Shown here: positions 1 to 64,000 of the stretch, piece by piece | Position numbering within the stretch: position 1 is the first letter of the stretch | Layout: each line of letters begins with the position of its first letter | IMG/VR virus record: IMGVR_UViG_3300045988_115158 | Span: 10,702 to 74,701 of that record | Strand: one strand, 5' to 3' | Length of the DNA: 64,000 bases | DNA from: a virus | Program-made: the position numbers and the translations under genes | Notes under the pieces: model-generated | What the model saw: the letters and a program-made list of their open reading frames with translations, nothing else | The model's database searches: none | What the model was told of the DNA's origin: nothing

Positions 1-197
1 TACCATATGCATACATATAAGTATCTCTTATATAATTAAAATTATCTTGAGATAAATAATGTCTAGCATATAATGGATCTTCTTCACTATCTTTAAATCC
101 ATTCTTAATAAGCTCATCCAAATCTATAGAAGGTTGAGCCCATCTATACATTTCTACAAAACACTTATGTAAAGCTTCCTGTAAAATGTCTTCTCTG

Positions 198-482
198 CTA
201 ATCATCGTTGTTAGTATAAAATTCTAATAATCTAAAATTATCTGCTATATGTTTAGTATCTATTAATTCATTGACTACTTCTAATAATGTGCCTTTACAT
301 GTATCAAATTGATTACTATCTATATTGTCACAAAAATACCACAGATCGGTATCTGAGCAATATGAAATTCTTCCTACAGCCATACCTTCTTTATAAGCGA
401 TAATTATACCTTTATAATTATTAGTAATAGCTGCTAAGTCTATAGTAGTATCACTACTTTTAGGAATAGTAATATATTTCAT
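198..482 (-). CDS. hypothetical protein; tandem paralog of the next ORF
   Basis: Intact 94-aa ORF. Collinear similarity to the adjacent 88-aa ORF (IILAYK..VG.I.Y, DTxLWYF/DITWEYF). Confidence 0.5.
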   Translation of the reverse strand: MKYITIPKSSDTTIDLAAITNNYKGIIIAYKEGMAVGRISYCSDTDLWYFCDNIDSNQFDTCKGTLLEVVNELIDTKHIADNFRLLEFYTNNDD

Positions 483-748
483 TATTTAAAATCAATTAAT
501 TTAAAACTATCGGCGTAATTATTTGACATTATAGCTTTTAGTAATGCTAGCAAATTTTCATTACATTTAAAACTACAATCTATAGTAATATCATCGAAAT
601 ATTCCCATGTAATATCTTCATTGTTATAGCCAATGAATCCAACTGGTTTATTACATTTGTATGCTAAAATAATACCCGAAGTATTCTCATTTATATCAGA
701 AATATCTATAAATTTATCGGATATTTCTGGAAGTCTTATGTCTCTCAT
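482..748 (-). CDS. hypothetical protein; tandem paralog of 198-482
   Basis: 88-aa ORF abutting its neighbours by 1 nt. Paralogous sequence. Confidence 0.5.
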   Translation of the reverse strand: MRDIRLPEISDKFIDISDINENTSGIILAYKCNKPVGFIGYNNEDITWEYFDDITIDCSFKCNENLLALLKAIMSNNYADSFKLIDFK

Positions 749-2274
749 TAATTATTTCCTTTAATAGTTCCCATCAAAATATCTTTATCTTTTACAATAG
801 TATAATTAATACTCCATTTAGTATGTCCAAAATTAGCTGTAATATAATTACTACTACCATACATACTACCTACTGATATATAATCAAACTGCTTACCAGT
901 AGTATAAGCATAATTATGTAAATCACCTTTTACTACATAAATATGAGGACTACATATACCTTTTTCTGCTATATAATTAGCAAAGAATAATTCAGTCTGA
1001 GGATTTAAAGTAAGAGGAAATTGTCTAGTCTGAGAATTATTATCTTTACCATGAGCATATAGGAATTGATGATCTCCAATGATGAAATTATCAATAGGAT
1101 AGTTACTAATATAACTCTTAACATTATATTTAGTTAAATATGCAGCTAAAAGTTTCTGATTTAACCATTCAAAATCACCACCATGATTAGATTCTCCTAT
1201 AGAGAGATAATTAAAATCTTTACTTTTTACTTTTACTGTAAGAGTAGCAAAGAACTCCATCATACACTCTATAAATGCTTCACTAATTTCTTTATTATCA
1301 AGAATCTCAGGAAGCTCATGACCCCCTCTAGTAGTTTCTTTATTGAACCCATCAATAGAATCTCCAAGATTAACTACATATACAGAATGATATTCTTGTC
1401 CCACAAAAGATTCCACAATTCTAGATAATCTAGATTTAATTTCTGGAACATCATAAGAAGGTAACTGTACAAAACTACTATATTTAGCATTATAAGCTCC
1501 GATATGTAAATCAGATAACCATATAATTAAATCAGGATATTTTGCTTCTTTATTATTAATGTTTACTGGAAGCTCTTTATAATCCTTTACTGTATTTTTA
1601 ATAGTATCTTCTATAAGTTCCTTATTTAAAGACTTAGAGGTTTCCTTAGTTAACTTAGTAACTAAAGCTCTTAAATCCTTTACTTCATCTTTCTCTATTC
1701 TTTTTAAGAAATCATTCTCTTTTTCCCTAAGATGCATTTCTTTTAATTCATCCTCAGTATATTCTTCATACATATGAGGGGCAAATGGAGAGGATGCTTT
1801 AGTAATATTAAAAGCTCGTAAAATTCTTTTAAAGTCAATAAGAGAATAATCTGGGAAATATCTGCTGACAATCTGCTGGGTTAAACCAGAACCGTAATAA
1901 GTATACATTCTATATACACTATTCATTTCGTTTCTAGTAAAGACTCCTGTGATTGCGGGCTTATTTCTTCTGAAAATCTCAAACTTATATCCAGTAATTT
2001 TACCAGTATCCTCGTCTCTTATTTCCCAAGTATTAGAAGCATCATCTGTATCTTTCTTTACTTCTTTTTTCTTAGTATCCTTTAGTCTGTCATATAATTC
2101 CAATATCTTCTTATCATCTTCATCTTTATTTTCTTTCTTTCTAAGATTTCTCATTGTAATATATACAGTATTTATATTTTTTCCTGATATAGTACACTGA
2201 GCTTTTAAAGAACGATTATTATTAATTGCATCATTAAAGAACTTAATATAAGAAGATTTTGTTGCTTGTTTCAT
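748..2274 (-). CDS. calcineurin-like metallophosphoesterase (SbcD/Mre11-type fold) with N-terminal extension
   Basis: 508-aa ORF. Motifs LSDLHIG (DxH), NLGDSIDG (GDxxD) and SNHGGDF, in the canonical order. Confidence 0.6.
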   Translation of the reverse strand: MKQATKSSYIKFFNDAINNNRSLKAQCTISGKNINTVYITMRNLRKKENKDEDDKKILELYDRLKDTKKKEVKKDTDDASNTWEIRDEDTGKITGYKFEIFRRNKPAITGVFTRNEMNSVYRMYTYYGSGLTQQIVSRYFPDYSLIDFKRILRAFNITKASSPFAPHMYEEYTEDELKEMHLREKENDFLKRIEKDEVKDLRALVTKLTKETSKSLNKELIEDTIKNTVKDYKELPVNINNKEAKYPDLIIWLSDLHIGAYNAKYSSFVQLPSYDVPEIKSRLSRIVESFVGQEYHSVYVVNLGDSIDGFNKETTRGGHELPEILDNKEISEAFIECMMEFFATLTVKVKSKDFNYLSIGESNHGGDFEWLNQKLLAAYLTKYNVKSYISNYPIDNFIIGDHQFLYAHGKDNNSQTRQFPLTLNPQTELFFANYIAEKGICSPHIYVVKGDLHNYAYTTGKQFDYISVGSMYGSSNYITANFGHTKWSINYTIVKDKDILMGTIKGNN

Positions 2275-2351
2275 ACTTTTTTAAAAATTAGATAGCTGTT
2301 ACGCCTTTATAAATAAAAGTATCTAGTAAAATAAAAGGTATCTAAATTAAA

Positions 2352-2386
2352 AAAGGCAGATACTCTCGCGAGCACCTGCCTTACTT
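2352..2386 (-). terminator. rho-independent terminator downstream of 2405-3085 gene
   Basis: Minus strand reads ggcag-(16 nt loop with cgcgag palindrome)-ctgcc followed by TTTTTT. Confidence 0.5.
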
Positions 2387-2404
2387 TAAAAATTATGAAT
2401 AAAA

Positions 2405-3085
2405 TTAAAATTCCAAACCAAAAACCATCCATCTTCCATTACGAGCACTCTTAGATGGAGTATAAGTTACAGTAGCTACTACTGGGTCAGAGCCAATAGA
2501 CTCCTTACCCTGAACGATATCGATCTGACCCTTAAAGCCCTTCTTAATAAGTTCCTTAGCCATTTCCTTAGCTGCGGTCTTAGTAGGACGAATAACCTTT
2601 GTATCTGGTTCAACACGACCAGTATCGTTACCATCCTTATCAAGAATTGCTTCACCAGCCTTCTCATTCTTTACACGCTCAGACTTCAAAGTCTTCAGTA
2701 CTTCCTTTGTATCGTGATCTACCAAATCAAACTTCTTCTGAGTATCACGCTTACCCTCAGTCTTAATATCAACAATCTTCCAAGGACGCTCACGTGTACT
2801 TACAACAGCACTAGAAAGAGTTACAATGAAACCACTACCAGGAGCATTCTTAGTCTTTCTCTTCAAATACTCCAGCTTAAATTCCTTCTCATCATTAGAT
2901 GTTACTTTAGCATTCTTCTCATGGAATTTCTTCCATGCCTGTGTTGCATCACCATTAATATGAAAATTCTCTTTCTCTACCTGTGCTACTGCTGCTTCCT
3001 TTGTTTCTGCACTTACTTCAAAACTCTTAAAATTAAAAATTTCACTCATTTTCAAAAATATATTAACATTAATTCTTATTATCAA
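2405..3085 (-). CDS. hypothetical Lys/Glu-rich protein; locally GC-elevated gene (likely starts at internal Met near 3049)
   Basis: 226-aa ORF. Clearly higher GC (about 40 percent) than surroundings. Has its own terminator. No recognisable motif. Confidence 0.45.
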   Translation of the reverse strand: MIIRINVNIFLKMSEIFNFKSFEVSAETKEAAVAQVEKENFHINGDATQAWKKFHEKNAKVTSNDEKEFKLEYLKRKTKNAPGSGFIVTLSSAVVSTRERPWKIVDIKTEGKRDTQKKFDLVDHDTKEVLKTLKSERVKNEKAGEAILDKDGNDTGRVEPDTKVIRPTKTAAKEMAKELIKKGFKGQIDIVQGKESIGSDPVVATVTYTPSKSARNGRWMVFGLEF

Positions 3086-3176
3086 ATCATCTGCGATGTT
3101 TTTTCTTTATCTTTGTAATGCTAATATAATCTATATTTTTTGCCTCCAAAAAGAAAATTATAAAAAATTAATTTTT

Positions 3177-3536
3177 TTAGAATGGAAGAAATTTTCCCAT
3201 TAATTCTCTTATTTTTGTTGGCATATCTTTTGGTTGCACGCCAAATGTTGGAAAATCGGTACATCCATATGAAAAATCCTCAGTGATGATAGCAATAGCT
3301 TGTATTGTATCTTCATCAAGACCTGTTTTTTCTGCTAATTTAGCAGTTACTTCATAATAAGTAACTCCAGGTTTTTTCTTCTTCATAGAATTTACCATAT
3401 ATCCAAGTAACGATATAAGTGCAAATTTTAAATTTATACTTTCTCCTAAAGACCCTAAACTAAAGTATTTACGATATAAATCGGAAAGTTTAGTATAATC
3501 AGGTCTCTTGAGTAATTCCGAATCCCTCATAACCAT
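3177..3536 (-). CDS. hypothetical protein
   Basis: 119-aa ORF in operon context. Confidence 0.4.
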   Translation of the reverse strand: MVMRDSELLKRPDYTKLSDLYRKYFSLGSLGESINLKFALISLLGYMVNSMKKKKPGVTYYEVTAKLAEKTGLDEDTIQAIAIITEDFSYGCTDFPTFGVQPKDMPTKIRELMGKFLPF

Positions 3537-4545
3537 GCATACAATAGAATGCTACTAATTTAAGAAGGTGAGTAAACTCTTTAAATCCTTTATTAAAAAG
3601 TTCTCTAGTCATAGGAACTACTTTAGTATTAAAATTTGGAATAGTTTCTACTACTAAGAAATTACTTCTAATTTTAGGATTCTCAATGTTATAATTCTTC
3701 TTAGCAGCCATAGTTAATAACCAACTATATAAAGCCATCTCTCTATAATAGTGATATTTAATAAGAGCTCCTTTAGCAAAGTTATTTATTAAATCTCCTG
3801 TGGTTTTTAAATCATTTACAGTGATTATTCCTTCTTCTTTATCTATACTATAATTATCAAGTTTAGACTTAATTTTTAGTATAAAAGGTTTATGCTCTGG
3901 AGCCTCTACTAAAACATCTATAAGGAAAGCTATTTCATTACCAATAATTGGTTGTTCTAGTAATCCTTCAGGGTTTAGTAAAGATTGAATTTGTGTATCA
4001 CTATCTAGAGACTCTAGACAGACTTTCAGTTTAGCATGATTTTTAGGGTCTGTAAATATTGGTGTTCTAGCATCATTATTTTCTTTTTCAAAAGCTTTTC
4101 TATCACACCAGTATTGAGCACAGTCTGCTAACACTTTTTCTATTTTTTTATCTGACATTTTATCTTTATAATAATCACACTTATCAGATGCTTCTAATAT
4201 AATATCATTAGTAACATTGATACCTTGTGTTTTCTTATAAATATAATCTGCCATTGCCCCCATTTTAGCAGTAGGTCTGCTAACATCTGTTAGAAAGAAG
4301 TCATCAGGTTGTAAAACTAAAGTATGTAACCAACTACCAAATTCCAAACTAGTTGTATTTAACTTAGTCTTACCCCAATTATCAAAGAACTCTGTTGGAG
4401 AACCATCTTGATCTGGATTTATCTTAGATAATCTAGAGTTTGAGATATAATTATTATACTTTTTAGAGAAATAAGTATTGTCATCAATATCTTCAACTCT
4501 TAAAGTCTCTATCAGAGGTTTAATAGAAATTTGACTTAATTTCAC
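3499..4545 (-). CDS. PD-(D/E)xK nuclease, RecB/Cas4-like
   Basis: 348 aa. C-terminal VNDLKTTG (D-x-K-T) followed by YREMALYSWLL (Q/E..Y motif). Same motif set as the 58058-58975 protein. Confidence 0.5.
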   Translation of the reverse strand: MKLSQISIKPLIETLRVEDIDDNTYFSKKYNNYISNSRLSKINPDQDGSPTEFFDNWGKTKLNTTSLEFGSWLHTLVLQPDDFFLTDVSRPTAKMGAMADYIYKKTQGINVTNDIILEASDKCDYYKDKMSDKKIEKVLADCAQYWCDRKAFEKENNDARTPIFTDPKNHAKLKVCLESLDSDTQIQSLLNPEGLLEQPIIGNEIAFLIDVLVEAPEHKPFILKIKSKLDNYSIDKEEGIITVNDLKTTGDLINNFAKGALIKYHYYREMALYSWLLTMAAKKNYNIENPKIRSNFLVVETIPNFNTKVVPMTRELFNKGFKEFTHLLKLVAFYCMHGYEGFGITQET

Positions 4546-5056
4546 GTAAGTAATTGTTAAAGTCTTCCGACTCTTTTATACATTCATACCCATATTCTAT
4601 CTCTTCTTTATCTAAACTATAAATCTTACCATAAGGACCCCATTTTTCATTAGATTCAGAAGCTATTAATAAGCAAGGCAATCCTGCTAGATTCATCTGA
4701 ATAAAATTACTAATAGAATCATCAATGAAAATATCAACTCTACCTTTTATATACCGAGCTTTATTAGCACGCTGATATAAGACTTGATAAACAGGTTTAT
4801 TAGGATAACCATTATTCTTTAGCCATGTTTTACTATAGTCTTTATTGCATACTCTTTTAGTACAATATAATTCAGGTATAAAGTTTATTTTATTTTTTAC
4901 TGGAAGATTTATCCACCATTCTCTGTCTTTTATTAAAACTTGTTGTACATTTTTTGTTATTTCTCCATCAGACTTAGGATATCCAAATCTTTTTAAATAT
5001 GGATTCATAAACTCATTTAATGTATCATCTAAATCTAAACCAATTCTTAATTTCAT
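4520..5056 (-). CDS. HAD-superfamily 5'(3')-deoxyribonucleotidase-like
   Basis: N-terminal GLDLDDTL (DxDxT) and later IFIDD motif. Confidence 0.55.
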   Translation of the reverse strand: MKLRIGLDLDDTLNEFMNPYLKRFGYPKSDGEITKNVQQVLIKDREWWINLPVKNKINFIPELYCTKRVCNKDYSKTWLKNNGYPNKPVYQVLYQRANKARYIKGRVDIFIDDSISNFIQMNLAGLPCLLIASESNEKWGPYGKIYSLDKEEIEYGYECIKESEDFNNYLREIKSNFY

Positions 5057-5298
5057 AGATTAAATAATTCCTCAATATCTCTTATATATGTTACCCCAAT
5101 ACCTTTCTTAGCCAATTCAGCTCTGATATTTATCCAGCTATCATTGTTATCAAGAATAGCGTATGTATCATCGTCTAAATTTAAGTACTTATCAACTTCT
5201 TCTTTAGCCTTTTCAACAGCTTCCTCATATGAAGATGCTGTTAACTTATGAAGTTTATTTTTATTACTCTGACAAATTGCAAAAATATAATTATTCAT
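5053..5298 (-). CDS. hypothetical protein
   Basis: 81-aa ORF, translationally coupled. Confidence 0.4.
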   Translation of the reverse strand: MNNYIFAICQSNKNKLHKLTASSYEEAVEKAKEEVDKYLNLDDDTYAILDNNDSWINIRAELAKKGIGVTYIRDIEELFNL

Positions 5299-5479
5299 TT
5301 GGTATTGTTATATATAATTATCATTATAATAATAAATAATATCATCATGGTGATTGGGAGTGATAAAAATATTACCACTGCTAATGTTACCCAACTCCAT
5401 AATAATATTCCAAAAATCTTAAGTAAAATTAATATTATACTTATTATAAAATCTATTACTCCTAAGATTAATAATTCCC

Positions 5480-5989
5480 TTATATTAAATTATTACTTTT
5501 AGAATAACATTCTAATAAAGTATAGAAGAAATCCATAGGAACCATTGCTATTGCTCCTGGACTAACACTACCTTCTGTCGGAGCTTTTTTCCAGCATAAT
5601 ACAAATGGTTTATCTTTATATGGACAAGCATCTTCTATCTTAAAATATGCTGGAGTATTAGCAGTATGTTTGGCTTGAATATTTACAGGTAATTTTCCGG
5701 ACCTATCAATTAGATCAACTTTATTATTATCTGTAAACTTACTCTCTCCTCTAGCACTTACACACTCAGTATACCCCATATCTCTAAGATGATGAATTAT
5801 ATCTGCTTCCCATGCACTTCCTTTATTTCTAGACTTTTTAGCTTGATAACTCTTCTTAGTATGGCTATCTATCCATTCATATAAAGTGCCATCAGCCATT
5901 TTTCCAGATTTATTACACCTAATTTTAAGAGCTGCTTGACTTATTTTAGTTTTCTCAGAGCATTCCTCTATAGATGTATAATCGTGCAC
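5480..5989 (-). CDS. PD-(D/E)xK-fold nuclease, Hjc-like Holliday-junction resolvase candidate
   Basis: GSAWEADIIHHLRDMGY...VDLIDRSGKLPVNIQAK pattern (E..., D-x-D, Q/E-x-K). Confidence 0.4.
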   Translation of the reverse strand: MHDYTSIEECSEKTKISQAALKIRCNKSGKMADGTLYEWIDSHTKKSYQAKKSRNKGSAWEADIIHHLRDMGYTECVSARGESKFTDNNKVDLIDRSGKLPVNIQAKHTANTPAYFKIEDACPYKDKPFVLCWKKAPTEGSVSPGAIAMVPMDFFYTLLECYSKSNNLI

Positions 5990-6035
5990 ATCGCCGTTCT
6001 TATATGTTATTCTAATAGCAGTATTCAGATTCTAA

Positions 6036-7046
6036 TTACTTTTTGACATAGTTACTTAATTTTTTTATATAATATTTTATAAATTTTAAAGTATTCTGTC
6101 GACCATATTTTTTATAAAAATCACTTATATCTTTTACTTTGAATTTATGAGGTATAAAGAAATAAAGTAATTCTGGATGATTCCTTCTTATTTTAGCCAT
6201 ATTAAACATTCCAGGTCTATCATTATCATAAAAAGTTACTATATAAGTAAATCTTTCTTTTAGATCATTTAACATATTTTCAGATAACCATTGTGTTTCA
6301 CTATTTGGAGCACAGGCTGTTACACCTAAACCTCTTAAACACATAGTATCCTTCATACTTTTAGTTATAACTAATAAAGTACCTTTTTTAGGTAACTGAC
6401 TATAACCCTGAACCTTTTTAGAGGGCCAATTTGTTAGAAATCTATATTCTTTACGTTTAGGATAATAAATTCTCCACAATTCTTTACCTTGCATTGTTCC
6501 TCCATAATATCCGAAGATAAAGTTATCTTTGGTTTTTATAGTTTGAATATTACCATTTAAAAATACAGTACGACAAGAATATACTTTATATTTATTTAGT
6601 AATTCTAAAGAAACTCCTTGTTTACCCCACCATTTTAATTCATCTTCTGAGAAATCTTTTATTTCTACTCGTATATCTGCTGGCTCATTTGTTTTAACAA
6701 AAGAAGTGCTTGATTGTATTACAGAATGATAATTATTTTGTCCTTTTAATAAGCCAAAATCTTTAGCTATAATATCTAATGCTTGATGGTATTTACAAGC
6801 ATATTTAGTCATAACTACAGATATAAAGTTTCCATAAAAGCTCCCATTAAAATCATGGAATATAAGTTCTCCTTTAGAGTTACGAAAAAAGGAAGCCGTA
6901 GGATTTTTATCTTTACGTAAAGGATTACAAATTAATTTTTTTGAAACTTTTACGCCAAGATAATACTCCATATAGGCTTCCTCTGTGTTATATTTAAGTA
7001 AGTAGTCCTTAGTAATATCTGGTTTATAAGAAAAATCTAATTCCAT
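6036..7046 (-). CDS. DNA primase (zinc-binding domain + Toprim)
   Basis: ICNPLRKDKNPTASFF...FHDF resembles the DnaG CHC2 zinc finger. C-terminal TKSMKD...YDNDRPG (Toprim E and DxD). Confidence 0.55.
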   Translation of the reverse strand: MELDFSYKPDITKDYLLKYNTEEAYMEYYLGVKVSKKLICNPLRKDKNPTASFFRNSKGELIFHDFNGSFYGNFISVVMTKYACKYHQALDIIAKDFGLLKGQNNYHSVIQSSTSFVKTNEPADIRVEIKDFSEDELKWWGKQGVSLELLNKYKVYSCRTVFLNGNIQTIKTKDNFIFGYYGGTMQGKELWRIYYPKRKEYRFLTNWPSKKVQGYSQLPKKGTLLVITKSMKDTMCLRGLGVTACAPNSETQWLSENMLNDLKERFTYIVTFYDNDRPGMFNMAKIRRNHPELLYFFIPHKFKVKDISDFYKKYGRQNTLKFIKYYIKKLSNYVKK

Positions 7047-7069
7047 AAAAACTACTTACTTTATAATTA

Positions 7070-7840
7070 CTACATATCTGCCAGCATAGCATCGAAGTCT
7101 TCATCTTGAGCCTCCTTGCCTTCAGTAGAGTCAATAGATTTAGCCTCTTCTGAATCAGCTGCTGGTACAGGAGTAGTAGGCTTACGCTTCTCCATATCCT
7201 CTTTCTGCTTAATCTCATAACTAGAGAATGACAATTTATCTTCCTCTAAGCTAGCAAAATTATCACGGATATAGAACTGTCCATCACTATTAATAGCTCC
7301 AATATCAGGAATCTTAGCAAATACATTACCAGTTTCCTTTGAAATTCCCTTTTCATCCTTTTTCTTTTCCTTACGACCGCTAAGCTTTAAATAAAAGTTT
7401 TTATTCATACAATGCTTAGTCAATACTGCCTGGAAAAGCTGCATAAATTGGTCAGTACTCTTACAAGCAGGAGCTTTAGTTATAAACAATTCTTTAGCTT
7501 TATCACCACCTACTACTGTTATAATATGCAGCATAAAACCTTTAAGCTGTTCAAATGCTGAAGGAAGTACATATGGGAATTCTACACCCTTAGAATCCTT
7601 TCTCTTACCCTCATATCTTTTAGCAGAACTTTCATTAGGATAAAACAATGATTCTTGATAAGTTCCTTGCTCTCCTTCAAAATGAAGTACCAGAGATTTC
7701 CAAGTTGTATTAGGGTCTTGCTTACCTTGACCCTCCTTAACTTCTATACTTTTTAACTGAACGAGATAAATTCCATAAGGACGAAGACCTTTCTTACTTG
7801 TAGGATTAATATCACCAAGACCACCAAAATTTAAATTCAT
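7070..7840 (-). CDS. hypothetical protein (possible ssDNA-binding/recombination accessory)
   Basis: 256-aa ORF between primase and ATPase genes. No firm motif. Confidence 0.35.
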   Translation of the reverse strand: MNLNFGGLGDINPTSKKGLRPYGIYLVQLKSIEVKEGQGKQDPNTTWKSLVLHFEGEQGTYQESLFYPNESSAKRYEGKRKDSKGVEFPYVLPSAFEQLKGFMLHIITVVGGDKAKELFITKAPACKSTDQFMQLFQAVLTKHCMNKNFYLKLSGRKEKKKDEKGISKETGNVFAKIPDIGAINSDGQFYIRDNFASLEEDKLSFSSYEIKQKEDMEKRKPTTPVPAADSEEAKSIDSTEGKEAQDEDFDAMLADM

Positions 7841-7852
7841 ATTGCTATATTA

Positions 7853-8458
7853 TTAAAGATTATCGAAATTAAAATCATTATCTGAGATTTCTGTATCATC
7901 TGCGTTGCCGTCAATAAGACTAGCCATTTCGTCATCTAATTCATCTTCTGATGCAATATCCTCTGCTTCAGGAACTACATCTTCTTTAATCTCAGGCTCT
8001 CGATTACCTGTTAATATAAACAATCCATCAATTTTAGGATGTGGAGTAAAAGTAAACTCATTACCATGCTCAGCAAGGTTCTGGTTATTCTTTCCTCTAT
8101 ATGAAACTGCATTCTTCTGAGTTAATTTATTACCTGACTGCGTACCAAATGTTTCAGCAGCTCCGATAACTAAGCACTCTTTCTTATTAAGTTTCTGCTG
8201 TTTAATATCTACTTTATCTCCTGGTTCTACACCAAGAGCCTCAACAGCAGCCTTATTAAGAATGTACTTATTCTCCTCAAGAATTAATAGTGGATTAGGA
8301 TTTGTATCATCTACTTCTGAATCTTTCTTTTTAGAAGAAGACTTACGAGTAGACGGCTTCTTTACAGAATCATCCTTCAACTCACGTGTATCAGTTAAAA
8401 TTTCACCAGTTTCTTCATTAAGCCACTCGGACTTAATTGTCATTTTAATTAGCTTCAT
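7853..8458 (-). CDS. hypothetical protein with acidic C-terminal tail
   Basis: 201 aa. Ends ...EISDNDFNFDNL, an SSB/gp32-like acidic tail. Weak. Confidence 0.4.
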   Translation of the reverse strand: MKLIKMTIKSEWLNEETGEILTDTRELKDDSVKKPSTRKSSSKKKDSEVDDTNPNPLLILEENKYILNKAAVEALGVEPGDKVDIKQQKLNKKECLVIGAAETFGTQSGNKLTQKNAVSYRGKNNQNLAEHGNEFTFTPHPKIDGLFILTGNREPEIKEDVVPEAEDIASEDELDDEMASLIDGNADDTEISDNDFNFDNL

Positions 8459-9197
8459 TTAAAATATTGTCATCATTATTGGTTTCATTATGGTCATCTG
8501 CGATTTCTTCTTCCTCACCATATTCAAAGTTATGGATAGTATCTAAAACCTTCTGCATATTAGGTTCAATCAGTTTATCTTTAAAACATCCATCAACACT
8601 ACGACAAGTATCGTTACCATTGGTTTTAGTTCTAAAGAAATAACTAATATTGCCCTCATCATCAACCTGGCGTTCAGTATATAAAATATAAGAAAATAAA
8701 CCATCAATATTTACGGTTCTATCCAACATTTTACCACTAGAATATAACTGCCAATGTTCATCGAGGTCAGTACCAGCATTAATAATATGACTAATGAATA
8801 CTACATTAAGATCTTCACGCAGTTCACTAGCTTCCATGATTAAATCATAATAATTTTTAGCAAACACAACGTGCTTATCCCAACCCTTTTCAAGGGCAGA
8901 ATCCATTATATTATTTGAAAGACAATAGTTAGCATCATCTACGACTACTGTCTTAATATCAGAACGTAATTTATCAATAATCTTTAACCACTTACCAATA
9001 GTAGTATAATCATTAGACACAAGCCAATTTCCAACTGGCTTCTTATTTACAACTTCAGCTTTCTTGTACTTACGTCTAAATCCAGGAATTTGAAGTTGCT
9101 TGTTAGTACAACTAATGATAAATGTTGATTTATAATCTAAATAACGCAAAGAAGTGCTTTTTCCGGTACCACTCAAACCTGCTAAACCAATAATCAT
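8445..9197 (-). CDS. P-loop NTPase (recombination/replication ATPase)
   Basis: N-terminal GLAGLSGTGKST Walker A. VVDDANY Walker B-like. Confidence 0.55.
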   Translation of the reverse strand: MIIGLAGLSGTGKSTSLRYLDYKSTFIISCTNKQLQIPGFRRKYKKAEVVNKKPVGNWLVSNDYTTIGKWLKIIDKLRSDIKTVVVDDANYCLSNNIMDSALEKGWDKHVVFAKNYYDLIMEASELREDLNVVFISHIINAGTDLDEHWQLYSSGKMLDRTVNIDGLFSYILYTERQVDDEGNISYFFRTKTNGNDTCRSVDGCFKDKLIEPNMQKVLDTIHNFEYGEEEEIADDHNETNNDDNILNEAN

Positions 9198-9484
9198 AAA
9201 CTATAGTCTAATTTACTTTTCACTTTTTCATCTTCAATATTATCTGTTAAATTATTATTATCTGTAGCTCGGTATTTAGAATAATCATAAATCTCGGAAG
9301 GGGGAGGTAATTCTACCCATTTATTCACCATGCCATCAAAGAAACAACAATCAGCTACTTGATTTTCTCCATATCTTGATTTTAACACAAGAATACTTCT
9401 AAATCTATAACCCATTTCTTTTACTTGATATCCTCTATAAGAAGAACGTTTATCAACTTGAGGATTATAGACAGCTAGAATCAA
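9194..9484 (-). CDS. hypothetical protein
   Basis: 96-aa ORF, 4-nt overlap with upstream gene. Confidence 0.4.
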   Translation of the reverse strand: MILAVYNPQVDKRSSYRGYQVKEMGYRFRSILVLKSRYGENQVADCCFFDGMVNKWVELPPPSEIYDYSKYRATDNNNLTDNIEDEKVKSKLDYSL

Positions 9485-9657
9485 TTCTGCTGCCTCACTT
9501 GCAATATATTATCCTACGGGCTCTTTATCCCACAGTTCTATACTTTTATTTATATGTATAGTTTAGACTATATCTTTAATTTATTTCATATTCTCACGAA
9601 CCTTACTTTAAACAGTGCCCCGCTTTCGTGGAAGATTTTATAGCTTCTAATATAAAA

Positions 9658-10845
9658 TTAGTTCAGCGTCACTTCTAGTCGTTTAGCTTTTTCCTCTATT
9701 TCTAGAGGGTTTAGCACAGGAACTTCTTGCTCTTGTTCAAGATTTACCCTGTTTAACGGAGTTTTAGGTACACCTAATTTGTACATAAGAGTGTAATGCA
9801 TATATGGAGTTATTAACTCTTTTAAGTGCTCAAAATCTGAAATACTTAGTCTAATTGTTTGATCTGAATGCTTAGACCAATGCAAGTTAAATTTTGTAAG
9901 CATTACTTCTTGAATAACTTTAATATCTGCATCTGTAAAACAGTTTGTACAAATTGTTATAGAACCATGGTCATAACATCCATCATCCATTATCCAAACT
10001 GCAATACCCAAAGGTTCAATGTTGTCTATAAGAGATTTATTAATATATTTTATTTTATTATTATGATATAATTTATTATAATAGGCTCCCATAGCATCAT
10101 TTACTTTAAAATGTGTATACAAACAAGCATACCATTTACCTTTTATATCATTAAAGTTATCTTTAAAAGATACTTTTCCACAAAATCTTCTTAATTTATT
10201 ATATTTCCAATAAAAATATTCCGCTTGTTTTAAACTATGTGCAAACATTCCAGTTCCACTTTCATCTCTAAGATACCCATCTCCTAATAAACATCCTAAG
10301 AATACTTGAAATTCCTCCGAAGATAATTCATTTAATCTATTTTTATTTTTATTTGGAGATAGCCCTAAAGATCTAGCATATTCTGAAATAGCACTATTAC
10401 TAGTATTTAATTCTTTAGCAATATCTACGTAAGTTAATCCTTGATTATATAAATCAATAAATTTATTTTCATCAAACTTTGGTTTATATTCAAAATTTGA
10501 ATCTAAATTTTTACGTATACGCCAGTTACGTACAGTAACATGATTTAATTGAACTATTCTAGCAATTTCAGAGTCATTTTTTCCTTCTTTATAAAGTTTA
10601 TACATTTCTTCATCATACTTTGCACGATTTTTATAAAGAGACCCATAAATACCCTGACCAATACTCGGAATATTAATTTTCTTTTCTTTAGGTTTTAAAA
10701 TATCTTTAGCACTTAAATTAAATTCAGATAATCTCTTTCGAACTACTGAGAGAGTTACTCCTAGTTTATCTGCTAATTCTTGTCTAGTATGGCAAGAATT
10801 AGCTGCTTCAATAAAATCACTTTTAGAAATTTCAATTTTTTTCAT
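9658..10845 (-). CDS. free-standing LAGLIDADG homing endonuclease with N-terminal HTH repeats
   Basis: LGCLLGDGYL and VWIMDDGCY motifs. Three sigma70-r4-like HTH repeats at the N-terminus. Located immediately downstream of the intron-containing helicase gene. Confidence 0.65.
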   Translation of the reverse strand: MKKIEISKSDFIEAANSCHTRQELADKLGVTLSVVRKRLSEFNLSAKDILKPKEKKINIPSIGQGIYGSLYKNRAKYDEEMYKLYKEGKNDSEIARIVQLNHVTVRNWRIRKNLDSNFEYKPKFDENKFIDLYNQGLTYVDIAKELNTSNSAISEYARSLGLSPNKNKNRLNELSSEEFQVFLGCLLGDGYLRDESGTGMFAHSLKQAEYFYWKYNKLRRFCGKVSFKDNFNDIKGKWYACLYTHFKVNDAMGAYYNKLYHNNKIKYINKSLIDNIEPLGIAVWIMDDGCYDHGSITICTNCFTDADIKVIQEVMLTKFNLHWSKHSDQTIRLSISDFEHLKELITPYMHYTLMYKLGVPKTPLNRVNLEQEQEVPVLNPLEIEEKAKRLEVTLN

Positions 10846-10910
10846 ATACTATAATTTTTAATATTATAGTAATATATTATCTAAAATGGATTATTATCAA
10901 AGCTTTTATT

Positions 10911-11558
10911 TTATTTTTTAAAAGTTATATAAAAATATTGCGTTAGTGTACCAGTTTCCTTGATATCCTCAACCATTGGTTCCATGAAAGCTTCATTTTT
11001 CTTTCTTTCCATGTTAGCTACACTTCTATTAGACTGCATAATGAAAAGAACAGATAAATCAGTTTTATTTCTAACAACTACAAGTTTATTAGCACATTCG
11101 TCAATCTCTCCTTTTTTAGTGCGTCCATTAGCAGGTATTAAAAGTCCCGCATGGTCAATTACAGCTAAAACAGTTTGTTTAGGATTATTAGGAGTATAAT
11201 GACCATCTTTAAAAGTGCCCTCTTCTTTAAGAACCTGCATAATTTCAGATATTACTTTATCAGAAGTATGGGCACCATCAAATATAATTAATTTTTTATA
11301 TACCTTTTCTAACCATTCATATCCTAATTTTACATATTCATATATATCATCTGGTAAAGTATAATCTTTACCTATAGAAAGTATCTGTTTAGCAGATATT
11401 CTAATATGATAAGTATCATACAAATACGTACTTAATAGTTTAGCTATAATAAAGAATTCTTTCATCTCAAGAGCAAAGAAGATAATCTTAATTTTATTAT
11501 CTTCTAGGTGCTCTTTTAATGGAATATAAACATATGAATATAGGGCTGCACTTGATTT
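10911..11558 (-). CDS. DnaB-family replicative helicase, exon 2 (from Walker A lysine onward)
   Basis: Frame extends upstream of the annotated Met as KSSAALYSYVYIPLKEHLEDNKIKIIFFALEM..VIDHAGLL..FIMQSNR. This matches DnaB GKT-FSLEM-DYLQLM-QLNR motif order. Confidence 0.6.
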   Translation of the reverse strand, partial: KSSAALYSYVYIPLKEHLEDNKIKIIFFALEMKEFFIIAKLLSTYLYDTYHIRISAKQILSIGKDYTLPDDIYEYVKLGYEWLEKVYKKLIIFDGAHTSDKVISEIMQVLKEEGTFKDGHYTPNNPKQTVLAVIDHAGLLIPANGRTKKGEIDECANKLVVVRNKTDLSVLFIMQSNRSVANMERKKNEAFMEPMVEDIKETGTLTQYFYITFKK

Positions 11559-11939
11559 CAGTTATGTTATCCTATAGGCTTTTTATCCTATAGTTCTATA
11601 GTTTCTTATTTACTATAGCTCGGCGTACATATTCACCTTCAGCATTGCCTGTTAAGGGCAGACCACTCTTGGAACTATTGTATTCTAACAGAAATAGTTC
11701 AGCTATTAACTAGACTATTTATTAGGCTCAAGTTCTACGCTCTACGATGCTACAGACTCTTTAGTTTCTGTAGTTATCTCGGTATTAGCATCACAGCCTT
11801 CACCGATATTGGTCTGAATTGGTCTATATGATTTCTCATATAGCTGGCGAAAATATATAAATTTCTCATATTTTCTATCTAAATATATAGTGCAATTATC
11901 ATATAAATATTTTATTATATTGTAAGAAATTTTTTAATC
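11559..11939 (-). other. group I-type self-splicing intron (ORF-less) inside the DnaB P-loop codons
   Basis: Separates ...ASSGIG (ending in T) from KSSAAL.... The intron ends in G. Multiple stop codons. Shares a conserved hairpin core with the intron at 13907-14255. Confidence 0.55.
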
Positions 11940-12103
11940 ACCAATACCTGAACTAGCAAACAACAATGTAAAAGTACTTTTAGTAAGTCCACCTGTTATT
12001 TCTTCTAGTTTAGGTAACCCTATACTTAATCCATGATTTCTTCCTAATCTACCGTTTTCTACTTCTTTCTTAAAACTCTCTAAACTCACAGAGTTGCAAC
12101 AGT
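11940..12103 (-). CDS. DnaB-family helicase, exon 1 segment (no start codon; -1 frame relative to 12086-12697 ORF)
   Basis: Reads ...NHGLSIGLPKLEEITGGLTKSTFTLLFASSGIG, the DnaB motif preceding Walker A. Opens right after a TAA. Confidence 0.5.
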
Positions 12104-12697
12104 ATTACAGTCCATTCCAGTGTCTCCATTCTTTAAAGCTTCAAGATCTTCCCATTTTTCATCTACAATAAATGTAGCTAGGCTATAATTAATAATACCA
12201 TTATCAGTATTAGCTTCCCAATCTAGTAAATCAATAATCTTTTTATGAAGTTCTTCATTCCAATGGATTTTCTTTCCATAAGTTCTATAAGCATCTTCAA
12301 GACTATTAAACTTTTTAGAAACACCTAGCATACTAGTTAAGCATCCATTAATATTTCTAAATCTAGGATAATGTTCTCTAAGTTCTTTTCCCATTTCAAA
12401 GGAACTCTTAGCTAAACATTTTAGGAAGTTTTTATTAAATGGTATCTCTTCAGGAACTAGTTTCATTCCTGGAATAATTTTATAACTTTTAAGGATAAGA
12501 CCTTTATCTTGTAAAGATTTAAGTATATCTATAAAACTTCCTACATACTTTTTATCAATAGCCAAATACCTACGAAGATAATCTTCTGAATAATCTTCTA
12601 TATAAGCATTTATAGCTTTAATAACAAATAATTCAGTAGGAGTAATATTATATTTTTCTAAAATTGTTATTTCTTCATCAATGTTTAAATCAAACAT
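12086..12697 (-). CDS. DnaB helicase N-terminal domain ORF (probably fused to downstream exons via frameshift or indel)
   Basis: 203-aa ORF ending 16 nt inside the exon-1 frame. The combined length (~450 aa) fits DnaB. Confidence 0.45.
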   Translation of the reverse strand: MFDLNIDEEITILEKYNITPTELFVIKAINAYIEDYSEDYLRRYLAIDKKYVGSFIDILKSLQDKGLILKSYKIIPGMKLVPEEIPFNKNFLKCLAKSSFEMGKELREHYPRFRNINGCLTSMLGVSKKFNSLEDAYRTYGKKIHWNEELHKKIIDLLDWEANTDNGIINYSLATFIVDEKWEDLEALKNGDTGMDCNTVATL

Positions 12698-12775
12698 ACA
12701 GTAATTCGGATAATTAAAAGTCTTCCATACTGTAATTAAGTTAATCTCTTTTCAGAGCGATATTAATACATAGAT

Positions 12776-13906
12776 TCAGAATCTAAAATCAAATTTAGGA
12801 ACTATCTTTTCACCTGGGGTAAAGTCTTTACCTTGTAACACTTTATCCAATTCTGATTCGTCTATAGTTATAAAAGAATCTCCCTTATGAGAATCATAAA
12901 ACCACTTAGTTTCTTGAGTTCTATTTAATACTATATTGAATATTTCTGCTGTCTTACCTTTTTCAAAGCGGATTGATCTTCCTCTCCGTTGACAAGCTCT
13001 AGTAGTTGAACTATCTAATCCAAATATAATAGCTACAGAAAGACCTTTTACATCAAGTCCTTCATCAGCTTTTTTTACTGTAGATAATAGAGTTATCTTT
13101 CCAGAGTTAAAATCTTCAATAGCTGTAGCACTTCTTTTCTTAGAAGTTCTACTAGAATATACAGTAGCATTAGGAATTTTTTCTGCCATTTTAATATTAT
13201 TAGCAAAAGTTATTATTTTTTTATCCTTTCTAGCTTCTATAATTTTCTTTACTATTTCAATTTTCTTTGGATGATTATTTATGAAAGCTTTTTTCTCATG
13301 CATAGTAGACCAAAATCTGATAGCATGATAATTTATACTTTGTAATACTTCAGACTTTTTATTAGGATCACTACACATAGAATCTCTTAGGAGTAGTTTA
13401 TTTCGCCAACCCATAGGACCAGCTAATTTATTAACTAACTCCCAAGAGAATCCGAAGAATTCAAAATGAGAAATGAATTCTTTATTTATTTTTTCATATT
13501 CTTCTAAATCATCAACATTTACTAAGACTAGATATTCTTTATATGGGCTAACCCAACCATTTGCAAGACAAGTATTAATATCAATAGTATCAATTACTGG
13601 ACAGTATTTTGCTAATATTTTATCTCTACCATCAAGACGCTCAAAAGTAGCTGTAAGACCTAAGATAAATTGGTATTTTACTACTTCAAATAATCTTACA
13701 AAAGTCTCAGCTGCATATCTATGCGCCTCATCCAGTACTAAAAGATCATATTTGACAGGATGTTTTATTACAGTGTTTATTATTTGTACATCACAACTTA
13801 ATCCTAGCCCATTAGAATCTATATGACCACACCATTGTTTTTGTAAAGTTTCTGTTGGCACAATTATTAGTACTCGATATTGTGGAAAGTGTTTTAACAC
13901 TGTTTT
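12776..13906 (-). CDS. SF2 DNA helicase (UvsW-like), exon 2
   Basis: Begins KTVLKHFPQYRVLIIVPT. LVLDEAHR (DEAH), GLTAT (motif III), QRRGRSIR (motif VI). Confidence 0.6.
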   Translation of the reverse strand, partial: KTVLKHFPQYRVLIIVPTETLQKQWCGHIDSNGLGLSCDVQIINTVIKHPVKYDLLVLDEAHRYAAETFVRLFEVVKYQFILGLTATFERLDGRDKILAKYCPVIDTIDINTCLANGWVSPYKEYLVLVNVDDLEEYEKINKEFISHFEFFGFSWELVNKLAGPMGWRNKLLLRDSMCSDPNKKSEVLQSINYHAIRFWSTMHEKKAFINNHPKKIEIVKKIIEARKDKKIITFANNIKMAEKIPNATVYSSRTSKKRSATAIEDFNSGKITLLSTVKKADEGLDVKGLSVAIIFGLDSSTTRACQRRGRSIRFEKGKTAEIFNIVLNRTQETKWFYDSHKGDSFITIDESELDKVLQGKDFTPGEKIVPKFDFRF

Positions 13907-14255
13907 AATACAGTTTAGTCCTGTTCTGGATTTCGGTCTTGTTATCGTATAGCTTTTTATCTATACTTCTTACTATTACTAATAAGCCCCGCATAAATTT
14001 TTACCCACTTATTTCAGTTGGGGTATCGAACACTCGTGGAGAAATTATATTCTAATGAAAATAGTCTAGCTATTAACTAGACTATTTATTAGGTTCATTC
14101 TCTATGCTGTACGGTGTAGAAGATTTTTTAATTTCTTCTATTACCTCGGTATTACCCTCTATAGGGCTTTCACCGATTTTGCTCGATAATAATTTCGAAG
14201 ATTCCTCTATCGAAACGGCATCGTAATTAACAGGTATATGACCCGCTTTTACAGT
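13907..14255 (-). other. group I-type intron inside the SF2 helicase Walker A codons
   Basis: Separates ...IVASTGFG from KTVLKHF.... Contains the hairpin aatagtctag/ctagactatt also present in the DnaB intron. Exact splice boundaries are ambiguous by a few nt. Confidence 0.5.
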
Positions 14256-14387
14256 ACCAAAGCCAGTAGATGCAACTATTGTCCCTACACAACGATTTTT
14301 TATCCATTTTCTACGACACTCTTCTTGTCGTTCATCTCTAGTGATTTTATGAAATAGTTCTCCTTCAATCAGAGAGTTTGTAGCCAT
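14256..14387 (-). CDS. SF2 DNA helicase, exon 1
   Basis: MATNSLIEGELFHKITRDERQEECRRKWIKNRCVGTIVASTGFG. The annotated 101-aa ORF runs on into intron sequence. Confidence 0.5.
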
Positions 14388-15351
14388 TGTAATCAGCTAC
14401 TGCTTTGATTTGTTTAATACGCTTCTCCCACTCTGAAGCTTGCCATCTAACCTTATTTTCGAGATGCAGTAAAACTTTATCTCTTAAGGTTTCCAATTGT
14501 ACTTTAGTCAGATCATTATAACGCTTATCATATTTATCCTTACGGAAGGTAAGCATTGCGCTAAACTCTTTTAGAGTTAAGCCTTTTCTATCATCAATTT
14601 TTAAAACAAGACCTTTTCTGTCTTCAGGATTCTTAGGGTCTCTCAATTTAATATTTAGAAGTTCAGCAACTTGCTTAATTCTATCTACTAAACGACCATT
14701 CTCGTCTTTCTTATTTAATTCTAATAACTCAGAACGTGTAAACCACAATCCAAGCTCAGTAATAAATGTAAGAGTAATGTGTTTACGGACACATTTACCT
14801 AAAGCAGATAAACAAGCTTCTCTAACGATATACAATGGTAATGAAGCAAACATGGTAAATGAATCTTCATCACTATTCATAATATCATTAAGAGTCCACT
14901 CTTTAAAGAGAGTCTCTGCAATAGCACTAACATTTGTCTCGCCTTCACCACTTTCTGCATTCTCTTTAGCAAACTGTTCTGCCTGAGCAGTAATCTGCTG
15001 ATTGAGCATATTAAAGAAACTAGTTCTTACAATACCTTGTCTAGTACTACCTTCACCTGGGTACAATAGCCAAATTAAGAACAACTCAGCATTACAGCGA
15101 GTTCTTTGATCTTCAATCTGTTCCAACAAAACTCGTCGTCCAGGATTTTCATAGTTGTCACTATAAAGCATTGATTCACAATGTTTATATGCTTTACATA
15201 ATTCTTCTTCAGTCATATCTACCATTTTCATGGAAGACTGAATGCGTTCACCATCTACAATTTTTCTGGAACCTTTCCAGAGAAATGTTTCTACATCATT
15301 ATTCTTAGCTTCAAAAGCTTGATTGAGTTTATCACCTAAAACTGTTGTCAT
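14365..15351 (-). CDS. hypothetical protein upstream of helicase
   Basis: 328-aa ORF, overlaps helicase start. Confidence 0.4.
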   Translation of the reverse strand: MTTVLGDKLNQAFEAKNNDVETFLWKGSRKIVDGERIQSSMKMVDMTEEELCKAYKHCESMLYSDNYENPGRRVLLEQIEDQRTRCNAELFLIWLLYPGEGSTRQGIVRTSFFNMLNQQITAQAEQFAKENAESGEGETNVSAIAETLFKEWTLNDIMNSDEDSFTMFASLPLYIVREACLSALGKCVRKHITLTFITELGLWFTRSELLELNKKDENGRLVDRIKQVAELLNIKLRDPKNPEDRKGLVLKIDDRKGLTLKEFSAMLTFRKDKYDKRYNDLTKVQLETLRDKVLLHLENKVRWQASEWEKRIKQIKAVADYNGYKLSD

Positions 15352-15367
15352 AAATCTTAAAGATTAT

Positions 15368-15706
15368 TTATTGTATTATTATATCATCTACGTTTTTAGG
15401 TCTCTGAGGGACAAACTTAATAAACCAGACATTATTATATCTGTATTTCTGTTGTGTGTCTCCATCGTACCATTCATCTATCCCTGCTATTACAGGCTTC
15501 ACTTCGAGATAACCAATATCCCCATAATTTATAGTAGCAGCGCTCCAATTAGGAGGTTGAGTACACATAAGGTATTTAGTCTTTTCTCTAAGCTTATCCT
15601 CATTATCTAACAATTCGAATACATATATCACATAGCCTAAGCTATCATTAAATTTCTCAAGTAATTTACTATAAACAACCATTAATTGATAAATAAATTT
15701 CCGCAA
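15368..15706 (-). CDS. hypothetical protein
   Basis: 112-aa ORF. Confidence 0.4.
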   Translation of the reverse strand: MRKFIYQLMVVYSKLLEKFNDSLGYVIYVFELLDNEDKLREKTKYLMCTQPPNWSAATINYGDIGYLEVKPVIAGIDEWYDGDTQQKYRYNNVWFIKFVPQRPKNVDDIIIQ

Positions 15707-15914
15707 TAATATGGTAATCCTTTTTCAAGGCGTAAATATTATTTATCAATTTTTAGTAATTTTAGTTATCTAGGATTATAATTTCTGCATCCATACTTAG
15801 CAAAATTACATTTAAGCATGTCCATATTTACTAAGCATTTATATCTTTTACAATTCTTACAATCTCTATCTGGAAATTTAAATTTCTTACCGTCAGTATC
15901 CTTTATGTAAGTAT

Positions 15915-16313
15915 CTAATGTATTAGAGCACATATTATAGATAATATACTTATACCTCCAAATAAATAATTCAATTTTGATAATTTTTTATTTTGCATAT
16001 ACAATTCATTATTTTTATCAGATTGAATCTTTATTTGATAATTTTTATATGTTAGCGTACTATCCAGCGTATTTACTAAAGATTTGTAGTTATTTATTTG
16101 AATTTTTTGTAGACTATCATTTACTAGTAAATATTTATGCTCATTAAAAATAAGATTAGTTATTTTTAATTGATACGGTGTCAATAAGAAGTTTTCTCCC
16201 GACTTCTTGAATGTAGTTTGTGAAAAACTGCATGTCGCTATCAGGAGACTGCTTAATAATATTGTCCTTCTCTTTAACATAGATAGTTTTATTATAGTAG
16301 ATAGCAGTATCAC
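15915..16313 (-). CDS. putative lipoprotein/membrane protein
   Basis: Signal-like N-terminus ending LIATCSF. C-terminal hydrophobic segment. Overlaps next ORF, so the start is uncertain. Confidence 0.35.
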   Translation of the reverse strand: MILLSTIIKLSMLKRRTILLSSLLIATCSFSQTTFKKSGENFLLTPYQLKITNLIFNEHKYLLVNDSLQKIQINNYKSLVNTLDSTLTYKNYQIKIQSDKNNELYMQNKKLSKLNYLFGGISILSIICALIH

Positions 16314-16488
16314 ACTTATTGATATTAACTTTAATAGAATTTTTCTTACTATTTAATGAGTCTATTTTTCTTTCTAAGGTATCTGTAGGCATTACAGTAG
16401 TAGATTTAAACCCTTTATATAAAAAGATAGTAGCTCCTATAATAGTAATAAAAATTAATATTAAAATTAATCTATCTAAAAGTTTCAT
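16156..16488 (-). CDS. membrane-anchored hypothetical protein
   Basis: N-terminal TM helix ILILIFITIIGATIFL. Confidence 0.4.
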   Translation of the reverse strand: MKLLDRLILILIFITIIGATIFLYKGFKSTTVMPTDTLERKIDSLNSKKNSIKVNINKCDTAIYYNKTIYVKEKDNIIKQSPDSDMQFFTNYIQEVGRKLLIDTVSIKNN

Positions 16489-16934
16489 TAATCTGCTACT
16501 GCCTTATCATATAAAGCTGCTTTTTGAGCTAAAGCTGCTTTTTGAGCTAAAGCTTCAGCTTCAGCTTTTTCATATTTATCTTTAGCTTTAGCATATGCCA
16601 CACTATACTGCTCAGGATATTGTTTTACGTGATTAACTTCATTATCAAGTATATATTTTACAGTCTCAATATTAAGAAGTCCTGCTCTACCTAATAGTAC
16701 GTTGGTATTTCTATCACTAATACTTTTACCATAAGCAATTTTCTTACCAAGTTCGTTGTTGTGTTTATCTACCGGATTACAGAAAGATACTCCAAAACTA
16801 AGAATTCTAGTAGGATTTTTAGATATAGTACTTTCTCTAAGAACAGCGCATACTACAAAGTAATGATCTTTACCTTCAAAGTCTACAAAACTACCTTCTC
16901 TGTAATCTACGAGTTTCTGCTTAGTGTTTGTCAT
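16488..16934 (-). CDS. hypothetical protein with C-terminal AEALAQKAAL tandem repeat
   Basis: 148 aa. 18-bp tandem DNA repeat near 16505-16545. Confidence 0.45.
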   Translation of the reverse strand: MTNTKQKLVDYREGSFVDFEGKDHYFVVCAVLRESTISKNPTRILSFGVSFCNPVDKHNNELGKKIAYGKSISDRNTNVLLGRAGLLNIETVKYILDNEVNHVKQYPEQYSVAYAKAKDKYEKAEAEALAQKAALAQKAALYDKAVAD

Positions 16935-17200
16935 AATTTTTTAAATTTGGAATTATTAATAATATAATCTAGAGGAGCTGATACTAAGTCAATGGATTTT
17001 ATAATTCTGTATCCAATTTTTTTAGTAACTTGTACCCTCTCTTTAAGAGGTTTACTTGAAGATATAAACTTGCTACCTAGCAATTCCTCTCTATCTTTAT
17101 AATGAGCATATGCTGTAAGTTCATAGACGAACATCTTAGAAACTGTAATGTCTCTATGATGTTCGTCTCTCCAAGTAGTTATAGGAATGGACTTAATCAT
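16931..17200 (-). CDS. hypothetical protein
   Basis: 89-aa ORF, overlapping stop/start. Confidence 0.4.
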   Translation of the reverse strand: MIKSIPITTWRDEHHRDITVSKMFVYELTAYAHYKDREELLGSKFISSSKPLKERVQVTKKIGYRIIKSIDLVSAPLDYIINNSKFKKL

Positions 17201-17514
17201 TCCTCCATCAAAGTAGTATTGTTAGGAGTTTCCCCCACAATATCATATAATCTATGAAGTTCTTTTGTATAGGAATCTAAATATTGTTGCATAGTAAAAG
17301 CCTTTTCAGAATTAGCTTTAGCTACTCTATATCTAGCAATTGATGCCATAGCTCCAGATAAGGTTAATCCATATCCTGCTAAAGTAAGTTCCTCTCTAGC
17401 CTCTCTAGTTTTAGATTTGGCATTAATGGTCTTCATAATATATAAATCCCAATGAGGACAACTTTCATCATTTGTTGAAGATCTTAATTCAAAATCAGAC
17501 TCTTTAATTATCAT
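17197..17514 (-). CDS. hypothetical protein
   Basis: 105-aa ORF. Confidence 0.4.
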   Translation of the reverse strand: MIIKESDFELRSSTNDESCPHWDLYIMKTINAKSKTREAREELTLAGYGLTLSGAMASIARYRVAKANSEKAFTMQQYLDSYTKELHRLYDIVGETPNNTTLMEE

Positions 17515-17791
17515 AGATTACTTTGATCCAATACCACCAGGTCTTGTTGTTACATTCTTTACTGTTTGAGGGAGCTTATCCCACCATACCTGCTTCTGAC
17601 GAAGTCTTTCAAGCTTTGCCTTATACTTCATTTTAACTAGAATTGAAAATTAAAAGAAAATTAATCATCTGTGTAATATTAAAATTATCTAGGTAAAATA
17701 CCATAATTTAGTCATAGACACATCTAGAATAGCCTACAAACTTCTAAATTTAGAATCATGAACAATTTATCACTCTAGAAATGAAAATGTC

Positions 17792-17971
17792 TTAGAGAGA
17801 CTCTGAGACATTACCTTCAAAGTGCTCATCAGCATACTTACGAGCATCTTTGATATCATCGAAATATCTACTTGGTTTTAATCGGTCACTACGTTTTACC
17901 GCAATTTTACCACCAGTAGTATGATAAATAGTAATAGTGTCCACTGTTGCTTTTACAATTTCTTTAGCCAT
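17792..17971 (-). CDS. small hypothetical protein (below ORF-track cutoff)
   Basis: ATG...TAA ORF of about 59 codons (MAKEIVKATVDTITIYH...). Followed by an inverted repeat and T-run. Confidence 0.3.
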   Translation of the reverse strand: MAKEIVKATVDTITIYHTTGGKIAVKRSDRLKPSRYFDDIKDARKYADEHFEGNVSESL

Positions 17972-17973
17972 AA

Positions 17974-18189
17974 TTAATTATTTTTAAAAATTTTACTTAA
18001 AGTTTCTGTTAATTCAGGATACAGGTAATACAGTGCTAATAACGTATTTATAATTGGACATACTAATATTAATATTGTTATTATATTAGTAGGAACATTA
18101 ATTTCAGTCCATCTGTCTATAACAGCAAATGCAGATCCAATATAAATAGTTATACCTGCAACAATTATTATTGATATAACTAAATACAT
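17974..18189 (-). CDS. small membrane protein
   Basis: Two hydrophobic helices. Confidence 0.4.
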   Translation of the reverse strand: MYLVISIIIVAGITIYIGSAFAVIDRWTEINVPTNIITILILVCPIINTLLALYYLYPELTETLSKIFKNN

Positions 18190-18602
18190 TATTCTAATAA
18201 TTCTAAACTAGCATTACTAGCTAATTCATCCGCTAGATTATTACCAAAACAATCTTGATGTCCCCTAACATGGGTAAATTTAATATTTTTTATTAAAGAT
18301 TTAACTCTTTCATATTCTTTATCTAAAATATTCCAGAGCTCTACATTCTTTTTTTTCTTCCATCCTTTAGTAAGACATCCTAATACATATTGACTGTCAC
18401 TTATAAATTCTACTTCATCTATTGGAGTTTTAATGGACTTAAAAGCACATAGCATAGCAATTAATTCCATTTTATTATTAGTAGTATGTTTAAAGCCTTT
18501 AGAGTATTTTTTAAATACTTTATCATCCTTCATCCATACTATTCCAATACCTCCCTGGTCAATAGAAGATTTATAAGCACCATCAGTATAAATCTGTAAC
18601 AT
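18189..18602 (-). CDS. rnh: ribonuclease H (RNase HI-like)
   Basis: IYTDGAY...GGIGIV, ELIAML, DSQYV, HVRGHQDCFGNNLADELA. These are the D-E-D-H-D catalytic motif positions. Confidence 0.65.
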   Translation of the reverse strand: MLQIYTDGAYKSSIDQGGIGIVWMKDDKVFKKYSKGFKHTTNNKMELIAMLCAFKSIKTPIDEVEFISDSQYVLGCLTKGWKKKKNVELWNILDKEYERVKSLIKNIKFTHVRGHQDCFGNNLADELASNASLELLE

Positions 18603-18604
18603 AG

Positions 18605-18931
18605 TTATAAAGATATGTAATCTGCATATTCAAATACTATTCCGTTCTTTTCAGGATCAAAATACGTTGTAGACATACAAAAAGTATCAAAACTATGAGC
18701 TTTTCTATAACAATTTAATAAATCCCTAACATACTCTTCAGTATCACTTATTGTGGAAATATAGCAATGTCCCTCACCTTTAATAACAATTCGTATATCT
18801 GAAGCATCATCTAAATCTCCAGTATTAGAACTAATTTCCCAAGTTCTATTATCTGTAAATAATGCTTCTAACTCTAAATTAATGTCATGAATTAAGTCAG
18901 GGTCTAATTCATTTTTATTTATAATGATCAT
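18605..18931 (-). CDS. hypothetical protein
   Basis: 108-aa ORF. Confidence 0.4.
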   Translation of the reverse strand: MIIINKNELDPDLIHDINLELEALFTDNRTWEISSNTGDLDDASDIRIVIKGEGHCYISTISDTEEYVRDLLNCYRKAHSFDTFCMSTTYFDPEKNGIVFEYADYISL

Positions 18932-19072
18932 TTTTATTCCAAAGTATTAAATAACAACGTTCTCCTTCTAAATTTGAATACCACAATATACATTGGTTAT
19001 CTGTAATATCTAATCCTGGATCAATTATAATTATTACCAAAATAATAGTTATAATAAGTCCCAAAATATACA

Positions 19073-19882
19073 TTAGATAACTTTAAACATTGTAACATTC
19101 TCAGGAAGATTGTCCCAGTCTTTATAAGAGTTAGTAAACCATACGTGATTAAAGTTTTCTGACAGATTCTTTATACCTTTAGGATTTACCATATGAGTGA
19201 CTACGATATTTAAACGTTCCTTAGGGATACCTAAAGCATTAAATGCTTTAGCAATACCACAAAAAGTTCCTCCACCATCACATAAATCATCAAGAATTAA
19301 TAATGGTTTATCACTAATTATTTCAGGATTGTCTATTTTAATCTCTAAGATTCTTCCAGTAGTTAAATCTCGAACTTTACTACAAGTAATTGCTGTACTA
19401 TTATATCTGAATTCATTTCTCTTTTCAGCTCCAGCATCTGGGAAAACTAATTGAAATTCTTTCCAAGTATTATTAGATGGATTCTTTTCAGCGTAAAGAG
19501 GCATGAATTTAGCTCCGAATCTAGGATCATAATAAACATCAGAATGAGGTTCTAAGATTTCAATAGTCTCTGCATTACAATTTTTTAATACATTTAAGAC
19601 TATTTTTAAAGTGAATGGTCTATTGAAAACCATTACTCGATCCATTCTCATACTCATTAAGTAATAGATATTTATTTTATATAGAACTTCATGTCTATCA
19701 AGGATATCTAAAACTTGCATAAGTATAAACAAGTCTTCGGCATTAGTAATTCTACATTTTACTAATACTTGTTCCTTATGACTAAATTCTTCTAATGAAA
19801 TTTGAACTTCCCCATCAGGGAATCTAGAGATAGAATATTTAATATCACTATCTTCTAGATGTACTAAATTTAATTGTTGCAT
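19073..19882 (-). CDS. ribose-phosphate pyrophosphokinase-like enzyme (PRPP synthetase family; candidate ADP-ribose pyrophosphokinase of an NAD+ reconstitution pathway)
   Basis: PRTase-type motif LLILDDLCDGGGT. Length and layout like Prs. Adjacent to NAMPT-like and macro-domain genes. Confidence 0.55.
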   Translation of the reverse strand: MQQLNLVHLEDSDIKYSISRFPDGEVQISLEEFSHKEQVLVKCRITNAEDLFILMQVLDILDRHEVLYKINIYYLMSMRMDRVMVFNRPFTLKIVLNVLKNCNAETIEILEPHSDVYYDPRFGAKFMPLYAEKNPSNNTWKEFQLVFPDAGAEKRNEFRYNSTAITCSKVRDLTTGRILEIKIDNPEIISDKPLLILDDLCDGGGTFCGIAKAFNALGIPKERLNIVVTHMVNPKGIKNLSENFNHVWFTNSYKDWDNLPENVTMFKVI

Positions 19883-20364
19883 AATTTATAAATATAAAGA
19901 GTTATTGTTGAATCATTAGCAAAAAGTTCTTGAAGCATAGGATAAACTACTCCATCCCAATCTCCTCCTGCTAATCCACATCCTAATTTATAAGGAATAC
20001 CTACTTCTGTTACTTCTTCGTCTTCACAAAAAGCTTTTAAATTTAACAAAGCTTTTTTAAGAGCATTATAATCAGTATGTCTATTTTCAAAAGGAGCTAC
20101 TGATTCAGTGAAAGAATATTCACCAAACAAATTAGCTACAAATTTAATAGGAAATTCTCCAGTTACACATATTTGACATTTACCTAATAAATCTTTAGAA
20201 TATTCAAAATTTTTACAGATATCAACATATTGTGTATATACAATATTCCATTTATTTTTAATAAACCTAGCTATACCTGCTCCCATTACTCCTAAACAGT
20301 TAGTTTGATGAGCTATAAGAGGTAAGTTTGATTGGAGTAAATCTCCATTAACAATTTTTATCAT
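19870..20364 (-). CDS. macro-domain protein (ADP-ribose binding/processing)
   Basis: GDLLQS..LIAHQTNCLGVMGAGIA macro-domain signature. Confidence 0.55.
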   Translation of the reverse strand: MIKIVNGDLLQSNLPLIAHQTNCLGVMGAGIARFIKNKWNIVYTQYVDICKNFEYSKDLLGKCQICVTGEFPIKFVANLFGEYSFTESVAPFENRHTDYNALKKALLNLKAFCEDEEVTEVGIPYKLGCGLAGGDWDGVVYPMLQELFANDSTITLYIYKLCNN

Positions 20365-20631
20365 ACTAATGTTGAATTTACACGTTCACGAATTTCAGAA
20401 AGAGAATATTCTCTTACTAATTCTCCATCTACAAAGACTGTTTTAAGACAACCTTGCAGTTCTGCATCCTTAGTCTGCTGGTCATAAGCGACATACTTAC
20501 CATTCTCTTCTTCAACTCTAATAAGACCTTTAAGAGAGTTCTTTGTTCCATCATCAGTCTTTGGGTGCTTATAGATTTCTATAAGTTTACCATTAATTAT
20601 ACAAGCAGTTGCTTTTACTGCAACATAAAAG
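20362..20631 (-). CDS. nicotinamide phosphoribosyltransferase-like (NadV/Namat-like), 3' exon
   Basis: No Met. Reads ..FYVAVKATACIINGKLIEIYKHPKTDDGTKNSLKGLIRVEEENG.... This is the NAMPT C-terminal conserved region. The frame opens right after a TAA. Confidence 0.55.
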
Positions 20632-21568
20632 CTTTTACTTTATCCCATTTTCTAGTCATATAGTCACAGTTATCTATGTACATATATAACTTTTCAAGGT
20701 CTTTCCTTGAAGCAATTTCTGCTTTTACATAACCTTTATTACTTGTTTTAATATTAAATCTTATTCCATATAATTCCTCTATTTTAGAGAATAATTCTAT
20801 AAATCTATCTTTCCAATTTGGATGTACTTCTATTCTTAGAGCAATAGAACCATGATTAGTTTCAGTTTGATTGCTAATCCATATAGACCCATCACCATCT
20901 ATTAAACCTATTAAAAAATAGATTAATAAATCTTTAGTATAGAATATATCCAATTTTGGAGGATTATACGTTTTTGGATTAGTATACTCTAAAATAGAGT
21001 ACCATTTTTCTTGAAATTTTTTATCTTGAATACGTAAATCAACAAACTCAGAATTTTCTTTAGAAAATCCTCCAGACTTAATTCTTAGTGTTATTTTACA
21101 TTTAAGATGTTCAGCTAACACCTTTAGATAATCTTTATCCTTGCCTGATAAACATATACATAATTCTCCTCTAGGAGATAAATGACCATCAGCCATAATA
21201 AAGCCCCACCAATAAGCCGATTTACTAGTAAGATTATCTAAAAATTTTAAAGAACCCTAACGCTTTCTTTCAACTTTAGAGGTTACTTTTAGTAATCTGG
21301 CTTTATTCATCATCTAAGAATAAGTTCTAGTAGGGAAAGTATTCAATAATGTTTCCATATCAGAATTTTCCCAATGAAACTTTAGAAGATCTTCCTCTTC
21401 ATTTGTCCATCTCTTATTCTTTTGGATACCAAGCTCTCTAGCTTTTTTCTATAAAGCTTTAACAGTTCTATTTAAACCAAACTCATCTATACATTCTTGT
21501 GCTGTATGGTCTAAATAAAAGGTATTCAAGATTTCAATTTCTTTTTCTGTCCAACTTGCACATTTCAT
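20615..21568 (-). CDS. LAGLIDADG homing endonuclease with Myb/SANT-like N-terminal repeats; contains 3 in-frame TAG codons
   Basis: Frame from ATG at 21568 reads WTEKEIEILNTFY.., WTNEEEDLLKFHW.., ..AYWWGFIMADGHL.., ..LIGLIDGDGSI. TAGs occur at three positions with no TAA or TGA. Confidence 0.55.
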
Positions 21569-21843
21569 ATTATATAAATTTAAGTAGTTTTAACTGTTTA
21601 AATATAATAATTTTCAGTAAAAGTTACAAGTAATAAAAGTTAAATTATGTTAATTTTTATGGACTATATCATAATCCCTATATTTAGGGATTCCGGATGC
21701 TGTAGGCTCACCGTAGTGTCCTTAGTCTCTGAACCTTCCACAGTCTTCCCTGTGGCTCGGCTGCTGATTAAGAATTAACAAACTCTTCCCAGCAATTCTT
21801 CCGGTTATTCGATATGCATTACTGCATAAAGGGGCTCGCAGTT
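20632..21843 (-). other. group I-type intron in the NAMPT-like gene, carrying a LAGLIDADG endonuclease ORF and a GC-rich structured core (21660-21810)
   Basis: Exon ends ..RDSLGF(tt) and resumes (c)FYVAVKATA. U precedes the 5' splice site and G ends the intron. The intron core is markedly GC-rich relative to the genome. Confidence 0.5.
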
Positions 21844-22424
21844 AACCCAAGAGAATCTCTACTCTTAAACTGATAAGTATAAGATCCAATACCAAGAACA
21901 AGATTACAAGCTGCCATATGAGCATTTTCTAATCGAGCATAGATATCACGCTGACGCTCTAGAGTGATAGAATCTCCATAGAGCAACCCAACCTTGGTGC
22001 TTGGATAACGATAATCGTTCACAGTAGTATTCCATCCAAAGATTTTACCTAGCATATAATATGCTCCATAATACTGACCTTCAGATACTTCTACATAATG
22101 ACTTTCATCATCATCCATAAATGGATTGAAATCACAATAGTACTTGCCTTCCTTCATTGCAGTGTGGTAATGAGGATTTGTACGAAGACCACAAATAATA
22201 TCCACTGGGTCACCACTATCAGGACGAATTACTACTCGACCATCACGCTTCATAATGTCTTTTTTCAGACGAGGGAGAATACGTTCTACCACTCTCCAAA
22301 AATCATAAGTATCACTAACTATAGATACAATTCCAATAGGATATAATTCATTTATCAATCTTTTAATTGACAATAATTCTCCAATAAGTTTTTTGTCCTC
22401 TTCAGACGCTTTTTGAATTTTCAT
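21819..22424 (-). CDS. NAMPT-like enzyme, middle segment (ends in intron-derived residues)
   Basis: IVSIVSDTYDF and VVIRPDSGDP NAMPT/NAPRTase motifs. The last ~8 residues (LTASPFMQ) are intron read-through. Confidence 0.55.
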   Translation of the reverse strand: MKIQKASEEDKKLIGELLSIKRLINELYPIGIVSIVSDTYDFWRVVERILPRLKKDIMKRDGRVVIRPDSGDPVDIICGLRTNPHYHTAMKEGKYYCDFNPFMDDDESHYVEVSEGQYYGAYYMLGKIFGWNTTVNDYRYPSTKVGLLYGDSITLERQRDIYARLENAHMAACNLVLGIGSYTYQFKSRDSLGLTASPFMQ

Positions 22425-22500
22425 ATTTATACGCTTTTTTCAAATTATCAATAGCCCATAAAGGCTGTAAATTTTTATAACAGAAACACTCTTTTTGCTA

Positions 22501-23343
22501 TTAGAACAAATTTTTGTCTCCATTTATATCAATATATCCAATTAATTTACCAAAATCATCTAAGATTATTTCTTCTACATTATCTTCAAAATCACTAATA
22601 GTAGAGCAAGCCACTGAATGTTCCGAAGCCGGGACAGTTGCAGCTACAAGTTCTTCAGTAACATCTGCATTGTAATAATGCTCTACTGCTTCAATAGCAG
22701 GAATTGTTTCACTACCACAGAATGAAGTCATATGAGCCATACCTGAAATAATAGCAGCATCAAGTCCTGCCATACCTCTCATTGAGAAATCGTGACAAGA
22801 GAAACCTAGATTTACATCTTCTGGGAATCCAGTCTTTCTAGCATGTTCCATAAGTCTCTTTTTATAGAGACGAGCACTTGTTGCAGAAGTACAAGGAAGC
22901 CATAGAGTACAACTAATTAAAGTTTCCAAGTAATTAGTCAACCAAAAGAAGTCCGGAAGAGTGTTCTTAATAGTCATCATAGGTACTCTTATAGGACAGA
23001 TAGAACCTTCAGGAAGAGCTTTAATTTCAATAGGAAGATACCCCAAATCATAAAGTTCTTCAATATGCTTTGTCCCAACCTGGTTAAGGTCTACAAAGTT
23101 ACCTACACGATAAGCAAATTGCTTAATAGCTTCTTCCTTAGGAAGAGCAAACCATTTATTAAATTCCTCTATCAAATACTTCTTTACAAAGTACTGAATA
23201 CCAAATACTACAGAACCTTCTGTAGCTTCTGGGAAGTAACGATTACTTCTAGGAGTCCAGTTACTATAGACCATTTGTGTACCCTCTGGGTACATACGAT
23301 GATGACCAAGCTTATAGCCATCAGTTGCATTAATAATTTCCAT
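22501..23343 (-). CDS. NAMPT-like enzyme, N-terminal segment (separate ORF, 76-nt gap to next segment)
   Basis: N-terminal TDGYKLGHH motif. 280 aa + 201 aa + 3' exon add up to NAMPT length. Confidence 0.55.
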   Translation of the reverse strand: MEIINATDGYKLGHHRMYPEGTQMVYSNWTPRSNRYFPEATEGSVVFGIQYFVKKYLIEEFNKWFALPKEEAIKQFAYRVGNFVDLNQVGTKHIEELYDLGYLPIEIKALPEGSICPIRVPMMTIKNTLPDFFWLTNYLETLISCTLWLPCTSATSARLYKKRLMEHARKTGFPEDVNLGFSCHDFSMRGMAGLDAAIISGMAHMTSFCGSETIPAIEAVEHYYNADVTEELVAATVPASEHSVACSTISDFEDNVEEIILDDFGKLIGYIDINGDKNLF

Positions 23344-23833
23344 TAATTGATTCTTTTAATGTTAAACCTATACTATATTTATAAAACACTTCAGTTATAT
23401 AACTCTTAGTTTTTTTGTGGATTTTCATATGAGGCTGTTGTTTAAGCCACCATGTATATTCTCTTCTAGGGTCAGCTCCATATGTTTTAGCTGCTGCTAA
23501 ATAATCACATATAAGTTCTAGAACATATTTTTTAGGCATTTTAGCAGGAATTCCTCCATTATCTAAGGAATGTATCCAATATTCATAATGGTGAGGATTC
23601 CTTCCTCTATGGTGAAGGAATGTTTGACTATATCCTAATATTCTACACTCATTCGCTAAAGAGCTCATTTTATCATCCCAATACTTAATAGCTCTTGAAA
23701 ATTCTGTAAAACTAAATTTAGACAAATCATGAGTAATACCTTGCCAATATAATCCTATTTGAAAGCAATATTTAGCAACATAATACTTATGAGTTAAGAT
23801 TCGCTTTATTAATTTCAGCCAAACTAAATTCAT
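23330..23833 (-). CDS. hypothetical protein
   Basis: 167-aa ORF. Confidence 0.4.
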   Translation of the reverse strand: MNLVWLKLIKRILTHKYYVAKYCFQIGLYWQGITHDLSKFSFTEFSRAIKYWDDKMSSLANECRILGYSQTFLHHRGRNPHHYEYWIHSLDNGGIPAKMPKKYVLELICDYLAAAKTYGADPRREYTWWLKQQPHMKIHKKTKSYITEVFYKYSIGLTLKESINGNY

Positions 23834-24057
23834 AATGCTGATAATTTATTTATATAAATATCTGAATATTTCTTTCCAAGTTTTTGCATTATACTATAGA
23901 AACTTCTTCTAAAACTGCTATCTTTCATACACAATATCTTTATATTAGAAATTAAATCTTCTGGTATATGTGCTTCAGAATATTCTTTAGACACTGTTTC
24001 AGAAGATTTAATTAATTCTACTAATAAAGATACTTGATTAGCTTTTTGATAATTCAT
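23830..24057 (-). CDS. hypothetical protein
   Basis: 75-aa ORF. Confidence 0.35.
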   Translation of the reverse strand: MNYQKANQVSLLVELIKSSETVSKEYSEAHIPEDLISNIKILCMKDSSFRRSFYSIMQKLGKKYSDIYINKLSAL

Positions 24058-24239
24058 AAGTGAGAATCCCTAATTGCTGTATAATATCCTAGAATAAAAA
24101 AGTCTTTACACTTTCCTAACTCTCTATTAAACATTAATAGATATATAGGAGACTCTGCAATTAATGTTTTCCAAGCTTTATTTACTTTTATTTCAAGAGT
24201 ATCTGAATTCATAATCCTTCTTTTTCTAAGGAATTCCAA
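24054..24239 (-). CDS. hypothetical protein
   Basis: 61-aa ORF. Confidence 0.3.
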   Translation of the reverse strand: MEFLRKRRIMNSDTLEIKVNKAWKTLIAESPIYLLMFNRELGKCKDFFILGYYTAIRDSHL

Positions 24240-24275
24240 TAGTCTGCTTCTAGATCATTCCAATAATCATCTAGA

Positions 24276-24503
24276 TCACTTATAATATCTGTTAGATCTT
24301 CCATCAGGTATACAATATAAAATTAGCAATATAATACAGAGTATAATTATGAGTCCTATTCCTATTAAGAATGGGCTAAAAACAACTAACCATGAAATAT
24401 CTGAATGTAGAATAACTTTAGCAACTAATAAAATAATAAAAGTTACTGGAATAACCCATCCTCCACATCCTAAATTTACATTTACTTTGTCATTTGACAA
24501 CAT
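24276..24503 (-). CDS. small membrane protein
   Basis: Two TM helices. Confidence 0.4.
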   Translation of the reverse strand: MLSNDKVNVNLGCGGWVIPVTFIILLVAKVILHSDISWLVVFSPFLIGIGLIIILCIILLILYCIPDGRSNRYYK

Positions 24504-24672
24504 TTAATAAAGACTTTATATAATCAATAGATTCCTTCACAGAAAGACAGTCACCACTCTTTAACATTACATAAGAGCTTTCTCCAGCTTCTTCTACTAC
24601 GGAAATATCATCTACGGCTATTAAATATCTTCTATTAATACTATTGCTGTCTAATGTTAAATCAATAAACAC
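24490..24672 (-). CDS. hypothetical protein
   Basis: 60-aa ORF. Confidence 0.3.
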   Translation of the reverse strand: MFIDLTLDSNSINRRYLIAVDDISVVEEAGESSYVMLKSGDCLSVKESIDYIKSLLNVVK

Positions 24673-24738
24673 ATTTAATCATATTAATAATTTTCTACTA
24701 ATAATCATCTGCGTTATGATAAGTAAGATAATATAATA

Positions 24739-24939
24739 CTATAAAGATTTAATTCTAGTACAGATCGTTTCTACAGCATTATTAAACTCTTGCTTATTAC
24801 TATCTAAAATAGTTTCTCTTAAAAACCCTAAATATGAAGTACTACGACTAGTAATAGAAGGTAATCTAAGATTTACTACAATACATTTATTACCATCTAT
24901 TCTAATTCGTAATGCCCCACACTTTTTATACTTAACCAT
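24739..24939 (-). CDS. hypothetical protein
   Basis: 66-aa ORF. Confidence 0.3.
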   Translation of the reverse strand: MVKYKKCGALRIRIDGNKCIVVNLRLPSITSRSTSYLGFLRETILDSNKQEFNNAVETICTRIKSL

Positions 24940-25047
24940 TTAAATTAATAAATATTAGTAATGCTAATACAAAAATAGGGACTAATAAGATAAACTTACT
25001 AGTCCCTTTCTCCTTGCCATCAAAGGCTTCTACAATTTCTTTTAATG

Positions 25048-25470
25048 TCATCTGTTCATCATATAATTAAAAAATTTATTTTTTGGAAGAGTTCTTAATA
25101 ATTTTAAAGTATCACTTGCGTAGAAATATCCATCAGTATAATAGTGACTTCCTTCAGGAATTATAAATAAACCTATAGTATCAATAGATTCATTAATATC
25201 AAAACTATTATGTGTATCTCCACGACATTCATATCTTCCAGCATAAGGACTTATTATCTTTATATTATATCCAAAAGAATGTAGTCCTATATCTACAGAT
25301 ACACTATTCTTATTTCTGTCTAAGTATGATGTATAAGTTTCTCCTATATTATATCTATAATTAAATATTGGTGAATAATAACCGAACCTACCATAATTTA
25401 TTAGAGCTTTCCATACACATATGTTAGAAGTAGCTACACATTCTTCTTTATATCGCAAATATAAACACAT
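25048..25470 (-). CDS. hypothetical protein
   Basis: 140-aa ORF. Confidence 0.4.
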   Translation of the reverse strand: MCLYLRYKEECVATSNICVWKALINYGRFGYYSPIFNYRYNIGETYTSYLDRNKNSVSVDIGLHSFGYNIKIISPYAGRYECRGDTHNSFDINESIDTIGLFIIPEGSHYYTDGYFYASDTLKLLRTLPKNKFFNYMMNR

Positions 25471-25853
25471 TATTTAAGAATTTTAACTTTTACATGTTTT
25501 ATACTGATTCGTTTAGAGTTTTTGGGGTGTATTAATATATCAATACGATGTTTATGTCTTTTATTCATGACATCCCTAACTTCATATATTCCAAATCCTT
25601 CTATAAACACTTTTTTAGGTTTATTCTTTGGAAATAAATAAAGTAAATCACGGGATATAGCACACCACTTAATTTTATTATGTTTTAAATGGTGTAAATT
25701 TATTTTAGAACCATCAGCTGTAACTAATGGTTTACTGTCACATTGACTCTTTACTGGCTGATAACAAGTAAGAGTTACATGAGTTATTGTTTGAGCAATA
25801 CTTTTAGTGCATAAGAAACATAATAATATTAATATAAATTTAAATCTTCTCAT
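25470..25853 (-). CDS. secreted hypothetical protein
   Basis: N-terminal signal peptide MRRFKFILILLCFLCTKSIAQ. Confidence 0.45.
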   Translation of the reverse strand: MRRFKFILILLCFLCTKSIAQTITHVTLTCYQPVKSQCDSKPLVTADGSKINLHHLKHNKIKWCAISRDLLYLFPKNKPKKVFIEGFGIYEVRDVMNKRHKHRIDILIHPKNSKRISIKHVKVKILK

Positions 25854-25868
25854 TATAAATAATCTTTA

Positions 25869-26270
25869 TTAGTTATGGTATATATTACCACTCATAGTAC
25901 TAACATTTCCACCAACATTACCACAAGTAACATCACCACTCATTGTTAATACTCCACCTTTAACGTCTTTACAAGTTACATCACCACTAGCCGTATTAAT
26001 AGTTGTAACATCTCCTGTAACTGAAACATTACCACTACCAGTATGTACACTAGCTACATTACCTTCTATTTTCACTTCTATAGATGGACTTTTAAGATCT
26101 TCTCTTAATTTTCCATTTACATAAATTTTACCATTATTAATACTAATGGTTTGTGCTCCTTCTATTTTAACATTGTTAATCCAAGTAGTACCATTAATAT
26201 CATTTAATGTTGTTTCAATTGTATTAATTATTTCCATAATATATAAAATTTTTAAAATGTATACAAACAA
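25869..26270 (-). CDS. beta-helix repeat protein (bactofilin-like SG(D/N)V(T/S) repeats)
   Basis: Repeated GNVASVHTGSGNVSVTGDVTTINTASGDVTCKDVKGG... units. Confidence 0.4.
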   Translation of the reverse strand: MFVYILKILYIMEIINTIETTLNDINGTTWINNVKIEGAQTISINNGKIYVNGKLREDLKSPSIEVKIEGNVASVHTGSGNVSVTGDVTTINTASGDVTCKDVKGGVLTMSGDVTCGNVGGNVSTMSGNIYHN

Positions 26271-26276
26271 AAAAAG

Positions 26277-26304
26277 TCGAGCTTATTGCCCGACTCAACA
26301 TCAG
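26277..26304 (-). terminator. rho-independent terminator
   Basis: Minus strand has a gagtcgggc..gctcgac hairpin followed by TTTTTTT. Confidence 0.45.
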
Positions 26305-26695
26305 TAAGTACCCCTTTGGTACTTACAAATTAAATAATAAGATTAAATAATTGGAGGCATGTATAATCTACAATACTGATTAGCATACCAAATCCAACCC
26401 TTCTTAAATGCTTTTAAAGTTCTTTTTAAAATTTTCATCATAATAAATCAAATTTAAAGTTTAACTTATAAAATATCTAGGAGGAGAGTTTAAAAATTTA
26501 AGAATCCCAGGTAAATCACCCCTGTTAGAGACATGGTCTCTATTTTTATTATTTAGGATTCTATAGGAATGCAAAAAACGTCGAACCATTCCAGTTCGTA
26601 GGTTCTACGACACCTAATAGGCGAGTATGCATCGTTGAGAGGCACCCTATAAGTTACGTTGCTCCTGTAACTAGTATTCTAGAGCTTTATCATAG

Positions 26696-26773
26696 TGTGA
26701 GATGTGGGAATCAAACCCACGCAAGCCTTCACATTGGAAGTGTGATGTGCGCCTTCAACTACACTAATCTCAC
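26696..26773 (-). tRNA. tRNA-Gly(UCC), extended variable region
   Basis: Acceptor gtgagat/atctcac. Anticodon arm tcaca-cuUCCaa-tgtga. T-arm gtggg-tttgatt-cccac. Confidence 0.55.
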
Positions 26774-26785
26774 ATTGTTTAATAG

Positions 26786-26859
26786 TGGAGCGTAGGAGAT
26801 TCGAACTCCTAAGAATGCCTGCGTGCAAAGCAGGTGCTGACCATTTGAGCCGACGCCCC
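26786..26859 (-). tRNA. tRNA-Ala(UGC)
   Basis: Acceptor ggggcgt/acgctcc. Anticodon arm cctgc-tuUGCac-gcagg. T-arm aggag-ttcgaat-ctcct. Confidence 0.55.
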
Positions 26860-26869
26860 AAATTGGAGA

Positions 26870-27346
26870 TTACTCTCCAGTTAATTGTTTTATTTTAAGT
26901 TTAGCTTGTGTTAATTCATATATTAAATCAGATATAGTTTTTTTATTATCTTTAAGATGTTTTTTGAGAGCTTTAATAGCTAATTTCATGCTATTAAAGT
27001 TCTTTAAATTATTTGCTATGGATTCTAATTCTTTAAAAGACTTAGTATCATCAAACAAAGATATATTAACTTTAGCTTGTAATTCTTTAATTTTAAGATT
27101 CTGTTTTTCAATCTCATTTTCTAAAGACTGAATCTTATTATTTAAGGAAGCTATAGTCGATCCATCTTCTAATTCATCTATATAGGATTCTAATTCTCCG
27201 ATTTTTTGTTCTAAACCAGCATAATGCTTTTTTCTTTCAGCATCATACTCTTTAAACCTATTTATTTTGCTTTTTAAAACAGCTATAATAAAATCCTTTT
27301 TATCATAAAAGTTTGCGTCAGATTGATAATTAAAAGTTTTTTTCAT
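26870..27346 (-). CDS. coiled-coil protein
   Basis: 158-aa ORF rich in heptad-like E/K/L repeats. Confidence 0.45.
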   Translation of the reverse strand: MKKTFNYQSDANFYDKKDFIIAVLKSKINRFKEYDAERKKHYAGLEQKIGELESYIDELEDGSTIASLNNKIQSLENEIEKQNLKIKELQAKVNISLFDDTKSFKELESIANNLKNFNSMKLAIKALKKHLKDNKKTISDLIYELTQAKLKIKQLTGE

Positions 27347-27366
27347 ATTATTTATTTTTTAACTAG

Positions 27367-27438
27367 TTGTGGGTATTGGACTCGAACCAATGACCGTTTG
27401 CTTATGAGACAAACAAGCTACCACTGCTACAACCCACG
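27367..27438 (-). tRNA. initiator-type tRNA-Met(CAU)
   Basis: C1xA72 mismatch (cgtgggt / acccaca + a). D-arm and T-arm nearly identical to bacterial tRNA-fMet. Anticodon loop cuCAUaa. Confidence 0.6.
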
Positions 27439-27447
27439 ATATTAAAG

Positions 27448-27519
27448 AGCTTCAAGTAGGATTTGAACCTACGACCCGCATTTTACAAGAATGCTGCACT
27501 ACCACTGTGCTATTGAAGC
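27448..27519 (-). tRNA. tRNA-Thr(UGU)
   Basis: Clean cloverleaf. Acceptor gcttcaa/ttgaagc. D gcac-agtggta-gtgc. Anticodon gcatt-cuUGUaa-aatgc. T gtagg-ttcaaat-cctac. Confidence 0.7.
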
Positions 27520-27664
27520 TTAAATAAAGGCGAATATGGCATTAGACGGGCGAACTATCGTGACCATATTCTAATAATACATTGAGCTATCAGGCATACT
27601 CGTGGATCGCCACCGCTACCTCTAACAACCGCCTAGTTAAATGCTAGGTCCTCTCTATTATTTG

Positions 27665-27741
27665 CGGAATATAAGGGACTCGAACCCTTAGTTTTACTAG
27701 AGTGACAGTCTAGTTCCCTTACCAACAGGGCTTAATACTCC
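27665..27741 (-). tRNA. tRNA-Asp(GUC)
   Basis: Acceptor ggagtat/atattcc. Anticodon ctaga-cuGUCac-tctag. T aaggg-ttcgagt-ccctt. Confidence 0.55.
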
Positions 27742-27812
27742 AGGCGCCTCTTGTGTACACATTTCTTTTCGAGAAGGTAGCTAACCTTAGAAATAAGAGG
27801 CATATATTATTG

Positions 27813-27893
27813 CGCCTAGACTAGGATTCGAACCTAGGAACCTTTCGGGGCAAGTTAACAGCTTGCTGCCGTTGACCACTTGGCTATCTAGAC
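27813..27893 (-). tRNA. tRNA-Asn(GUU) with ~12-nt variable region
   Basis: Acceptor gtctaga/tctaggc. Anticodon gcaag-cuGUUaa-cttgc. T ctagg-ttcgaat-cctag. Confidence 0.5.
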
Positions 27894-28340
27894 GAAAGTC
27901 CTGATTAATCAGGACATACAGTTGAATCAATAGCAGTAGTATCAACTACTGTAGTATCAACATTAATAGAATCATTTGAAGTTGAATTTACTGAATTATT
28001 TGAACCAGTAGAACAACTCAAGAGTGTAAATAACACACTAAATACAAGTAATTTCTTCATTTTTTATTCTTTTTTATCGTATTGACTATTATAAATCTAA
28101 ATTTTATTATTCAAAATATAATTTTAATAAAATTTAAAAATGAACCGAGAACTTCCCAATTCTCGGTTCTGTGTACTAAGGTAAGTACGACCCTTCCAAT
28201 TTCATGTTGAAATCTTCAAAAAAGTCAGTATATTTATAGATATATACATCTGGGAATCAGGTTAATCGTGAAATTCGTAACTATAACAGTCCTAACCCGT
28301 TTGTGATATAAATATAATTTAACTATAAAAATTATAAAAG

Positions 28341-28562
28341 TTAATTTTTGTTTACTTTATTATTTTTAATTAAATTATTTATTTCTGTCTCTGTGAGTTC
28401 TATCTTGTAATCCCCATAACTTAAAGAATAATTAAAATCAAATAAATAGACAAATTTATTATCTATATATTGAGCACATTGTGGAATTACACTAATATTA
28501 ATAACTGTAAATTTAATATTGTCTAAGACAATACTTTCATACAATTTAAATTTGCTAGTCAT
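28341..28562 (-). CDS. hypothetical protein
   Basis: 73-aa ORF. Confidence 0.3.
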   Translation of the reverse strand: MTSKFKLYESIVLDNIKFTVINISVIPQCAQYIDNKFVYLFDFNYSLSYGDYKIELTETEINNLIKNNKVNKN

Positions 28563-28727
28563 AATAAGCCAAAAGAGGGGACTCTAAATAGAGTCCCCTC
28601 AAAAGATTGAGTTTCCTTTTAATTATCACGACTATAATTCACGTTTCACAACGTTCAATAAGTATTCCTTATTACTGAGGTTATTATAGTTGTGAATTTT
28701 TTTTCTAAAAATAAAATCTTAAAAATT

Positions 28728-29096
28728 TTAATTCTGAATCATAGCACGAAGCTCTTCAATAGATTTATTCTCAAGAGCTTCGTCCTCTTTCTTTGCGATA
28801 AGCTCAGCAATACGTTTGTTACGAGCATCAATCTGTGCTCTATTAATATTGTCTTTACGAGCCTTTAATTTAATATTAATTACATCTTTTACGATGCCGA
28901 AACGAAGTTCATCATCATTTTCTTCAGCTGGAAGCTCTTCAATGAAAGACTTCTTAGGAGCCTCACTAATTTTCTTATCCAGCATAATAGCTAAAGTGTT
29001 AAGATTCTGCAGAGATAAGTCGAACAAATCTTCTGTAGTAATCATACCCTTGTTTGTCTTAAAACGTAATTTCTTTTGTAATGCTTCTTTGTACAT
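28728..29096 (-). CDS. hypothetical coiled-coil protein
   Basis: 122-aa ORF. Confidence 0.4.
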   Translation of the reverse strand: MYKEALQKKLRFKTNKGMITTEDLFDLSLQNLNTLAIMLDKKISEAPKKSFIEELPAEENDDELRFGIVKDVINIKLKARKDNINRAQIDARNKRIAELIAKKEDEALENKSIEELRAMIQN

Positions 29097-29108
29097 TGTT
29101 GTTAATTA

Positions 29109-31142
29109 TTAAATATTTACTTTATAAATTTTACCTGAATCTACTCTAACCATAAGTGAATTACGAGAAGTAGCTATAAATCCTAAACCACTCATCTGAT
29201 TATCATCATAAGGAGTCAAAGCTTTAGATGCTAATACTTCGAATACTCTCTTATGATTTTTAGTGAGTTCGTCTTTAAGATACTCATTAAAATATCCACG
29301 AACAGCATCTGGATTCTTACAATCCTTCAGCATAAAGAAATAGTGCTTAGCACCTACCTTATTATTTCCCCAGTAATTTGGAGATAAGCATATAGCAGAT
29401 ACTTCAATGAAGTTCTGAGTCTTTACTCCCCAAATTTCTTTAGATGCTGTAGTACTACTTAAATGTTCTTTAGTAAAGATAACTTCACATCCATTAGAAG
29501 TAAAGTCTAATACTGGAACATCGCTCTTATGAGGGACGTCTTTATCATACACATAAGTATGAACAACTCCATTAAGTTCTACTTCTACTTCAAATCCTAA
29601 ATCAATATTTTCAACTTTAGCAAAGTTGTTAACAAATACTTTATAAGTACCTGCTTTAGGAATTCCTGAGAAAATGATATTTTCTACAGCATTGCGAGAG
29701 AATTTCTTAGGATTATTACGTTCTTCAAAAGCACTACCTCCACAGGCATTCATATCTACATCAAGAAGGTCTGCTTTATTACCATAATGAATGTGTCCAT
29801 AAGGACTATTCATATGTAAATCCAAATCATCGTAGTTGTACCAATGAAGAGAGATTCTCATATAGCCATCTACCTTACCTCCTACTTCTTTAACACGTTG
29901 TTTAATAGCGTCAGAGATATTACCATTATATGCCCAAGCAAACCCATTATTCCATTTAAATATAGAAGGAGCTTCTTTATTAACTGGGGCAGTAAGAGTT
30001 ACTAAATTATTATTTAACTTATTGTCAAAGAATAATTCAAGCTTACTAGCCTTAGAAACAATATTATTAAGGAACTCTTCCATAGTTGTTGGGATAGCAG
30101 TCTTCTCAAAGTCTGTAGCAGTTTTGCTAGTATTAGAAGTTTCATTCATAAGAGAATCAAATCCTCCTAACATTCTCTTACGAGTTTCTCTATTTACAAA
30201 GATAACATCTTCAATAGATATATCTTCTACTTTAGCATGACGACGCTCTAAAGAATCTTCATAGCCAAGTTCTACTACAGTTTTATAAGCATTTTCTACC
30301 TGAGTTTTAGTGATAATACCTTTAGGTCTCTTATAATTATAAGGAGCAACCATAGCTTCAAACTTCTTAACTGAACTTTCAACATTGTTAGTATCAGTTA
30401 TGTCTTTAAGAAGCTGACCTATAGCACTATTAAGTATATGTGTTACAGCATCAGGAAGTACACAAGAAGATATCCAAGCATAATTATCTAACTTAAAACC
30501 TTCCAAGTGCTTATTCTCTATTGTATCAAGAGCAGTCTTTAAAGCACTCACTTGACGTAGATAAGTGTCACCTCTATAGAGGTTATCATCTGCAATTAAG
30601 TCTAATACTGTTTGTACAGAATTATAGTTGATTTCAGATAAAGTTCTTATCCATACATCATGTGAAGATTTAGCACCTGCACGGAATGTTGGAGTCTGAG
30701 ACTTATCCATAATTAAATTACTTGTAGGAGTAGCATAAAAATGATTCCAAGTAATTATTTCTTTAGAAGGTAATATCTGCTGATTACATTTACAACCCAT
30801 TGTAGTCTCTTCTGTAACAAATGCATTTCTAATTTTAGTATTTTTAAGCACTTGTAACATATTGTCTACAACTTTAGCAAACATTCCTTCAGCGTGAACA
30901 TCCTCCCAGTAAGAATGTATTTTATAGTTCTCATCTACAGAGACTAATGCTCCATAGCGAGTAATGAAATGTTTACAATTTACACAGTTAAATTCTTGAC
31001 GTACGGCTCCTTCAGGGAAAGATTCCATATAAGCCATCCATAAAAATTCTTTTTGAGTGTCAAGAATAAAGAGATGCTTATTCTCTTTAATCATCTTATT
31101 ACATGCTTCTGTAACAAGATTTCTAAAATCTAAGTATTCCAT
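29109..31142 (-). CDS. large hypothetical protein (677 aa)
   Basis: Long intact ORF with typical codon usage. No motif recognised with confidence. Confidence 0.5.
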   Translation of the reverse strand: MEYLDFRNLVTEACNKMIKENKHLFILDTQKEFLWMAYMESFPEGAVRQEFNCVNCKHFITRYGALVSVDENYKIHSYWEDVHAEGMFAKVVDNMLQVLKNTKIRNAFVTEETTMGCKCNQQILPSKEIITWNHFYATPTSNLIMDKSQTPTFRAGAKSSHDVWIRTLSEINYNSVQTVLDLIADDNLYRGDTYLRQVSALKTALDTIENKHLEGFKLDNYAWISSCVLPDAVTHILNSAIGQLLKDITDTNNVESSVKKFEAMVAPYNYKRPKGIITKTQVENAYKTVVELGYEDSLERRHAKVEDISIEDVIFVNRETRKRMLGGFDSLMNETSNTSKTATDFEKTAIPTTMEEFLNNIVSKASKLELFFDNKLNNNLVTLTAPVNKEAPSIFKWNNGFAWAYNGNISDAIKQRVKEVGGKVDGYMRISLHWYNYDDLDLHMNSPYGHIHYGNKADLLDVDMNACGGSAFEERNNPKKFSRNAVENIIFSGIPKAGTYKVFVNNFAKVENIDLGFEVEVELNGVVHTYVYDKDVPHKSDVPVLDFTSNGCEVIFTKEHLSSTTASKEIWGVKTQNFIEVSAICLSPNYWGNNKVGAKHYFFMLKDCKNPDAVRGYFNEYLKDELTKNHKRVFEVLASKALTPYDDNQMSGLGFIATSRNSLMVRVDSGKIYKVNI

Positions 31143-31204
31143 AAAATTTTTAAAAGTTAGAAAAAGAGGGAGAGATTATTCCCTCCCTCTGTGATACTTA
31201 ATGT

Positions 31205-32758
31205 TTATACATTTACATTGGTGTTTTCTACGTCGCCATTAACGTTAACATTCTTGTTAACCTTAGCATCAATGGTGTTAGCCTTCATAATGTCTGCCAT
31301 ATCTACACCTGTGGCATCTTTTACAATGTCACGAGTCTGCTTAATAATAGCAGGCACATTACCAGAAATACCAGAAGCCTCAGAACCATTAGTTCCATAA
31401 ACTGTCATATTGCCAATCTTACTCATAGGCTCAGCAATATACTTAGCCATATCAGGAAGAACTTTCTCATTAAGTTTAGAAAGCATGTCAATTACAGCAA
31501 TAGAGCCATACTTACTGTATGCTTCAGCCTTCTTCTGCATAGCCTCAGCTTCTGCAAGACCCTTAGCCTTCACACCTTCAGCTTCTGCCAAAAGTTTAGC
31601 TTTAGTACCTTCAGCTTCCGCAGTTAAGGTCTGCTGAGTAGCATATGCTTCAGCTTCGCCCTTAGCACGAATACCTGCTGCCTCCTGCTCCTGAGAATAA
31701 CGATTAGCTTCAGCCTTAGCTTTTACAGCCTTAGCAGTTTGCTCTGCCTTATAAGCTTCAGCCTCAGCCTCACGCTTCTGCTTCTCCAAAGCAGCCTGAG
31801 CATCAATTTCTGTCTGATACTTGTCAGCATCAGCTTTAGCATTTACATCTGCAAGATACTCATTCTGCTTAATCTTAATCTTCTCCTCAGATAAGGTCTG
31901 TTCTTTACGAGTCTTCTCAATATCAGCATCTACAGTCTTGATATTAATAGTCTTCTGCTGCTCCTGCTGCTGAATTTCATATGCAGCATCAGATTCAGCC
32001 TTCTTAATATCAGACAATCTCTTTAGTTCAGCTCTCTTAATAGCTAATTCATTATTACGTTCAGCAATAATGGTATCAGCCTTTACTCGTGCTTCATTAG
32101 CTTCATTGTCAGCCTCAGCCTGAGCCTTAGCTACGTCTCTATCAGCATTAGCACGGGTAATTTTAGCATTCTTCTGAATAGCTGCTGTATTATCAGCTCC
32201 CAAATCACGGATCAAGCCTTTCTCATCAGTAATATTCTGAATATTGCAAGACAAAATCTCAAGACCTAACTTAGCCATATCAGGAGCTGCCTTCTTCTGA
32301 ATTTCATCAGAGAATGCATCTCTATCAGTGTTAATCTTAATTAAGTCAAGAGAACCTACTACTTCACGCATATTACCCTCCAAAGAATCTTTCACCTGAG
32401 CAGCAATCTGCACAGAATTCATATTCAAGAAGTTCTTAGCTGCAAGTCTAGTGCCTTCTGTATCAGGTTTTACCCTAACTTTACATACGGCATCTACCAT
32501 TACATCTAAGAAATCATGAGTAGGAACTGGTTGTGAAGTCTTAACATCAACTGTTACTTGACCAAGATATACTTTATCTAATCGTTCAAGTACAGGAATT
32601 TTTACTCCACCACCACCGATAAGTACTCGTGGCTCCTTACGAAAACCTGAAAGAATGTACGCCATCGAAGGAGGAGCTTTAACATACATTGTAGCAATAA
32701 TAACAAGCAGTACAATAATAACGATTGCGATAACACCAATAAGAACTAAATGTTCCAT
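31205..32758 (-). CDS. flotillin-like SPFH/band-7 domain protein with long coiled coil
   Basis: N-terminal TM helix. SPFH-like region. Long AEAE/KAKA-rich coiled coil. 517 aa. Confidence 0.55.
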   Translation of the reverse strand: MEHLVLIGVIAIVIIVLLVIIATMYVKAPPSMAYILSGFRKEPRVLIGGGGVKIPVLERLDKVYLGQVTVDVKTSQPVPTHDFLDVMVDAVCKVRVKPDTEGTRLAAKNFLNMNSVQIAAQVKDSLEGNMREVVGSLDLIKINTDRDAFSDEIQKKAAPDMAKLGLEILSCNIQNITDEKGLIRDLGADNTAAIQKNAKITRANADRDVAKAQAEADNEANEARVKADTIIAERNNELAIKRAELKRLSDIKKAESDAAYEIQQQEQQKTINIKTVDADIEKTRKEQTLSEEKIKIKQNEYLADVNAKADADKYQTEIDAQAALEKQKREAEAEAYKAEQTAKAVKAKAEANRYSQEQEAAGIRAKGEAEAYATQQTLTAEAEGTKAKLLAEAEGVKAKGLAEAEAMQKKAEAYSKYGSIAVIDMLSKLNEKVLPDMAKYIAEPMSKIGNMTVYGTNGSEASGISGNVPAIIKQTRDIVKDATGVDMADIMKANTIDAKVNKNVNVNGDVENTNVNV

Positions 32759-32836
32759 AAATTTGTAAATGTTTAAATAATAAAAATTAAATATCTAAGA
32801 ATTAACTGATATTAATTCCAAGGGGGCATTTATTTT

Positions 32837-33991
32837 TTATAATTCGTAATTTACAAGACCTGTAGCTTTACTTGTAGAATAGCAACTATTAATTATATAT
32901 ATTCTAATATTCCCATAATCAGTCATAGTTACTACATATTTTTCTTTAATACTTACCATCAATATACGATCATCCTCAAAATAATCTCCAGGTTCCAGAT
33001 ATTTTAACTCTTTATCCTCAGTAGTGGAACCATAATCCTCATTGAACTTAGTAGACCATTCATTATAGAATTTTGTTTCTTCACTAGTATATTTCTCCCA
33101 ATCTTTCTTTTTAATTTCTTTAAACTTATAAAAAGCTTTTAATATATTCTTTATATTTTCAGGAGTAAATTTCAAGTCACATTGTCTGATTTGTACTTCT
33201 CTATACAAATAAGTAAATCTAGAGAATTCAATATTAAAGGTTTCTTTAATATTAGGAAGAGCTTCTACTCCATGAATATTAATTTCAGTTGCTATAGCTT
33301 TAATTAAGTCTATAGTAATAATATTCATAGAATGAGTTAACTCTATAACCTTTTCTATAGCAGTTTTATCTTCCAAAATATCGTTAAGAATTTCTCTAGT
33401 AACTTCCTCGGAAAGATTTCTGAAAGACTTTTTATACCTTATTCTAGAAGGTCTACCAAGAAGATTTGGGTCTACATTTAACTCATTAGTAGTAAGTAAA
33501 AATACCTTACGATAAATAGAGTTATAAGTACCATCCATGAAAGAAAGAACATCAGAAGAATTTTTAAATTCTTTCTCATATTCATCAAAGAAGAAGATAC
33601 AGTCAAAATCAATGGATGTAGATAAATATTTTATTAATTTACTATTAGTATCACTGCCCATTGATTGTACTAAGACTACAGGAAGCTGTAAACGATTACA
33701 AAGTTCCTTTGCAACGACCGTCTTACCAGTTCCTTTGATTCCCTCTAGCAGAACACCTAAATTTCCTGTAGTGTTCTCATATGTCTTTAAGACATAATCA
33801 ATAAATTTTTGGTTTAGACCATACAGTTTGTAATCAAACGTAAAAGACTCAGCGATTTTACTTAAGTAAAATCCAGTCATTGAGATTTTTACTTCATAAA
33901 TACCTTTCGGTAATCCTTCAGGATGAGATACTGTTGTCGCACTACCCTGACTAAAAACGTTGCCATCTTGCAACCAAATTTGTTTACCCAT
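32837..33991 (-). CDS. AAA+ ATPase
   Basis: Walker A GVLLEGIKGTGKT. Walker B-like IFFFDEYE. Confidence 0.55.
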   Translation of the reverse strand: MGKQIWLQDGNVFSQGSATTVSHPEGLPKGIYEVKISMTGFYLSKIAESFTFDYKLYGLNQKFIDYVLKTYENTTGNLGVLLEGIKGTGKTVVAKELCNRLQLPVVLVQSMGSDTNSKLIKYLSTSIDFDCIFFFDEYEKEFKNSSDVLSFMDGTYNSIYRKVFLLTTNELNVDPNLLGRPSRIRYKKSFRNLSEEVTREILNDILEDKTAIEKVIELTHSMNIITIDLIKAIATEINIHGVEALPNIKETFNIEFSRFTYLYREVQIRQCDLKFTPENIKNILKAFYKFKEIKKKDWEKYTSEETKFYNEWSTKFNEDYGSTTEDKELKYLEPGDYFEDDRILMVSIKEKYVVTMTDYGNIRIYIINSCYSTSKATGLVNYEL

Positions 33992-34652
33992 TTTGATAAA
34001 TGTTTAATAATTACTTTAATAAATTTATAAGAATGTCTATGTTGTATAACATATCATCAATTATTTTAATAGAGTTATTAATATGTTCTTTCATAATTAA
34101 CAGTTAAAATTAAACAAAAATCCCTGAACTATAATAATAGCCCAGGGATTAAAAACAAATAATAATAAAAACAGTTCTATGAACTAGTGGAGCTAGACGG
34201 TACTGCCCCGTCGTCTTGCCTATTTGCATCAAAACGTTCTTACAGCATAGGTTTTAAAGACTATCCTTGTCTGTTAGGGTTGACAAGATTAACATTGCCA
34301 ACTTCCACCACTCTGTTCCTAAAGTATACAGAGAACTAATAAAGAAATGGAAAATAGTGCACCTTTCTGTTCCTAAGCAAGTGCTGCTCGGTTTCTTAGG
34401 CTGCAATAGCGTAAGAAACAGGAGTCATATTGATAACTCTAGCGATTATTGTTTTGTTGTCTCTCCAACTGTCTTGCTGTGTTTCTTATCTCCTAGACAA
34501 TCAAATACTAGTTTAGCCCCCATACTTAAAAGAGTTCTAATTTAGAACTCTTTAATATCTTCTGATTCTTCGGCTATATGGAAAACCCATATCATACCAA
34601 TCATCTGGATCTATTCTATCTTCATTACCCATAATTTAAAACTTAATTAATG

Positions 34653-34982
34653 TTAAAAACTAAATTGAACATCTCTATTGACATCTAATAATCCTCCTTG
34701 CCAATTAGATTGAATATCCATACTGAACCATGTACCATATTTAGTTCTAGCAAACCAAATAAGATGATTGTCGTACTTAGGAATATAACAACCTATAAAA
34801 TAGTCAGTATTTCCATTCCATATCCAACTACAGTTAAGAGCATTATTAACTAAATGTATCTTTAGATGTATATCAGCCTTATTAAAAGGAATTACCTTCT
34901 TTACATAAGCTTTATATAATCTACTTGGTGAACATTTACCATCATCAAAGAAATTATAAATCTGTCTCTTTTTCGGAATCAT
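34653..34982 (-). CDS. hypothetical protein
   Basis: 109-aa ORF. Confidence 0.4.
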   Translation of the reverse strand: MIPKKRQIYNFFDDGKCSPSRLYKAYVKKVIPFNKADIHLKIHLVNNALNCSWIWNGNTDYFIGCYIPKYDNHLIWFARTKYGTWFSMDIQSNWQGGLLDVNRDVQFSF

Positions 34983-35676
34983 TAATCATACACTGTCTTA
35001 ATATATTTTCATTAACTGTACCATCATTTTCTCTAGTGAGATTGTCTAATAGTTCCAAATCAAATTTTTCTTTTCGAAATTTAAAACATTGTCTTAATAT
35101 AGCTTCATTAACTATGTTATCATTTGCTATTGCAAGTTTATCTAACAACTCTAGATTAAATTCTTCCTCTCGAAACTTGAACTGAATCCAGTTAGGTTCA
35201 AATTCTCTATAATCTAGATGAGACAGAGGTTCATCTGTATTTAATACATATTTAACTAGTCTAGTTAAACGTTCTCCAGCTAGTTTAGATACCACAAAAC
35301 CAGATAAATCATAACCTACACCTCTACTTCTCCAATATTCACCTACTTCAGGTTTAGAATCTGGAGCAACATAGAACATTTTATAATAATCTGAAGAACC
35401 TAAAGTTACATAAGTACCTAACTGACTACTACAACATATACCTAAACCAATATTAGAATACAAATTATTATCACGCTCTAATGTAAGAAATACTGGAACT
35501 TTATCAGGGTCTAAATTATTAATCTCACAATTACGTAGTGCAGTGTGAACATACTCAAGTAATTTAGACACTGATATAGTACTTAGTTTAGTATCTTCTT
35601 CACTTTTGTTCTCTTTAATGGCAGCATCAGAACATCTAGTGTGCCAATTTTTCCATTTATCTCCTTCTAAATACAT
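34954..35676 (-). CDS. hypothetical protein with internal ~30-aa tandem duplication
   Basis: Repeat EEEFNLELLDKLAIANDNIVNEAILRQC / KEKFDLELLDNLTRENDGTVNENILRQC. DNA repeats at 35020-35200. Confidence 0.45.
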   Translation of the reverse strand: MYLEGDKWKNWHTRCSDAAIKENKSEEDTKLSTISVSKLLEYVHTALRNCEINNLDPDKVPVFLTLERDNNLYSNIGLGICCSSQLGTYVTLGSSDYYKMFYVAPDSKPEVGEYWRSRGVGYDLSGFVVSKLAGERLTRLVKYVLNTDEPLSHLDYREFEPNWIQFKFREEEFNLELLDKLAIANDNIVNEAILRQCFKFRKEKFDLELLDNLTRENDGTVNENILRQCMINDSEKETDL

Positions 35677-35785
35677 AGCAATTAACTTATATAATACAAT
35701 AAAAAAGTCATAGAAACAATTAATATTCCTATCATAATAAAGAATAGAATTACAAATTGAATATCTGTATTCATATTATAAATAC

Positions 35786-35995
35786 TTAATCACCTCCAGG
35801 CAGGCTATCTAAATACTGTGGAATAGTTACTTCAGTATTATTTTTCTCTTTTTCAAGTTGCTGAATAGCGTTTGCCTGTCTATCTACAATTATTTGCAAT
35901 TCCAGAATTTTTGCTTTCTGATAATAGTAGCTAGGAACTGACCAAGCTAAAACAATTATAAAACAAATTGTTGGTAATATCCAAAGTTTATTCAT
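35786..35995 (-). CDS. small membrane protein
   Basis: N-terminal TM. Confidence 0.4.
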   Translation of the reverse strand: MNKLWILPTICFIIVLAWSVPSYYYQKAKILELQIIVDRQANAIQQLEKEKNNTEVTIPQYLDSLPGGD

Positions 35996-36017
35996 ATTTT
36001 TTATTTTTTTTTTATTT

Positions 36018-36257
36018 TTAACACCAAATTACATAAACTCCACATTTATCCTTATAACGAAGACTAACCTCAAATCCTAACTCTTTAAGATAATTATAAT
36101 ATTTGTCAACATTAGTTGGCGGAAGTATAGAACCAATCCAAGCTGCATAATTACCTTTACTAGCTTCTTTAATTATAGCAAAGTTTATTTGATCTAATAT
36201 ATGCGGGTCTAATACAGCAGACCTAGATATAGTCTTTGCTTCTGTTACTTTAATCAT
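36018..36257 (-). CDS. hypothetical protein
   Basis: 79-aa ORF. Confidence 0.4.
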   Translation of the reverse strand: MIKVTEAKTISRSAVLDPHILDQINFAIIKEASKGNYAAWIGSILPPTNVDKYYNYLKELGFEVSLRYKDKCGVYVIWC

Positions 36258-36658
36258 AACTTTTTAATTTTTAAACTAGCATCTTTAAACCATATATTAA
36301 GTCTATCTATAGCACTTTCCCATTCAGATTGAGAGCAGATTTTATAATATTTTAAAAAGTTAGTATTATCTGCATTAAATTGGTATATACCTATACATTT
36401 ACCACCAGGAGTGATTTTAGTTACAGTATATCCAGTACCATCATTGATAACTACTTTTAGATAAGATGTGTTATCTTTATAATAAGGATGTTCTCTAAGA
36501 GTGTGATTACTAACTTGCAGTTTTTTAGCTCTTATATTATTTATTATTTCTCCTATAATATTCTCTATATTATCTCTTTGACTTAGAAACTTTATTTTAA
36601 GTTTTTCCAAGTCCTCAATAGACATTTCCGAATAGTTATTTATATTTTCTGTTTCCAT
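36254..36658 (-). CDS. hypothetical protein
   Basis: 134-aa ORF. Confidence 0.4.
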   Translation of the reverse strand: METENINNYSEMSIEDLEKLKIKFLSQRDNIENIIGEIINNIRAKKLQVSNHTLREHPYYKDNTSYLKVVINDGTGYTVTKITPGGKCIGIYQFNADNTNFLKYYKICSQSEWESAIDRLNIWFKDASLKIKKL

Positions 36659-36799
36659 AACTATAATTTCTTTAATATTTTTACATTCTTAATTAATGGT
36701 TCGCCATCAGTACCAGTTTCATCTAACAAATCACCGGTTACTAGATATTTATTGCCAGTAAAGTATGCTACATTTTTTATAAAATCATTAAATGCCATC

Positions 36800-37024
36800 T
36801 CATTTTAAAGTACAATTAAATACAAAATAGTCAGAATTAAGACACTTACCTCCAGTGTATAATAAAGAATATCCTTTCAATTTAAAGAATCTTCTATATC
36901 CATCAGAACTAAGTTTTGTAGACATCTCCTTTAAAAGTTGCAAACGATCATTATTACGTTTCAACATTTCCTCTAATCTGAGCTTCTCAGATTCAAGAGT
37001 GTTTATTTCATTTGTAAAATCCAT
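36800..37024 (-). CDS. hypothetical protein
   Basis: 74-aa ORF. Confidence 0.35.
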   Translation of the reverse strand: MDFTNEINTLESEKLRLEEMLKRNNDRLQLLKEMSTKLSSDGYRRFFKLKGYSLLYTGGKCLNSDYFVFNCTLK

Positions 37025-37116
37025 ATGTTAATGTGTTATTTAATTAAACAAAAAAGAGCCTAACTAGATTAACTAATTAGACTCTTTAAAATAGAATAAT
37101 ATAATAAAAGAAATAG

Positions 37117-37189
37117 TGGGCTCGCCCGGGATTGAACCGAGAATAAGAGATTATGAGTCTCCCGTTTTAACCGATTGAACTACAAGCCC
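37117..37189 (-). tRNA. tRNA-Met or tRNA-Ile2 (CAU anticodon), elongator type
   Basis: Acceptor gggcttg/cgagccc. Anticodon ggaga-cuCAUaa-tctct. T ctcgg-ttcaatc-ccggg. Confidence 0.55.
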
Positions 37190-37389
37190 GAGTAGGTACT
37201 TCTAAGAATAAATAAGAACTCAGTACCTATATTGAGGAATCCGTCGTTGGATCAGTTCTACGCAATTTAGGCTTTTTAAGAAGCCTTAACTTACTAAAGT
37301 TTTCGCACAATTTTGATAAGAGCTCTACTTTCACAAGCAAAGCTCTTTTATTTTTAACAACTTATAAATTACAATAATGATAGAAAAAG

Positions 37390-37461
37390 GAAATGCGGAC
37401 AGATTTGAACTGTCGACCTTCTACTCAACGATAGACGCTCTAACCACTGAGCTACACATTT
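37390..37461 (-). tRNA. tRNA-like gene with non-canonical anticodon loop (6 or 8 nt, cgttga / tcgttgag)
   Basis: Perfect acceptor, D-arm (gctc-agtggtta-gagc) and T-arm (gacag-ttcaaat-ctgtc). The anticodon arm tctat-cgttga-gtaga is one nt short of canonical. Confidence 0.45.
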
Positions 37462-38283
37462 CAATTTATACTAGTATATTATATAGTTTTATTTAAAACG
37501 CATACTACTTTCGCAAGCAGTATGAGTTAATGTGTAAGTCATTTTATTGACTTATCAACTCAACTACAAGAAATTCATCAATTTTCACAAATTAATAATT
37601 AATATGTCGCTTAGACGGGATTCGAACCCGTAAGACCATTCCTGGTCAAGGGATTTTCCTACTACACTTGCTTTTATACAAGCTAACTTAAATAAAGGGA
37701 TTCGAACCCTTAATCCTCAAGAGATATTTAATGATGACTTTAGAGGCGCTTCCGTCAATCTGCTGCCGTATACCAATTCCGCCATATTTAAGTTATTGTA
37801 GTCTGGACTATTTTATTACCTTATCAATTAACTTCGAAGTAAGGAATTAGGTTTTACCTCTCTCAATGAGCGTCTCCTTTTTTACATAATGCATTACTAT
37901 TATAACCTTATTACTAAGGATGAAGTCTAAACCATTCCTTTTAATTAACTTAGGTATCTCCTCTATAGTCTCTACACATTTATGCTGTAACACTCCAATT
38001 TACATTTAAGATAGATTAGCGTTCTATCACAATTTAGCTCGTCACCACCAAAACCTATGTCACCATAAGTGAGGCTTCTGTCGCAAGTTAATTAGATTTC
38101 TGAATACTGCTTCTATAATCATTACTCTGCTTCTTACACAGATGCTAACCTTTTTACAATTAGTAATTAACTTGTTTAATTAGGGAGATTCTACTTCTAT
38201 TATTTCTAATGGAGCACTCAAATTCACCATTACTGGTGTTCCAAAAGTCCCTCGTGTATCCCAGTTCCACCACTAAGCGATAA

Positions 38284-38313
38284 AGCAACTAATTATCTGC
38301 TAGTTGCCAACAA
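38284..38313 (-). terminator. hairpin gcaactagcagataattagttgc (repeat copy 1)
   Basis: Identical 30-nt element also at 40721-40750. Lies downstream of a minus-strand gene end. Confidence 0.35.
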
Positions 38314-38347
38314 TATTTATTTTATAAATCCTATAACTATTATGGTA

Positions 38348-38707
38348 TTACAGTTGTTTTAACATATTTGTAGCTACGTGTAATGAAATATTCATAGTTG
38401 TATGAATATCATCATTTAACTTTAAGACATATGTATTGTTTTCATCATTCTTTCTAGTTATCTCAGATATGTATTTATGATTTATTAAAAATCCTTGTGT
38501 TGCAAGAATAAAATTAATACATAAAACACGTGAAATATTTTTTAATGAACAACACACAATAATACTATTGCCATGAACATCTATTATAGTACTATATTTA
38601 CCAGATGTTTTTATACATACAATGTCATTTATGTTTATCTGTCTGTACTCTCGTCCCTTAAACACTAAGAATGTATTAGAGTCAATTTGTATTGTTTTTA
38701 CTTCCAT
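38348..38707 (-). CDS. hypothetical protein
   Basis: 119-aa ORF. Confidence 0.4.
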   Translation of the reverse strand: MEVKTIQIDSNTFLVFKGREYRQININDIVCIKTSGKYSTIIDVHGNSIIVCCSLKNISRVLCINFILATQGFLINHKYISEITRKNDENNTYVLKLNDDIHTTMNISLHVATNMLKQL

Positions 38708-38712
38708 ATCTT

Positions 38713-39102
38713 TTAACCCATAATAAAACGAGCCTCTACAATATTTTCAGGATGATAAATAGTTTTAGTTAATCCTTTCATTGCCCATTTCACAACATCA
38801 GAATGTTTAACTCCACTTTTAAGTTCATGGTAAAACATTAAATCATAAGCTTCTCCACTTTTAAAAGTTACTTTGATTTTAAATGTAGGTTTTTCATCAT
38901 TTCTAATAAGTTCATCCATTTCTTCATCAGTTACCATGTAACTGAACAGAGGATTAGAAAGATGTTCTTTTTTGTATTTCTTTTCAAGTTCAGCTAAGTT
39001 TAACTTTGCACACTTGAGTACATGTTTACAACCAAATTTCTTAGCACTTTCTATTTGTGCTATTAAATTGGTTTTACTAATAAAATAATCTTGTCTTGTC
39101 AT
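38713..39102 (-). CDS. hypothetical protein
   Basis: 129-aa ORF. Confidence 0.4.
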   Translation of the reverse strand: MTRQDYFISKTNLIAQIESAKKFGCKHVLKCAKLNLAELEKKYKKEHLSNPLFSYMVTDEEMDELIRNDEKPTFKIKVTFKSGEAYDLMFYHELKSGVKHSDVVKWAMKGLTKTIYHPENIVEARFIMG

Positions 39103-39291
39103 AATTTATCTATAATTAATGTGTTAATAATCTATTTAAATAATAGGCAATTTTCACTGGTTATATTTAAACTATTCCATTGTCCTCAGTTATCTAACGT
39201 TCTTTCTCTTTTTAACCCAAATGATTAATTTTAAGGTAATTACGCTATTTAATAGAGTTACTGAGAGTTGTTTAGTACCTATTAAAATTAG

Positions 39292-39363
39292 AAGGATATA
39301 GAGGAGTCAAACCTCTTCTTTTGGGGTCAAATCCCAACGTGGCTGTCGTTACACCAATATCCC
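39292..39363 (-). tRNA. tRNA-Gln(UUG)
   Basis: Acceptor gggatat/atatcct. Anticodon ttggg-auUUGac-cccaa. T agagg-tttgact-cctct. Confidence 0.6.
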
Positions 39364-39378
39364 TTGTATCTAATGAAG

Positions 39379-39466
39379 CGGAGAAAGAAGGATTCGAACC
39401 TTCGAGCCATGTAATATGACTAACACCTTAGCAGGGTGCCACTTTCGACCACTCAGTCATTTCTCC
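39379..39466 (-). tRNA. tRNA-Ser(GCU), class II long variable arm
   Basis: 88 nt. Acceptor ggagaaa/tttctcc. Anticodon gcacc-cuGCUaa-ggtgt. T gaagg-ttcgaat-ccttc. Confidence 0.6.
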
Positions 39467-39477
39467 AATAAAGCTTC

Positions 39478-39491
39478 CTATCTTCACAGAC
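39478..39491. repeat. conserved motif CTATCTNTCACAGAC in a hairpin loop (copy 1 of 4)
   Basis: Copies at 39478-39491, 39664-39677, 43071-43085 and 43155-43169. Each lies between variable inverted-repeat arms. Confidence 0.5.
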
Positions 39492-39846
39492 AAGAAGCCT
39501 AACAACTCTTTAACGTTATAAAGTCCGCTGACTTCATATTTTAAACATTAATTGTATTAGTTTTTTAAATATGGAAGAGTAGCACTAGCGATGCTCGAAA
39601 TCGCCTTTTAACTTTGAAAAAGTTACGTCCTGACCAGCTAGACGATAGTGCCAAGTAGATTCTCTATCTTCACAGACTGAGAATCTCGTGTATTACAAAT
39701 GAATACTTTTAATAAATTAAAAATTAATGGTGCTCCCTGACAGTACTGACCTGTCTTCCCGAAATTAAAAGTTTCGTGCTCCACCTTAAAGCTTAGAGAG
39801 CTAATTTATAATCTTATTTTGCATAAGAATTTTATTCTTGTATTAG

Positions 39847-39916
39847 TGGAGATATGTGGAATCGAACCACAATCTCGGGATTTTTACCGTGCTCTAACCT
39901 TCTGAGCTATATCTCC
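39847..39916 (-). tRNA. tRNA-like gene, anticodon arm degenerate (loop taaaaat)
   Basis: Good acceptor (ggagata/tatctcc), D-arm and T-arm (tgtgg-ttcgatt-ccaca). Anticodon stem only 3-4 bp. Identity unresolved. Confidence 0.35.
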
Positions 39917-40024
39917 ATAGCCCACATTTCTATAAAGGAGAATAGTGGTAACACCTACCTATACTAATAAATTTATTAGTCAGGATTTATCCAAACACAC
40001 TAACAATATATCAAATTAAATTTA

Positions 40025-40108
40025 TACGGTAGAAAGGATTCGAACCAATGACCTTCTCGAAATGACCTATTATAAAAAGAGATGCTATAACCACTGAGCT
40101 ACTACCGT
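40025..40108 (-). tRNA. tRNA-like gene (84 nt), anticodon region unresolved
   Basis: Acceptor acggtag/ctaccgt and D-arm are clear. T region attggttcgaatccttt is shared with the 40539-40619 element. Confidence 0.3.
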
Positions 40109-40163
40109 AAGTACTAGTTTATATCGGAAAACTAGTAAAACGTTAACACATTATTATGGAAAC

Positions 40164-40514
40164 TTAAAAGCCAAATGAAAACATGGTATCTGCGGAAGTA
40201 CTAAGAGTTACGTAAGGAATTTTATTTCTTATTGTAATAAATACAACAAAGCGTCTTCCTGTATTAACCTCTCCACAATTATGGATTTCTACTCCATCCT
40301 TCATTTCAGAAGAGTATATTTTTAATACCATTTTACCAAACTTACTATTACTAAAAGTAATAGTTTTTCTAGCTTCATTATATACTACTGAAGTTTTAAT
40401 GTAAAATGGGTCACTCCATTCACCATCTTGATAAACAGTGATAGAACCATAATTAAACGCATGAGCTATTGTAGTTAATACAATAAAACTCATTAATAAA
40501 ATAATCTTTTTCAT
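40164..40514 (-). CDS. secreted hypothetical protein (start moved to MKKIILLMSF... to avoid tRNA-like overlap)
   Basis: Signal peptide MKKIILLMSFIVLTTIAHA. The ORF track extends to 40562 but that overlaps the tRNA-like gene. Confidence 0.45.
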   Translation of the reverse strand: MKKIILLMSFIVLTTIAHAFNYGSITVYQDGEWSDPFYIKTSVVYNEARKTITFSNSKFGKMVLKIYSSEMKDGVEIHNCGEVNTGRRFVVFITIRNKIPYVTLSTSADTMFSFGF

Positions 40515-40538
40515 ATTACTCAATCTTTTTAATGTTAG

Positions 40539-40619
40539 TACGGAGTAAAGGATTCGAACCAATATAACCTCTCTATGAATTGTGGAAATGAGGTGCTCTA
40601 GCCATTAAGCTAACTCCGC
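40539..40619 (-). tRNA. tRNA-like gene with enlarged anticodon loop (~11 nt)
   Basis: Acceptor gcggagt/actccgt. D gctt-aatggcta-gagc. Anticodon region cctcat-ttccacaattc-at(a)gagg. Confidence 0.3.
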
Positions 40620-40626
40620 ATGTGTG

Positions 40627-40711
40627 TGAGGGAAGAGGGACTCGAACCCTCAAGAGCATAATGCTAACAGTTTAGAAGACTGTGACGCTTCCAATTACGC
40701 GCTATTCCCCC
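40627..40711 (-). tRNA. tRNA with UCU anticodon (Arg by code) and unusual 15-nt variable arm
   Basis: Acceptor gggggaa/ttccctc. D gcgc/gcgt. Anticodon acagt-cuUCUaa-actgt. Variable tagcattatgctctt. T gaggg-ttcgagt-ccctc. Confidence 0.5.
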
Positions 40712-40720
40712 AAATAAAAA

Positions 40721-40750
40721 TGCAACTAATTATCTGCTAGTTGCCAACAA
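40721..40750 (-). terminator. hairpin gcaactagcagataattagttgc + T-run (repeat copy 2)
   Basis: Followed on the minus strand by atttttatttg. Confidence 0.45.
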
Positions 40751-40770
40751 TATATATGAACTTTACAGAA

Positions 40771-41034
40771 TTACTCTATTATTTCAGTTTCAGATATACA
40801 CCATTTACCATTAATTTTAACGGCTTCTACCTGTTTATTATTTACTGTCTCAAGAGATACTTTATTTTCTAAAGTTCTATTGAGCGAAATAATGTATTTG
40901 TTAGCCTCTTCTTTAGAATTAACTACACGAGACTGAATGCTATTGTTAATAACATTATATATCTTTCTTAAAACTTTCATAATTATAATTTTTATAAAGT
41001 TAATAGTATATAGAGCATTGTTTCTCAACAACAC
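40771..41034 (-). CDS. hypothetical protein
   Basis: 87-aa ORF. Confidence 0.4.
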   Translation of the reverse strand: MLLRNNALYTINFIKIIIMKVLRKIYNVINNSIQSRVVNSKEEANKYIISLNRTLENKVSLETVNNKQVEAVKINGKWCISETEIIE

Positions 41035-41149
41035 TCTATTATAGTTTCAAATATCCATTGTAAAAGTAAAAATTTGTTAATTTCAAATTTTATAGTTTAA
41101 ATCATCATATTTTGCAAATTTTAAACTTTAATACAATACAAAGACAATT

Positions 41150-41665
41150 TTATAGTATGTCTGCAATATCCACATCATCATCTCCTGGATCTGGATAATT
41201 TTCAATATCACATGTTGTATCATCCTCATTATATTTTGAATGATAAGCAATGTGCTCTAACTTATTAATAATATTATTTACTTTAGCTAATCTATTATAA
41301 GTAGAATCCAAAGCCTGATTTAAAGCATTTGCAATAACTTTACACATAGTGTGCATAGCTTTATCTCTCACAATTCGATTAGCTACTACCTGGTCGTCCT
41401 CATCATTTTTACTTAAAGTAATTTTAGAAACGACTGTTACAGTAGAATTATCAACAGTAAGTCCCCAAGAAGCAAGATTTTTAATGAAAATCTTTCTTTC
41501 TTTAGAAGTCGCAATTTTAAGGAATACAGAAGTATCAGCACTTGAAACTTTTATATTAGCTCCTTCTAAATAATCCATTATGTACTCTAAATCACAAGAC
41601 ATAGTACAAAACGTACTGTTACCAACTCTCTCAATGCTGTACTTTACTTTCTTAATTGTCTGCAT
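41150..41665 (-). CDS. hypothetical protein with acidic C-terminus
   Basis: 171-aa ORF. Confidence 0.4.
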   Translation of the reverse strand: MQTIKKVKYSIERVGNSTFCTMSCDLEYIMDYLEGANIKVSSADTSVFLKIATSKERKIFIKNLASWGLTVDNSTVTVVSKITLSKNDEDDQVVANRIVRDKAMHTMCKVIANALNQALDSTYNRLAKVNNIINKLEHIAYHSKYNEDDTTCDIENYPDPGDDDVDIADIL

Positions 41666-42047
41666 TTTCTTTCGTTTTAGATTGTTTGAACAATTTAATA
41701 ATGCCTTTTAAAGCATATTCTGGAACATTTCCACAAAGGCATCCACCATTTACATACAGTTTAATATTACCATAAGTAAATTTAGTAATCTCAAGATTTC
41801 CTTCAGCGCCATTAGATTCATTCTCTAACCATACTGGAAAATCTTTCCACTCATCTACAGTTAATGACTCATCAATAACTGAATGTTCTTCAATAGTTGG
41901 TTTCAGAGCTTTAAAATGCTTTAAGACTAAAGTCTTATGCACTGAATCAGCAAACTCTAGTTTCTTTGGTTTCTTGCTAAGAAAGAAGTAATCTTCACCA
42001 ATCTTAGCCACAACATTTTTCTGTTTAACATTAAATAATAATTCCAT
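41652..42047 (-). CDS. hypothetical protein
   Basis: 131-aa ORF. Confidence 0.4.
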   Translation of the reverse strand: MELLFNVKQKNVVAKIGEDYFFLSKKPKKLEFADSVHKTLVLKHFKALKPTIEEHSVIDESLTVDEWKDFPVWLENESNGAEGNLEITKFTYGNIKLYVNGGCLCGNVPEYALKGIIKLFKQSKTKENADN

Positions 42048-42058
42048 AATTTTTAAAA

Positions 42059-42457
42059 TTAATAGTTATATCTATCTAGTTCAAGATTAACTTCAGAAAT
42101 TAATCTAGATTTATATGTAGCTAATACTGTTTTATAAGTTTCAGAGTCAGCTTCATAATGACCTTCGATATATTCTAAAGTTCCCTCTTTGAACATTACA
42201 GTTTTAGATGATAAGTTATCTGATAGAAATATTATTCCATCAGATGTCAAAGATTTACTCCTAGTAAATCCTTTATTATACATATTAATATGTATATACA
42301 AACAATCGTAGAGACTTAAAGCATTGTTTATATTGCTTCTTATATCTCTTAGCTGATTAAGTTTTACTTGTTTTATTACTTTATTATGACTGGCAATAGT
42401 CCAAATCACACATAGAATAAAAGCAAGTATAACAATTACTAGCAAACCTTTATCCAT
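42059..42457 (-). CDS. membrane-anchored hypothetical protein
   Basis: N-terminal TM helix. Confidence 0.4.
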   Translation of the reverse strand: MDKGLLVIVILAFILCVIWTIASHNKVIKQVKLNQLRDIRSNINNALSLYDCLYIHINMYNKGFTRSKSLTSDGIIFLSDNLSSKTVMFKEGTLEYIEGHYEADSETYKTVLATYKSRLISEVNLELDRYNY

Positions 42458-42809
42458 ATATTCTTGGTTCTGTATTAATGTTTTTAGAACTCATATATTG
42501 GTAAAGCCATTTAACATTATTTACAACAAAAGTGTTACCTTTTATATCTGTAAATAATATTTTCTTGTACTTATCCATAATTAGTCCCGATAATACTAAC
42601 AAAGGATTTCTAATATATGCTGCAAATGTTCCTCCTTTTATACTTTCTCCAGAAATAATTCTTAATGTATTATTAAGATATTGATACTTCTTATTGAAAG
42701 CATTAGCATAGTTAGCATGTGTAGTCTTAGAAATATTGTACTCTGCATCAATCTGTGCTGAGAGCATTATTACTAATTCTCCCAGAGTATTGTGATTCAT
42801 TGTCACCAT
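42450..42809 (-). CDS. hypothetical protein
   Basis: 119-aa ORF. Confidence 0.4.
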   Translation of the reverse strand: MVTMNHNTLGELVIMLSAQIDAEYNISKTTHANYANAFNKKYQYLNNTLRIISGESIKGGTFAAYIRNPLLVLSGLIMDKYKKILFTDIKGNTFVVNNVKWLYQYMSSKNINTEPRIYG

Positions 42810-43329
42810 TGATAAATTCCTCCCAAAGATAATTGTGCTTGTAATGTTTCTAAGTCACTCTTGATTGGAAGTTCTTTACCATGAATAGCTTTGTACTCCT
42901 TACTTACTTGTGCAATAGTTTTCTTTTTAGAAAAAACTAATGCTGTAATCTTAATAATGTCTTTTGTCTCCATTTTTTTTAAACTATTTAATTATTAATA
43001 ATGTGCCATCACCTTTCTCATTAAGAGTCTGCTACTTTGGATATGCAGGATGTAGGTTTACACTAGAGCCCTATCTATCACAGACTGAACTCTAATATTT
43101 GTCTTTGTAATCTATTGTGTTTATGGACATAATAGATTACTAAAGTAACTAGCCCTATCTGTCACAGACCGAACTAGCGAAAATGATCTAAACTGTATAT
43201 TGTTGATAACTATTTTATTTTAAAAATACATAAGTCTTGTCTTATGATTAACCAATTTTCTTTCCAAGATGCCAACTATTTATTATACTCTATAGTACTA
43301 GAGTACAGAGATTATCTTCATTCTTTTAC

Positions 43330-43704
43330 TTAATAAACTTCACTTCTTAAAGATTCGTAACCTTCATACATTGGAAATTCTGAATTAAGAGTAATCTTAA
43401 TAAAGACTCTGTTGTCGATAGTTACAAGTCCTACAGTTTTAATATTGCGATTACAATTATCAAAACTAGTACAAATAACTGTATTAGAGGTAAAATCTGC
43501 TACGCCTTTAAAACCCATATCAACAAGAACTTTACACATTGGTGTTAAGTAATAAATTTTACCTTCTTTAATAACACAAGAAGAAAATGGAATTACTCTA
43601 TCACCAATGTGATAAGTTCTAGCATCATGATCTATTGTAAGAGCCTTACTTGCAAGACTCTCACAACCTGATACAATTTTTCTATTTAAGTTCTCTGTAT
43701 TCAT
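43330..43704 (-). CDS. hypothetical protein
   Basis: 124-aa ORF. Confidence 0.4.
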   Translation of the reverse strand: MNTENLNRKIVSGCESLASKALTIDHDARTYHIGDRVIPFSSCVIKEGKIYYLTPMCKVLVDMGFKGVADFTSNTVICTSFDNCNRNIKTVGLVTIDNRVFIKITLNSEFPMYEGYESLRSEVY

Positions 43705-44143
43705 CTATTACATCAATTAAGTCTTGGAATGTATATTTTCCAATATCTGATTTATCTTCAACCCAATAAAGAGCTTTAGCAATCTGTTTGAGTTCAGACT
43801 TAGTTAATTCACCCAACTTATATTGCTGAATTTTTTTAACTAGTCTTTGCATAGTATCATAAGCATTATAAGAGAAAGTATGTTCTCCACCAGATTTTCT
43901 AGTGTATGTAATATATTTACTATCACAATACTTTACATCATCTGAATGCTTAATAAGACCATTAACACAAGCATTCATTCGAGCTTCCAAAGCTTCTACT
44001 ATAATATTAGTATAAGCCTCAAATACTTCTTCTGCAAACTTCTTGAAATCTCTTTTTGATGGAGTTTCAGAGAAATTTACTTTTTTAATAGGAATAGTCA
44101 CAGAAATTGTATATTCCTTCTCATTTTGAAATACATTTATCAT
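43682..44143 (-). CDS. hypothetical protein
   Basis: 153-aa ORF. Confidence 0.4.
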   Translation of the reverse strand: MINVFQNEKEYTISVTIPIKKVNFSETPSKRDFKKFAEEVFEAYTNIIVEALEARMNACVNGLIKHSDDVKYCDSKYITYTRKSGGEHTFSYNAYDTMQRLVKKIQQYKLGELTKSELKQIAKALYWVEDKSDIGKYTFQDLIDVIDEYRELK

Positions 44144-44225
44144 AAATTCATTTCTTTAAAATCATCGTATGCTATTTTACTCATTCCTATAAGTAGAATA
44201 ATTAAAATAATATTTTGTAAGAATA

Positions 44226-44690
44226 TCATAACTTATAATTATTTTGTTGGTATTCTGCTACTAATAACTTAGCATTATCTGCAAGTGCTATAATGTTAGA
44301 TTTTAACAATCTTTTATACGCACATAAGACAATGTCATAGCATGTCTGTGTAGAATCATATGGTTCTTCTTTACGATCTTCCCATTGTGCGATAGTTCGA
44401 GTATTAAGACCATAGATTCCTCCAATATAAACCTCATTTATTGTCATAAGGTTTATATCTTTAGTTCTAAACATTCCATATTTATCTGGACCAAGGTTAG
44501 CATTACGAAACCCTTTACGCCAAATTCTTTTATGGAGTATCATACACTCAGATAGAGTATTGGCATTACCAATTTTAGTAAGCCAACACTCATAACTATT
44601 AACAAGACCTTGTTGAAGTTTATAATCTGCAACATTCTTGTTTAATTCCCTTTTATGGAAAATTTTATTCCAAATGTTGTATTTCTTCAT
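44226..44690 (-). CDS. hypothetical protein
   Basis: 154-aa ORF. Confidence 0.4.
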   Translation of the reverse strand: MKKYNIWNKIFHKRELNKNVADYKLQQGLVNSYECWLTKIGNANTLSECMILHKRIWRKGFRNANLGPDKYGMFRTKDINLMTINEVYIGGIYGLNTRTIAQWEDRKEEPYDSTQTCYDIVLCAYKRLLKSNIIALADNAKLLVAEYQQNNYKL

Positions 44691-44695
44691 TTTAT

Positions 44696-44995
44696 TTAAA
44701 TAGTTAAATTATTTATAAGTTTAAATATTGCAGTATCAATAGATACATAATACATTTTTCGTTGTGTAAGTTTCCCATTAATTATAAGATTCATCAACTT
44801 AGCTAATTCTACTGAATATGGAATATTAGTAGCTTTTACCAAGAGTTGGACTGCATAATTATGAGATTTACGATTGGCTACAGCTATGTTATGTGTCTTA
44901 ATGACTTGTTTACGCCAATGTAAGTGTTCTTTAGTTTTTATCTCTCGCAGATACAATTGATGCACCTGCAAGAGACTTGATCGACCTGTTAACAT
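44696..44995 (-). CDS. hypothetical protein
   Basis: 99-aa ORF. Confidence 0.35.
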   Translation of the reverse strand: MLTGRSSLLQVHQLYLREIKTKEHLHWRKQVIKTHNIAVANRKSHNYAVQLLVKATNIPYSVELAKLMNLIINGKLTQRKMYYVSIDTAIFKLINNLTI

Positions 44996-45327
44996 ATTAT
45001 ATGGAATTATTTATTCATATTTACTTGGATTTTTGTATTACTTCTATCCAATGCTTTATACACAGGATTATCAGCATACATACCTCTAGCTACAACATTG
45101 TTGTAGTATCTGTCCATTTCATTAGTTTGACTAGCTTGATTACGTACTACATTACGTAAATCAGAATTTTCTGACTAAAGAGTAGCTATTGTAAATAACA
45201 ATGCTACAACTACTATCCCTAAAAAAATAGTAGAGATTACAAAGATATTCTCTTTCATTTCTATAAAGTTTATTTGTTCAACTAAAAAGTGAGCAGTTTA
45301 AAGTCTTGCTCAGGACTAAAACAATCA

Positions 45328-45702
45328 TCAAATGATATCCCACTCTTTAAGAGCTTCTAGTGGTGTAGCACCATTATCAAGTTCTCTTTGTACCTCTTCC
45401 TCAAGGTTAAATTTAGCTGCAATGCGGATAGCATCCTCAGCAGTCTTAACTACTGAAGATTTAGCAGTTTTTACAACCACTTCTGTCTTAGTAGTAACCT
45501 TAATCTGTTTAGCTACCACATACTTACTTATAGCGAGTAACATGGTTAGCATAATAATGCTCATCGCTTCTTCACCATTCTTTGGAGTAAGATTGCTGAG
45601 GTACTCTATTACGGTATTTTTTGTGGTGTTTCCGTAAACCACCGCACTCTCAGAGTCTGCTGCTATGAGCAACTCCTCTGATTTAAACAATACTTTTATC
45701 AT
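45328..45702 (-). CDS. hypothetical protein
   Basis: 124-aa ORF. Confidence 0.4.
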   Translation of the reverse strand: MIKVLFKSEELLIAADSESAVVYGNTTKNTVIEYLSNLTPKNGEEAMSIIMLTMLLAISKYVVAKQIKVTTKTEVVVKTAKSSVVKTAEDAIRIAAKFNLEEEVQRELDNGATPLEALKEWDII

Positions 45703-45794
45703 TTTTTTTATGTGTTAATGTGTTAAACAATAGAACTCCAGTCAGGTTACAACCCTGATACAATGCTTTTATTTACTGGAGTTATAATGAATAA

Positions 45795-46304
45795 TTATCT
45801 TACGAATCCAGGTACAGAGACTATGAATCCGTTTTCTCTAACGCAATCAGGATGACCTGTTGCAGGAGCAACTACATCCGTTCTACCTTTCTCTTTTGCT
45901 GCAGCAAGTACCAATGCTGATACGATATAAATTGTACCTTCTTCAGGCTCTGGGAGATTCTCAATCTCACCATAGAGCACTGTGGAAATACCACAGCAAA
46001 AGTTGCTAAACTTATTAGCAACACGAGTAACTTTACCTGATGGATGGTATTCTGTACCATTATTAAGTGTGATTGTATGTGGTGTTAAGTTGATGAACTT
46101 ATTAGGAACAACCTCAAAGTCTTTTCTCATAAGATTGTCCAAATCACCCTCAGTGCCATCAAGCTCTTTATAGTGACACTTATACATGAGTTTGCCATCC
46201 ATAGTTGACCAATGACCAGTAATAACACCAGTCACACTTGTATCCTCAGTGTCTAATGCAAAGAGGATAATCTTTGTCCCGTCTTTTACGATTTTTTCTT
46301 TCAT
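45795..46304 (-). CDS. hypothetical protein
   Basis: 169-aa ORF. Confidence 0.4.
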   Translation of the reverse strand: MKEKIVKDGTKIILFALDTEDTSVTGVITGHWSTMDGKLMYKCHYKELDGTEGDLDNLMRKDFEVVPNKFINLTPHTITLNNGTEYHPSGKVTRVANKFSNFCCGISTVLYGEIENLPEPEEGTIYIVSALVLAAAKEKGRTDVVAPATGHPDCVRENGFIVSVPGFVR

Positions 46305-46306
46305 TG

Positions 46307-46633
46307 TTAATGTGTTAGTGATATAGTTATTTTATTTCCATTCTTTACATATGAGATATGAAATGGATCTAATGATTTAGCAAATTTATCTGCCAAGTCA
46401 TTATTATGAAATATTATTTCAATTCCACATTCTGATATAAAGCAGCTTTGAATATTATTATCTGCTTTTCCTTTTTCGATTATTGCTTTCATATTTAATG
46501 TTATTTTTATTTTATTTAATTGAGAGCAGTTTATACACTTGCTCAGGTGTTTGTGGTTATCTATGAATATCAATATCCATATCAGCCCCTCGATTTGCTT
46601 CAAATGCGTCCCAATCAAAACCTTCTTTTGCAA
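46307..46633 (-). CDS. hypothetical protein
   Basis: 108-aa ORF. Confidence 0.35.
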   Translation of the reverse strand: MQKKVLIGTHLKQIEGLIWILIFIDNHKHLSKCINCSQLNKIKITLNMKAIIEKGKADNNIQSCFISECGIEIIFHNNDLADKFAKSLDPFHISYVKNGNKITISLTH

Positions 46634-46859
46634 CTTTTAAACTATGCTCTACTTCAGTTACATAAGATTTAAGTTGTTTATAGAATGTAATTTTACCAGT
46701 GTGTGTTATAGACTGTCTGTATAGTTTATAACTACGTTCAGGATGTTTTGTAGCCTCTCTTCTTCCCCATTTAGTTAGTTGATGAGGACTGAGTCCTATT
46801 TTACACATTGTCAAATCATCACCAACAATTGTGTATACTACAATATAAAAATACTGCAT
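46557..46859 (-). CDS. hypothetical protein
   Basis: 100-aa ORF. Overlaps the previous one, so the start is uncertain. Confidence 0.3.
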   Translation of the reverse strand: MQYFYIVVYTIVGDDLTMCKIGLSPHQLTKWGRREATKHPERSYKLYRQSITHTGKITFYKQLKSYVTEVEHSLKVAKEGFDWDAFEANRGADMDIDIHR

Positions 46860-47524
46860 AACTTTATACGATTTACCTTATACTATCGCGAGGTTTTTAA
46901 ATGAATATTAAGCACTTTAGTTTTAAGACCTATAAACCACGTTGAGGTATGCTTTATGATATAGGATTTCGTCTAAAGTAAACTTTAGACAGGGATTTCA
47001 ACCTTTGGAATAAAAAACCTTTTTGTTTGTGTTGTTTGTGTTTTGTTTTGTTATTTTTAGTAAAACATCTTACAAAGAATAAAAATATTATTGTATAATA
47101 TCCTTAAAATTTATTTGATGTGATGATGATTTTTGGAGTGATATATAAGTTGGTTTTAGTGAGAGAGATTGGGAAATTGGGGAAAGATTTGGTTTGTGGA
47201 TTGGGGGTTAGTGTGCACACAAACTTATGCCAATCCATATAAATAACTAACCTTCCTTATCCATTCCCAACTTATCCCCCACCAACTCCAACTATCTCTC
47301 CAAACAGCATACTTGACCACGATAACTTTACCATTTTCAATCAACAACATGAAAATTCCAACAATTTGTGTCGGAAGTTGAACATTGTAGAATTCCAAAG
47401 TTTCGAGGTCAACAAGTCTATTTTTTCCATAAACTCCCTTAATAGTTTTGAACATATACAAAAAAATACAAAGAATTTATAAAAAAAAATTTTAAAGGAG
47501 AGAGAGATTACTCTCTCCCCTTTG

Positions 47525-47938
47525 TTACTTTGTTCCCTGAACATTAGTGAAGCGTTTTGCTCCACCATAATTATCCAGGGTCTCAATATCACAGGTAAAA
47601 CCTTTGAAGCCCTTCTCGTTGATGATTTTAACGGCGTCATCAATATCGGCAGCCCCAGGCGCCAACATAGCCAGCACTCGGTTACAGTTAATAGTACGAA
47701 CACCATCCAATTCAGCTATGGCAACGTTAGCCATAGTGGCAACCACTGCCTTTGAGGCAGCGATACCACGCATAACATCGCCTGGCATTGGTTGTTCTGA
47801 TGCCGACACTGATGTGTCATCAGTGAATGTAAATTTGATACCTGTGGTTTTACCATTAAGAGCTGCCATAACAGCAGCTGCACCCATGCTTACTTGGCGA
47901 AGTGCCAAAGCACCGCCATTCTTTACTGTAATTTTCAT
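47525..47938 (-). CDS. hypothetical Ala/Gly-rich protein; GC-elevated gene (start at MKITVKNGG...)
   Basis: About 45 percent GC versus about 28 percent around it. Ala/Val/Gly-rich sequence. Upstream divergent promoter region. Confidence 0.45.
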   Translation of the reverse strand: MKITVKNGGALALRQVSMGAAAVMAALNGKTTGIKFTFTDDTSVSASEQPMPGDVMRGIAASKAVVATMANVAIAELDGVRTINCNRVLAMLAPGAADIDDAVKIINEKGFKGFTCDIETLDNYGGAKRFTNVQGTK

Positions 47939-48335
47939 AATCTTTAACGTTTTAAATTTGTTAATAATTTTTTGTTTGGTTTTTACTCCAAATATGTGGG
48001 GGGCTCTAAGGGGCAGTCTACTCCCTCCCACATAATAAAAATTAATTTTTAAAATCCCACTCTCACCTTCTTTCTCCACAAAAATTCCTATTTTTTAAAC
48101 CCCAGGGGGCTATATAAAATCTTCTCCAAAAAAAATTTAAAATTTTAATTTAAAAATATTAGAATATTAACTTTTACAAAAATTAACTTTTAATATTCTC
48201 TACCTCGACTATATTATTCGTGTAATCAAAAAGAAATATTAAATGAATAAAGAACAACTAATACAAAGTATTAAAGACCTTCCTGATTAGTATAATATAA
48301 ATTTATAGGTTATTGATAATGTAATTCATATAACC

Positions 48336-48545
48336 ATGACTAAAAAGGTAGATGAATTTGAAGAATATTGTAGTAAATTAGATGATGAAACATTTAACAA
48401 TGCTTGTCTAATATTTGGAATTATCTCAGATATATCTTTAGAAGATTTTTCTTCTAATTTAGATAATTCTAAATATAAAAAATATAAACAAGAATTTAAA
48501 CACATAGTTGATTTTTTAAATGATAGAAACATTACAAAAAATTAA
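48336..48545 (+). CDS. hypothetical protein
   Basis: 69-aa ORF, first gene of the short plus-strand unit. Confidence 0.4.
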   Translation: MTKKVDEFEEYCSKLDDETFNNACLIFGIISDISLEDFSSNLDNSKYKKYKQEFKHIVDFLNDRNITKN

Positions 48546-48741
48546 TAAGATAGTTCCTAATCTTACAGTATCTCAATTAATAGAACTAGTAAATATTATT
48601 AATGGACCTAAATTAACTATAGACAATATGATTTTAAAAGGTATAAAAGATATACCACATAATGGGTTTATTGCAGTAGACACTAATAGTATTAAAACTA
48701 CTTCTACTGAAAATCCTTTTAGTGTTAGTAGTTATCTATAA
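48520..48741 (+). CDS. hypothetical protein
   Basis: 73-aa ORF. Confidence 0.4.
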   Translation: MIETLQKINKIVPNLTVSQLIELVNIINGPKLTIDNMILKGIKDIPHNGFIAVDTNSIKTTSTENPFSVSSYL

Positions 48742-48750
48742 AGATAATAT

Positions 48751-48785
48751 TCTCCTATGGTGTAATGGTTAGCACAGAAGACTCT
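48751..48785 (+). tRNA. amber suppressor tRNA-Gln(CUA), exon 1 (positions 1-35)
   Basis: tctccta-tg-gtgt-aatggtta-gcac-a-gaaga-cuCU. D-arm identical to the tRNA-Gln family. The exon ends in U. Confidence 0.6.
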
Positions 48786-49788
48786 TAAAAATTTTAAAGT
48801 ATGGAAAATAAAATTTATAAACTTACGGATAAAGAGTTTTCAGACTTAGTTAAGTCAAGTCTGAATATCTCAGAAGTTTTATTTAAACTTGGATATACTA
48901 CTGTTGGTAACAGTTGGGGATATTCACAAGTTAAACAAAGAATGCAAGATTTAAATTTATCAGGTAAAGATTTTAGAGGAAAATCAGCTATAGCCAACTA
49001 TAATGAAAAGAAAGAAATAGATGCTTCTAAATTATTATGTGAAAATTCAAAACACGCACGTAATATATTAAGAAGTTATATATTAAGAAACAAATTACTT
49101 CCTTATACATGTGCAATATGTGGAATTACAGAGTGGCAGGGCAAAACTTTATCTCTAGAATTAGACCATATTAATGGTGTAAATAATGATAATAGAATAG
49201 AAAATCTAAGATTTTTGTGTCCTAATTGTCATAGTCAAACTACTACTTATGGTGCTAAAAATAAACAAAAAGTAGAATCTAAATACGAGCTTTCTGATGA
49301 ATTAAAAAATTTAATTATTAGTTCTTATATAGAATTAAAAAATCAAAAGAAAGTTGCTGATAAATATAATTTAAATTCTAAAGCAGTAAAGCAAGTTTTA
49401 TCAGAAGCTGGATTAACTAAACAAAATCAAAAGTATGTTATACAATATGACTCTTCTCATAATGAAATAAGAAGATTTGGATGTATAGCTGAATGTTGTC
49501 AATGGTTAATGGATAATAATTTAGTAACTACTAAATTAATGAAAACTTGTAGAGCAACTCTAAATAGAAATATTGGCATTCTTTGGAAAAACTATTACTT
49601 TGAAATATTGGATGCTTAAAGGATAATTCATAATCTTTAAGTAGAATCTCTTTTAATTGACTTGGAAGCGTATATACTTAGTATAAAGTGACAGGGCGCA
49701 AGTTTAAATACAGCGTGAACGACTAAATAAAGAGACTGGTCCTAGGACTGGATGTGATAGTCTAATCCTCTACAGAGGTGTTAAAATG
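48786..49788 (+). other. group I intron in the tRNA anticodon loop (between positions 35 and 36), encoding an HNH endonuclease
   Basis: The 3' region carries R-like (gtgaacgactaaat) and S-like (gatagtctaatcc) core elements. It ends in G. Only the U/G rule-compliant splice gives a 7-nt loop, cUCUAaa. Confidence 0.55.
48801..49619 (+). CDS. HNH homing endonuclease (intron-encoded)
   Basis: CAICG...LELDHINGVNNDNRIENLRFLCPNCH. Standard code, no TAG. Confidence 0.65.
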   Translation: MENKIYKLTDKEFSDLVKSSLNISEVLFKLGYTTVGNSWGYSQVKQRMQDLNLSGKDFRGKSAIANYNEKKEIDASKLLCENSKHARNILRSYILRNKLLPYTCAICGITEWQGKTLSLELDHINGVNNDNRIENLRFLCPNCHSQTTTYGAKNKQKVESKYELSDELKNLIISSYIELKNQKKVADKYNLNSKAVKQVLSEAGLTKQNQKYVIQYDSSHNEIRRFGCIAECCQWLMDNNLVTTKLMKTCRATLNRNIGILWKNYYFEILDA

Positions 49789-49825
49789 AAATCTTTTAGT
49801 CAGGGTTCGAATCCTTGTGGGAGAA
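49789..49825 (+). tRNA. amber suppressor tRNA-Gln(CUA), exon 2 (positions 36-72)
   Basis: AAA-tcttt-tagt-caggg-ttcgaat-ccttg-tgggaga-a. Stems pair with exon 1 (gaaga/tcttt, tctccta/tgggaga). Confidence 0.6.
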
Positions 49826-49826
49826 C

Positions 49827-50108
49827 ATGATAGCAGCAATTTATGAATTAAATGGTAAGATTTTAAAAACAACTAATCTTACTAAAAAATTAAAACGATT
49901 AAAATCAGAACCTAAGATTCTATTTCAATTAGAGAATGGAACAGAAGCTGATTTAGACCAATGGATTAAAGACAACCAAAATATAAATTCTAATTCAGAA
50001 GAAGATATAGAAATTAAAAAATATCATTATAGAAATCCAATTACAGGATATACAATGACTTCTATATATGATAATCTAGATGTTAATGGTTATATAAAAA
50101 TTGATTAA
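49827..50108 (+). CDS. hypothetical protein
   Basis: ORF starting at the ATG right after the tRNA 3' end. The ORF track started it at an upstream TTG. Confidence 0.4.
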   Translation: MIAAIYELNGKILKTTNLTKKLKRLKSEPKILFQLENGTEADLDQWIKDNQNINSNSEEDIEIKKYHYRNPITGYTMTSIYDNLDVNGYIKID

Positions 50109-50266
50109 TGACTAACAAAGAAGTAAAAGACTTAAAGTCTAAAATGAACAAAGTACTTAATGAAGTACAGTAGATTATTGATACTATAGGAGATAATGAT
50201 TTACAAGATAATCAATTAACTCTTGATTTTTGTGATAAGTTAAATGAATTATCTGTTACTTATTAA
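50108..50266 (+). CDS. small hypothetical protein containing one in-frame TAG
   Basis: MTNKEVKDLKSKMNKVLNEVQ(TAG)IIDTIGDNDLQDNQLTLDFCDKLNELSVTY, TAA stop. Confidence 0.35.
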
Positions 50267-50289
50267 TAAATATTTGGGGATGGATATTT

Positions 50290-50345
50290 ATTAATTTAAA
50301 AAAATAGCCGAGGCTTCTCATTTGAGAAACTTCGGCTATTGTGGT
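50290..50345. terminator. bidirectional rho-independent terminator between convergent units
   Basis: Two-tier hairpin agccgag..ttctca-tt-tgagaa..ctcggct. Flanked by an A-run on the plus strand and a T-run on the minus strand. Confidence 0.55.
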
Positions 50346-50392
50346 TTTAATTATTTTATATATAAAAAATTTCCTCCACCAGTATTTTGAGC

Positions 50393-51487
50393 ATCATACT
50401 CTAATAAATCATCTCTGGTAAATATTTTATCAAAGGTTCTTAATCCTGAATGATAAGTACCATTATCTAAAGTATATAAATCTACTGTTTTAACATTGTT
50501 TCTAGATTTCATAGCTTCTATCTCATCTCTAATATTATCTATACTTCCGGAAACTAAACGAACTTCTTTACCCGCCTATATAATTATTCTTCCTCCAGCT
50601 ATAGAACCATATTCATCAGTTCTATTATTATTAGCTAAGAAATTTAGTCTGTTATTTACTGATTTACCATTTACTATAGCATTTAATATAGGACTTTTTC
50701 TAGAACCATTAGAATTACTTTCCATGAATAATACATTATCTTTAGAATCTGTTTTGAAACCAGTAACTGTATTTTTAAATGTTGGAGAAATCATACTTCC
50801 ATTAGGAATATCTGAATATTTACCAAAAACAAATTTACCAATAGAATCTATACCTATATAATTCTAATTATTAGGAGATATACTTTCTTTAGATTTGAAA
50901 TTAGAAAAAGCAGTAATAGGAGCTGCTATACTATTTATAGGAGTATAATCACCTCTATTTCTATAACCAAAAGTATGCTTTGTTAAATTTATGGATTCTG
51001 GTATACGATATCTTCTAGAGTTTATTTTAGTAGTATCATTTATAGTATAACTATTTGGAGATATTTCTATTTCTAAATTTTCTCTCTTCTTATTTTTAGT
51101 TACTTTTTTATTAGGAATTTTAATTCTTTTACTAGTATGCTCAGGTTCTGAATCAAAAAATAACTATAGTTTTCTACTTAATCCATTTCCTACTAAATTA
51201 ATCAACTATTTACCACGTTCCCATATTGTTTCTTCTTTCTATTTAGGAGTAGATATTTTTTTAGCAGTAGGCATTTCTTTATATTTTGTAGGGTGGTATA
51301 CTAAGGTAGATGTTGGTTTAGTAGGATCTACTCCTTTAGCCTAAACCTATGGAAATATTATACTATTAGCTTTATCAGAATTAATTTTAAAAGGGACTTT
51401 ATTTGATTTTCTTCTACCATACAACTACCCATCTTCATACCAATAATCATATATTGAATCATTGTCAGTAATTATCTATACAGCCAT
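50393..51487 (-). CDS. late (structural?) protein, TAG-recoded (~364 aa)
   Basis: Continuous frame MAVQIITDNDSIYDYWYEDGQLYG...TRDDLLGV with about 12 in-frame TAG. TGA stop. Includes ORF-track fragment 50576-50794. Confidence 0.5.
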
Positions 51488-52520
51488 GGTGTTCTTACTA
51501 TTACTGGAGTTCCTAATTTATCTAATATTTTTAATCCTAATACAGCTTTACTGTCTAAATCATATGAACTCCATTTCTACTTATATTCATCAGGATTAAA
51601 CTTCCAAATATCTTGTGCTCTATATACTTTCTTACCATTAGATGTTCCTTCCTAAACTAGATGTCCAGCAGCATCAACTCCATTATCTCCAAAGTCTAGA
51701 TTATTATTAGCACCTTTCCAAGGAGTTTTATTAGTTATATTAGAAGCTTTCTACATAGGGTTCTTAGTAAAGAAATCTAAAGTTTCAGTATTTTCATATA
51801 CAGGAATATCTTTATATGGATATATCTTTCTTATATAATTCTCATGTGGACCATAATCTACATTTATTTTCTTTACTCCATAAGAAGGATTTATAGTTTT
51901 ATTATATAAATAAGCATCAATCATATCATTACCTTTAGCTGCTTTCTAAAATCCAGTATATGCTTCAGGAGCATAGGTATTGTAACCTACACCAGTTGAT
52001 ATATAAGACAATACTCCAGCATGCTTTTTAGGACTTGCTTTATGCATATTATATACTATGTCTTCTATAGGATTTGCATTATTAGAAGTTCTCATAGCTA
52101 CTTCTACTCCACGTTTTAAAGGAGCTTTTACAGCATATCCTATTGCAGGAAGCATTACTAAATAATTACTAGCTTTAGTTGGATTCTTAGATATATCTAA
52201 AGCACCTTTAGTATAATCATATACTGCCTAAGCAGCTGGAGCTAAAGCATAACCTATTCCTGAATTAACTAATGCTTTAATAGGACTAGTATTATTATTC
52301 CAACTATCTACTTCTCTAGCATAAGCTCCTTTTATAGGATGGGTTCTATTTCTATTACTATAATTATATAATTTAGAATGAGTATGTCCTCCCTATTTTA
52401 TAGTCCCTCTATTATCTACAAATACATCTTGTACCCCATTTAAAGTTCTAACTGGAATAGCTCTCTACTAATATTTAGCACCAAAATATGGAGATTTAAA
52501 TCTAGGATGATTTAGTCTAT
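51472..52520 (-). CDS. late protein, TAG-recoded; 5' end unresolved (possible -1 frameshift at TTTAAAT near 52495)
   Basis: Frame ...FKSPYFGAKYQQRAIPVRTLNG...MLPAIGYAVKAPLKRGVEVAMRT...PWLYR, TAA stop. No in-frame ATG for the first ~130 codons. An upstream ATG lies in the +1 frame. Confidence 0.4.
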
Positions 52521-52582
52521 TATAATATTCCATATCTATAGCCATCTATTTATTCCGAGTATTATTATTTACTCCTTTATTT

Positions 52583-52939
52583 TGTTTACTTTCATCTACT
52601 CTTGGCATATTTATGTTTTATATTATGGGTATAAGTTACATTATTGGAATAATCTATAAATTTCCAATCAAAAACATTTCCTATAAAACTCTCTAAAAGA
52701 GATTTTCCGTATTTATAATGATTATAATTCTTAAAATTATTTAAGTCTATATTATCTCTATAGTATTTTAATTGATTTTGTAATCTCCATACCTGAATAA
52801 TATACCTTCTAGTAGTTTCAGCCCATTGCTATAATTCAGGGTATTTATAATAATCTCTATCAAAATAATCTTTACTTAAATCAATACATCTATTATATAA
52901 ACTTTCATCTATTAATGTTCCTACTCTTCTTATAAACAT
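52583..52939 (-). CDS. late protein, TAG-recoded (~118 aa)
   Basis: MFIRRVGTLIDESLYNRCIDLSKDYFDRDYYKYPEL(Q)(Q)WAETTRRY...HKYAKSR. Start overlaps the upstream gene end. Confidence 0.45.
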
Positions 52940-53813
52940 AAGCACTTCCTATTATTGGAGTTAAACTTTTAAATATATCTAAATTATTCCAATCAATATG
53001 CATTGTTCCTTTTTCATCTATAATATTAGGATTAAATAGTATTGATTTTGTTGGAGTTTGATAAGTTCCAGTTTTAAGTAAGTAAACAGGTCCATTACTA
53101 ACGTTTTGCATATTAGGATTATGTTTATTCCATTGCCATTCTCCAAAATTTCCAAGTAATTCTTTATTTTTATATTTAGGATACATTTTAGATGTTTTTT
53201 CTGGAGACAATAATGTTTCCCCACTTACTACTCCTTTACCATTTAAAGATTTATTTACTTGAATAGCTGAATTAGTCATACGCTCTTGTATTCCTTTTTT
53301 AACTCCTTGAGATAAATTACGAACCATCCCTATATGGCTATATCCAGTTTTATTATTAGTTATCAAATCTATGTCTCCTATAATTTTATGGTTATCTATT
53401 CCCACAATTTTTGAATTACTACTGATAACTCCAGGCATATAATGCATATTATAACTATTTGGAGCAGTTTGTTTTATTAATCTTTGTCTTAAATTAAATG
53501 CAGTATTTAAATGGTCTGGTGTAATACCATTAGTAATAACTCCGTTCTGTCTTAATAATTTCAACTATTTTAACTACTAAGAATTAAATCTAAAATTTTT
53601 AATACCAGTTTTTGCAGGACTACTATTAATAAATTTAAAAAAATTAGAAGTTCTATTAATAGATCCACTAGGAGCAATTCCAGTAATTAAATGAGGATTT
53701 CTATCGTCTACAGAATGTATTATGGTATTATATAATGATATTAAAGGATTAGGATAATCCCCTCCAAACGGCATTTTATAATTATAATATTCTCCATTAA
53801 TTCCTCTTGGCAT
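52905..53813 (-). CDS. late protein, TAG-recoded (302 aa)
   Basis: Joins ORF-track fragments 53577-53813 and 52905-53564 through ...RFNS(Q)(Q)LK(Q)LKLLRQNG.... TGA stop. Confidence 0.55.
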
Positions 53814-53815
53814 AT

Positions 53816-54031
53816 TTATACTTTATTTTTCCATATACTAGTTATACTATCTATACCTAGTAATCCCATACAACAATATAAAACTGTATCTATCATATCA
53901 GGAGCTTGTATCTAACTAATAGAACAGTATATTAGAATAATTAAACTTACTATCCATCCTAATATTCCACACACTCTTTTACTACTTATTCCAGTATGCG
54001 CTGTTATTAATTTAATTAAAAACTATTTCAT
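53816..54031 (-). CDS. holin-like small membrane protein, TAG-recoded
   Basis: MK(Q)FLIKLITAHTGISSKRVCGILGWIVSLIILIYCSIS(Q)IQAPDMIDTVLYCCMGLLGIDSITSIWKNKV. Two TM helices. Next to the lytic transglycosylase region. Confidence 0.45.
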
Positions 54032-54034
54032 TGA

Positions 54035-54355
54035 TTAGCTTAGATAACTAAACCAACTATAATGTTTTCTATTACTTAGATAATCTAAATTATTCTAATT
54101 CTAATAAGCCTCTCTTTCAAAAGAAATATTTTTATAAGCTAATTTAGTATTTCTATATATAATTAATCTAATTAAATATTCTATTACATACCATAAATAA
54201 AAGAATATATATAACAATTCTTGCATCTACTTAGTATGTATAGTTTCATGGTTTATATCTATTTTATTTGGCATTCTTCTACAAAATAATATTCCAAATA
54301 AATTTATACATTTAAAACCTTTTGGAGGTAAGATATTATTTATAATTATTTTCAT
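54035..54355 (-). CDS. hydrophobic small protein, TAG-recoded
   Basis: MKIIINNILPPKGFKCINLFGILFCRRMPNKIDINHETIHTK(Q)MQELLYIFFYLWYVIEYLIRLIIY.... Confidence 0.4.
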
Positions 54356-54424
54356 TGTCTTAAATATTTATTCCATAACTATTTATCTCTTTCATTTATA
54401 AAATCTAAAAATTTTTGTAATTCC

Positions 54425-54946
54425 TCAATCTTTTCTGTCAAAATATACGTATCCATTATTATTTTTATTAGGTTTTAAATTAAATCCATTACCTTTAGTT
54501 TTAGTAATATACAATGTGGGAAGAACATTAGCCCCATCATAAACTATTTTAGTTCCACCATTATTATAGCCATAATCAGAACCTAAATAGTCCATAGTAT
54601 AATCTAAAGGCTAACCACTATTAGGTTTTATATATTGATCTTTACTTAAATAATATATTTTATTATCTCTACTCCAAGATTTATCTCCTAAATCTGGATA
54701 AGTCGGATGAGTTTTAGTTTTATAAGTCCCTGAAGCTCCTTTATCAGGAAAATGTCCAGTAGGAATATATCTATTCCAATTATGTGCTAAAATACTATTT
54801 AACTATAACCAAGCTACTATAGGTTGGTCATTATAGTATTTTCTATAATCGTAATGGTCTTTAGACAAATCTTGATTACCCCATGCCTAAGATAACTATT
54901 TACTCCAAATATTATAATTATTATTATTTATTTTTTGCATGTATAT
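54425..54946 (-). CDS. late protein, TAG-recoded (~172 aa)
   Basis: MQKINNNNYNIWSK(Q)LS(Q)AWGNQDL...GYVYFDRKD. Start overlaps the upstream stop. Confidence 0.45.
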
Positions 54947-55574
54947 CAATAATATTAGGTATAATCTAAATAGGTAACTATATTTTAGGACTTAATTTAG
55001 TAACATCATTTACTATTGTAGTATTTCTTTTAGCTACCTATTCTAAATAAGATCTATTTAATTCCTAGTTCAACTTAGATGTGAAGTATGAACCTTGGCT
55101 TGGTCGAACTCCTTTTTTAGCTAATTTTTTAGTAGCTTCTTTTTTCTACTAATTTAATACTACGTCAACTTGTCTCTTCCTCATAGCATTAACTCTTGGG
55201 GAACGATGTTTAGGGTAATAATCAGGTTTGTGTACGCTAGATCTAAGAAATCTAGAACCTCCTTTAGTTAAAGCTGTTGCAAATTTAGCTCCTAATATAT
55301 CTGCCCCAGTTTCTAAAGTATTCCATACAGCATTTCCAAAATTACTTGGAGATTCTTTAAAAGTCTTGTACCATCCTCTACCAGCTTGATACCCATCTAT
55401 AACTAAAGAAGGTAACTAGCCTACTCCAGCAATAATTCCTCCTATAGGAGTGTCTACAGCGGTAGTACTTATACCTGCACCTAGTCCTAAACTACCTAAA
55501 GATATAGCTGCCGCAGTAGGTTCCCATTTATCTGCTTGACGATCTAATTCTTCAAAAATTTCAGGCATTTCTAA
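54930..55574 (-). CDS. Gly/Ala-rich late protein, TAG-recoded (214 aa)
   Basis: MPEIFEELDRQADKWEPTAAAISLGSLGLGAGISTT...IDIHAKNK. ATG overlaps the upstream TGA. Confidence 0.5.
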
Positions 55575-56223
55575 ATTTATTTATATATTTTGCAACACTA
55601 GTACCATTAGCATCAGACCCTCCTGCAATACCATACTTATAATAATTTTTAGTCCATTTTGGATTTAACCATGATGCTGCTATAGCTTCTCCAGTAACTG
55701 CTATACCATTACTTCTTAAAAATCTTGCATTATCATCATATAATTGTGATGCAGCTAATACTTGTGCATCAGGACTATTTTTAAATTGTTCTCTAGATAA
55801 ATTAGAATATTTATTTCTAGTACTATCTATAAACTAAAAATATCCAGCAGCAGAACTATTTTTAGACTAAGCTTTAGGATTAAATCCTGATTCTAAAGAA
55901 GCTATCTTCATTAAAGTAGTTTTCTTGTTTCCAGTGATACCATATTTATCTAAAGTCTATTCTAGTACCTATTTATTTTTACTAGGTGTATTATGGTTTA
56001 ATTTAAGCTAGGTATGTTTATATTGTACAGGCTCTTTAGCTTTATTAATAGAAAAATATCCATCTAAATTTAAACCATTAATATGAAAATCTCCAGTATT
56101 TAATTCAGGAATGTACTAATATTGTTTAGGAGTAAAATCTAAATCTAAACCTTTACTTTTTAGTACTTCTGTAGCAGGTTTATCAGGAATATCTAAAGCT
56201 TCATATTTAAAATATTCACTCAT
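55567..56223 (-). CDS. lytic transglycosylase (SLT-domain) protein, TAG-recoded
   Basis: ...LMKIASLESGFNPKA(Q)SKNSSAAGYF(Q)FIDSTRNKY... has the ES...GYFQF SLT catalytic motif. 7 in-frame TAG, TGA stop. Confidence 0.55.
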
Positions 56224-56465
56224 AATTTTATCAAACCATTATGTATTTTAGAATGACAATTTTTACAAACACAAACTGTTTGAGATAATTCTTTAATAAA
56301 TAAATCTGTAGGTATATGACTTACAGCTTGTGATATATTAAATAATTTTTCTCCAGTATGGTGAAATTCTAAACAACACTTAGCTGATTCACCACATACT
56401 ATACATTGTGTTTTATGTTCATTTAAAATCTTTTTATTTTCTTTATAATATTTATTCTTACGCAT
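56220..56465 (-). CDS. small HNH endonuclease (standard code) embedded in the late operon
   Basis: CIVCGESAKCCLEFHHTGEK...CKNCHSKIHNG. Overlaps the stop of the upstream gene and the start of the downstream gene. Confidence 0.55.
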   Translation of the reverse strand: MRKNKYYKENKKILNEHKTQCIVCGESAKCCLEFHHTGEKLFNISQAVSHIPTDLFIKELSQTVCVCKNCHSKIHNGLIKL

Positions 56466-57222
56466 AACTAGAATAATTACCAGGCTAATTAAAATTAATT
56501 AAAGCTAATGGTCCTAATCCTTTAGTAGCTCTATAATAATTAATTCTTTTCTTTACTCCAGGTCTTGTAAGTAATAAATCTTTTCTGTAACCATTATAGC
56601 CTTTTTCAGAGTTATACATGTACTTAGCATTTTTTTGTATTCCATCATAATACTACTAAAAATTCTAGGCTTTAAGTGAGTCTGGATACATTCTACTATG
56701 CCAATTAATTAGATGGTCTGCAAAAGATTGTGCATTAGGATATTTTTTATTATCTCCAGTAGCGAATCCAGTCCAACCTTTTTCTGCAACCTTTTGATTA
56801 GTTAAATCTAAAGCTGCCTGTGGGGTAACTCCTTTATCTACTAAAGCTTGATATATCTAAGTCACATTATTATATTGACTTCTAGTTCCAGGTATCTTAC
56901 CTGCTAACTACATTTTAAGAATAGTGCCTCCATTAGCATGTTTCCATTTAACAGAATTTCTAGCAAAATTAGCCCGACGTCTTTGTAAAGGAGTAGCATT
57001 AGGATTATTTAATACAGATTTAGCATGTTCCTATACAGATTCTCCGGCTGCTTTAGCTGAGGCAGTAAACTTACCCTTATTTTTATCTTTTATATGGATA
57101 GTATCTTTTCTATCTTTTATCTATCCGCCTTTCTTTAGTTTATTTATAAAACTAAATTGATTTTTAATCTTAAAATCCTAATAGGCAGAACAAATTCTTT
57201 CTTGTAATTCAGAATTAGTCAT
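56458..57222 (-). CDS. late protein, TAG-recoded (~254 aa), first gene of minus late block
   Basis: MTNSELQERICSAY(Q)DFKIKN...INFN(Q)PGNYSSYA with about 9 in-frame TAG, TAA stop. Confidence 0.5.
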
Positions 57223-57384
57223 AATGTAATAAATAAGATTAAAATACTTTTGAATATAAATAATCTATATATATACTTAAATAGTACAAAATAATAATAA
57301 CTTTACCTATTAAATATAGTAATAATGTTATTATAGATAACATATATATAAATATTACTTATAGTAATATGAAAAAAAATTATA

Positions 57385-58080
57385 ATGGTTATTTTAGATT
57401 ATTTAAAAAAATTATGGAATTTTATTTCCAACTTAACTTCAGAAACTAAAACTATAGTTATTTTTATATTATTAATATTTATACTAAATCCAATTCCTAG
57501 AAGTTATTATGAAAAAACTCTTTCTAATGTTATGAAACAATAGAAAGAAGAATTACGTAAAGAAGAAGATAATGGATTTAAACAAGCTCCTTATATAGCT
57601 TAGTGTGTTGATAATATAAAAATAAAAGATCCTGATTGCAGTAATGTTTTGCTATTAAGTTATCATAATACTAAGCATAGCTTACAGGGTTTTAGTTATA
57701 TTTATTTAGATTGTATAAGAGAAAGTGTAAAATCATATTCTGATGAATATGTCGGAGATTATTGGTAGACTTTATAGTATACTAATTACCAAGAAGAATT
57801 AAGTAAAATTGATGATACTGCTTATTTAAGAGTTGATAGTCTTCCTCAAATTAAAAACACTCTCCCTAGATTATATAAAAAGTTAGAATAGAGTGGGGCA
57901 TACTCAGCTGCTTTTTATCCTATAGAAGGAGTTAGAAATCCTATAGGAATAATAGTAGTTTTGTATAAATAGCCTAAACAATATGAGTTAGGTTATTATA
58001 ATACAGTTATTTCTCCACAAATTCAACGATTATCTACAATACTTGATGATACTGTAAATGGCAATGACAATGAAGATTGA
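57385..58080 (+). CDS. membrane-anchored late protein, TAG-recoded (231 aa)
   Basis: N-terminal TM (TIVIFILLIFIL). 7 in-frame TAG, TGA stop. Confidence 0.5.
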
Positions 58081-58975
58081 TAAAGAAAATGATGGAGTAG
58101 CTTTCAATGATTCTGCTCACGCTTACTGGGATATTAATAATCCAAAGAAAGAGTATATCTCAGTAACTACCTTAATAGGAAGTTATGCACAACCTTTTGA
58201 TTCAGATTTTTGGTCTAAGTACAAAGCTTTAGAAAAAATTCTAGATACAGATGTATGGAAAGATTTAAAAAAGACTTTACTTAATACTCATAGAATTACT
58301 GAAGAAATTTTAGAGGCTTATTCTGTAGACATTAATGACCTTAATAAAGAACAACAAAATATTCTTGATGCTTGGGACAAAAAGAAAATAGAGTCCTGTG
58401 AGAGAGGAACAAAAATTCACTCTCAATTAGAGCATTCTTTTTATAATATGAAGGATGATAAGCCTTTACAGAAATTTGGATTAGGAGGTAAATTTATATG
58501 TAAAGAGGGATATACTAAATTAGACTTAGAAAATGGTGTATATCCTGAGTATTTAATTTCCTGGTCTACTCCTGATAATGTTTTAAACTTAGCAGGACAG
58601 ATAGACCTTATGATTAAATCTGGTAATGATATCGTATTAGCAGATCATAAGACTAATGAAAAAATAGACTTAAAAGGAGGATTTAATGTAAATACTCGGA
58701 GTACCGCTAAGATGCAATATCCTTTAAACACTATAGAAGATTCGAATTATGGGCATTATGAGATGCAACTTTCTACTTATGCATTTATGCTTCAACAGAG
58801 ACATCCAGAATACGTAATTAAAGATTTAATTCTTAATCATTATGATCATAATATGAAAAATACTCTATATCATTGTATTTATCGAAAAGATGAAGTAAAA
58901 CGTATGCTTGCTGATTATTATAAAAAGAAAAAACAACAATTAAAAGCAGCGAGACGTAAACCTATCGTATATTAA
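58058..58975 (+). CDS. PD-(D/E)xK exonuclease (RecB/YqaJ/Cas4-like)
   Basis: ERGTKIHSQLE, IVLADHKTNEK (D-x-K-T), YEMQLSTYAFML (QxxxY). Confidence 0.55.
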   Translation: MAMTMKIDKENDGVAFNDSAHAYWDINNPKKEYISVTTLIGSYAQPFDSDFWSKYKALEKILDTDVWKDLKKTLLNTHRITEEILEAYSVDINDLNKEQQNILDAWDKKKIESCERGTKIHSQLEHSFYNMKDDKPLQKFGLGGKFICKEGYTKLDLENGVYPEYLISWSTPDNVLNLAGQIDLMIKSGNDIVLADHKTNEKIDLKGGFNVNTRSTAKMQYPLNTIEDSNYGHYEMQLSTYAFMLQQRHPEYVIKDLILNHYDHNMKNTLYHCIYRKDEVKRMLADYYKKKKQQLKAARRKPIVY

Positions 58976-58976
58976 T

Positions 58977-59249
58977 ATGAAATTACCTATTGCTTAGATT
59001 ATAGAAGGTCATGCTAAAGAAGCCCTAGGGTTAGATACTGATATTTCTGAAGCTAGATTAAAAATCTGTCATAGATGCCCGTTATTTAGTAACGCTCTAG
59101 GCGGAATGTGTAATAGTAGATTATGGTTAAATGTAGAAACGGGAGATGTGAGTACAAATGCACGACCAGGTTATCAAAATGGTTGTGGATGCCTATTGCG
59201 AAATAAGATTATGCTTGTAAACGCTCATTGTCCAGTGGATAAATGGTAA
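58977..59249 (+). CDS. small Cys-rich (zinc-ribbon-like) protein with one TAG; paralog of 59961-60089
   Basis: MKLPIA(Q)IIEG...CHRCPLF...CNS...CGCLLRNKIMLVNAHCPVDKW. Confidence 0.4.
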
Positions 59250-59272
59250 AAATTTAAAATGAAGTATGAATT

Positions 59273-59896
59273 ATGTGTGAATGTTCAGTGGAAAATTGTC
59301 ATAATAAAGTAATGGCAAAAGGATTATGTAGTAAACATTATTCTCAATTAAGAAAACATGGTAAAATATTTAAATATTCTAGTAAAGATAAAACAAATCA
59401 TATAGAAATTTTAGAAGACCATGCTGAAATATTTTTAATAGATAAAAACAATGAAATTTGTGCAAAAGCTTTAATAGATTTAGATGATGTAGATAAAGTA
59501 AAAAATATTAAATGGCATAGAAGTGAATTACAACGTAGTACTTACTATTGTTTATCAAATGATTCAAAACGGAAACGTATTCATAGGTTAATTATGGGAG
59601 TTACTGATAAAAATATTGTAGTAGATCATATTAATCATAATGGATTAGATAATAGGAAAAGTAACTTACGAATTTGTACTAATAGTCAAAATATTTGTAA
59701 TTGTCTAACTCCTAAAAATAATAAATCAGGATATAAGGGAGTTTATTGGTCTGAAGAGCGTAAAAAATGGTGTGCACAAATATCTATTAATAATAAAACT
59801 AAAGGTCTTGGAAGATATGATACTATAGAAGAAGCTATTGAGGCTCGTAAAAAAGCAGCTAAAGAATATTATGGAGAATTTGCCAATGAAGATTAA
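59273..59896 (+). CDS. HNH-AP2 homing endonuclease
   Basis: HNH: VVDHINHNGLDNRKSNLRICTNSQN. AP2-like: GYKGVYWSEERKKWCAQISINNKTKGLGRYDTIEEA. Confidence 0.6.
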   Translation: MCECSVENCHNKVMAKGLCSKHYSQLRKHGKIFKYSSKDKTNHIEILEDHAEIFLIDKNNEICAKALIDLDDVDKVKNIKWHRSELQRSTYYCLSNDSKRKRIHRLIMGVTDKNIVVDHINHNGLDNRKSNLRICTNSQNICNCLTPKNNKSGYKGVYWSEERKKWCAQISINNKTKGLGRYDTIEEAIEARKKAAKEYYGEFANED

Positions 59897-59960
59897 ACAC
59901 ATTTTTATAGGCATTTATAACTATATATTTAACTATAATAAAAAGATATCTACACAAAGA

Positions 59961-60089
59961 ATGTTAATATGTGAAAAATGTTAGTATAAACTAATATTAG
60001 ATAATTATAAATTTTGTGATATATGTGGATGTTCTCTAATATTAAAAACTACTGTTAGAGAAGAGCATTGTCCTGTAAATAAATGGTAA
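59961..60089 (+). CDS. small Cys-rich protein with one TAG; paralog of 58977-59249
   Basis: MLICEKC(Q)YKLILDNYKFCDICGCSLILKTTVREEHCPVNKW. C-terminus near-identical to the upstream paralog. Confidence 0.4.
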
Positions 60090-60090
60090 T

Positions 60091-60672
60091 ATGAATAAAG
60101 ACAGAGCAATTTTTAATCAGAATGAAAAATTAGCCATGACAGTTAATGGCTTAGAAAGTGGTGGTATGCACTTTAATGTTAATGAGAAACAAGCAGATGA
60201 TTTAGTAAAGAATGAAGCTATTAGTAAGTTTAATACTCAAGTAGATGAATATGTAAATCGTTTTGAAGAACATGCTAAAGCTTTAGAGAAAGCCGTTGAA
60301 GAATTTACTATGTCATCTAAAGCTGAGATTAGACCTATTGGTAATTATATTATTATAAAACCTTTTGCTGAGAATCCTTTTCAACGTATTAAAAAGGTTG
60401 GCGGACTTATCATTGATTTAGGAGGTCAAAAACCTCAATATAAAAATAATGATAATGGCGAAATTGAGGAAGAAGAGAATATTACCAAATCAGGAGTAAT
60501 TGTAGAGGTAGGTCCTGAATGTAAATGGGCACAGATAGGAGATTGTGTATTCTATCCTAGAACTAGTATTATTCCAGTGCCTTTCTATAAACAAGGCTTA
60601 GAGCTTGTAAATGAAGCAAGATTAATAGCAATAGTAAATGATAATTTAACAGAGAGATTCAATGGAAGATAA
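60091..60672 (+). CDS. GroES/gp31-like co-chaperonin fold protein
   Basis: IRPIGNYIIIKP...GGLIIDLG...SGVIVEVGPE...GDCVFYPR...LIAIV matches the Cpn10 mobile-loop/beta-barrel pattern. Confidence 0.45.
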   Translation: MNKDRAIFNQNEKLAMTVNGLESGGMHFNVNEKQADDLVKNEAISKFNTQVDEYVNRFEEHAKALEKAVEEFTMSSKAEIRPIGNYIIIKPFAENPFQRIKKVGGLIIDLGGQKPQYKNNDNGEIEEEENITKSGVIVEVGPECKWAQIGDCVFYPRTSIIPVPFYKQGLELVNEARLIAIVNDNLTERFNGR

Positions 60673-60874
60673 AATATATTTCCAACCAGGTGAGGTTGTT
60701 ACTTTAAAGTAGGACATTGGAAATGTTCCTAAGATGCTAGTAGTTAAAAAAGTAACTACTGTATTTAAAAATAAAGATACTGATGTATTAATTGGAATAA
60801 AGTGTAGATGGTTTACTACAGATGGAGTTTTGTAGGAAGCTGTGTTTAACACTAAGGATTTAATTAAATTATAA
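60662..60874 (+). CDS. small late protein, TAG-recoded
   Basis: MEDKIYFQPGEVVTLK(Q)DIGNVPKMLVVKKV...GVL(Q)EAVFNTKDLIKL. Confidence 0.4.
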
Positions 60875-61260
60875 TGGTTTCTTTTAAACAGGCATTTGAT
60901 GCTGCTAGAAAAGCAGGTAATCGCTGTTTTTCTTGGAATGGAAATGATTATAATACTATGACTAAAGAGGAATAGAATTCCGGAATTGGAGATTACTTTA
61001 GTAAATTCAAAGGTAATGTTGGAGATAATTCTAATTTTTAGAAAGCTGCCTCTAATATGGGTTCTCAAATGATGGGAGTATTTTAGAATCCTACTAAAGA
61101 TAAATATGCTGGGCAAGATTATAATATTGGAATATATTTTAAACCATAGTTTAATAGTCCTGCTACTAATTAGTTAATAGATTAGGCTACTCTTCCTCCT
61201 AGTACATAGGAAATAACTTCTATAAATGCCCAATTAATAATTTTAATCGATCACAAGTAA
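60874..61260 (+). CDS. late protein, TAG-recoded (8 TAG in ~128 codons)
   Basis: MVSFKQAFDAARKAGNRCFSWNGNDYNTMTKEE(Q)NSGIGDYF.... Confidence 0.45.
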
Positions 61261-61268
61261 GAGCTTTT

Positions 61269-61955
61269 ATGTCTAGTAGAGGACTAGATCCATATGCTTA
61301 TACTGGAGGTTAGAGAAAGGCTCTGAGAAAAGCCTTAAATTCTGGATAGGATGTTGAAGCTATCTTTAAATAGTGGAGTTAGGATAATCAACCTATATCT
61401 TATAATGCTGAAGGAGGTCTTTTAAAATTTGACGATGGAGGAACTATGGAAGATTTTAAAAAGTGGCTTAATTAGAAACTTCGTAAAGGAGAGTTAGAAG
61501 AATCAGACTTAAGTAAAGAAAAATTAGCATAGTTATATTAGACATTTAAAAAAGAACAATAGGGAGTACAAACTGCTATGAATGGTGCAAAACTTAATTA
61601 TATAAATCAATTAAATGGTAAATGTCCTTAGGGGACACATTTATCATATTATAGAATAGGAGGAACATTGTGTAAAAAGTGTGAAGCTGATGCTCATAAT
61701 GAAAGTTCTGATCCTATTAAAGCTTTTAAATAGAAATGTGGCGGTAAGGTTAAAAAGAAAGAATTAGGTGGTGAGGTAGATAATAAAAAACCTAAATTAG
61801 TAAAAAAGCCTCAATCTAAACCAGGAATGGTAAAACCAACTAATAAACGCCCAGGACCTAAAGATTTAAAAACACTTCCTAATGGTAAGTATCCAAAATA
61901 TTGGACAGCTACTTAGCGAGGTTAGTGGGATAGAGATCATGATGAAGGAGATTAA
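61269..61955 (+). CDS. late protein, TAG-recoded (about 15 TAG); Cys4 cluster
   Basis: MSSRGLDPYAYTGG(Q)RKALRK...CP(Q)GTHLSYYRIGGTLCKKCEADAH...KYWTAT(Q)RG(Q)WDRDHDEGD. Confidence 0.45.
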
Positions 61956-62041
61956 TGAGATATAAGCTAACTTCTAATTCTTTTAGAGGTTAGCTATTTT
62001 TATTTAATGTTAATATGAAATAATGAGTAAATGGTTTTAGT

Positions 62042-62610
62042 ATAATTAGACTTTAGGAAAGGTTGAATTAGATGAAACTGAATTATTACTAATAAAAGAA
62101 TTTAGAGATTTATTAGATAATAATCGTAATAAAAGTAAAACTGATCCTAAAGGCGAACATAAAGAAAGAGCTTTCAGAGAATTATCTTATATATATCTAG
62201 CTATTGATTGGAATTCCCCATATCATAATTATGATGAATAGGATAGACATGAAGCAGCTATTGATGATTCAGGGCTAACAGAGAATGAATTTAATGATTC
62301 AGTATTTAGAACTGCTTGTAGAAAGTATTAGGAAATTCAAAATTCTAATAGACTAGTTAGAATGGTAAAAGCTGCTGAAAGTACTGTAGATAAATTAATA
62401 GATTACTTTGAAAATGTAGATCCTCTAGAAAGAGACCCTTAGACTGGAAAACCTATTTTTAAAGCTAAAGATATTATGGCAGAAATTTCTAAATTAGATG
62501 AAACTGCTGATGGATTATTAGCTCTAGAAGGAAGATTAAAATCTTCTATGCAAGAATCATCTAGTATTAGAGGAGATGCTCAAGAAGGATTTGACCCAGG
62601 AGACTTTTAA
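62042..62610 (+). CDS. late protein, TAG-recoded; candidate small terminase by position
   Basis: MSKWF(Q)YN(Q)TLGKVELDETELLLIKEF.... Immediately upstream of the gp17-like terminase gene. Confidence 0.35.
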
Positions 62611-62612
62611 TT

Positions 62613-63313
62613 ATGGCTGAAGAAATTAAACGTAAACGAGGAAGACCTAAGAAAATACCTACAGTAATTGACGATGTAAAACCTAAAAAGAAGCCTAAAA
62701 TACCTAAAGAGATTTAGGATATGATTAATAAAGTACATGGCACTGTAGAAGATCCTATGAAGGAAGCGGTTGAAAGTCTTAAACCTTAGAAGATAGTTGA
62801 AGAATCTAAACCCGTATTAGAAATAAAAGAGACTGATACTGATGAAGCTATCTTAGGTAAAGTTAGAGATTAGTCTGGATGGGATGTAAAAAAAGATGAT
62901 CCTATACCTTATTTTGATGCTAATTTATCTTATGAGTTAACTGGATATAAACCTATTAATAAATACAGAGGTTTAGATTTTAATCCTTCATGGTTTACTG
63001 AAACTAGAGATACTTTTGTAAGAACTGGACATTATACTAGATTTAGAAGAAACTCTAGAAGCTGGAGAGCTTTTTGGAAAGAATAGTTTATACGATGTAA
63101 ATATGGTATGACTTCTCATGGTTATACTATTACTGGAGACCATTATTATTTCCTCAACTTTTATAGATTAAAAGATCTTGATAATGTTGAAGAAGCAGGT
63201 ATGGGACGTCAGGAAATTTTCCCTAATTTTCTAGAAGGATAGTACGAATGGTTTCATTATTTAAAATTAGCTAGAAAATTACGTATGAATGCCTGTATGA
63301 TGAAAGCCAGAGG
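62613..63313 (+). CDS. terminase large subunit (T4 gp17-like), 5' exon ending inside Walker A; TAG-recoded
   Basis: ...HYLKLARKLRMNACMMKARG parallels T4 gp17 ...KRMTVCNLSRQLGKTT. The frame then runs into stops and structured sequence. The 3' boundary is approximate. Confidence 0.5.
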
Positions 63314-63420
63314 GGCGGACTTACTGCCCTCCTATAAGGTGACTTATAGGTAATAAATTCCGAAATTTCGGTGAAGACTAAGGTGATTTAATCACGATAA
63401 TATTTTTAAATTTTTATAGT

Positions 63421-64000
63421 ATGAATAAAGAAGAACAAATTGAATTTATTAAGGATAATTATCCAGCAACAACACATCATATTTCTAAGAGAAGAGTTCG
63501 TCATAATTTTTTCTCTAGTATAAAAACAGAATTACAAGCTTATTTGTTAGGTTTTTATACTGCTGATGGAAGTATTGATGAAAAACGTAAAACTTTTAGA
63601 GTAGAACTACAAAAAGGAGATTCTGAAATAGTATATTTATTTAAAGATAGTATTTCAGAAGATGCTAGATTATATCAAACTAAAGAAAAAGACTTTATGG
63701 GACCTAGAGGAAAAGTAATACATGCCCATGGTAATATAGGAGTAGATATAACAAGTGCTTAGTTATGCCAAGATTTAGTAAATTTAGGTATAGGATATAG
63801 AAAAAGTTATGAGGACTTAAAATTACCTAATATTGATAAATCTTTAATAAGGCATTTCATTAGAGGATACTTTGATGGTGATGGGTGCATTTGTGGTTAT
63901 ATTAGAAATGATAATAGGAATCCAGATTATCCTAGAAAAGGATTTAGAAGATAGTTTGATATATGTGCTAAAAAATCTTCATTACTTCTTGATATATAGC
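63421..64000 (+). CDS. LAGLIDADG homing endonuclease (intron-encoded, TAG-containing), truncated by window end
   Basis: LLGFYTADGSI and IRGYFDGDGCI double motif. In-frame TAG in ..ITSA(Q)LC(Q)DL... Confidence 0.55.

Follow-up and report, generated by a model that had tools for sequence, protein, structure and literature searches.

The irregular tRNA-like elements of a phage tRNA island are a mixture of a working-looking tRNA, a split tRNA, and tRNA-shaped genes of non-standard build. The window analyzed here (the whole stretch of 64,000 nt) comes from a large human-gut phage, uncultured and belonging to the crAss-like assemblage, and its tRNA island is fast-evolving. All flagged elements (Table 1) are almost certainly tRNA-derived genes. 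The covariance-score check proposed in an earlier note gave Rfam tRNA matches with E-values of 1e-3 to 1e-10, and the non-canonical architecture claimed there was correct for each gene on its list. Every flagged element lies on the minus strand, co-oriented with small ORFs, and was found again in at least 25 independent assemblies; GenBank MT835539.1 and dozens of gut contigs from IMG/VR and ENA carry them in identical or allelic form. Our overall reading, to which the sequence comparisons lead us to assign a probability of about 0.6, is that these elements would be excised as tRNAs are, with the non-standard genes standing outside standard decoding and possibly acting as punctuation or as mimics.

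Table 1. Positions of the features in the window, in order of transcription of the minus strand.
Feature	Position	Strand	Basis or remark
29-nt repeat TTGTTGGCAACTAGCAGATAATTAGTTGC, copy 1	40722..40750	-	10 nt upstream of tRNA-Arg gene
E, tRNA-Arg(UCU)	40627..40711	-	ARAGORN Arg(tct); Rfam 34.7 bits
B, tRNA-shaped gene	40539..40619	-	Rfam 46.6 bits, 11-nt insertion
Small ORF, 116 aa from ATG at 40513	40164..40513	-	ORF list and sequence
C, tRNA-shaped gene	40025..40108	-	Rfam 47.2 bits
D, tRNA-Phe(GAA) derivative	39847..39916	-	Rfam 54.4 bits
K, tRNA(UUU, Lys-like)	39728..39801	-	Read from sequence
Third long GNRA-capped hairpin	39657-39686	-	Before tRNA-Glu
tRNA-Glu(UUC), canonical	39580-39652	-	ARAGORN, Rfam
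tRNA-Ser(GCU), canonical	39379-39466	-	ARAGORN, Rfam
tRNA-Gln(UUG), canonical	39292-39363	-	ARAGORN, Rfam
29-nt repeat, copy 2	38285..38313	-	5 nt upstream of tRNA-Leu 5' exon
tRNA-Leu(UAA) 5' exon	38245..38279	-	ARAGORN intron mode, coordinates, intronless alleles
Group I intron, 587 nt	37658..38244	-	Between U34 and A35 of tRNA-Leu(UAA)
Intron guide sequence GAGU	38216-38219	-
Intron P2 hairpin	38196-38213	-
Intron P3	ATCTCC 38183-38188 with GGAGAT 37956-37961	-
Intron P7	GACTAT 37965-37970 with ATAGTC 37805-37810	-
Intron P9 stem	37785-37794 with 37685-37694	-
N, 105-nt tRNA-shaped module	37687..37791	-	Rfam 33 bits
Intron terminal G	37658	-
tRNA-Leu(UAA) 3' exon	37607..37657	-	ARAGORN intron mode, intronless alleles, aligned homologues
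Long GNRA-capped hairpins flanking A	37501-37524 (GCGA), 37320-37345 (GUGA)	-	Within 37320..37524
A, tRNA-shaped gene	37390..37462	-	Rfam 53.5 bits; ARAGORN 'tRNA-???'
tRNA-Met(CAU), canonical, last in array	37117..37189	-	ARAGORN

In genes A, B, C, and D, the acceptor, D, and T arms are intact and the anticodon arm is altered: A has a 6-nt loop, B has 9-11 and C has 13 additional nucleotides, and D lacks 3 nt. None of the four can form the 5-bp stem and 7-nt loop of ordinary decoding.

Gene A combines canonical D and T arms with an eighth acceptor pair (G-1:C73) and a 5-bp anticodon stem (UCUAU/GUAGA) closing the loop CGUUGA, as anticipated for 37390-37461 (good arms, loop of 6 or 8 nt); the 2-nt anticodon given by ARAGORN corresponds to this stem and loop. 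Across 26 distinct alleles, the arm is 16 nt long, 18 nt in a few, and 17 nt in none. A loop of 6 nt occurs in 20/21 aligned alleles; a few alleles have 8 nt, and none has 7. All five stem pairs change on both sides within the aligned set, with 100% pairing, and G-1:C73 is kept in 19 of these 21. We conclude that A is very probably a selected RNA with a non-7-nt loop, and its 6-nt-loop family appears undescribed so far. The extra G-1:C73 pair is a hallmark of bacterial tRNA-His, and the group-1 loops of A (YGUWGA) lie one step from the phage tRNA-His loop UGUGGA. Unlike tRNA-His, however, A carries a GUG anticodon in none of its 26 alleles. Yeast mitochondrial tRNA-Thr(UAG) is an example of a His-derived tRNA with a non-7-nt loop (PMC7609411); the loop of A, unconserved in sequence, has 6 nt as opposed to 7 or 8 in tRNA-His and yeast tRNA-Thr.

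Gene B has normal acceptor, D, and T arms, with two U.U pairs in the T stem (AUUGG/CCUUU). Its anticodon stem, CCUC/GAGG (CCTC-GAGG in the DNA), surrounds 18 nt and not the ~11-nt loop reported previously, 11 nt being the excess over the model. The first 7 nt are Gly-loop-like (UUUCCAC) and are followed by ~9 extra nucleotides, which are present in every allele, with a T run of variable length (T2/T3). All pairs are kept in the 12 alleles, found in 25 contigs; NCC-A is invariant, and the wobble position is U, C, or G. As a caution, this is the pattern expected of a working tRNA-Gly.

Gene C shares the unusual T-arm form of B. Its anticodon arm, rightly described as degenerate, has a 20-nt loop closed by four pairs (TCTC/GAGA). 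The 10 alleles (29 contigs) have loops of 16-20 nt with a T3, T4, or T5 run; the window copy contains a D-stem mismatch (GCTC/TAGC), single changes break the D stem in three alleles, and in allele L278, AATCCCATT replaces AATAGGTCATT. The ARAGORN call of C as 'tRNA-Stop(tta)' was rejected: the underlying fold is broken by L278, the call shifts with the T-run length, and TAA is the main stop codon. Both B and C vary between genomes more than the adjoining spacers, chiefly in the anticodon arm. By their coordinates they bracket the small ORF, with gaps of 25 nt on the upstream side (B) and 55 nt on the downstream side (C); its predicted product has a signal-peptide-like N-terminus and no match among Pfam or PHROG families.

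Gene D, the other arm correctly noted as degenerate, carries a 3-nt deletion (nt 30-32) and G34A, leaving an arm of only 14 nt (CGG-UAAAAAUC-CCG). In 8 alleles (15 contigs), its slot holds a canonical 73-nt tRNA-Phe(GAA). Seven alleles (10 contigs) have the 70-nt deletion form or, in L040/L290, a 69-nt derivative, and L272 has a 72-nt intermediate; the deletion-form alleles show further changes in the 3' strand. Gene K received no call from ARAGORN or Rfam. It forms a full cloverleaf with a 7-nt loop (CUUUUAA) and a non-canonical T-loop (GUCAGUA; G54, G58), and the window copy encodes CCA; nine alleles are 99.5% paired, with three pairs changed on both sides. In tRNA-Glu, the stem is altered by compensation and, unlike in the odd genes, the 7-nt UUC loop is retained. 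The tRNA-Met slot is occupied by tRNA-Ile(UAU) in MT835539.1. Longer variable regions, also remarked upon earlier, were confirmed in the other cluster (ARAGORN v-region: Asn 11 nt, Gly 7, Ala 7, Asp 6).

Gene E is a working-looking tRNA-Arg(UCU) on a long-variable-arm scaffold, the combination singled out in the earlier note, and the arm is backed by covariation. The 7-nt anticodon loop (CUUCUAA) is canonical, the variable arm is class-II-like and hairpinned (stem AGCA/TGCT), the D-loop reads AAUUGGAAG, and position 73 is A. Eight pairs have changed on both sides among 10 alleles, two of them in the variable arm, and the anticodon loop is invariant. AGA is the main Arg codon (127/216) and specifies invariant, catalytic arginines of helicase motifs II and VI. 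The same scaffold was found with an ACG anticodon in other gut phages. E is likely a functional Arg decoder, and a long-armed tRNA-Arg appears undescribed so far. Nematode nev-tRNAs are V-arm tRNAs that have Gly or Ile anticodons but accept Leu. Like these and class II tRNAs, E has a variable arm that is long and hairpinned, together with A73 and a D loop of the Leu type, yet its anticodon is not one for Leu, Ser, or Tyr. Unlike in nev-tRNAs, the codon evidence and the occurrence of both UCU and ACG on one scaffold would favor Arg over mis-charging with Leu.

There is little doubt that 38279-37607 is one tRNA-Leu(UAA) gene with a group I intron at U34/A35. The 5' exon contributes the acceptor strand CGCUUAG, a Leu-type D arm, the anticodon stem AGGGA, and C32 U33 U34, and the 3' exon contributes A35 A36 A37 A38, UCCCU, a 16-nt variable arm (GACC/GGUC), the T arm ACGGG/CCCGU, the acceptor, and A73. 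Intronless alleles in sister genomes (AGGGA-CTTAAAA-TCCCT) are identical to the predicted ligated exons. The guide GAGU pairs with exon ACUU, a U.G marking the splice site, and guide and exon covary from one tRNA host of the intron to another. Alignment of 31 distinct homologues in tRNA-Leu (347-619 nt) revealed covariation in P2 and P7. The two canonical T-arms that had seemed to lack 5' halves therefore differ: 37607-37657 is indeed part of a split tRNA, its 5' exon lying 587 nt upstream, and 37700-37790 has its own 5' half. The suspected suppressor identity of the split gene did not hold; guide pairing, terminal G, and intronless alleles indicate tRNA-Leu(UAA). Neither a permuted nor a trans-split tRNA was found.

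The classical tRNA-Leu(UAA) group I intron of cyanobacteria and plastids is also inserted at U34/A35. The phage intron resembles it in host tRNA and insertion point, in P1 (exon ACUU, guide GAGU, splice-site U.G), in P10 with the 3' exon, in the P3/P7 core, and in the terminal G. It differs in being 587 nt and AT-rich, as opposed to ~250 nt, in giving no match to Rfam Intron_gpI (RF00028), in its tRNA-shaped P9 insert, and in having relatives in other phage tRNAs and, as homologous pieces, in Lak-B and in crAss-like primase genes. Group I introns have already been reported from crAss-like phages (PMC7886860).

The P9 insert, module N, occupies the tip of that helix and is a complete cloverleaf-like unit, not half a tRNA. 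Its acceptor is TTAAATA/TATTTAA, its D loop is Leu-like, and its T arm is canonical; the 'anticodon arm' is replaced by two stacked helices (AGAU/AUCU and UGACG/CGUCA) and a 16-nt loop. In the window copy, a single mismatch (C.A at C38:A58) interrupts the second helix. Sixteen alleles are 99.7% paired, with two pairs changed on both sides; the covariation lies in the T stem and the inner helix. N occurs in three genomic contexts: within intron P9, free-standing after an intronless tRNA-Leu, and on a long hairpin. Lak megaphages of Prevotella contain short 'enigmatic' tRNA introns with nested tRNA-like units (Devoto et al. 2019, PMC6784885, Table S6), in which the anticodon arm is a long hairpin, as in N. 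These gut phages apparently share their host (Prevotella) with the present phage, as well as DNA segments 84-96% identical to the window. Their anticodon-loop insertions in Gly(UCC), Phe, Thr, and Tyr genes are comparable to those described here. However, the Lak insertions are 79-141 nt long, lie at 37/38, and each contain a nested unit (PMC6784885), whereas B and C have only 9-13 extra nucleotides and no nested unit, and N, which stands alone or inside a group I intron, is not inserted directly into an anticodon loop.

Two exact copies of a 29-nt repeat with 7-bp inverted arms (GCAACTA/TAGTTGC) occur in the window, where none is expected by chance, and relatives keep 28-29 of the 29 positions. 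Copy 1 may serve the array as promoter/operator or as 5' leader hairpin; copy 2 lies just downstream of a LytTR-domain ORF. The GNRA-capped hairpins are candidate processing or termination signals.

The alleles compared belong to a single clade of closely related genomes and, because acceptor and T-arm patterns were used to retrieve them, a 'constant body' is built into the sample. The spacers show the same degree of conservation as tRNA bodies, so the clade is young and conservation by itself is no proof of selection. Slots are exchanged as cassettes within flanks ~98% identical, and the anticodon arms of the tRNA genes vary well above the spacer background, which is not the pattern expected from uniform neutral decay. 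It is possible, but unlikely, that B, C, D, and perhaps A and N are functionless tRNA pseudogenes in an array undergoing turnover, persisting solely through the young age of the clade. D is a canonical tRNA-Phe minus 3 nt that later accumulated mismatches, C has D-stem mismatches and a length-polymorphic loop, and deletion variants of Ser, E, and C are also present; simple decay is thus common in the clade, and the equally conserved spacers fit this explanation too. Against it stand the compensatory double changes that maintain helices in A, N, K, and E, the 17-nt arm of A (neither reverted to nor retained in 26 alleles), the intact pairs of all B alleles, and the focus of variation on anticodon arms.

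We consider it quite unlikely that the odd genes are real decoders acting by unconventional routes. On this view, an unknown endonuclease and ligase would remove the 9-13-nt insertions of B and C as small introns, A would, for instance, read doublets, program -1 frameshifting, or open its 31:39 pair, and the AAA anticodon of D would read UUU. Such decoding is consistent with the Gly-type loop start YUNCCA in 12/12 B alleles, where the wobble position alone varies, and with the G34A change in D, given the TTT bias (180 vs 76). The loops of A resemble nt 33-38 of normal loops (purine at position 5, A at position 6) and carry GUU, GUA, UAA, UAU, or GAU, matching the commonest AT-rich codons. Precedents include Lak phages with conserved tRNA insertions at 37/38 and a T4-type RNA ligase (PMC6784885), and the 8-nt loop of yeast tRNA-Thr(UAG), of tRNA-His origin (PMC7609411). 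However, conserved splice motifs, bulge-helix-bulge included, are absent, the insertion lengths of B and C are polymorphic, and the putative anticodon of C differs with each length variant. No gene for an RNA ligase, a repair enzyme, or a nuclease, endonucleases included, was found within the 64,000-nt window. In A, one body with G-1:C73 combined with an 'anticodon' of five amino-acid families would cause mis-incorporation, and the 31:39 pair covaries (UG, GC, CG, AU), indicating that it is formed.

A stop-codon or sense-codon recoding system, with an ochre suppressor (40025-40108 or the split gene) or with AGA read as Leu by E, is very improbable. The label 'tRNA-Stop(tta)' is given by ARAGORN to C and, in intron mode, also to B, and E resembles nev-tRNAs; TAG and TGA recoding is known in crAss-like phages (PMC7886860). 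However, the split gene is tRNA-Leu(UAA), the UUA reading of C needs the fold broken in L278, TAA terminates 12/16 large ORFs examined, AGA encodes the invariant helicase arginines, and the scaffold of E also bears ACG, another Arg anticodon. Assembly or sequencing errors are a negligible explanation: some differences fall in homopolymer runs (T3/T4/T5 in C), but identical or allelic forms come from many independent studies and assemblers, and the stems contain compensatory changes.

In the preferred reading, tRNA-like excision with non-standard roles, the array would yield polycistronic precursor transcripts, from which RNase P and RNase Z would excise every tRNA-shaped unit, and intron self-splicing would produce tRNA-Leu. 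E, Leu, Glu, Ser, Gln, Met, and probably K would serve as decoders. A, B, C, and N would become stable tRNA-shaped RNAs without normal triplet decoding, their retained value being the tRNA body; judging from sequence, we lean slightly towards these four being non-decoders. D, and C to some degree, are probably decaying. The RNAs might act as punctuation that sets mRNA ends, B and C exactly flanking the small ORF, or as mimics engaging enzymes that recognize tRNA bodies and anticodon loops, for example host anticodon nucleases or, for A, HisRS.

T4 species 1 and species 2 RNAs are small, stable, tRNA-like processed RNAs of unknown function, likewise encoded in a tRNA cluster. They have no sequence relation to the present genes and, unlike these, are not cloverleaves with altered anticodon arms. 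We know of no nuclease for the present host and phage, and an anti-defence role would be a tentative and rather unlikely assignment. In van den Berg et al. 2023 (PMC10264068), anticodon-loop changes of phage tRNAs were interpreted as a way to evade host tRNA nucleases. The published escape tRNAs (PMC10264068; PARIS and retron escape tRNAs) likewise show anticodon-arm variation and cassettes in near-identical flanks, but they keep the 7-nt loop and still decode, whereas the present phage has altered the loop length. Several of its tRNA genes would have been rebuilt into RNAs that are probably past ordinary codon reading.

ARAGORN reported 13 tRNA genes and the Rfam tRNA model (RF00005, gathering threshold 29 bits) 15, every one on the minus strand, and relaxed Rfam thresholds added the intron-borne module N. 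The earlier note, made from the sequence alone, had named sub-threshold covariance scores among its grounds for refutation; the flagged elements A-E and N all lie above 29 bits. Judged against a canonical decoder (5-bp anticodon stem, 7-nt loop, U33 and a purine at position 37), A, B, C, D and N deviate, and the 5-bp, 7-nt arm is found in E, in the Lys-like gene K, in the spliced tRNA-Leu, and in the tRNAs for Glu, Ser, Gln, and Met. Identical or allelic copies in MT835539.1, a close GenBank relative, and in dozens of independent contigs ruled out an assembly artefact. We consider it somewhat probable (about 0.55), on comparative grounds, that A, B, C, and N do not decode.

Coordinates of the tRNA-shaped elements and other features, with RF00005 scores and anticodon arms
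Feature	Position	Strand	Bits	Description
A	37390-37462	-	53.5	arm 5 bp + 6 nt
B	40539-40619	-	46.6	arm 4-5 bp + 16-18 nt
C	40025-40108	-	47.2	arm 4 bp + 20 nt
D	39847-39916	-	54.4	arm 3 bp + 8 nt
E	40627-40711	-	34.7	tRNA-Arg(UCU), long variable arm
N	37687-37791	-	33.0	two helices + 16-nt loop
K	39728-39801	-		tRNA(UUU), full cloverleaf, normal anticodon loop; missed by ARAGORN and Rfam
tRNA-Leu 5' exon	38245-38279	-		
tRNA-Leu intron	37658-38244	-		587 nt, predicted group I
tRNA-Leu 3' exon	37607-37657	-		
29-nt exact repeat	40722-40750, 38285-38313	-		7-bp inverted arms GCAACTA N9 TAGTTGC; lies 5-10 nt before E and before the Leu 5' exon
LytTR-domain ORF	38348-38707			followed by second 29-nt repeat copy
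GNRA-capped hairpins	37501-37524, 37320-37345, 39657-39686, ~39480-39510	-		10-13 bp, caps GCGA, GUGA; directly upstream of A, Met, Glu, Ser
169-nt non-coding stretch	39114-39282	-		directly downstream of tRNA-Gln; L293 1201-1369
Slot of 91-nt tRNA(CCA)	~39820-39846			deletion in window
Second tRNA cluster	26695-27893	-		tRNA-Asn, tRNA-Gly, tRNA-Asp
NAMPT, two pieces	22501-23343, 21819-22424	-		region 20615-23343
LAGLIDADG endonuclease ORF	20615-21196			adjoins NAMPT pieces
Macro-domain ORF	19870-20364			close to NAMPT pieces
LAGLIDADG_2 endonuclease ORF	9658-10845	-		HTH domains; adjoins helicase fragments; region 9658-13900
DnaB_C-like helicase fragment	10911-11465			
ResIII/Helicase_C fragment	12776-13900			
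Primase ORF	6036-7046			

Gene A, placed by the earlier note at 37390-37461, has the perfect acceptor, D, and T arms described there, with an anticodon stem UCUAU/GUAGA and a 6-nt loop, CGUUGA. We recovered 26 distinct alleles and aligned 21, in which all five anticodon-stem pairs have changed on both sides with 100% pairing, a level of covariation reached by no shuffle. The loop has 6 nt or, in a few alleles, 8 nt equally readable as 6 nt plus one extra pair, and a 17-nt anticodon arm occurs in 0 of 26 alleles. As judged from these patterns, A is a selected RNA with a loop of other than 7 nt. G-1:C73, a hallmark of bacterial tRNA-His, is present in 19 of the 21 alleles, with G-1 in four different upstream contexts, and neither G-1 nor C73 is present in any other array tRNA; the GUG anticodon appears in none of the 26. 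The loops (CGUUGA, CGUAGA, CGUAAA, UGUAGA, UAUAAA, UUAAAA, UUAAAG, AUAAAA, UAGGUC, UAGGUA, UGAUAA, AUAUGA) resemble nucleotides 33-38 of ordinary loops in that position 5 is a purine and position 6 an A, and those of the YGUWGA group are one step away from UGUGGA, a phage tRNA-His loop. On a constant body, the apparent 'anticodon' wanders among those for Asn, Tyr, Leu, and Ile, so conserved decoding by A seems unlikely. All 12 distinct loops contain UAA, UAG or UGA at varying positions, a post hoc observation on loops related by descent, and by eye there was no kissing complementarity between the A loop and the loops of B, C, N, or K. This His-like covarying family, in which no anticodon arm has the canonical length of 17 nt (mostly with a 6-nt loop), is apparently undescribed.

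Two T-arm segments had been reported to lack 5' halves. The one at 37687-37791 proved to be a complete 105-nt element (N) with a 7-bp acceptor stem, and the one at 37607-37657 has its mate at 38245-38279. The latter half was found by ARAGORN in intron mode, but the accompanying 'Phe(gaa)' label stems from a junction set one base away, and intronless alleles give Leu(UAA). The suppressor proposed by the earlier note for this split gene reflected a junction likewise one base off. The intron 15-mer GTAGAATCTCCCTAA occurs in ~100 IMG/VR loci, mostly directly 3' of the 5' half of a tRNA gene. In the IMG/VR intron loci, the guide, placed ahead of a conserved hairpin, changes with the exon: the exon end ACUU lies opposite the guide GAGU and the exon end UUCU opposite GGAU, and this co-change is the predicted P1 pairing of a group I intron with a U·G at the splice site. 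In an alignment of 30/31 distinct tRNA-Leu introns (347-619 nt), the P2 hairpin covaries, P3 reads ATCTCC/GGAGAT, and P7, the G-binding helix, reads GACTAT/ATAGTC, covarying to GGACAT/ATGTTC. P10 consists of three A-U pairs with the 3' exon, and the intron ends in ...GUAGUAGG with a terminal G.

Computed ligation of the exons gave an 86-nt product. Its loop reads CUUAAAA, its variable arm is long, its D loop is of the Leu type, and position 73 is A; the predicted junction lies between GGGACUU and AAAAUCCC. The junction (after U34) and the Leu identity are fixed by seven intronless tRNA alleles of sister genomes with the anticodon arm AGGGA-CTTAAAA-TCCCT, of which L006/L037 share the identical variable arm as well; an eighth match, in L040/L290, is not a tRNA and was left out. 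TTA is the commonest Leu codon (247/507). From these comparisons, the split gene is a tRNA-Leu(UAA) interrupted by a predicted group I intron. The Rfam group I model, known to be narrow, gave no match to the whole region or then to a 741-nt interval (RF00028, E<=10), so the assignment rests on manual and comparative evidence. In the Lak-B1 homologue (L002, ~1390-1895), the D-loop region farther upstream seems to contain another group I-like core, GGTGCAGAGACTATACGG...TATAGTCC, which would give this one tRNA gene two introns. Group I introns in tRNA-Leu(UAA) and in crAss-like phages are already known, as are enigmatic tRNA insertions and tRNA-in-intron in Lak phages and loop changes in phage tRNAs.

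The module N lies at the tip of intron helix P9, where other members of the intron family hold unrelated inserts. It has a Leu-like D loop and a canonical T arm, and its 'anticodon arm' stacks one helix, AGAU/AUCU, on another, UGACG/CGUCA, the latter interrupted in the window copy by a single C·A mismatch (C38:A58). Over 16 alleles, N is 99.7% paired, with compensatory changes in the T stem and the inner helix. Its occurrence in other contexts, free-standing directly after intronless tRNA-Leu genes and on a long hairpin, indicates an independent unit rather than a part of the ribozyme. The tRNA 'introns' of Lak phages, 79-141 nt at 37/38, contain nested tRNA-like units whose anticodon arm is a long hairpin (PMC6784885, Table S6). 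N shares the tRNA-like form and the long anticodon-arm hairpin with these units but lies in the P9 loop of a group I intron or alone, and the inserts of B and C, unlike the Lak type, are 9-13 nt with no nested unit. An origin of the N, B, and C inserts as group I intron leftovers was unsupported by short BLAST against the collected introns; the N insert is a covarying hairpin. A tRNA-shaped module that sits in an intron P9 loop and also stands alone is apparently undescribed.

The loop of ~11 nt attributed to B is correct in that 11 nt lie beyond the model in the anticodon loop, but from CCUC to GAGG it spans 18 nt. B is intact in 12 alleles; its loop starts in a Gly-like manner, Y-U-N-C-C-A (N = U, C or G), followed by 8-9 conserved extra nucleotides and one T-run of variable length, and no allele without the extra nucleotides was found. 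The anticodon arms of C and D had been called degenerate, as indeed they are, with UCUC/GAGA around 20 nt in C and an arm 3 nt short in D. B and C have in common the T arm AUUGG-UUCGAAU-CCUUU, a 17-mer frequent in unrelated phage tRNAs. The C loop ranges over 16-20 nt across alleles, and three of these, including the window copy, carry changes that break the D stem. D is a tRNA-Phe(GAA) minus three nucleotides, with G34A in the window; its slot holds a canonical 73-nt Phe gene in 8 alleles (15 contigs), a 70-nt deletion form or the 69-nt L040/L290 derivative, with mismatches gained, in 7 alleles (10 contigs), and a 72-nt intermediate in L272. Since deletion alleles exist for Ser, E, and C besides D, decay is part of the picture, and that B, C, and D are plain pseudogenes is possible, though doubtful. 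The spacers around B and C are 98-100% identical in nine relatives, compared with 86-99% for B and C themselves, and in the alignments the differences fall mostly in the anticodon arm, which therefore varies faster than the adjacent non-coding DNA. In tRNA-Glu, a normal decoder, stem changes are compensated and the UUC loop is kept. The B and C pattern seems better explained by old alleles recombining, or by diversifying selection, than by neutral decay acting uniformly. Comparing body with spacer conservation was uninformative as a selection test, the spacers being equally conserved, and the aggregate conservation table is confounded by partial locus coverage. One caveat is that the families were recovered with acceptor and T-arm patterns; loci from other anchors agree (L006, L028, L031, L032, L037).

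Unconventional decoding or splicing is a rather unlikely explanation of the altered arms. A bulge-helix-bulge motif (two 3-nt bulges, 4-bp helix) could not be drawn for B or C in any allele, and their possible junction pairing differs between L040 and the window. Suppressor tRNAs, which would have a stop-complementary anticodon in a 7-nt loop and go with in-frame stops in genes, were rejected because the UUA readings of B and C depend on arbitrary intron placement; 12 of 16 large ORFs terminate in TAA, and under code 11 no in-frame stop interrupts the large ORFs examined. A long-variable-arm fold of C given by ARAGORN was rejected, since allele L278 breaks its stem. Searching GenBank phages with B and C alone returned only MT835539.1, and IMG/VR scans with their 5' halves returned the same clade plus chance matches, with no form lacking the insertions and no distant homologue. 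Comparison of ~50 ORFs with Pfam and PHROG detected no RNA ligase, kinase-phosphatase, CCA-adding, or nuclease genes in the window. Anticodon arms of variable length on a constant body are not confined to this clade, as a tRNA-like family, GTCAGTTAGCTCAG...ATTGGTTCGAATCCTTTACTGAC, has 'anticodon' loops of 4-13 nt in the unrelated IMG/VR phages L003, L013, L015, L016, L030, L033, L042, and L049.

Gene E was correctly noted to combine a UCU anticodon (loop CUUCUAA) with a hairpinned variable arm. Its 15-nt variable region with a 4-bp stem, AGCA/UGCU, has the features of a class II arm (at least 10 nt, stem-loop) without a Leu, Ser, or Tyr anticodon, UCU being present in 14 of 14 alleles. Eight pairs have changed on both sides, two of them in the variable arm, and the anticodon loop is invariant (ten alleles, four divergent). 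Arg tRNAs are by textbook expectation class I, and the Arg identity set of E. coli pairs C35 of an Arg anticodon with a D-loop A20. E has C35 in UCU and a D loop ..GGAAG with A20; AGA is the dominant Arg codon (127/216) and is used for the arginines in motifs II and VI of helicase. In other gut phages this scaffold (D arm ACGUAAnUGGAnG together with a long arm) bears another Arg anticodon, ACG. E thus appears to break the class I expectation, and the simplest reading is that it is still an Arg decoder; mischarging by LeuRS, given the Leu-like D loop and A73, is a formal possibility. Among the phages sampled, tRNAs for Thr, Gln, Glu, Pro, Met, Asn, and Ala likewise have long variable arms, and the long regions remarked on in other tRNAs here were confirmed at 6-11 nt by ARAGORN annotation of the second cluster (26.7-27.9 kb). 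That cluster includes an 82-nt tRNA-Asn(GUU) with an 11-nt mini-hairpin variable region, a 79-nt tRNA-Gly(UCC) with 33.7 bits over a partial Rfam match, and a 78-nt tRNA-Asp drawn by ARAGORN with a 6-bp anticodon stem. The T-loop of K, GUCAGUA, has G54 and G58 in place of T54 and A58. K falls below Rfam reporting (not E<=1), yet its cloverleaf is 99.5% paired with three covarying pairs (9 alleles); CCA is encoded in the window copy and absent from some relatives. The long-arm tRNA-Arg scaffold and this Lys-like tRNA, missed by both finders, are apparently undescribed.

Between the window and MT835539.1, the flanks are ~98% identical, but single tRNA slots have been exchanged or rebuilt, with another Gln in place of Gln, Ile in place of Met, an intronless Leu in place of the intron-bearing one, a normal Phe in place of D, and another 6-nt-loop allele in place of A, and the two differ in the presence of an extra 91-nt long-arm tRNA(CCA). 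Such a tRNA is found at L001 4160-4250 and ~20 related loci (84 nt in L189/L196); its anticodon is CCA (Trp), its D arm resembles that of Ser tRNAs, and it has G73. The array is indel-prone: tRNA-Glu of L029 has 19 extra nucleotides in the anticodon arm, the Ser slot has 7-16-nt deletions in the D or variable arm (L024/L280, L028, L029), and internal deletions affect E in L031 and C in L010. The 29-nt repeat could be a promoter/operator or a leader hairpin, and the GNRA-capped hairpins, which flank A and Glu and are kept in relatives, could be processing or termination signals. The 169-nt stretch matches Prevotella phage Lak-C1 at 94% identity, there too ~115 nt downstream of a tRNA-Gln, and is 87-96% identical in Lak-A and the crAss-like cr124_1 and cr7_1; the predicted fold of this Lak-shared ~170-nt element did not surpass that of shuffles (z = -0.11).

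From 1 to 47 kb, almost every gene of this AT-rich window (27-36% G+C) lies on the minus strand. Close relatives in GenBank are limited to MT835539.1 and MT835492.1, unannotated 'Bacteriophage sp.' scaffolds from human faeces; contigs with a matching tRNA array (IMG/VR and ENA human-gut assemblies) measure 94-225 kb. The best annotated relatives of the primase are crAss-like phages (31-35% amino-acid identity), and LAGLIDADG endonuclease ORFs and split helicase and NAMPT genes are present. The Zeta group of crAss-like phages is intron-rich with 145-192-kb genomes (Yutin et al., PMC7886860), a description compatible with what is seen here; no hallmark capsid or RNAP gene lies within the window, and accession numbers in that paper's supplement gave no match for membership. 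Parts of the tRNA region share 84-96% identity with Prevotella Lak megaphages and with crAss-like phages, pointing to a probable Prevotella or Bacteroidales host and to DNA exchange among co-infecting phages. Phosphoribosyltransferase-like ORFs lie close to the two pieces of the NAMPT (nicotinamide phosphoribosyltransferase) gene, and the region looks like an NAD-salvage module split by an intron. The LAGLIDADG_2 ORF beside the helicase fragments suggests more introns in replication genes.

We propose that the array and its small ORFs would be co-transcribed, RNase P and RNase Z would free each tRNA-shaped unit, and the intron would self-splice. E, Leu, Glu, Ser, Gln, Met, and probably K would serve as decoders. 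A, B, C, and N cannot present a standard anticodon and so likely act through the tRNA body. One role may be punctuation around a 116-aa ORF bracketed by B, which ends 25 nt before its start codon, and C, which begins 55 nt past its stop codon. The other, suggested by the fast anticodon-arm turnover, may be mimicry directed at enzymes that recognise the body of a tRNA and attack its anticodon loop; such an anti-defence role is offered only tentatively. It would extend the idea that phage tRNAs have evolved altered loops by which they evade host tRNA nucleases (PMC10264068). HisRS recognition of A via G-1:C73 is a further possibility. More speculatively, A might found a new tRNA-His-derived mimic class (G-1:C73) with an obligatory non-7-nt loop and a hairpin diversified between near-identical genomes, which would, without decoding, divert or inhibit the anticodon-directed defence nucleases of the host or, alternatively, cause frameshifting as a doublet-reading tRNA, with N, B, and C as further non-decoding, intron-mobile tRNA-shaped RNAs. 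That A, N, K, and E, all with covarying or compensatory pairs, are plain pseudogenes is unlikely.

Phage tRNAs are now regarded as weapons against host defences that cleave tRNA, but the known examples are, to our knowledge, ordinary decoders carrying point changes. In the natural, conserved tRNA bodies of this locus the anticodon arm is shortened, lengthened, or replaced, and a further tRNA-shaped unit is carried in a predicted self-splicing intron; both provide concrete candidates for tRNA mimics that do not decode and for tRNAs that punctuate phage mRNAs. The predicted group I intron supplies a mechanism for one case of interrupted tRNA genes in gut phages, and the long-arm tRNA-Arg bears on the uncoupling of class II architecture from aminoacylation identity. 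In default mode, standard finders overlook K, B, D, and N and give the wrong labels 'Stop', 'Phe', and 'Trp', which bears on suppressor-tRNA and recoding claims for crAss-like phages.

Follow-up and report, generated by a model that had tools for sequence, protein, structure and literature searches.

As the window analysed here (64,000 nucleotides of viral DNA) contains the two halves of one tRNA with 1003 nt between them, we were interested which tRNA they yield, whether the insert can be removed at the RNA level and what this would mean for a phage with TAG-rich late genes. The 5′ half (48751–48785, + strand) comprises the acceptor strand TCTCCTA, the D arm GTGT/GCAC and the anticodon stem strand GAAGA, followed by CTCT (C32, U33, C34 and U35). 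The 3′ half (49789–49825, + strand) starts with AAA (A36, A37 and A38) and TCTTT and continues with the variable TAGT, the T arm CAGGG-TTCGAAT-CCTTG, the acceptor strand TGGGAGA and the discriminator A, CCA not being encoded. Joining both halves in silico led to a 73-nt tRNA with anticodon CTA, a 7-nt anticodon loop and a canonical cloverleaf with all four stems paired (ARAGORN), and the joined halves of 14 relatives were likewise called tRNA(CUA). Furthermore, 13 distinct anticodon stems keep pairing across the insert among the relatives. The sequence-only reading of this locus, which had proposed a cloverleaf split in its anticodon loop, was thus right in this respect, as it was in the coordinates of both halves and of the gap.

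In the unspliced window the tRNA was missed by the default mode of ARAGORN and by the Rfam tRNA model. An intron-aware scan, proposed earlier as a check, did detect the split gene (ARAGORN -i) with arbitrary intron placement, and in the window and three relatives the call was Lys(ctt), the intron being 1004 nt long, and not CUA as had been claimed. This call would correspond to another junction in the loop, e.g. one that yields CUCUUAA of a tRNA-Lys (CUU). However, at the Lys junction the 5′ exon does not end in U and the intron does not end in G, a U would come to stand at position 37 in a second group of relatives (group 2), and the ARAGORN parses conflict among the relatives (Lys, Phe, Ser or CUA), whereas the U...G rule leads to CUA in all of them. 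Only at U35|A36 does a U precede the intron while a G terminates it, and joining there results in the loop CUCUAAA with the anticodon CUA. The exon-end U48785 is found in 24/24 related loci and the terminal intron guanosine (omega-G, G49788, + strand) in 23/24, the exception being an A in a GenBank Bohxovirus (L001), and the loop is constant as CUCU|AA[A/C] although the tRNA bodies differ. The exact joined sequence (a 26-mer across the junction) occurs uninterrupted in 21 other viral or phage contigs. The junction given by the rule, and with it the previously claimed CUA anticodon, agrees with these natural alleles, all of which read CUCUAAA, so that a Lys product is hardly credible.

Five of the 21 uninterrupted contigs also share the flanks of the window (L042, L048, L031, L035 and L036; 91–99% identity), and in these syntenic alleles the insert is precisely missing between anticodon positions 35 and 36, which delimits an intron of 1003 nt at 48786–49788 (+ strand). 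It contains an ORF of 272 aa and approximately 190 nt of structured RNA. The same architecture was found in 21 IMG/VR loci, four contigs binned into bacterial MAGs and two GenBank phages, a recurrence that speaks for more than chance; the RNA core was also present on two more contigs binned into bacterial MAGs. The ORF (48801–49619, + strand) had been taken for an HNH endonuclease gene, and matches to Pfam PF01844 (26.4 bits versus a cut-off of 21.4, E 7.9e-6, residues 104–147) and to PHROG 10822, an HNH endonuclease family (E 1e-42), bear this out. With the HNH profile, no significant relative was found among PDB sequences. Distant relatives with 35–42% identity over the N-terminal 155 aa are located within tRNA-Leu(UAA) introns of many bacteria. 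The ORF ends with TAA and has no in-frame TAG, which is absent in the relatives as well, and, as part of the intron, the gene is found in some and lacking in other alleles that are syntenic in all other respects. Such a presence/absence pattern in near-identical phages is, judged from the sequences, that of an optional selfish element.

The 3′ part of the insert folds as P2–P8, in which P3 and P7 form a pseudoknot and P7 is bulged, and it ends with a G. Over 39 pairs, 96.2% were paired compared to 36–46% in slid controls, compensatory changes were found at 17 pairs (reached by 0/500 shuffles), and RNAalifold without prior information led to the same P2, P3, P4, P5, P6 and P8. On the + strand, P2 (49616–49640; 49616–49622 with 49634–49640) has seven pairs, four with compensatory changes, and 98% of cells paired. 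P3 pairs UCUCUUU (49647–49653) with AAAGAGA (49729–49735), six of seven pairs showing compensatory changes. P4, J4/5 and P5 span 49661–49695, with P4 (49661–49664 with 49692–49695) being 100% paired with one covarying pair, J4/5 reading GAAG and P5 (49669–49671 with 49688–49690) having a shifted alignment register in group 2; an extra hairpin at 49673–49685 is specific to the lineage of the window. P6 (49696–49716) consists of GCGC 49696–49699 with GCGU 49713–49716 and of 49702–49703 with 49710–49711, is 100% paired and covaries at the distal pair (C-G in 12 sequences, U-A in five). P7 is formed by A-[C bulge]-GACUA (49719–49725), followed by J7/3 AAU, and UAGUCU (49758–49763), preceded by J8/7 AUGUGA; all six pairs are 100% paired, the pair across the bulge is C-G in 10 and A-U in seven sequences, and the helix contains the presumed guanosine-binding G-C pair. 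Both P7 segments align with AGACUAAAC and GAUAGUC of Rfam-recognised introns, and they are identical with the R-like and S-like strings that had been pointed out before. P8 (CUGGUC-CUAG-GACUGG, 49736–49751) has six pairs, two with compensatory changes and 100% paired, and a P7.1/P7.2 insertion is absent between P7, the 3′ strand of P3 and P8. Finally, a P9 hairpin CCUCU..AGAGG (49767–49778) occurs in the subgroup of the window only, compensatory forms in relatives being CCAUU/AAUGG, CCACU/AGUGG and CCGC/ACGG (by eye, uncounted).

Failure of covariance models to find a group I core at this site had been named by the sequence-only reading as evidence against itself, and for the window this is literally what was observed. 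RF00028 gave no match to the window at the gathering score and none in a 1.3-kb region, the 211-nt core remained unmatched even at E ≤ 10, and a group-2 core gave no match either. On one ORF-less relative of the core the model scored 35.3 bits (E 2.5e-7), which is under the cut-off of 50 bits. As RF00028 also fails on four ORF-bearing tRNA-Leu(UAA) introns and on R1-class cores in 10 loci, i.e. most of the ORF-less relatives, its silence on the window is a problem of sensitivity. A covariance model built on the core aligns over the full length with an intron scoring 62 bits in RF00028. Covariation, collinearity with this Rfam-validated intron and the sub-threshold match to the ORF-less relative thus uphold the group I core. 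The missing Rfam match, a core stability no higher than that of shuffled sequence (z-score 0.06) and the loss of the terminal G in L001 would nevertheless fit a dead gene, in which the HNH element has destroyed the suppressor, the RNA stays unspliced and TAG is read by another tRNA encoded by the host or elsewhere in the genome. Against it stand the compensatory changes that keep P2, P3, P4, P6, P7 and P8 while the HNH proteins of the relatives are just 53–77% identical, the co-evolution of the tRNA halves with retention of the anticodon stem, and the invariant nucleotides at the splice sites; together with the recoding data given below they make a dead gene very improbable.

For the recognition of the 5′ splice site, UUGGA at 49608–49612 (+ strand) is a candidate internal guide sequence. 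Its GGA would pair with U33-C34-U35 to form P1, U35 taking part in a G.U pair, and its UU with A36-A37 to form P10. The string TTGGATG does not vary among 17 distinct sequences, not even at synonymous codon positions, whereas neighbouring third positions are mostly 0.4–0.8 conserved. The motif is located where the last codons of the HNH ORF overlap the guide sequence and P2, the ORF as a whole occupying the P1 loop. A local P1 hairpin with the U.G pair on the same UYGG motif is clear in three or four of the ORF-less relatives, in which the P1 3′ strand is homologous to the motif of the window, whereas local folding of the remaining ones led to ambiguous or different P1 folds. Covariation of P1 is impossible because the exon loop is invariant, the helix would have just three exon base pairs closing over approximately 820 nt, and RNAalifold also predicts a rival helix between the guide region and J8/7. 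As no guide complementary to GACUCU (GGRGUY) is present within the intron, a long P1 was dropped in favour of three base pairs in P1 and two in P10. UAGAA at 49642–49646, which complements the mature UCUA, was considered as guide and rejected, since it would give U-A instead of U.G and sits 3′ of P2; moreover, an unrelated tRNA intron (L101) contains the same GUAGAAUC motif.

From the joined cloverleaf, the uninterrupted alleles and the covarying core we consider it probable (roughly 85%) that the locus is a functional CUA suppressor gene of a crAss-like gut phage, in which TAG would be a sense codon in late genes, and that this gene is split at 35/36 by a mobile group I intron. The tRNA gene would be transcribed as a precursor of approximately 1.08 kb, in which the anticodon stem of the tRNA itself would hold both exons together. 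Pairing of U33-C34-U35 with the GGA of the guide would give the short P1, and the U35.G wobble would mark the 5′ splice site. The P3–P8 core with its P3/P7 pseudoknot would then bind guanosine at the bulged P7, and two transesterifications would excise the intron behind G49788 and ligate U35 with A36, giving the loop CUCUAAA. The TAG-free HNH protein encoded in the P1 loop may act as a homing endonuclease, bringing copies of the intron into the uninterrupted tRNA genes of co-infecting relatives.

A real core might also be too small and AU-rich to fold alone, with splicing being assisted by the HNH protein as maturase or by a host RNA chaperone. This would be in line with its compactness (approximately 190 nt without the ORF, about 34% G+C, no stabler than shuffles), with the lack of the 3′ extensions found after P9 in ORF-less relatives and with a P1 that has to close over the whole ORF. 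However, the comparably small tRNA introns of Azoarcus and Anabaena self-splice in vitro, and HNH homing endonucleases are not known to act as maturases. Self-splicing in vitro has also been shown for 35/36 introns of Patescibacteria, which were assigned to subgroup IA (mSystems 2026, PMC13011429), and the need for a protein helper appears unlikely.

The proposed suppressor would have clients in the window itself. In the gene block at 1–47 kb on the − strand nearly all long ORFs are free of in-frame TAGs, whereas from 50.3 kb on most ORFs contain 2–12 of them. The first of these TAG-rich blocks (50351–57222, − strand) has 3–9 in-frame TAGs per gene and includes a lytic transglycosylase, and in the second (57385–64000, + strand) most ORFs have 2–12, three ORFs having none; it contains the N-terminal part of the large terminase (62613–63353). 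No other CUA tRNA was found within the window by ARAGORN and Rfam, and no intact one in the sister genome of approximately 177 kb (MT835492.1 and MT835539.1), yet most late ORFs carry 2–12 TAGs. This agrees with the earlier claim that the TAG-rich late genes need this tRNA, and it is a further argument against a dead gene.

Charging of the suppressor with glutamine is most likely, as suggested by its relatives and by the recoded positions. The nearest annotated relatives of the tRNA are crAss-phage genes annotated as tRNA-Gln, of which the copy of cr7_1 carries CUA. In the transglycosylase, TAG aligns with the Q of the SLT motif in phiKZ gp144, and homologues of the terminase most often have Q at three of its TAG positions (116/120, 73/120 and 63/120), two other positions being a gap column without signal and one with K as the commonest residue. 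The previous assignment to the tRNA-Gln family is therefore in accordance with both lines of evidence. Of the identity elements of E. coli tRNA-Gln, U1-A72, G10, U35 and A37 are present and G73, G2-C71 and G3-C70 are missing. A comparison with the tRNA-Gln(UUG) of the window was uninformative (37/72 bases identical). By its terminase the phage is a distant crAss-like phage with approximately 34% identity to crAss terminases; a 676-aa protein (29109–31139) was of no use as a taxonomic marker because it is widespread.

With the tRNA split by an intron, use of the alternative genetic code by the phage is expected to require RNA splicing. A current view of stop-codon recoding in gut phages, crAss-like ones included, is that late and lytic genes are held back until a phage suppressor tRNA becomes available. 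The sequence-only reading had suggested that self-splicing could be a built-in timer or switch, which would add a selected regulatory role to our main explanation without contradicting it. Splicing would then be a selected, condition-dependent gate on the code switch, kept since it delays or conditions the suppressor and times the TAG-containing late genes, and the ribozyme would decide when TAG stops being a stop. Cues might be guanosine nucleotide or Mg2+ levels or ribosomes translating the HNH ORF across the P1 loop. In group 2 a 7-nt stretch at the 5′ end of the intron complements the guide region (by eye) and might form a helix that competes with P1 and to which splicing could respond, but this putative helix is missing from the subgroup of the window. 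In favour of a gate, late-gene translation must wait for splicing if this tRNA is, as it appears, the only CUA decoder of the genome, and the tRNA gene is located on a short + strand island (48.3–50.1 kb) between the TAG-poor block on the − strand and the TAG-rich blocks. However, the intron is lacking in near-identical phages whose tRNA gene and gene context are the same, and cr7_1 and other crAss phages are uninterrupted too, so that the intron is dispensable, and an HNH gene combined with presence and absence is what a selfish homing element predicts. The optional nature of the intron argues against the timer, and we regard an adaptive gate as quite unlikely. Here, a homing element has colonised the one tRNA that a recoded phage cannot lose, which is a safe harbour for a selfish element.

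Classical tRNA introns (tRNA-Leu UAA, tRNA-fMet with I-Ssp6803I, Azoarcus tRNA-Ile and Agrobacterium tRNA-Arg) are also located in the anticodon loop. The introns of Anabaena and Azoarcus use a short P1 from loop nucleotides with the anticodon stem holding the exons. The classical bacterial and plastid introns differ in their core sequences, which are presumably of the IC3 type, in having the ORF in another loop, in the tRNA and the insertion position, and in being cellular and not viral. Similar in arrangement are the introns of Patescibacteria at 35/36 of tRNA-Asn/Asp, with the same position in the anticodon loop, the U before the intron, the G at its end, HNH genes (PF01844) in some of them and host genes missed or mis-called by standard tRNA finders (PMC13011429). 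Those introns reside in sense tRNAs on bacterial chromosomes, ours in the stop-codon suppressor of a phage. Loci of Patescibacteria retrieved by way of the HNH search contained no match to the covariance model of our core, so that the two ribozymes are not closely related. Uninterrupted crAss tRNA-Gln(CUA) genes (cr7_1, Burzaovirus coli; Yutin 2021, PMC7886860) belong to the same family with 84–88% identity, and share the loop CUCUAAA and the TAG-to-Gln role in late genes; they have no intron, whereas the gene of the window would have to be spliced and is overlooked by routine annotation. The combination of a self-splicing phage intron, an HNH gene and presence/absence polymorphism is found for I-HmuI of SPO1/SP82, I-TevIII of T-even phages and the crAss delta and zeta introns (Yutin 2021). 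These introns sit in protein-coding genes, while in our case the host gene is a tRNA, its product thus being no mRNA, and the ORF is placed in the P1 loop.

Group I introns in bacterial tRNA anticodon loops are therefore already known, even at 35/36 with HNH genes, and what is new is the gene in which the intron resides, the code-switch tRNA of a phage. In the full-text literature, with subscription journals being outside its scope, no description of an intron-split phage suppressor tRNA was found. For recoded genomes without a detectable suppressor tRNA, host tRNAs or undetectably divergent ones have been suggested (PMC7886860, PMC12386605). An intron-split suppressor is a concrete third answer, in which the gene is present and standard tools miss it, and pipelines that choose a genetic code or map phage tRNAs will under-call suppressors. 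A ribozyme step would moreover precede the change of genetic code. More than 100 other phage copies of the core exist, and none of those checked is in a tRNA, a location that would have permitted guide-sequence covariation; this core class is widespread outside tRNAs in phage contigs from the environment. In GenBank PV686213, only a hypothetical protein is annotated at this site.

Although split, the tRNA gene is complete: its 5' half (48751-48785; TCTCCTA-TG-GTGT-AATGGTTA-GCAC-A-GAAGA-CTCT) and 3' half (49789-49825; AAA-TCTTT-TAGT-CAGGG-TTCGAAT-CCTTG-TGGGAGA-A), both read from the window sequence, pair fully in the acceptor, D, anticodon and T stems, and joining them led to a 73-nt tRNA called by ARAGORN with the anticodon CTA, so that the positions proposed in the sequence-only reading are borne out. 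The same holds for the HNH ORF placed there within the 1003-nt insert (48801-49619, 272 aa), which has a Pfam HNH domain and strongly matches PHROG 10822, an HNH family of phages (E 1e-42). Neither ARAGORN nor Rfam called the split gene by default in the window, where 13-15 other tRNAs are listed. ARAGORN in intron mode detected it with an arbitrary intron placement, resulting in tRNA-Lys CTT in the window and Phe, Ser or CUA calls in relatives. The tRNA bodies diverge widely among intron-bearing relatives; the anticodon stems formed across the ~1-kb insert occur in 13 different versions, every one paired, and therefore both halves evolve as one tRNA. The intron-split tRNA gene is thus confirmed.

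When ORFs were called with TAA and TGA as sole stops, in-frame TAG was absent from nearly all long ORFs of the minus strand block at 1-47 kb, 3-9 in-frame TAG were present in each ORF at 50351-57222 (-), and 2-12 in most ORFs at 57385-64000 (+), three having none. The boundary between the TAG-poor (1-47000, -) and TAG-rich (50351-64000) regions is sharp, and the split tRNA lies exactly between them on a short plus strand island (48336-50108). The TAG-rich ORFs include a lytic transglycosylase, whose TAG corresponds to the Q of the SLT motif in an alignment to phiKZ gp144, and the large terminase, for which Q is the commonest residue at three TAG columns (116/120, 73/120 and 63/120 homologues, some of them possibly already translated with TAG = Q); two further terminase TAG positions were uninformative. 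The nearest annotated tRNA relatives are crAss-phage genes labelled tRNA-Gln, with CUA as the anticodon in the one examined, cr7_1. This annotation and the TAG-Q alignment support the claimed Gln family, and the spliced tRNA would probably be charged with glutamine. No second CUA tRNA was found in the window or in the 97-98% identical sister genome (MT835492.1 + MT835539.1, ~176.6 kb), which, together with the TAG counts, supports the claim that the TAG-rich late genes need this tRNA. In the same region, the terminase large-subunit ORF (62613-63353, +) ends with TAA after 246 aa and the next ORF (63421-64000) begins 68 nt on; many database homologues are likewise ~200-aa fragments, and the break may be an intron or intein like those reported in zeta crAss-like phages.

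A search with the HNH protein led to 25 viral loci, 21 of which share the layout of the window, namely a tRNA 5' half with a CUCU end, the HNH ORF, a conserved 155-187-nt RNA with a terminal G, AA[A/C] and the tRNA 3' half. Two GenBank phages also carry it, MT835539.1 (97.7% identical) and Bohxovirus PV686213 (Suoliviridae), and six contigs binned into bacterial MAGs contain the same core, with the tRNA layout confirmed in four. All eight possible joins of the halves to a 7-nt loop were compared, and CTCT + AAA is the only one with U preceding the intron and G as its end. The junction-spanning 26-mer AGCACAGAAGACTCTAAATCTTTTAG is uninterrupted in 21 IMG/VR contigs, a tRNA(CUA) was called by ARAGORN in all four of these that were scanned, and in five loci (L031, L035, L036, L042 and L048) both flanks are 91-99% identical to the window with exactly 1003 nt absent. 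In a second subgroup of relatives (group 2; L009-L023 and PV686213), every alternative junction would give a pyrimidine at position 37. Three independent checks agree on the predicted CTCT/AAA junction (slash, splice site), and the proposal of a single valid splice leading to CUA stands on the U...G rule and the uninterrupted alleles.

Near-identical phages differ in whether they carry the intron, its insertion site is constant and it has a homing-type nuclease aboard, a combination typical of mobile introns rendered harmless by splicing; the uninterrupted tRNA gene copies are the likely target of the nuclease. No TAG was found in any HNH ORF examined, so that synthesis of the nuclease need not await suppression. 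The sequence-only reading had also suggested that dependence of tRNA maturation on self-splicing could be a timer or switch for late-gene translation. This is improbable, as nothing in the data requires it and the same tRNA gene is intron-free in near-identical phages.

Group I introns in the anticodon loops of bacterial tRNAs have been on record from about 1990 onwards. Examples inserted at 35/36 of Patescibacteria tRNA-Asn and tRNA-Asp, some with HNH genes, self-splice in vitro and were missed by annotation tools (2026 study, PMC13011429). In crAss-like phages, group I introns are numerous in protein-coding genes and suppressor tRNAs are present (PMC7886860), and some recoded crAss genomes are without a detectable suppressor tRNA (PMC7886860, PMC12386605). 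No description of such an intron in a recoding tRNA was found in the literature searched, and an intron-split suppressor could account for some of these genomes.

For the ribozyme core, 17 distinct 3' regions were aligned and P2, P3, P4, P5, P6, P7 and P8 were assigned manually, P3 and P7 forming the crossed arrangement of group I introns. Standard pairs occupy 96.2% of the cells of 39 pairs, compared to 36-46% with partners shifted by 1-3 columns; two-sided changes were observed in 17 of the 39, and neither the paired fraction nor the covariation score was matched in any of 500 shuffles. RNAalifold without a supplied structure found P2, P3, P4, P5, P6 and P8. P7 consists of A-[C]-GACUA with UAGUCU, its closing pair over the bulged nucleotide alternating between A-U and C-G, which is the arrangement of the guanosine site in the Tetrahymena and Azoarcus introns. 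J7/3 is AAU or AAC, J4/5 is purine-rich (GAAG), and P9, covarying by eye, is restricted to the subgroup of the window. As the stability of the window core alone (z = 0.06) is no better than that of shuffles, the group I case rests on comparative evidence and not on folding energy.

The Rfam group I model RF00028 had no match in the window, nor in its 211-nt core with the cut-off relaxed to E<=10, and none in a group 2 core. Failure of covariance models was the refuting condition named in the sequence-only reading, but the check has low power since RF00028 also failed on four ORF-carrying tRNA-Leu(UAA) introns. Scanning 333 kb of bacterial loci with R1, a covariance model from our own core alignment, led to one match outside its family, a tRNA intron recognised by RF00028 (62 bits), to which R1 aligns end to end and helix by helix. 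This link, the 17 covarying pairs, the P3/P7 pseudoknot and RNAalifold support the claimed core and the interpretation of the insert as a group I intron, presumably catalytic. A core motif search led to >120 further viral contigs; 100 of those loci together gave 119 R1 matches, almost always over the full length of the core and at most four on one contig; outside the crAss group the scores reached 83 bits, and of the 92 checked none lies within a tRNA. RF00028 at gathering score missed R1-type cores in 10 tested loci; below that score it aligned full-length to one locus (L169, 1007-1177; 35.3 bits, E 2.5e-7). From these model searches, the putative ribozyme of the window is a member of a phage-borne group I subclass poorly covered by Rfam. 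The core (GGCGCAAG...GCGUGA..GACU) is widespread in IMG/VR contigs of many environments (L134-L253), in many with a conserved 3' extension bearing UCCGAAGAG or CAGAAAUG motifs. One of them (L162, 3800-7700, -) contains seven introns within ~4 kb, four with R1-type cores and three different ones of the RF00028 type, presumably in one or two genes.

No stretch of the intron is complementary to GACUCU. All 17 distinct sequences have an identical TTGGATG at the extreme end of the ORF, including the third positions of a Leu and an Asp codon, adjacent third positions being mostly 0.4-0.8 conserved. As a candidate guide, UUGGA would pair with U33-C34-U35/A36-A37, GGA forming a 3-bp P1 including a U35.G wobble and UU a 2-bp P10, which would place the HNH ORF in the P1 loop; this P1/P10 assignment is a model. 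In the Anabaena and Azoarcus tRNA introns, a short P1 is likewise formed from loop nucleotides only and the exons are held by the anticodon stem. In a few ORF-less relatives (e.g. L199_2557, L229_2816, L143_4759), UYGG closes a local hairpin with U.G beside the loop; the folds of the remaining ones are ambiguous or different. RNAalifold proposed a rival helix of seven pairs between the guide region UAUUGGAU (49606-49613) and J8/7 AUGUGAUA (49752-49759), with one-sided changes only among relatives, which could be a second, inactive fold of the RNA or a chance pairing in AU-rich sequence. In group 2, intron positions +4 to +10 (AUCCAAU/GUCCAAU; AUUCAAU in PV686213) show complementarity to AUUGGAU, an invariant string in the guide region, and could compete with P1; this complementarity is absent from the subgroup of the window.

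The group 2 HNH ORF (300-302 aa) extends through P2-P6 with its stop in J6/7 or P7, and the locus adjoins a dUTPase gene (annotated in cr7_1, by eye in PV686213). Distant HNH relatives (35-42% identical in the first ~155 aa) were found in bacterial genomes and MAGs of many phyla (L056-L129) inside tRNA-Leu(UAA) group I introns, sense to the tRNA in some and antisense in others. PV686213 (Bohxovirus 'endotrachealis') is annotated at the locus with a hypothetical protein only and no tRNA; at 3940-3960 of its locus (L001) it has A in place of the terminal intron G of all others (...UUUAACA/AAC), and this copy may be decaying or use another 3' site. The suppressor tRNAs of L016-L023, spliced in silico, have non-canonical D loops (AACAGCUA, without GG) and T loops (GGCAGCA, without UUC), and were not called by ARAGORN.

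Among the other tRNAs of the window, ARAGORN called a tRNA-Stop with anticodon UUA, an ochre suppressor, at 40024-40109 (-), which is conserved in the sister genome. Its cloverleaf is poor (8-bp acceptor, mismatches in T and anticodon stems, long variable arm), and a genuine ochre suppressor would be odd with TAA ending nearly all ORFs. Two tRNAs found by Rfam and not by ARAGORN, at 39847-39916 (-) and 40539-40619 (-), have irregular anticodon arms; the enlarged region of the latter includes CCA, and a 91-nt tRNA-Trp lies around the corresponding region of the sister genome. A third tRNA, at 37389-37461 (-), has a 2-nt anticodon according to ARAGORN.

Follow-up and report, generated by a model that had tools for sequence, protein, structure and literature searches.

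Group I introns that carry an endonuclease ORF in a peripheral loop, interrupt conserved catalytic motifs and spread by homing are familiar from phages, as in the td, nrdB and nrdD genes of T4 and in the Staphylococcus phages Twort and K. In phage genes that encode terminase's large subunit (TerL), group I introns, sometimes several per gene, have been found to splice experimentally (PMC11878797). Dense introns and inteins are also already known in large crAss-like phages, namely in the Zeta crAss-like phages of the human gut, which have genomes of 145-192 kb and recode a stop codon in their late genes (Yutin 2021, PMC7886860).

Here we analysed a 64,000-nt stretch of viral DNA (hereafter the window), in which a TerL gene starting at 62613 is interrupted at its Walker A motif by an intervening sequence encoding a LAGLIDADG homing endonuclease. 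This much had been proposed by a first-pass annotation, and it is upheld both by allele comparison and by alignment of the P-loop. The intervening element is very probably a mobile, self-splicing group I intron of IA-like type seated in the TerL P-loop. The phenomenon is of a known kind, that of group I introns which carry homing endonucleases and sit in conserved motifs of core phage genes, and of large crAss-like phages rich in introns; the added interest is modest: an intron family that Rfam does not see, and a C-G pair at the 5' splice site. The Zeta introns described before (PMC7886860) were recognised by their endonuclease domains and not by RNA structure; beyond that study, we worked out the RNA family, its TerL sites (one at Walker A and two in motif III), its ORF-less forms and the C at position -1.

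The IA2-type introns of Bacillus SPO1/Bastille-like phages (I-BasI, and those in TerL of Bastillevirinae, PMC11878797) share with the present one a P7.1 between P7 and P3', and they likewise interrupt nucleotide-handling core genes including TerL. Splicing has been demonstrated for those phages; from established group I biology, the TerL intron would be catalytic as well. The two sets differ in P4-P6 (CGGUGAA/AAUACCG here, UUGCUGGGAAA/AAUCAGCAGC in the classical Bacillus introns), in P7 (GCGUA/UACGC here, GACUA/UAGUC there), in their endonucleases (LAGLIDADG here, HNH there) and in their hosts, the phage studied here being Bacteroidota-associated and recoded, unlike the Bacillus phages. They also differ in the response of the Rfam group I model RF00028, which gives 42.8 bits to the Bacillus I-BasI intron and nothing to the crAss-like family. 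Compared with the T4, Twort and K introns, the host genes are different, the ORF reaches about 146 nt into the ribozyme core (P5'-P8) and the splice-site pair is C-G.

The terminase gene and its alleles

TerL exon 1 lies on the plus strand at 62613..63316 and comprises 234 full codons and, from the Ala235 codon, bases 1 and 2 (GC). It opens with ATG at 62613 and includes five in-frame TAG codons (62715, 62787, 62871, 63084 and 63243), taken as Gln. Its reading frame ends ...RMNACMMKARGA (the letters preceding the stops are also given as ...LKLARKLRMNACMMKARGA) and then runs, as had been remarked at first pass, into TAA TAA at 63351-63356, 35 nt inside the insert. By tblastn, exon 1 is 97-98% identical to residues 1-235 of uninterrupted 803-aa alleles.

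The ORF had been called gp17-like, and the terminase part of that description stands. Indeed, residues 114-753 of the spliced protein align with PHROG 6681 'terminase large subunit' (E=4.6e-66), a profile match that crosses both the ATPase and the nuclease domain, and the C-terminal exon retrieves annotated Crassvirales TerL genes at about 25% identity. Kinship with gp17 itself is remote: a TerL family profile built from 62 diverse relatives reached the TerL ATPase domain of Thermus phage P74-26 with E=0.0011 and T4 gp17 chains with E=0.02-0.1. The spliced TerL gave no match in Pfam, nor did this single sequence in the PDB, and one of the 62 relatives matched Pfam Terminase_6N (E=4.5e-4). Sequence comparison thus supports the upstream ORF as a large terminase, its relation to gp17 being apparent only at the level of remote profiles.

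The profile alignment places KaRGvGkSE onto Walker A and llfEE onto Walker B of solved TerL ATPases; across the 62 aligned members G236, E346, G378 and T379 do not vary at all, and R233 hardly varies. On these grounds the break is assigned to the interior of the TerL P-loop, where exon 1 terminates after base 2 of the Ala235 codon (K231-A-R-G-A235|G236-Y-S). The residues that follow the break are G-Y-S and not the GKT that had been supposed, which makes the predicted loop a deviant GYS form, KARGAGYS, continuing with E.

Many human-gut samples have contigs, 55-179 kb long, that encode the neighbouring standard-code protein (window 60091-60669); further loci came from IMG/VR and from a protein-guided scan. 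Allele states, read from BLAST of the alleles against one another, form a three-state series that spans genomes more than 96% identical. In the first state, the close alleles of L002, L012, L014, L016 and L017 are free of the intron and have the two TerL parts joined exactly (the empty site reads AGA GGT GCA GGA TAC, that is R-G-A-G-Y); the more distant loci L015, L018 and L019 have no insertion either. In the second, found in L001 and L004-L009, a 297-nt insertion devoid of ORF occupies the break. In the third, found in L003 and GenBank MT835539, the insertion measures 1066 nt and contains the endonuclease ORF. The window's insertion was assigned to this last state; the closest relative, L003, is 98.4% identical to the window, up to base 63993. 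At the sequence level, the insertion site, the restoration of the gene and the polymorphism of the alleles are established by these comparisons.

The terminase continuation expected downstream was found in L003, where exon 2 (GYSEIEAS...) begins 1066 nt past the break. Both L012 and L017 encode an uninterrupted TerL of 803 aa to which the predicted spliced protein is 96-97% identical, and public assemblies contain more than 100 contiguous proteins of 803 aa that show 99-100% identity to the spliced TerL predicted from the window plus relatives' exons. For the window's own genome, what follows position 64000, namely the 3' two-thirds of the ribozyme, the rest of the endonuclease gene and exon 2, is read from relatives, which differ among themselves in TerL architecture. 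As in L003, about 382 nt probably separate position 64000 from the 3' splice site, of which about 315 nt would be a further part of the LAGLIDADG ORF overlapping P5'-P8; thereafter we expect ...GAAAAUGUACGCUGA-P9-P9.1-G(A/G)UAACAAUGUG, then (A/G)GGATAYTCAGAAATTGAG.

RNA structure and the splice junction

The 5' 684 nt of the intron occupy 63317..64000 on the plus strand, as delimited by intron-plus against intron-minus alleles and by covariation in the family. Paralogous introns were found by nhmmer with the 297-nt form. Two lie on the minus strand of the window: one (11939-11559) splits the P-loop of a DnaB-like (DnaB_C) helicase at ASSGIG|KSS, the other (14255-13934) that of an SF2 helicase at ASTGFG|KSR. 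The first-pass annotation had counted the TerL insertion as the third in the window aimed at a P-loop, and both earlier ones are real. Two distinct introns were found in motif III of TerL, at sites 6 nt apart (MGG|TGG in L002, MGGTG|GE in L003 and L004). Group I architecture, heavy covariation, a P3/P7 pseudoknot and a P7.1 hairpin are seen in five paralogous introns.

Structure was examined in an unedited MAFFT alignment of 8 paralogous and orthologous introns, in which conserved blocks (CGGUGAA...AAUACCG, GUAACGCGUAG, CCAAGAGU, GAAAAUGUACGC, AUAAAAAG and GAUAACA...G) stand between variable stems. The stems follow the group I order P1-P2-P3-P4-P5-P4'-P6-P7-P7.1-P3'-P8-P7'-P9-P9.1, with P3 and P7 interleaved as the group I pseudoknot, and the terminal G (omega-G) is present in all introns of the family. 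For five helices in register, 97.3% of the cells of the unedited alignment pair, against 26-51% in slid controls, with changes on both sides in 14 of 28 pairs. In P3 alone, 6 of 7 pairs are changed on both sides and the family has four different sequences. A curated set of 10 helices, whose local hairpins were picked by eye, gave pairing in 99.7% of cells and compensatory changes in 36 of 51 pairs, a result that none of 500 shuffles equalled. The minimum free energy (MFE) fold of the ORF-less intron (z=-5.1) independently recovers P1, P2, P3, P4, P5, P8, P9 and P9.1. A covarying fold of group I type is thus established from sequence comparison.

Within the window (all on the plus strand), P1 is a hairpin at 63312..63330, recovered in the MFE fold and standing in the same register in homologous introns; its first strand (63312-63318) is exon GGGGC plus intron GG, its loop is ACUUA and its second strand is the internal guide sequence (IGS) CUGCCCU (63324-63330). 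P2 (63332..63349, CUAUAAG-GUGA-CUUAUAG) is compensated in L020, L021, L023 and L024. The 5' strands of the catalytic core (63358..63378), whose partner strands fall beyond the window, were placed by the unbiased alignment and by pair counts: P3 (63358-63364, UUCCGAA) followed by J3/4 (AUUU), P4 (63369-63372, CGGU), J4/5 (63373-63375, GAA) and P5 (63376-63378, GAC). A ccgaaa/tttcgg hairpin read here at first pass is most likely non-functional, its halves being the 5' strands of P3 and P4, and the supposed GC-richness of the segment is not borne out: 63317-63420 has 30.8% GC against 29.9% for the window (about 30%), only the P1 stem (63312-63330) being GC-rich.

The hairpin between P7 and P3' we take to be the P7.1 extension typical of subgroup IA in the Michel-Westhof classification. 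The tail formed by J8/7-P7'-P9-P9.1 and the 3' end shares 78-83% identity with introns from phages of Bacillus (Bastillevirinae), Staphylococcus and Clostridioides. The match in Bacillus phage Eyuki is the I-BasI DNA-polymerase intron, to which the RF00028 score above belongs; it has the same P7/P7.1/P3' layout with a compensated P7. An Infernal search, suggested at first pass as a check, was made with Rfam cmscan over the whole window (gathering threshold), over 63200-64000, and over the ORF-less intron and intron 2 (E<=10); it returned only tRNAs and chance matches, and neither RF00028 nor a group II model matched. With RF00028 silent, comparative structure is the basis of the group I assignment.

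GGA is present at both junctions, which leaves an ambiguity of 3 nt in the DNA comparison. We favour exon ...GGGGC | GGACUU...AAUGUG | (A/G)GGAUA, with the 5' splice site placed after C63316, because the intron then ends in G, because this puts the A/G polymorphism at the third, synonymous position of the Ala235 codon (GCA, GCC and GCG in empty alleles), because the register matches the GCC guide sequence found throughout the family, and because diverged TerL introns of the I1 type share the codon phase, with U(-1).G. By group I chemistry, splicing would then proceed as follows. In the late TerL transcript, the final exon bases GGGGC would pair with the guide sequence to form P1, and the core would fold into P3-P8 with its P3/P7 pseudoknot, P4-P6 domain and P7.1 hairpin. 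Guanosine would attack after C63316, the freed exon would in turn attack after the terminal G of the intron, and the exons would be joined as GC|A-GGA, giving ...KARG-A-G-YSE... of the 803-aa terminase.

In this placement C63316, at -1, faces G63326 of the guide sequence as a C-G pair, and GGGGC|GG is found in 13 of 13 intron-bearing loci. The conserved U at -1, in U.G wobble with the IGS, is absent from the window allele, and none of the junction options that restore the frame supplies a U there. The introns I2a, I2b, I3 and I4 are preceded by a GGU codon, whose U stands opposite the G of the 5'-GCC guide. TerL fragments ending at this residue led to four diverged introns of the I1 type (L020-L024), in which the base at -1 is a U that belongs to a GUN or CUU codon and faces the homologous IGS G. 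C occupies -1 in the window allele because codon 235 is Ala (GCN) and is split after its second base.

Placing both splice sites two bases downstream (...GGGGCGG | ACUUAC...AAUGUGRG | GAUAC) would turn the C at -1 into an artefact of the ambiguity. We consider this unlikely, though it deserves serious weight: the GGA at both junctions permits it, the intron would still end in G, and GAUAACA would lie as far from the end as it does in intron I2a. However, -1 would become a G at the loop end of P1, which is likewise non-canonical, and the four diverged I1-type introns share the codon phase with their U at -1 opposite the homologous G. The exon of L024 reads GGGCU with an IGS GGCCU, a compensatory change that also speaks for the upstream register, as do the pairing of 5'-GCC with exon GG(U/C) across the family and the synonymous position that the A/G polymorphism takes with a site after C63316. 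The cDNA predicted for the L003-type (A) allele contains GGGGCAGGAUAC if the site follows the C and GGGGCGGGAUAC if it lies downstream; the junction itself would read GGGGC-AGGATAC in the first case and GGGGCGG-GATAC in the second.

With the favoured site after C63316, the C-G splice-site pair is the one unusual feature of the TerL intron. The U.G wobble at the 5' splice site is conserved and important for ribozyme activity, and in Tetrahymena its replacement by C-G increases the undocking of P1 by a factor of about 80 (PMC1891724). The intron thus either splices atypically or inefficiently or has its true site at another of the positions allowed by the 3-nt ambiguity. The chances seem to us evenly balanced that this is a natural group I intron with a Watson-Crick C-G pair at its 5' splice site, from a family invisible to RF00028 that occupies at least six sites in Gly-rich NTPase motifs. 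We give equally even weight to the idea, within the C-G reading, that the family spread through the match of its GCC guide sequence to GGU codons. If the C-G pair is real, efficient splicing (TerL is essential and the allele common) would mean that this ribozyme family tolerates the pair or compensates for it, possibly helped by a LAGLIDADG maturase. For ribozyme biology, the splice-site C is a minor but testable oddity.

At exon position -3, all 13 intron-bearing loci have G and all 6 close empty alleles have T, a perfect association that fits P1 pairing and/or co-conversion during homing. A search of IMG/VR for the intron-less junction with the intron-associated GGG codon (GAAAGCCAGAGGGGCRGGATA), made as a hunt for a trace of precise intron loss or of cDNA, gave 0 matches.

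The endonuclease gene and other readings of the insert

The first 193 of 297 codons of the LAGLIDADG homing endonuclease lie at 63421..64000 on the plus strand. From its ATG at 63421 the ORF is free of TAA and TGA to the end of the window and has TAGs at 63760, 63952 and 63997. Two stretches of its product match Pfam LAGLIDADG_3 (E=7e-9), in keeping with the double motif and the in-frame TAGs already noticed, and the two motifs, LLGFYTADGSI and IRGYFDGDGCI, are in one chain. The protein also matches the endonuclease family PHROG 4645 (E=4e-39) and shares 28-31% identity with endonucleases that introns of Staphylococcus, Bacillus and crAss-like phages encode (28-29% for those of Staphylococcus phages); a PDB search with it gave no match. 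From established homing biology, it presumably has cleavage activity.

Alignment of the 1066-nt and 297-nt introns showed that the forms with and without the endonuclease gene differ by one clean segment of 769 nt in L5, bounded by ATTTAAT(C/T)AC. The left copy of this direct repeat, ATTTAATCAC, lies on the plus strand at 63386..63395 and marks the insertion/deletion point in L5. The location of the LAGLIDADG gene in L5 is thus established by sequence. In L003 the ORF spans intron positions 105-998, and its final ~146 nt double as ribozyme core, P5'-P8.

Phages do have free-standing endonuclease genes between the parts of split genes, and TerL could in principle be truly split or decayed, yielding separate polypeptides or a pseudogene with such an endonuclease gene between its parts and no splicing. 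That Rfam detects no intron agrees with this reading, which we nevertheless hold to be very improbable. The break falls between codon bases 2 and 3 inside the invariant P-loop, exon 2 lacks its own start codon where it is joined, the same site holds an ORF-less form of 297 nt, and the intervening RNA fold is conserved and covarying; moreover, the intron alleles are found in many samples on contigs of 169-181 kb, and their exons share 96-98% identity with intact alleles. That the insert is an intein, a group II intron or some translational bypass element is a negligible prospect, and the first two readings, like that of a split gene, were rejected: a LAGLIDADG intein does occur in the same gene of L001 and L003, but here TAA TAA interrupts the exon frame, the ORF starts at an ATG of its own and lacks a Hint domain, the ORF-less form is merely 297 nt long and has neither a reverse transcriptase nor a match to group II models, and the topology is that of a P3/P7-pseudoknotted group I intron.

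Recoding, phage background and mobility

The minus-strand genes of the window (about 1-48 kb) use the standard code, whereas the late genes from about 50.3 kb form long ORFs only with TAG as a sense codon. Where TerL has TAG, relatives most often have Gln (22 of 61 comparisons, more than in any other class); the in-frame TAGs recorded at first pass were correctly observed and are to be read as sense codons, for Gln. No CUA suppressor tRNA was found within the window, in which ARAGORN reported two odd tRNAs with UUA anticodons. Related contigs measure 169-181 kb, are TAG-recoded and have a crAss-like TerL. A large, TAG-recoded crAss-like phage of the human gut, of about 170-180 kb, best explains these data. 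The traits of the Zeta group (crAss-like TerL, a size of 145-192 kb, stop recoding of late genes and many introns and inteins) are all found, and size, recoding, intron load and kind of TerL agree with this group, the fit being one of traits and not of phylogeny.

For the mobility of the element we propose that the 297-aa endonuclease in L5, translated with TAG as Gln, presumably cuts intron-less TerL alleles of co-infecting relatives, the intron-less site being AGAGGTGCAGGATACTCAG; repair of the break would then copy the intron into the cut allele, which constitutes homing.

For annotation, the terminase, the two helicases and other core genes of these abundant gut phages look like stop-ridden fragments but are intact once TAG is read as Gln and the introns are removed, and a covariance model made for this family would bring to light many introns that annotation of crAss-like genomes has missed. 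Elsewhere in TerL, after Walker B, L001 and L003 carry the intein mentioned above (C...HN|C, Hint + LAGLIDADG, Hom_end_hint E=1.7e-24), and their TerL has a motif III intron as well. In the population, TerL harbours up to three selfish elements (the Walker A intron, the post-Walker B intein and a motif III intron), the states of which could mark recombination between co-infecting phages. Each of these elements occurs in presence/absence and in endonuclease-plus/minus states.

Introns in helicase P-loops and a possible site preference

The RNA family of the group I intron found in the large terminase gene (TerL) is also present in two helicase genes, on the minus strand of the window. An intron at 11939-11559 splits a DnaB_C-type helicase within its P-loop, between ASSGIG and KSS, and of its LAGLIDADG ORF only a C-terminal remnant is left. 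This gene may contain a second break near 12090-12250, because the exon ending in ASSGIG does not share the frame of the upstream ORF of 221 aa (12086-12751). The other intron (14255-13934), which has no ORF, divides an SF2 helicase (ResIII/Helicase_C, DEAH box) within its P-loop, between ASTGFG and KSR, and has a compensated change in P7 (GCAUA/UAUGC).

All family members, namely those in TerL (I1) and in helicase P-loops (I3, I4) of the window and those of the related loci L002, L003 and L020-L025, share the guide sequence 5'-GCC, which pairs with exon GG(U/C), and are inserted in Gly-rich NTPase motifs (GxGK, RGxG, GGTGG). The guide sequence itself may steer the family to P-loops rich in Gly codons. 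Finally, an element at ~10857-9502 (minus strand) encodes a LAGLIDADG ORF of 399 aa (9658-10857), followed by a P9.1-like hairpin and a GAUAAUAUAUUG tail; hairpin and tail are from a more distant relative of this family.

tRNA genes and TAG recoding

tRNA clusters are located at 26695-27893, 37116-37461 and 39291-40711 (minus strand). Although the recoded codon is TAG, no CUA suppressor tRNA was found in the window by ARAGORN, which assigned a UUA anticodon to two tRNAs (40024-40109 and 40539-40619, the latter with a putative intron of 11 nt) and classed one, at 37389-37461, as undetermined.

Other features of TerL

In near-identical genomes (L002, L003, L004 and L019), TerL motif III contains one or other of two different introns, at sites 6 nt apart (MGG/TGG and MGGTG/GE), both kinds occurring with and without a LAGLIDADG gene of 316 aa. 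In addition, TerL of the near-identical L001 and L003 includes an intein (Hint and LAGLIDADG, 344-345 aa) after Walker B, between ...LMFEE and C. A related intron is present in L025, a diverged relative, where it is inserted 4 nt downstream of the Walker A site. At its N-terminus (62613-62940), TerL has a Lys/Arg-rich extension of ~110 residues that lies outside the PHROG 6681 profile, whose match begins at residue 114; this extension is kept among relatives and encloses a weak AT-hook-like match, RKRGRPKK.
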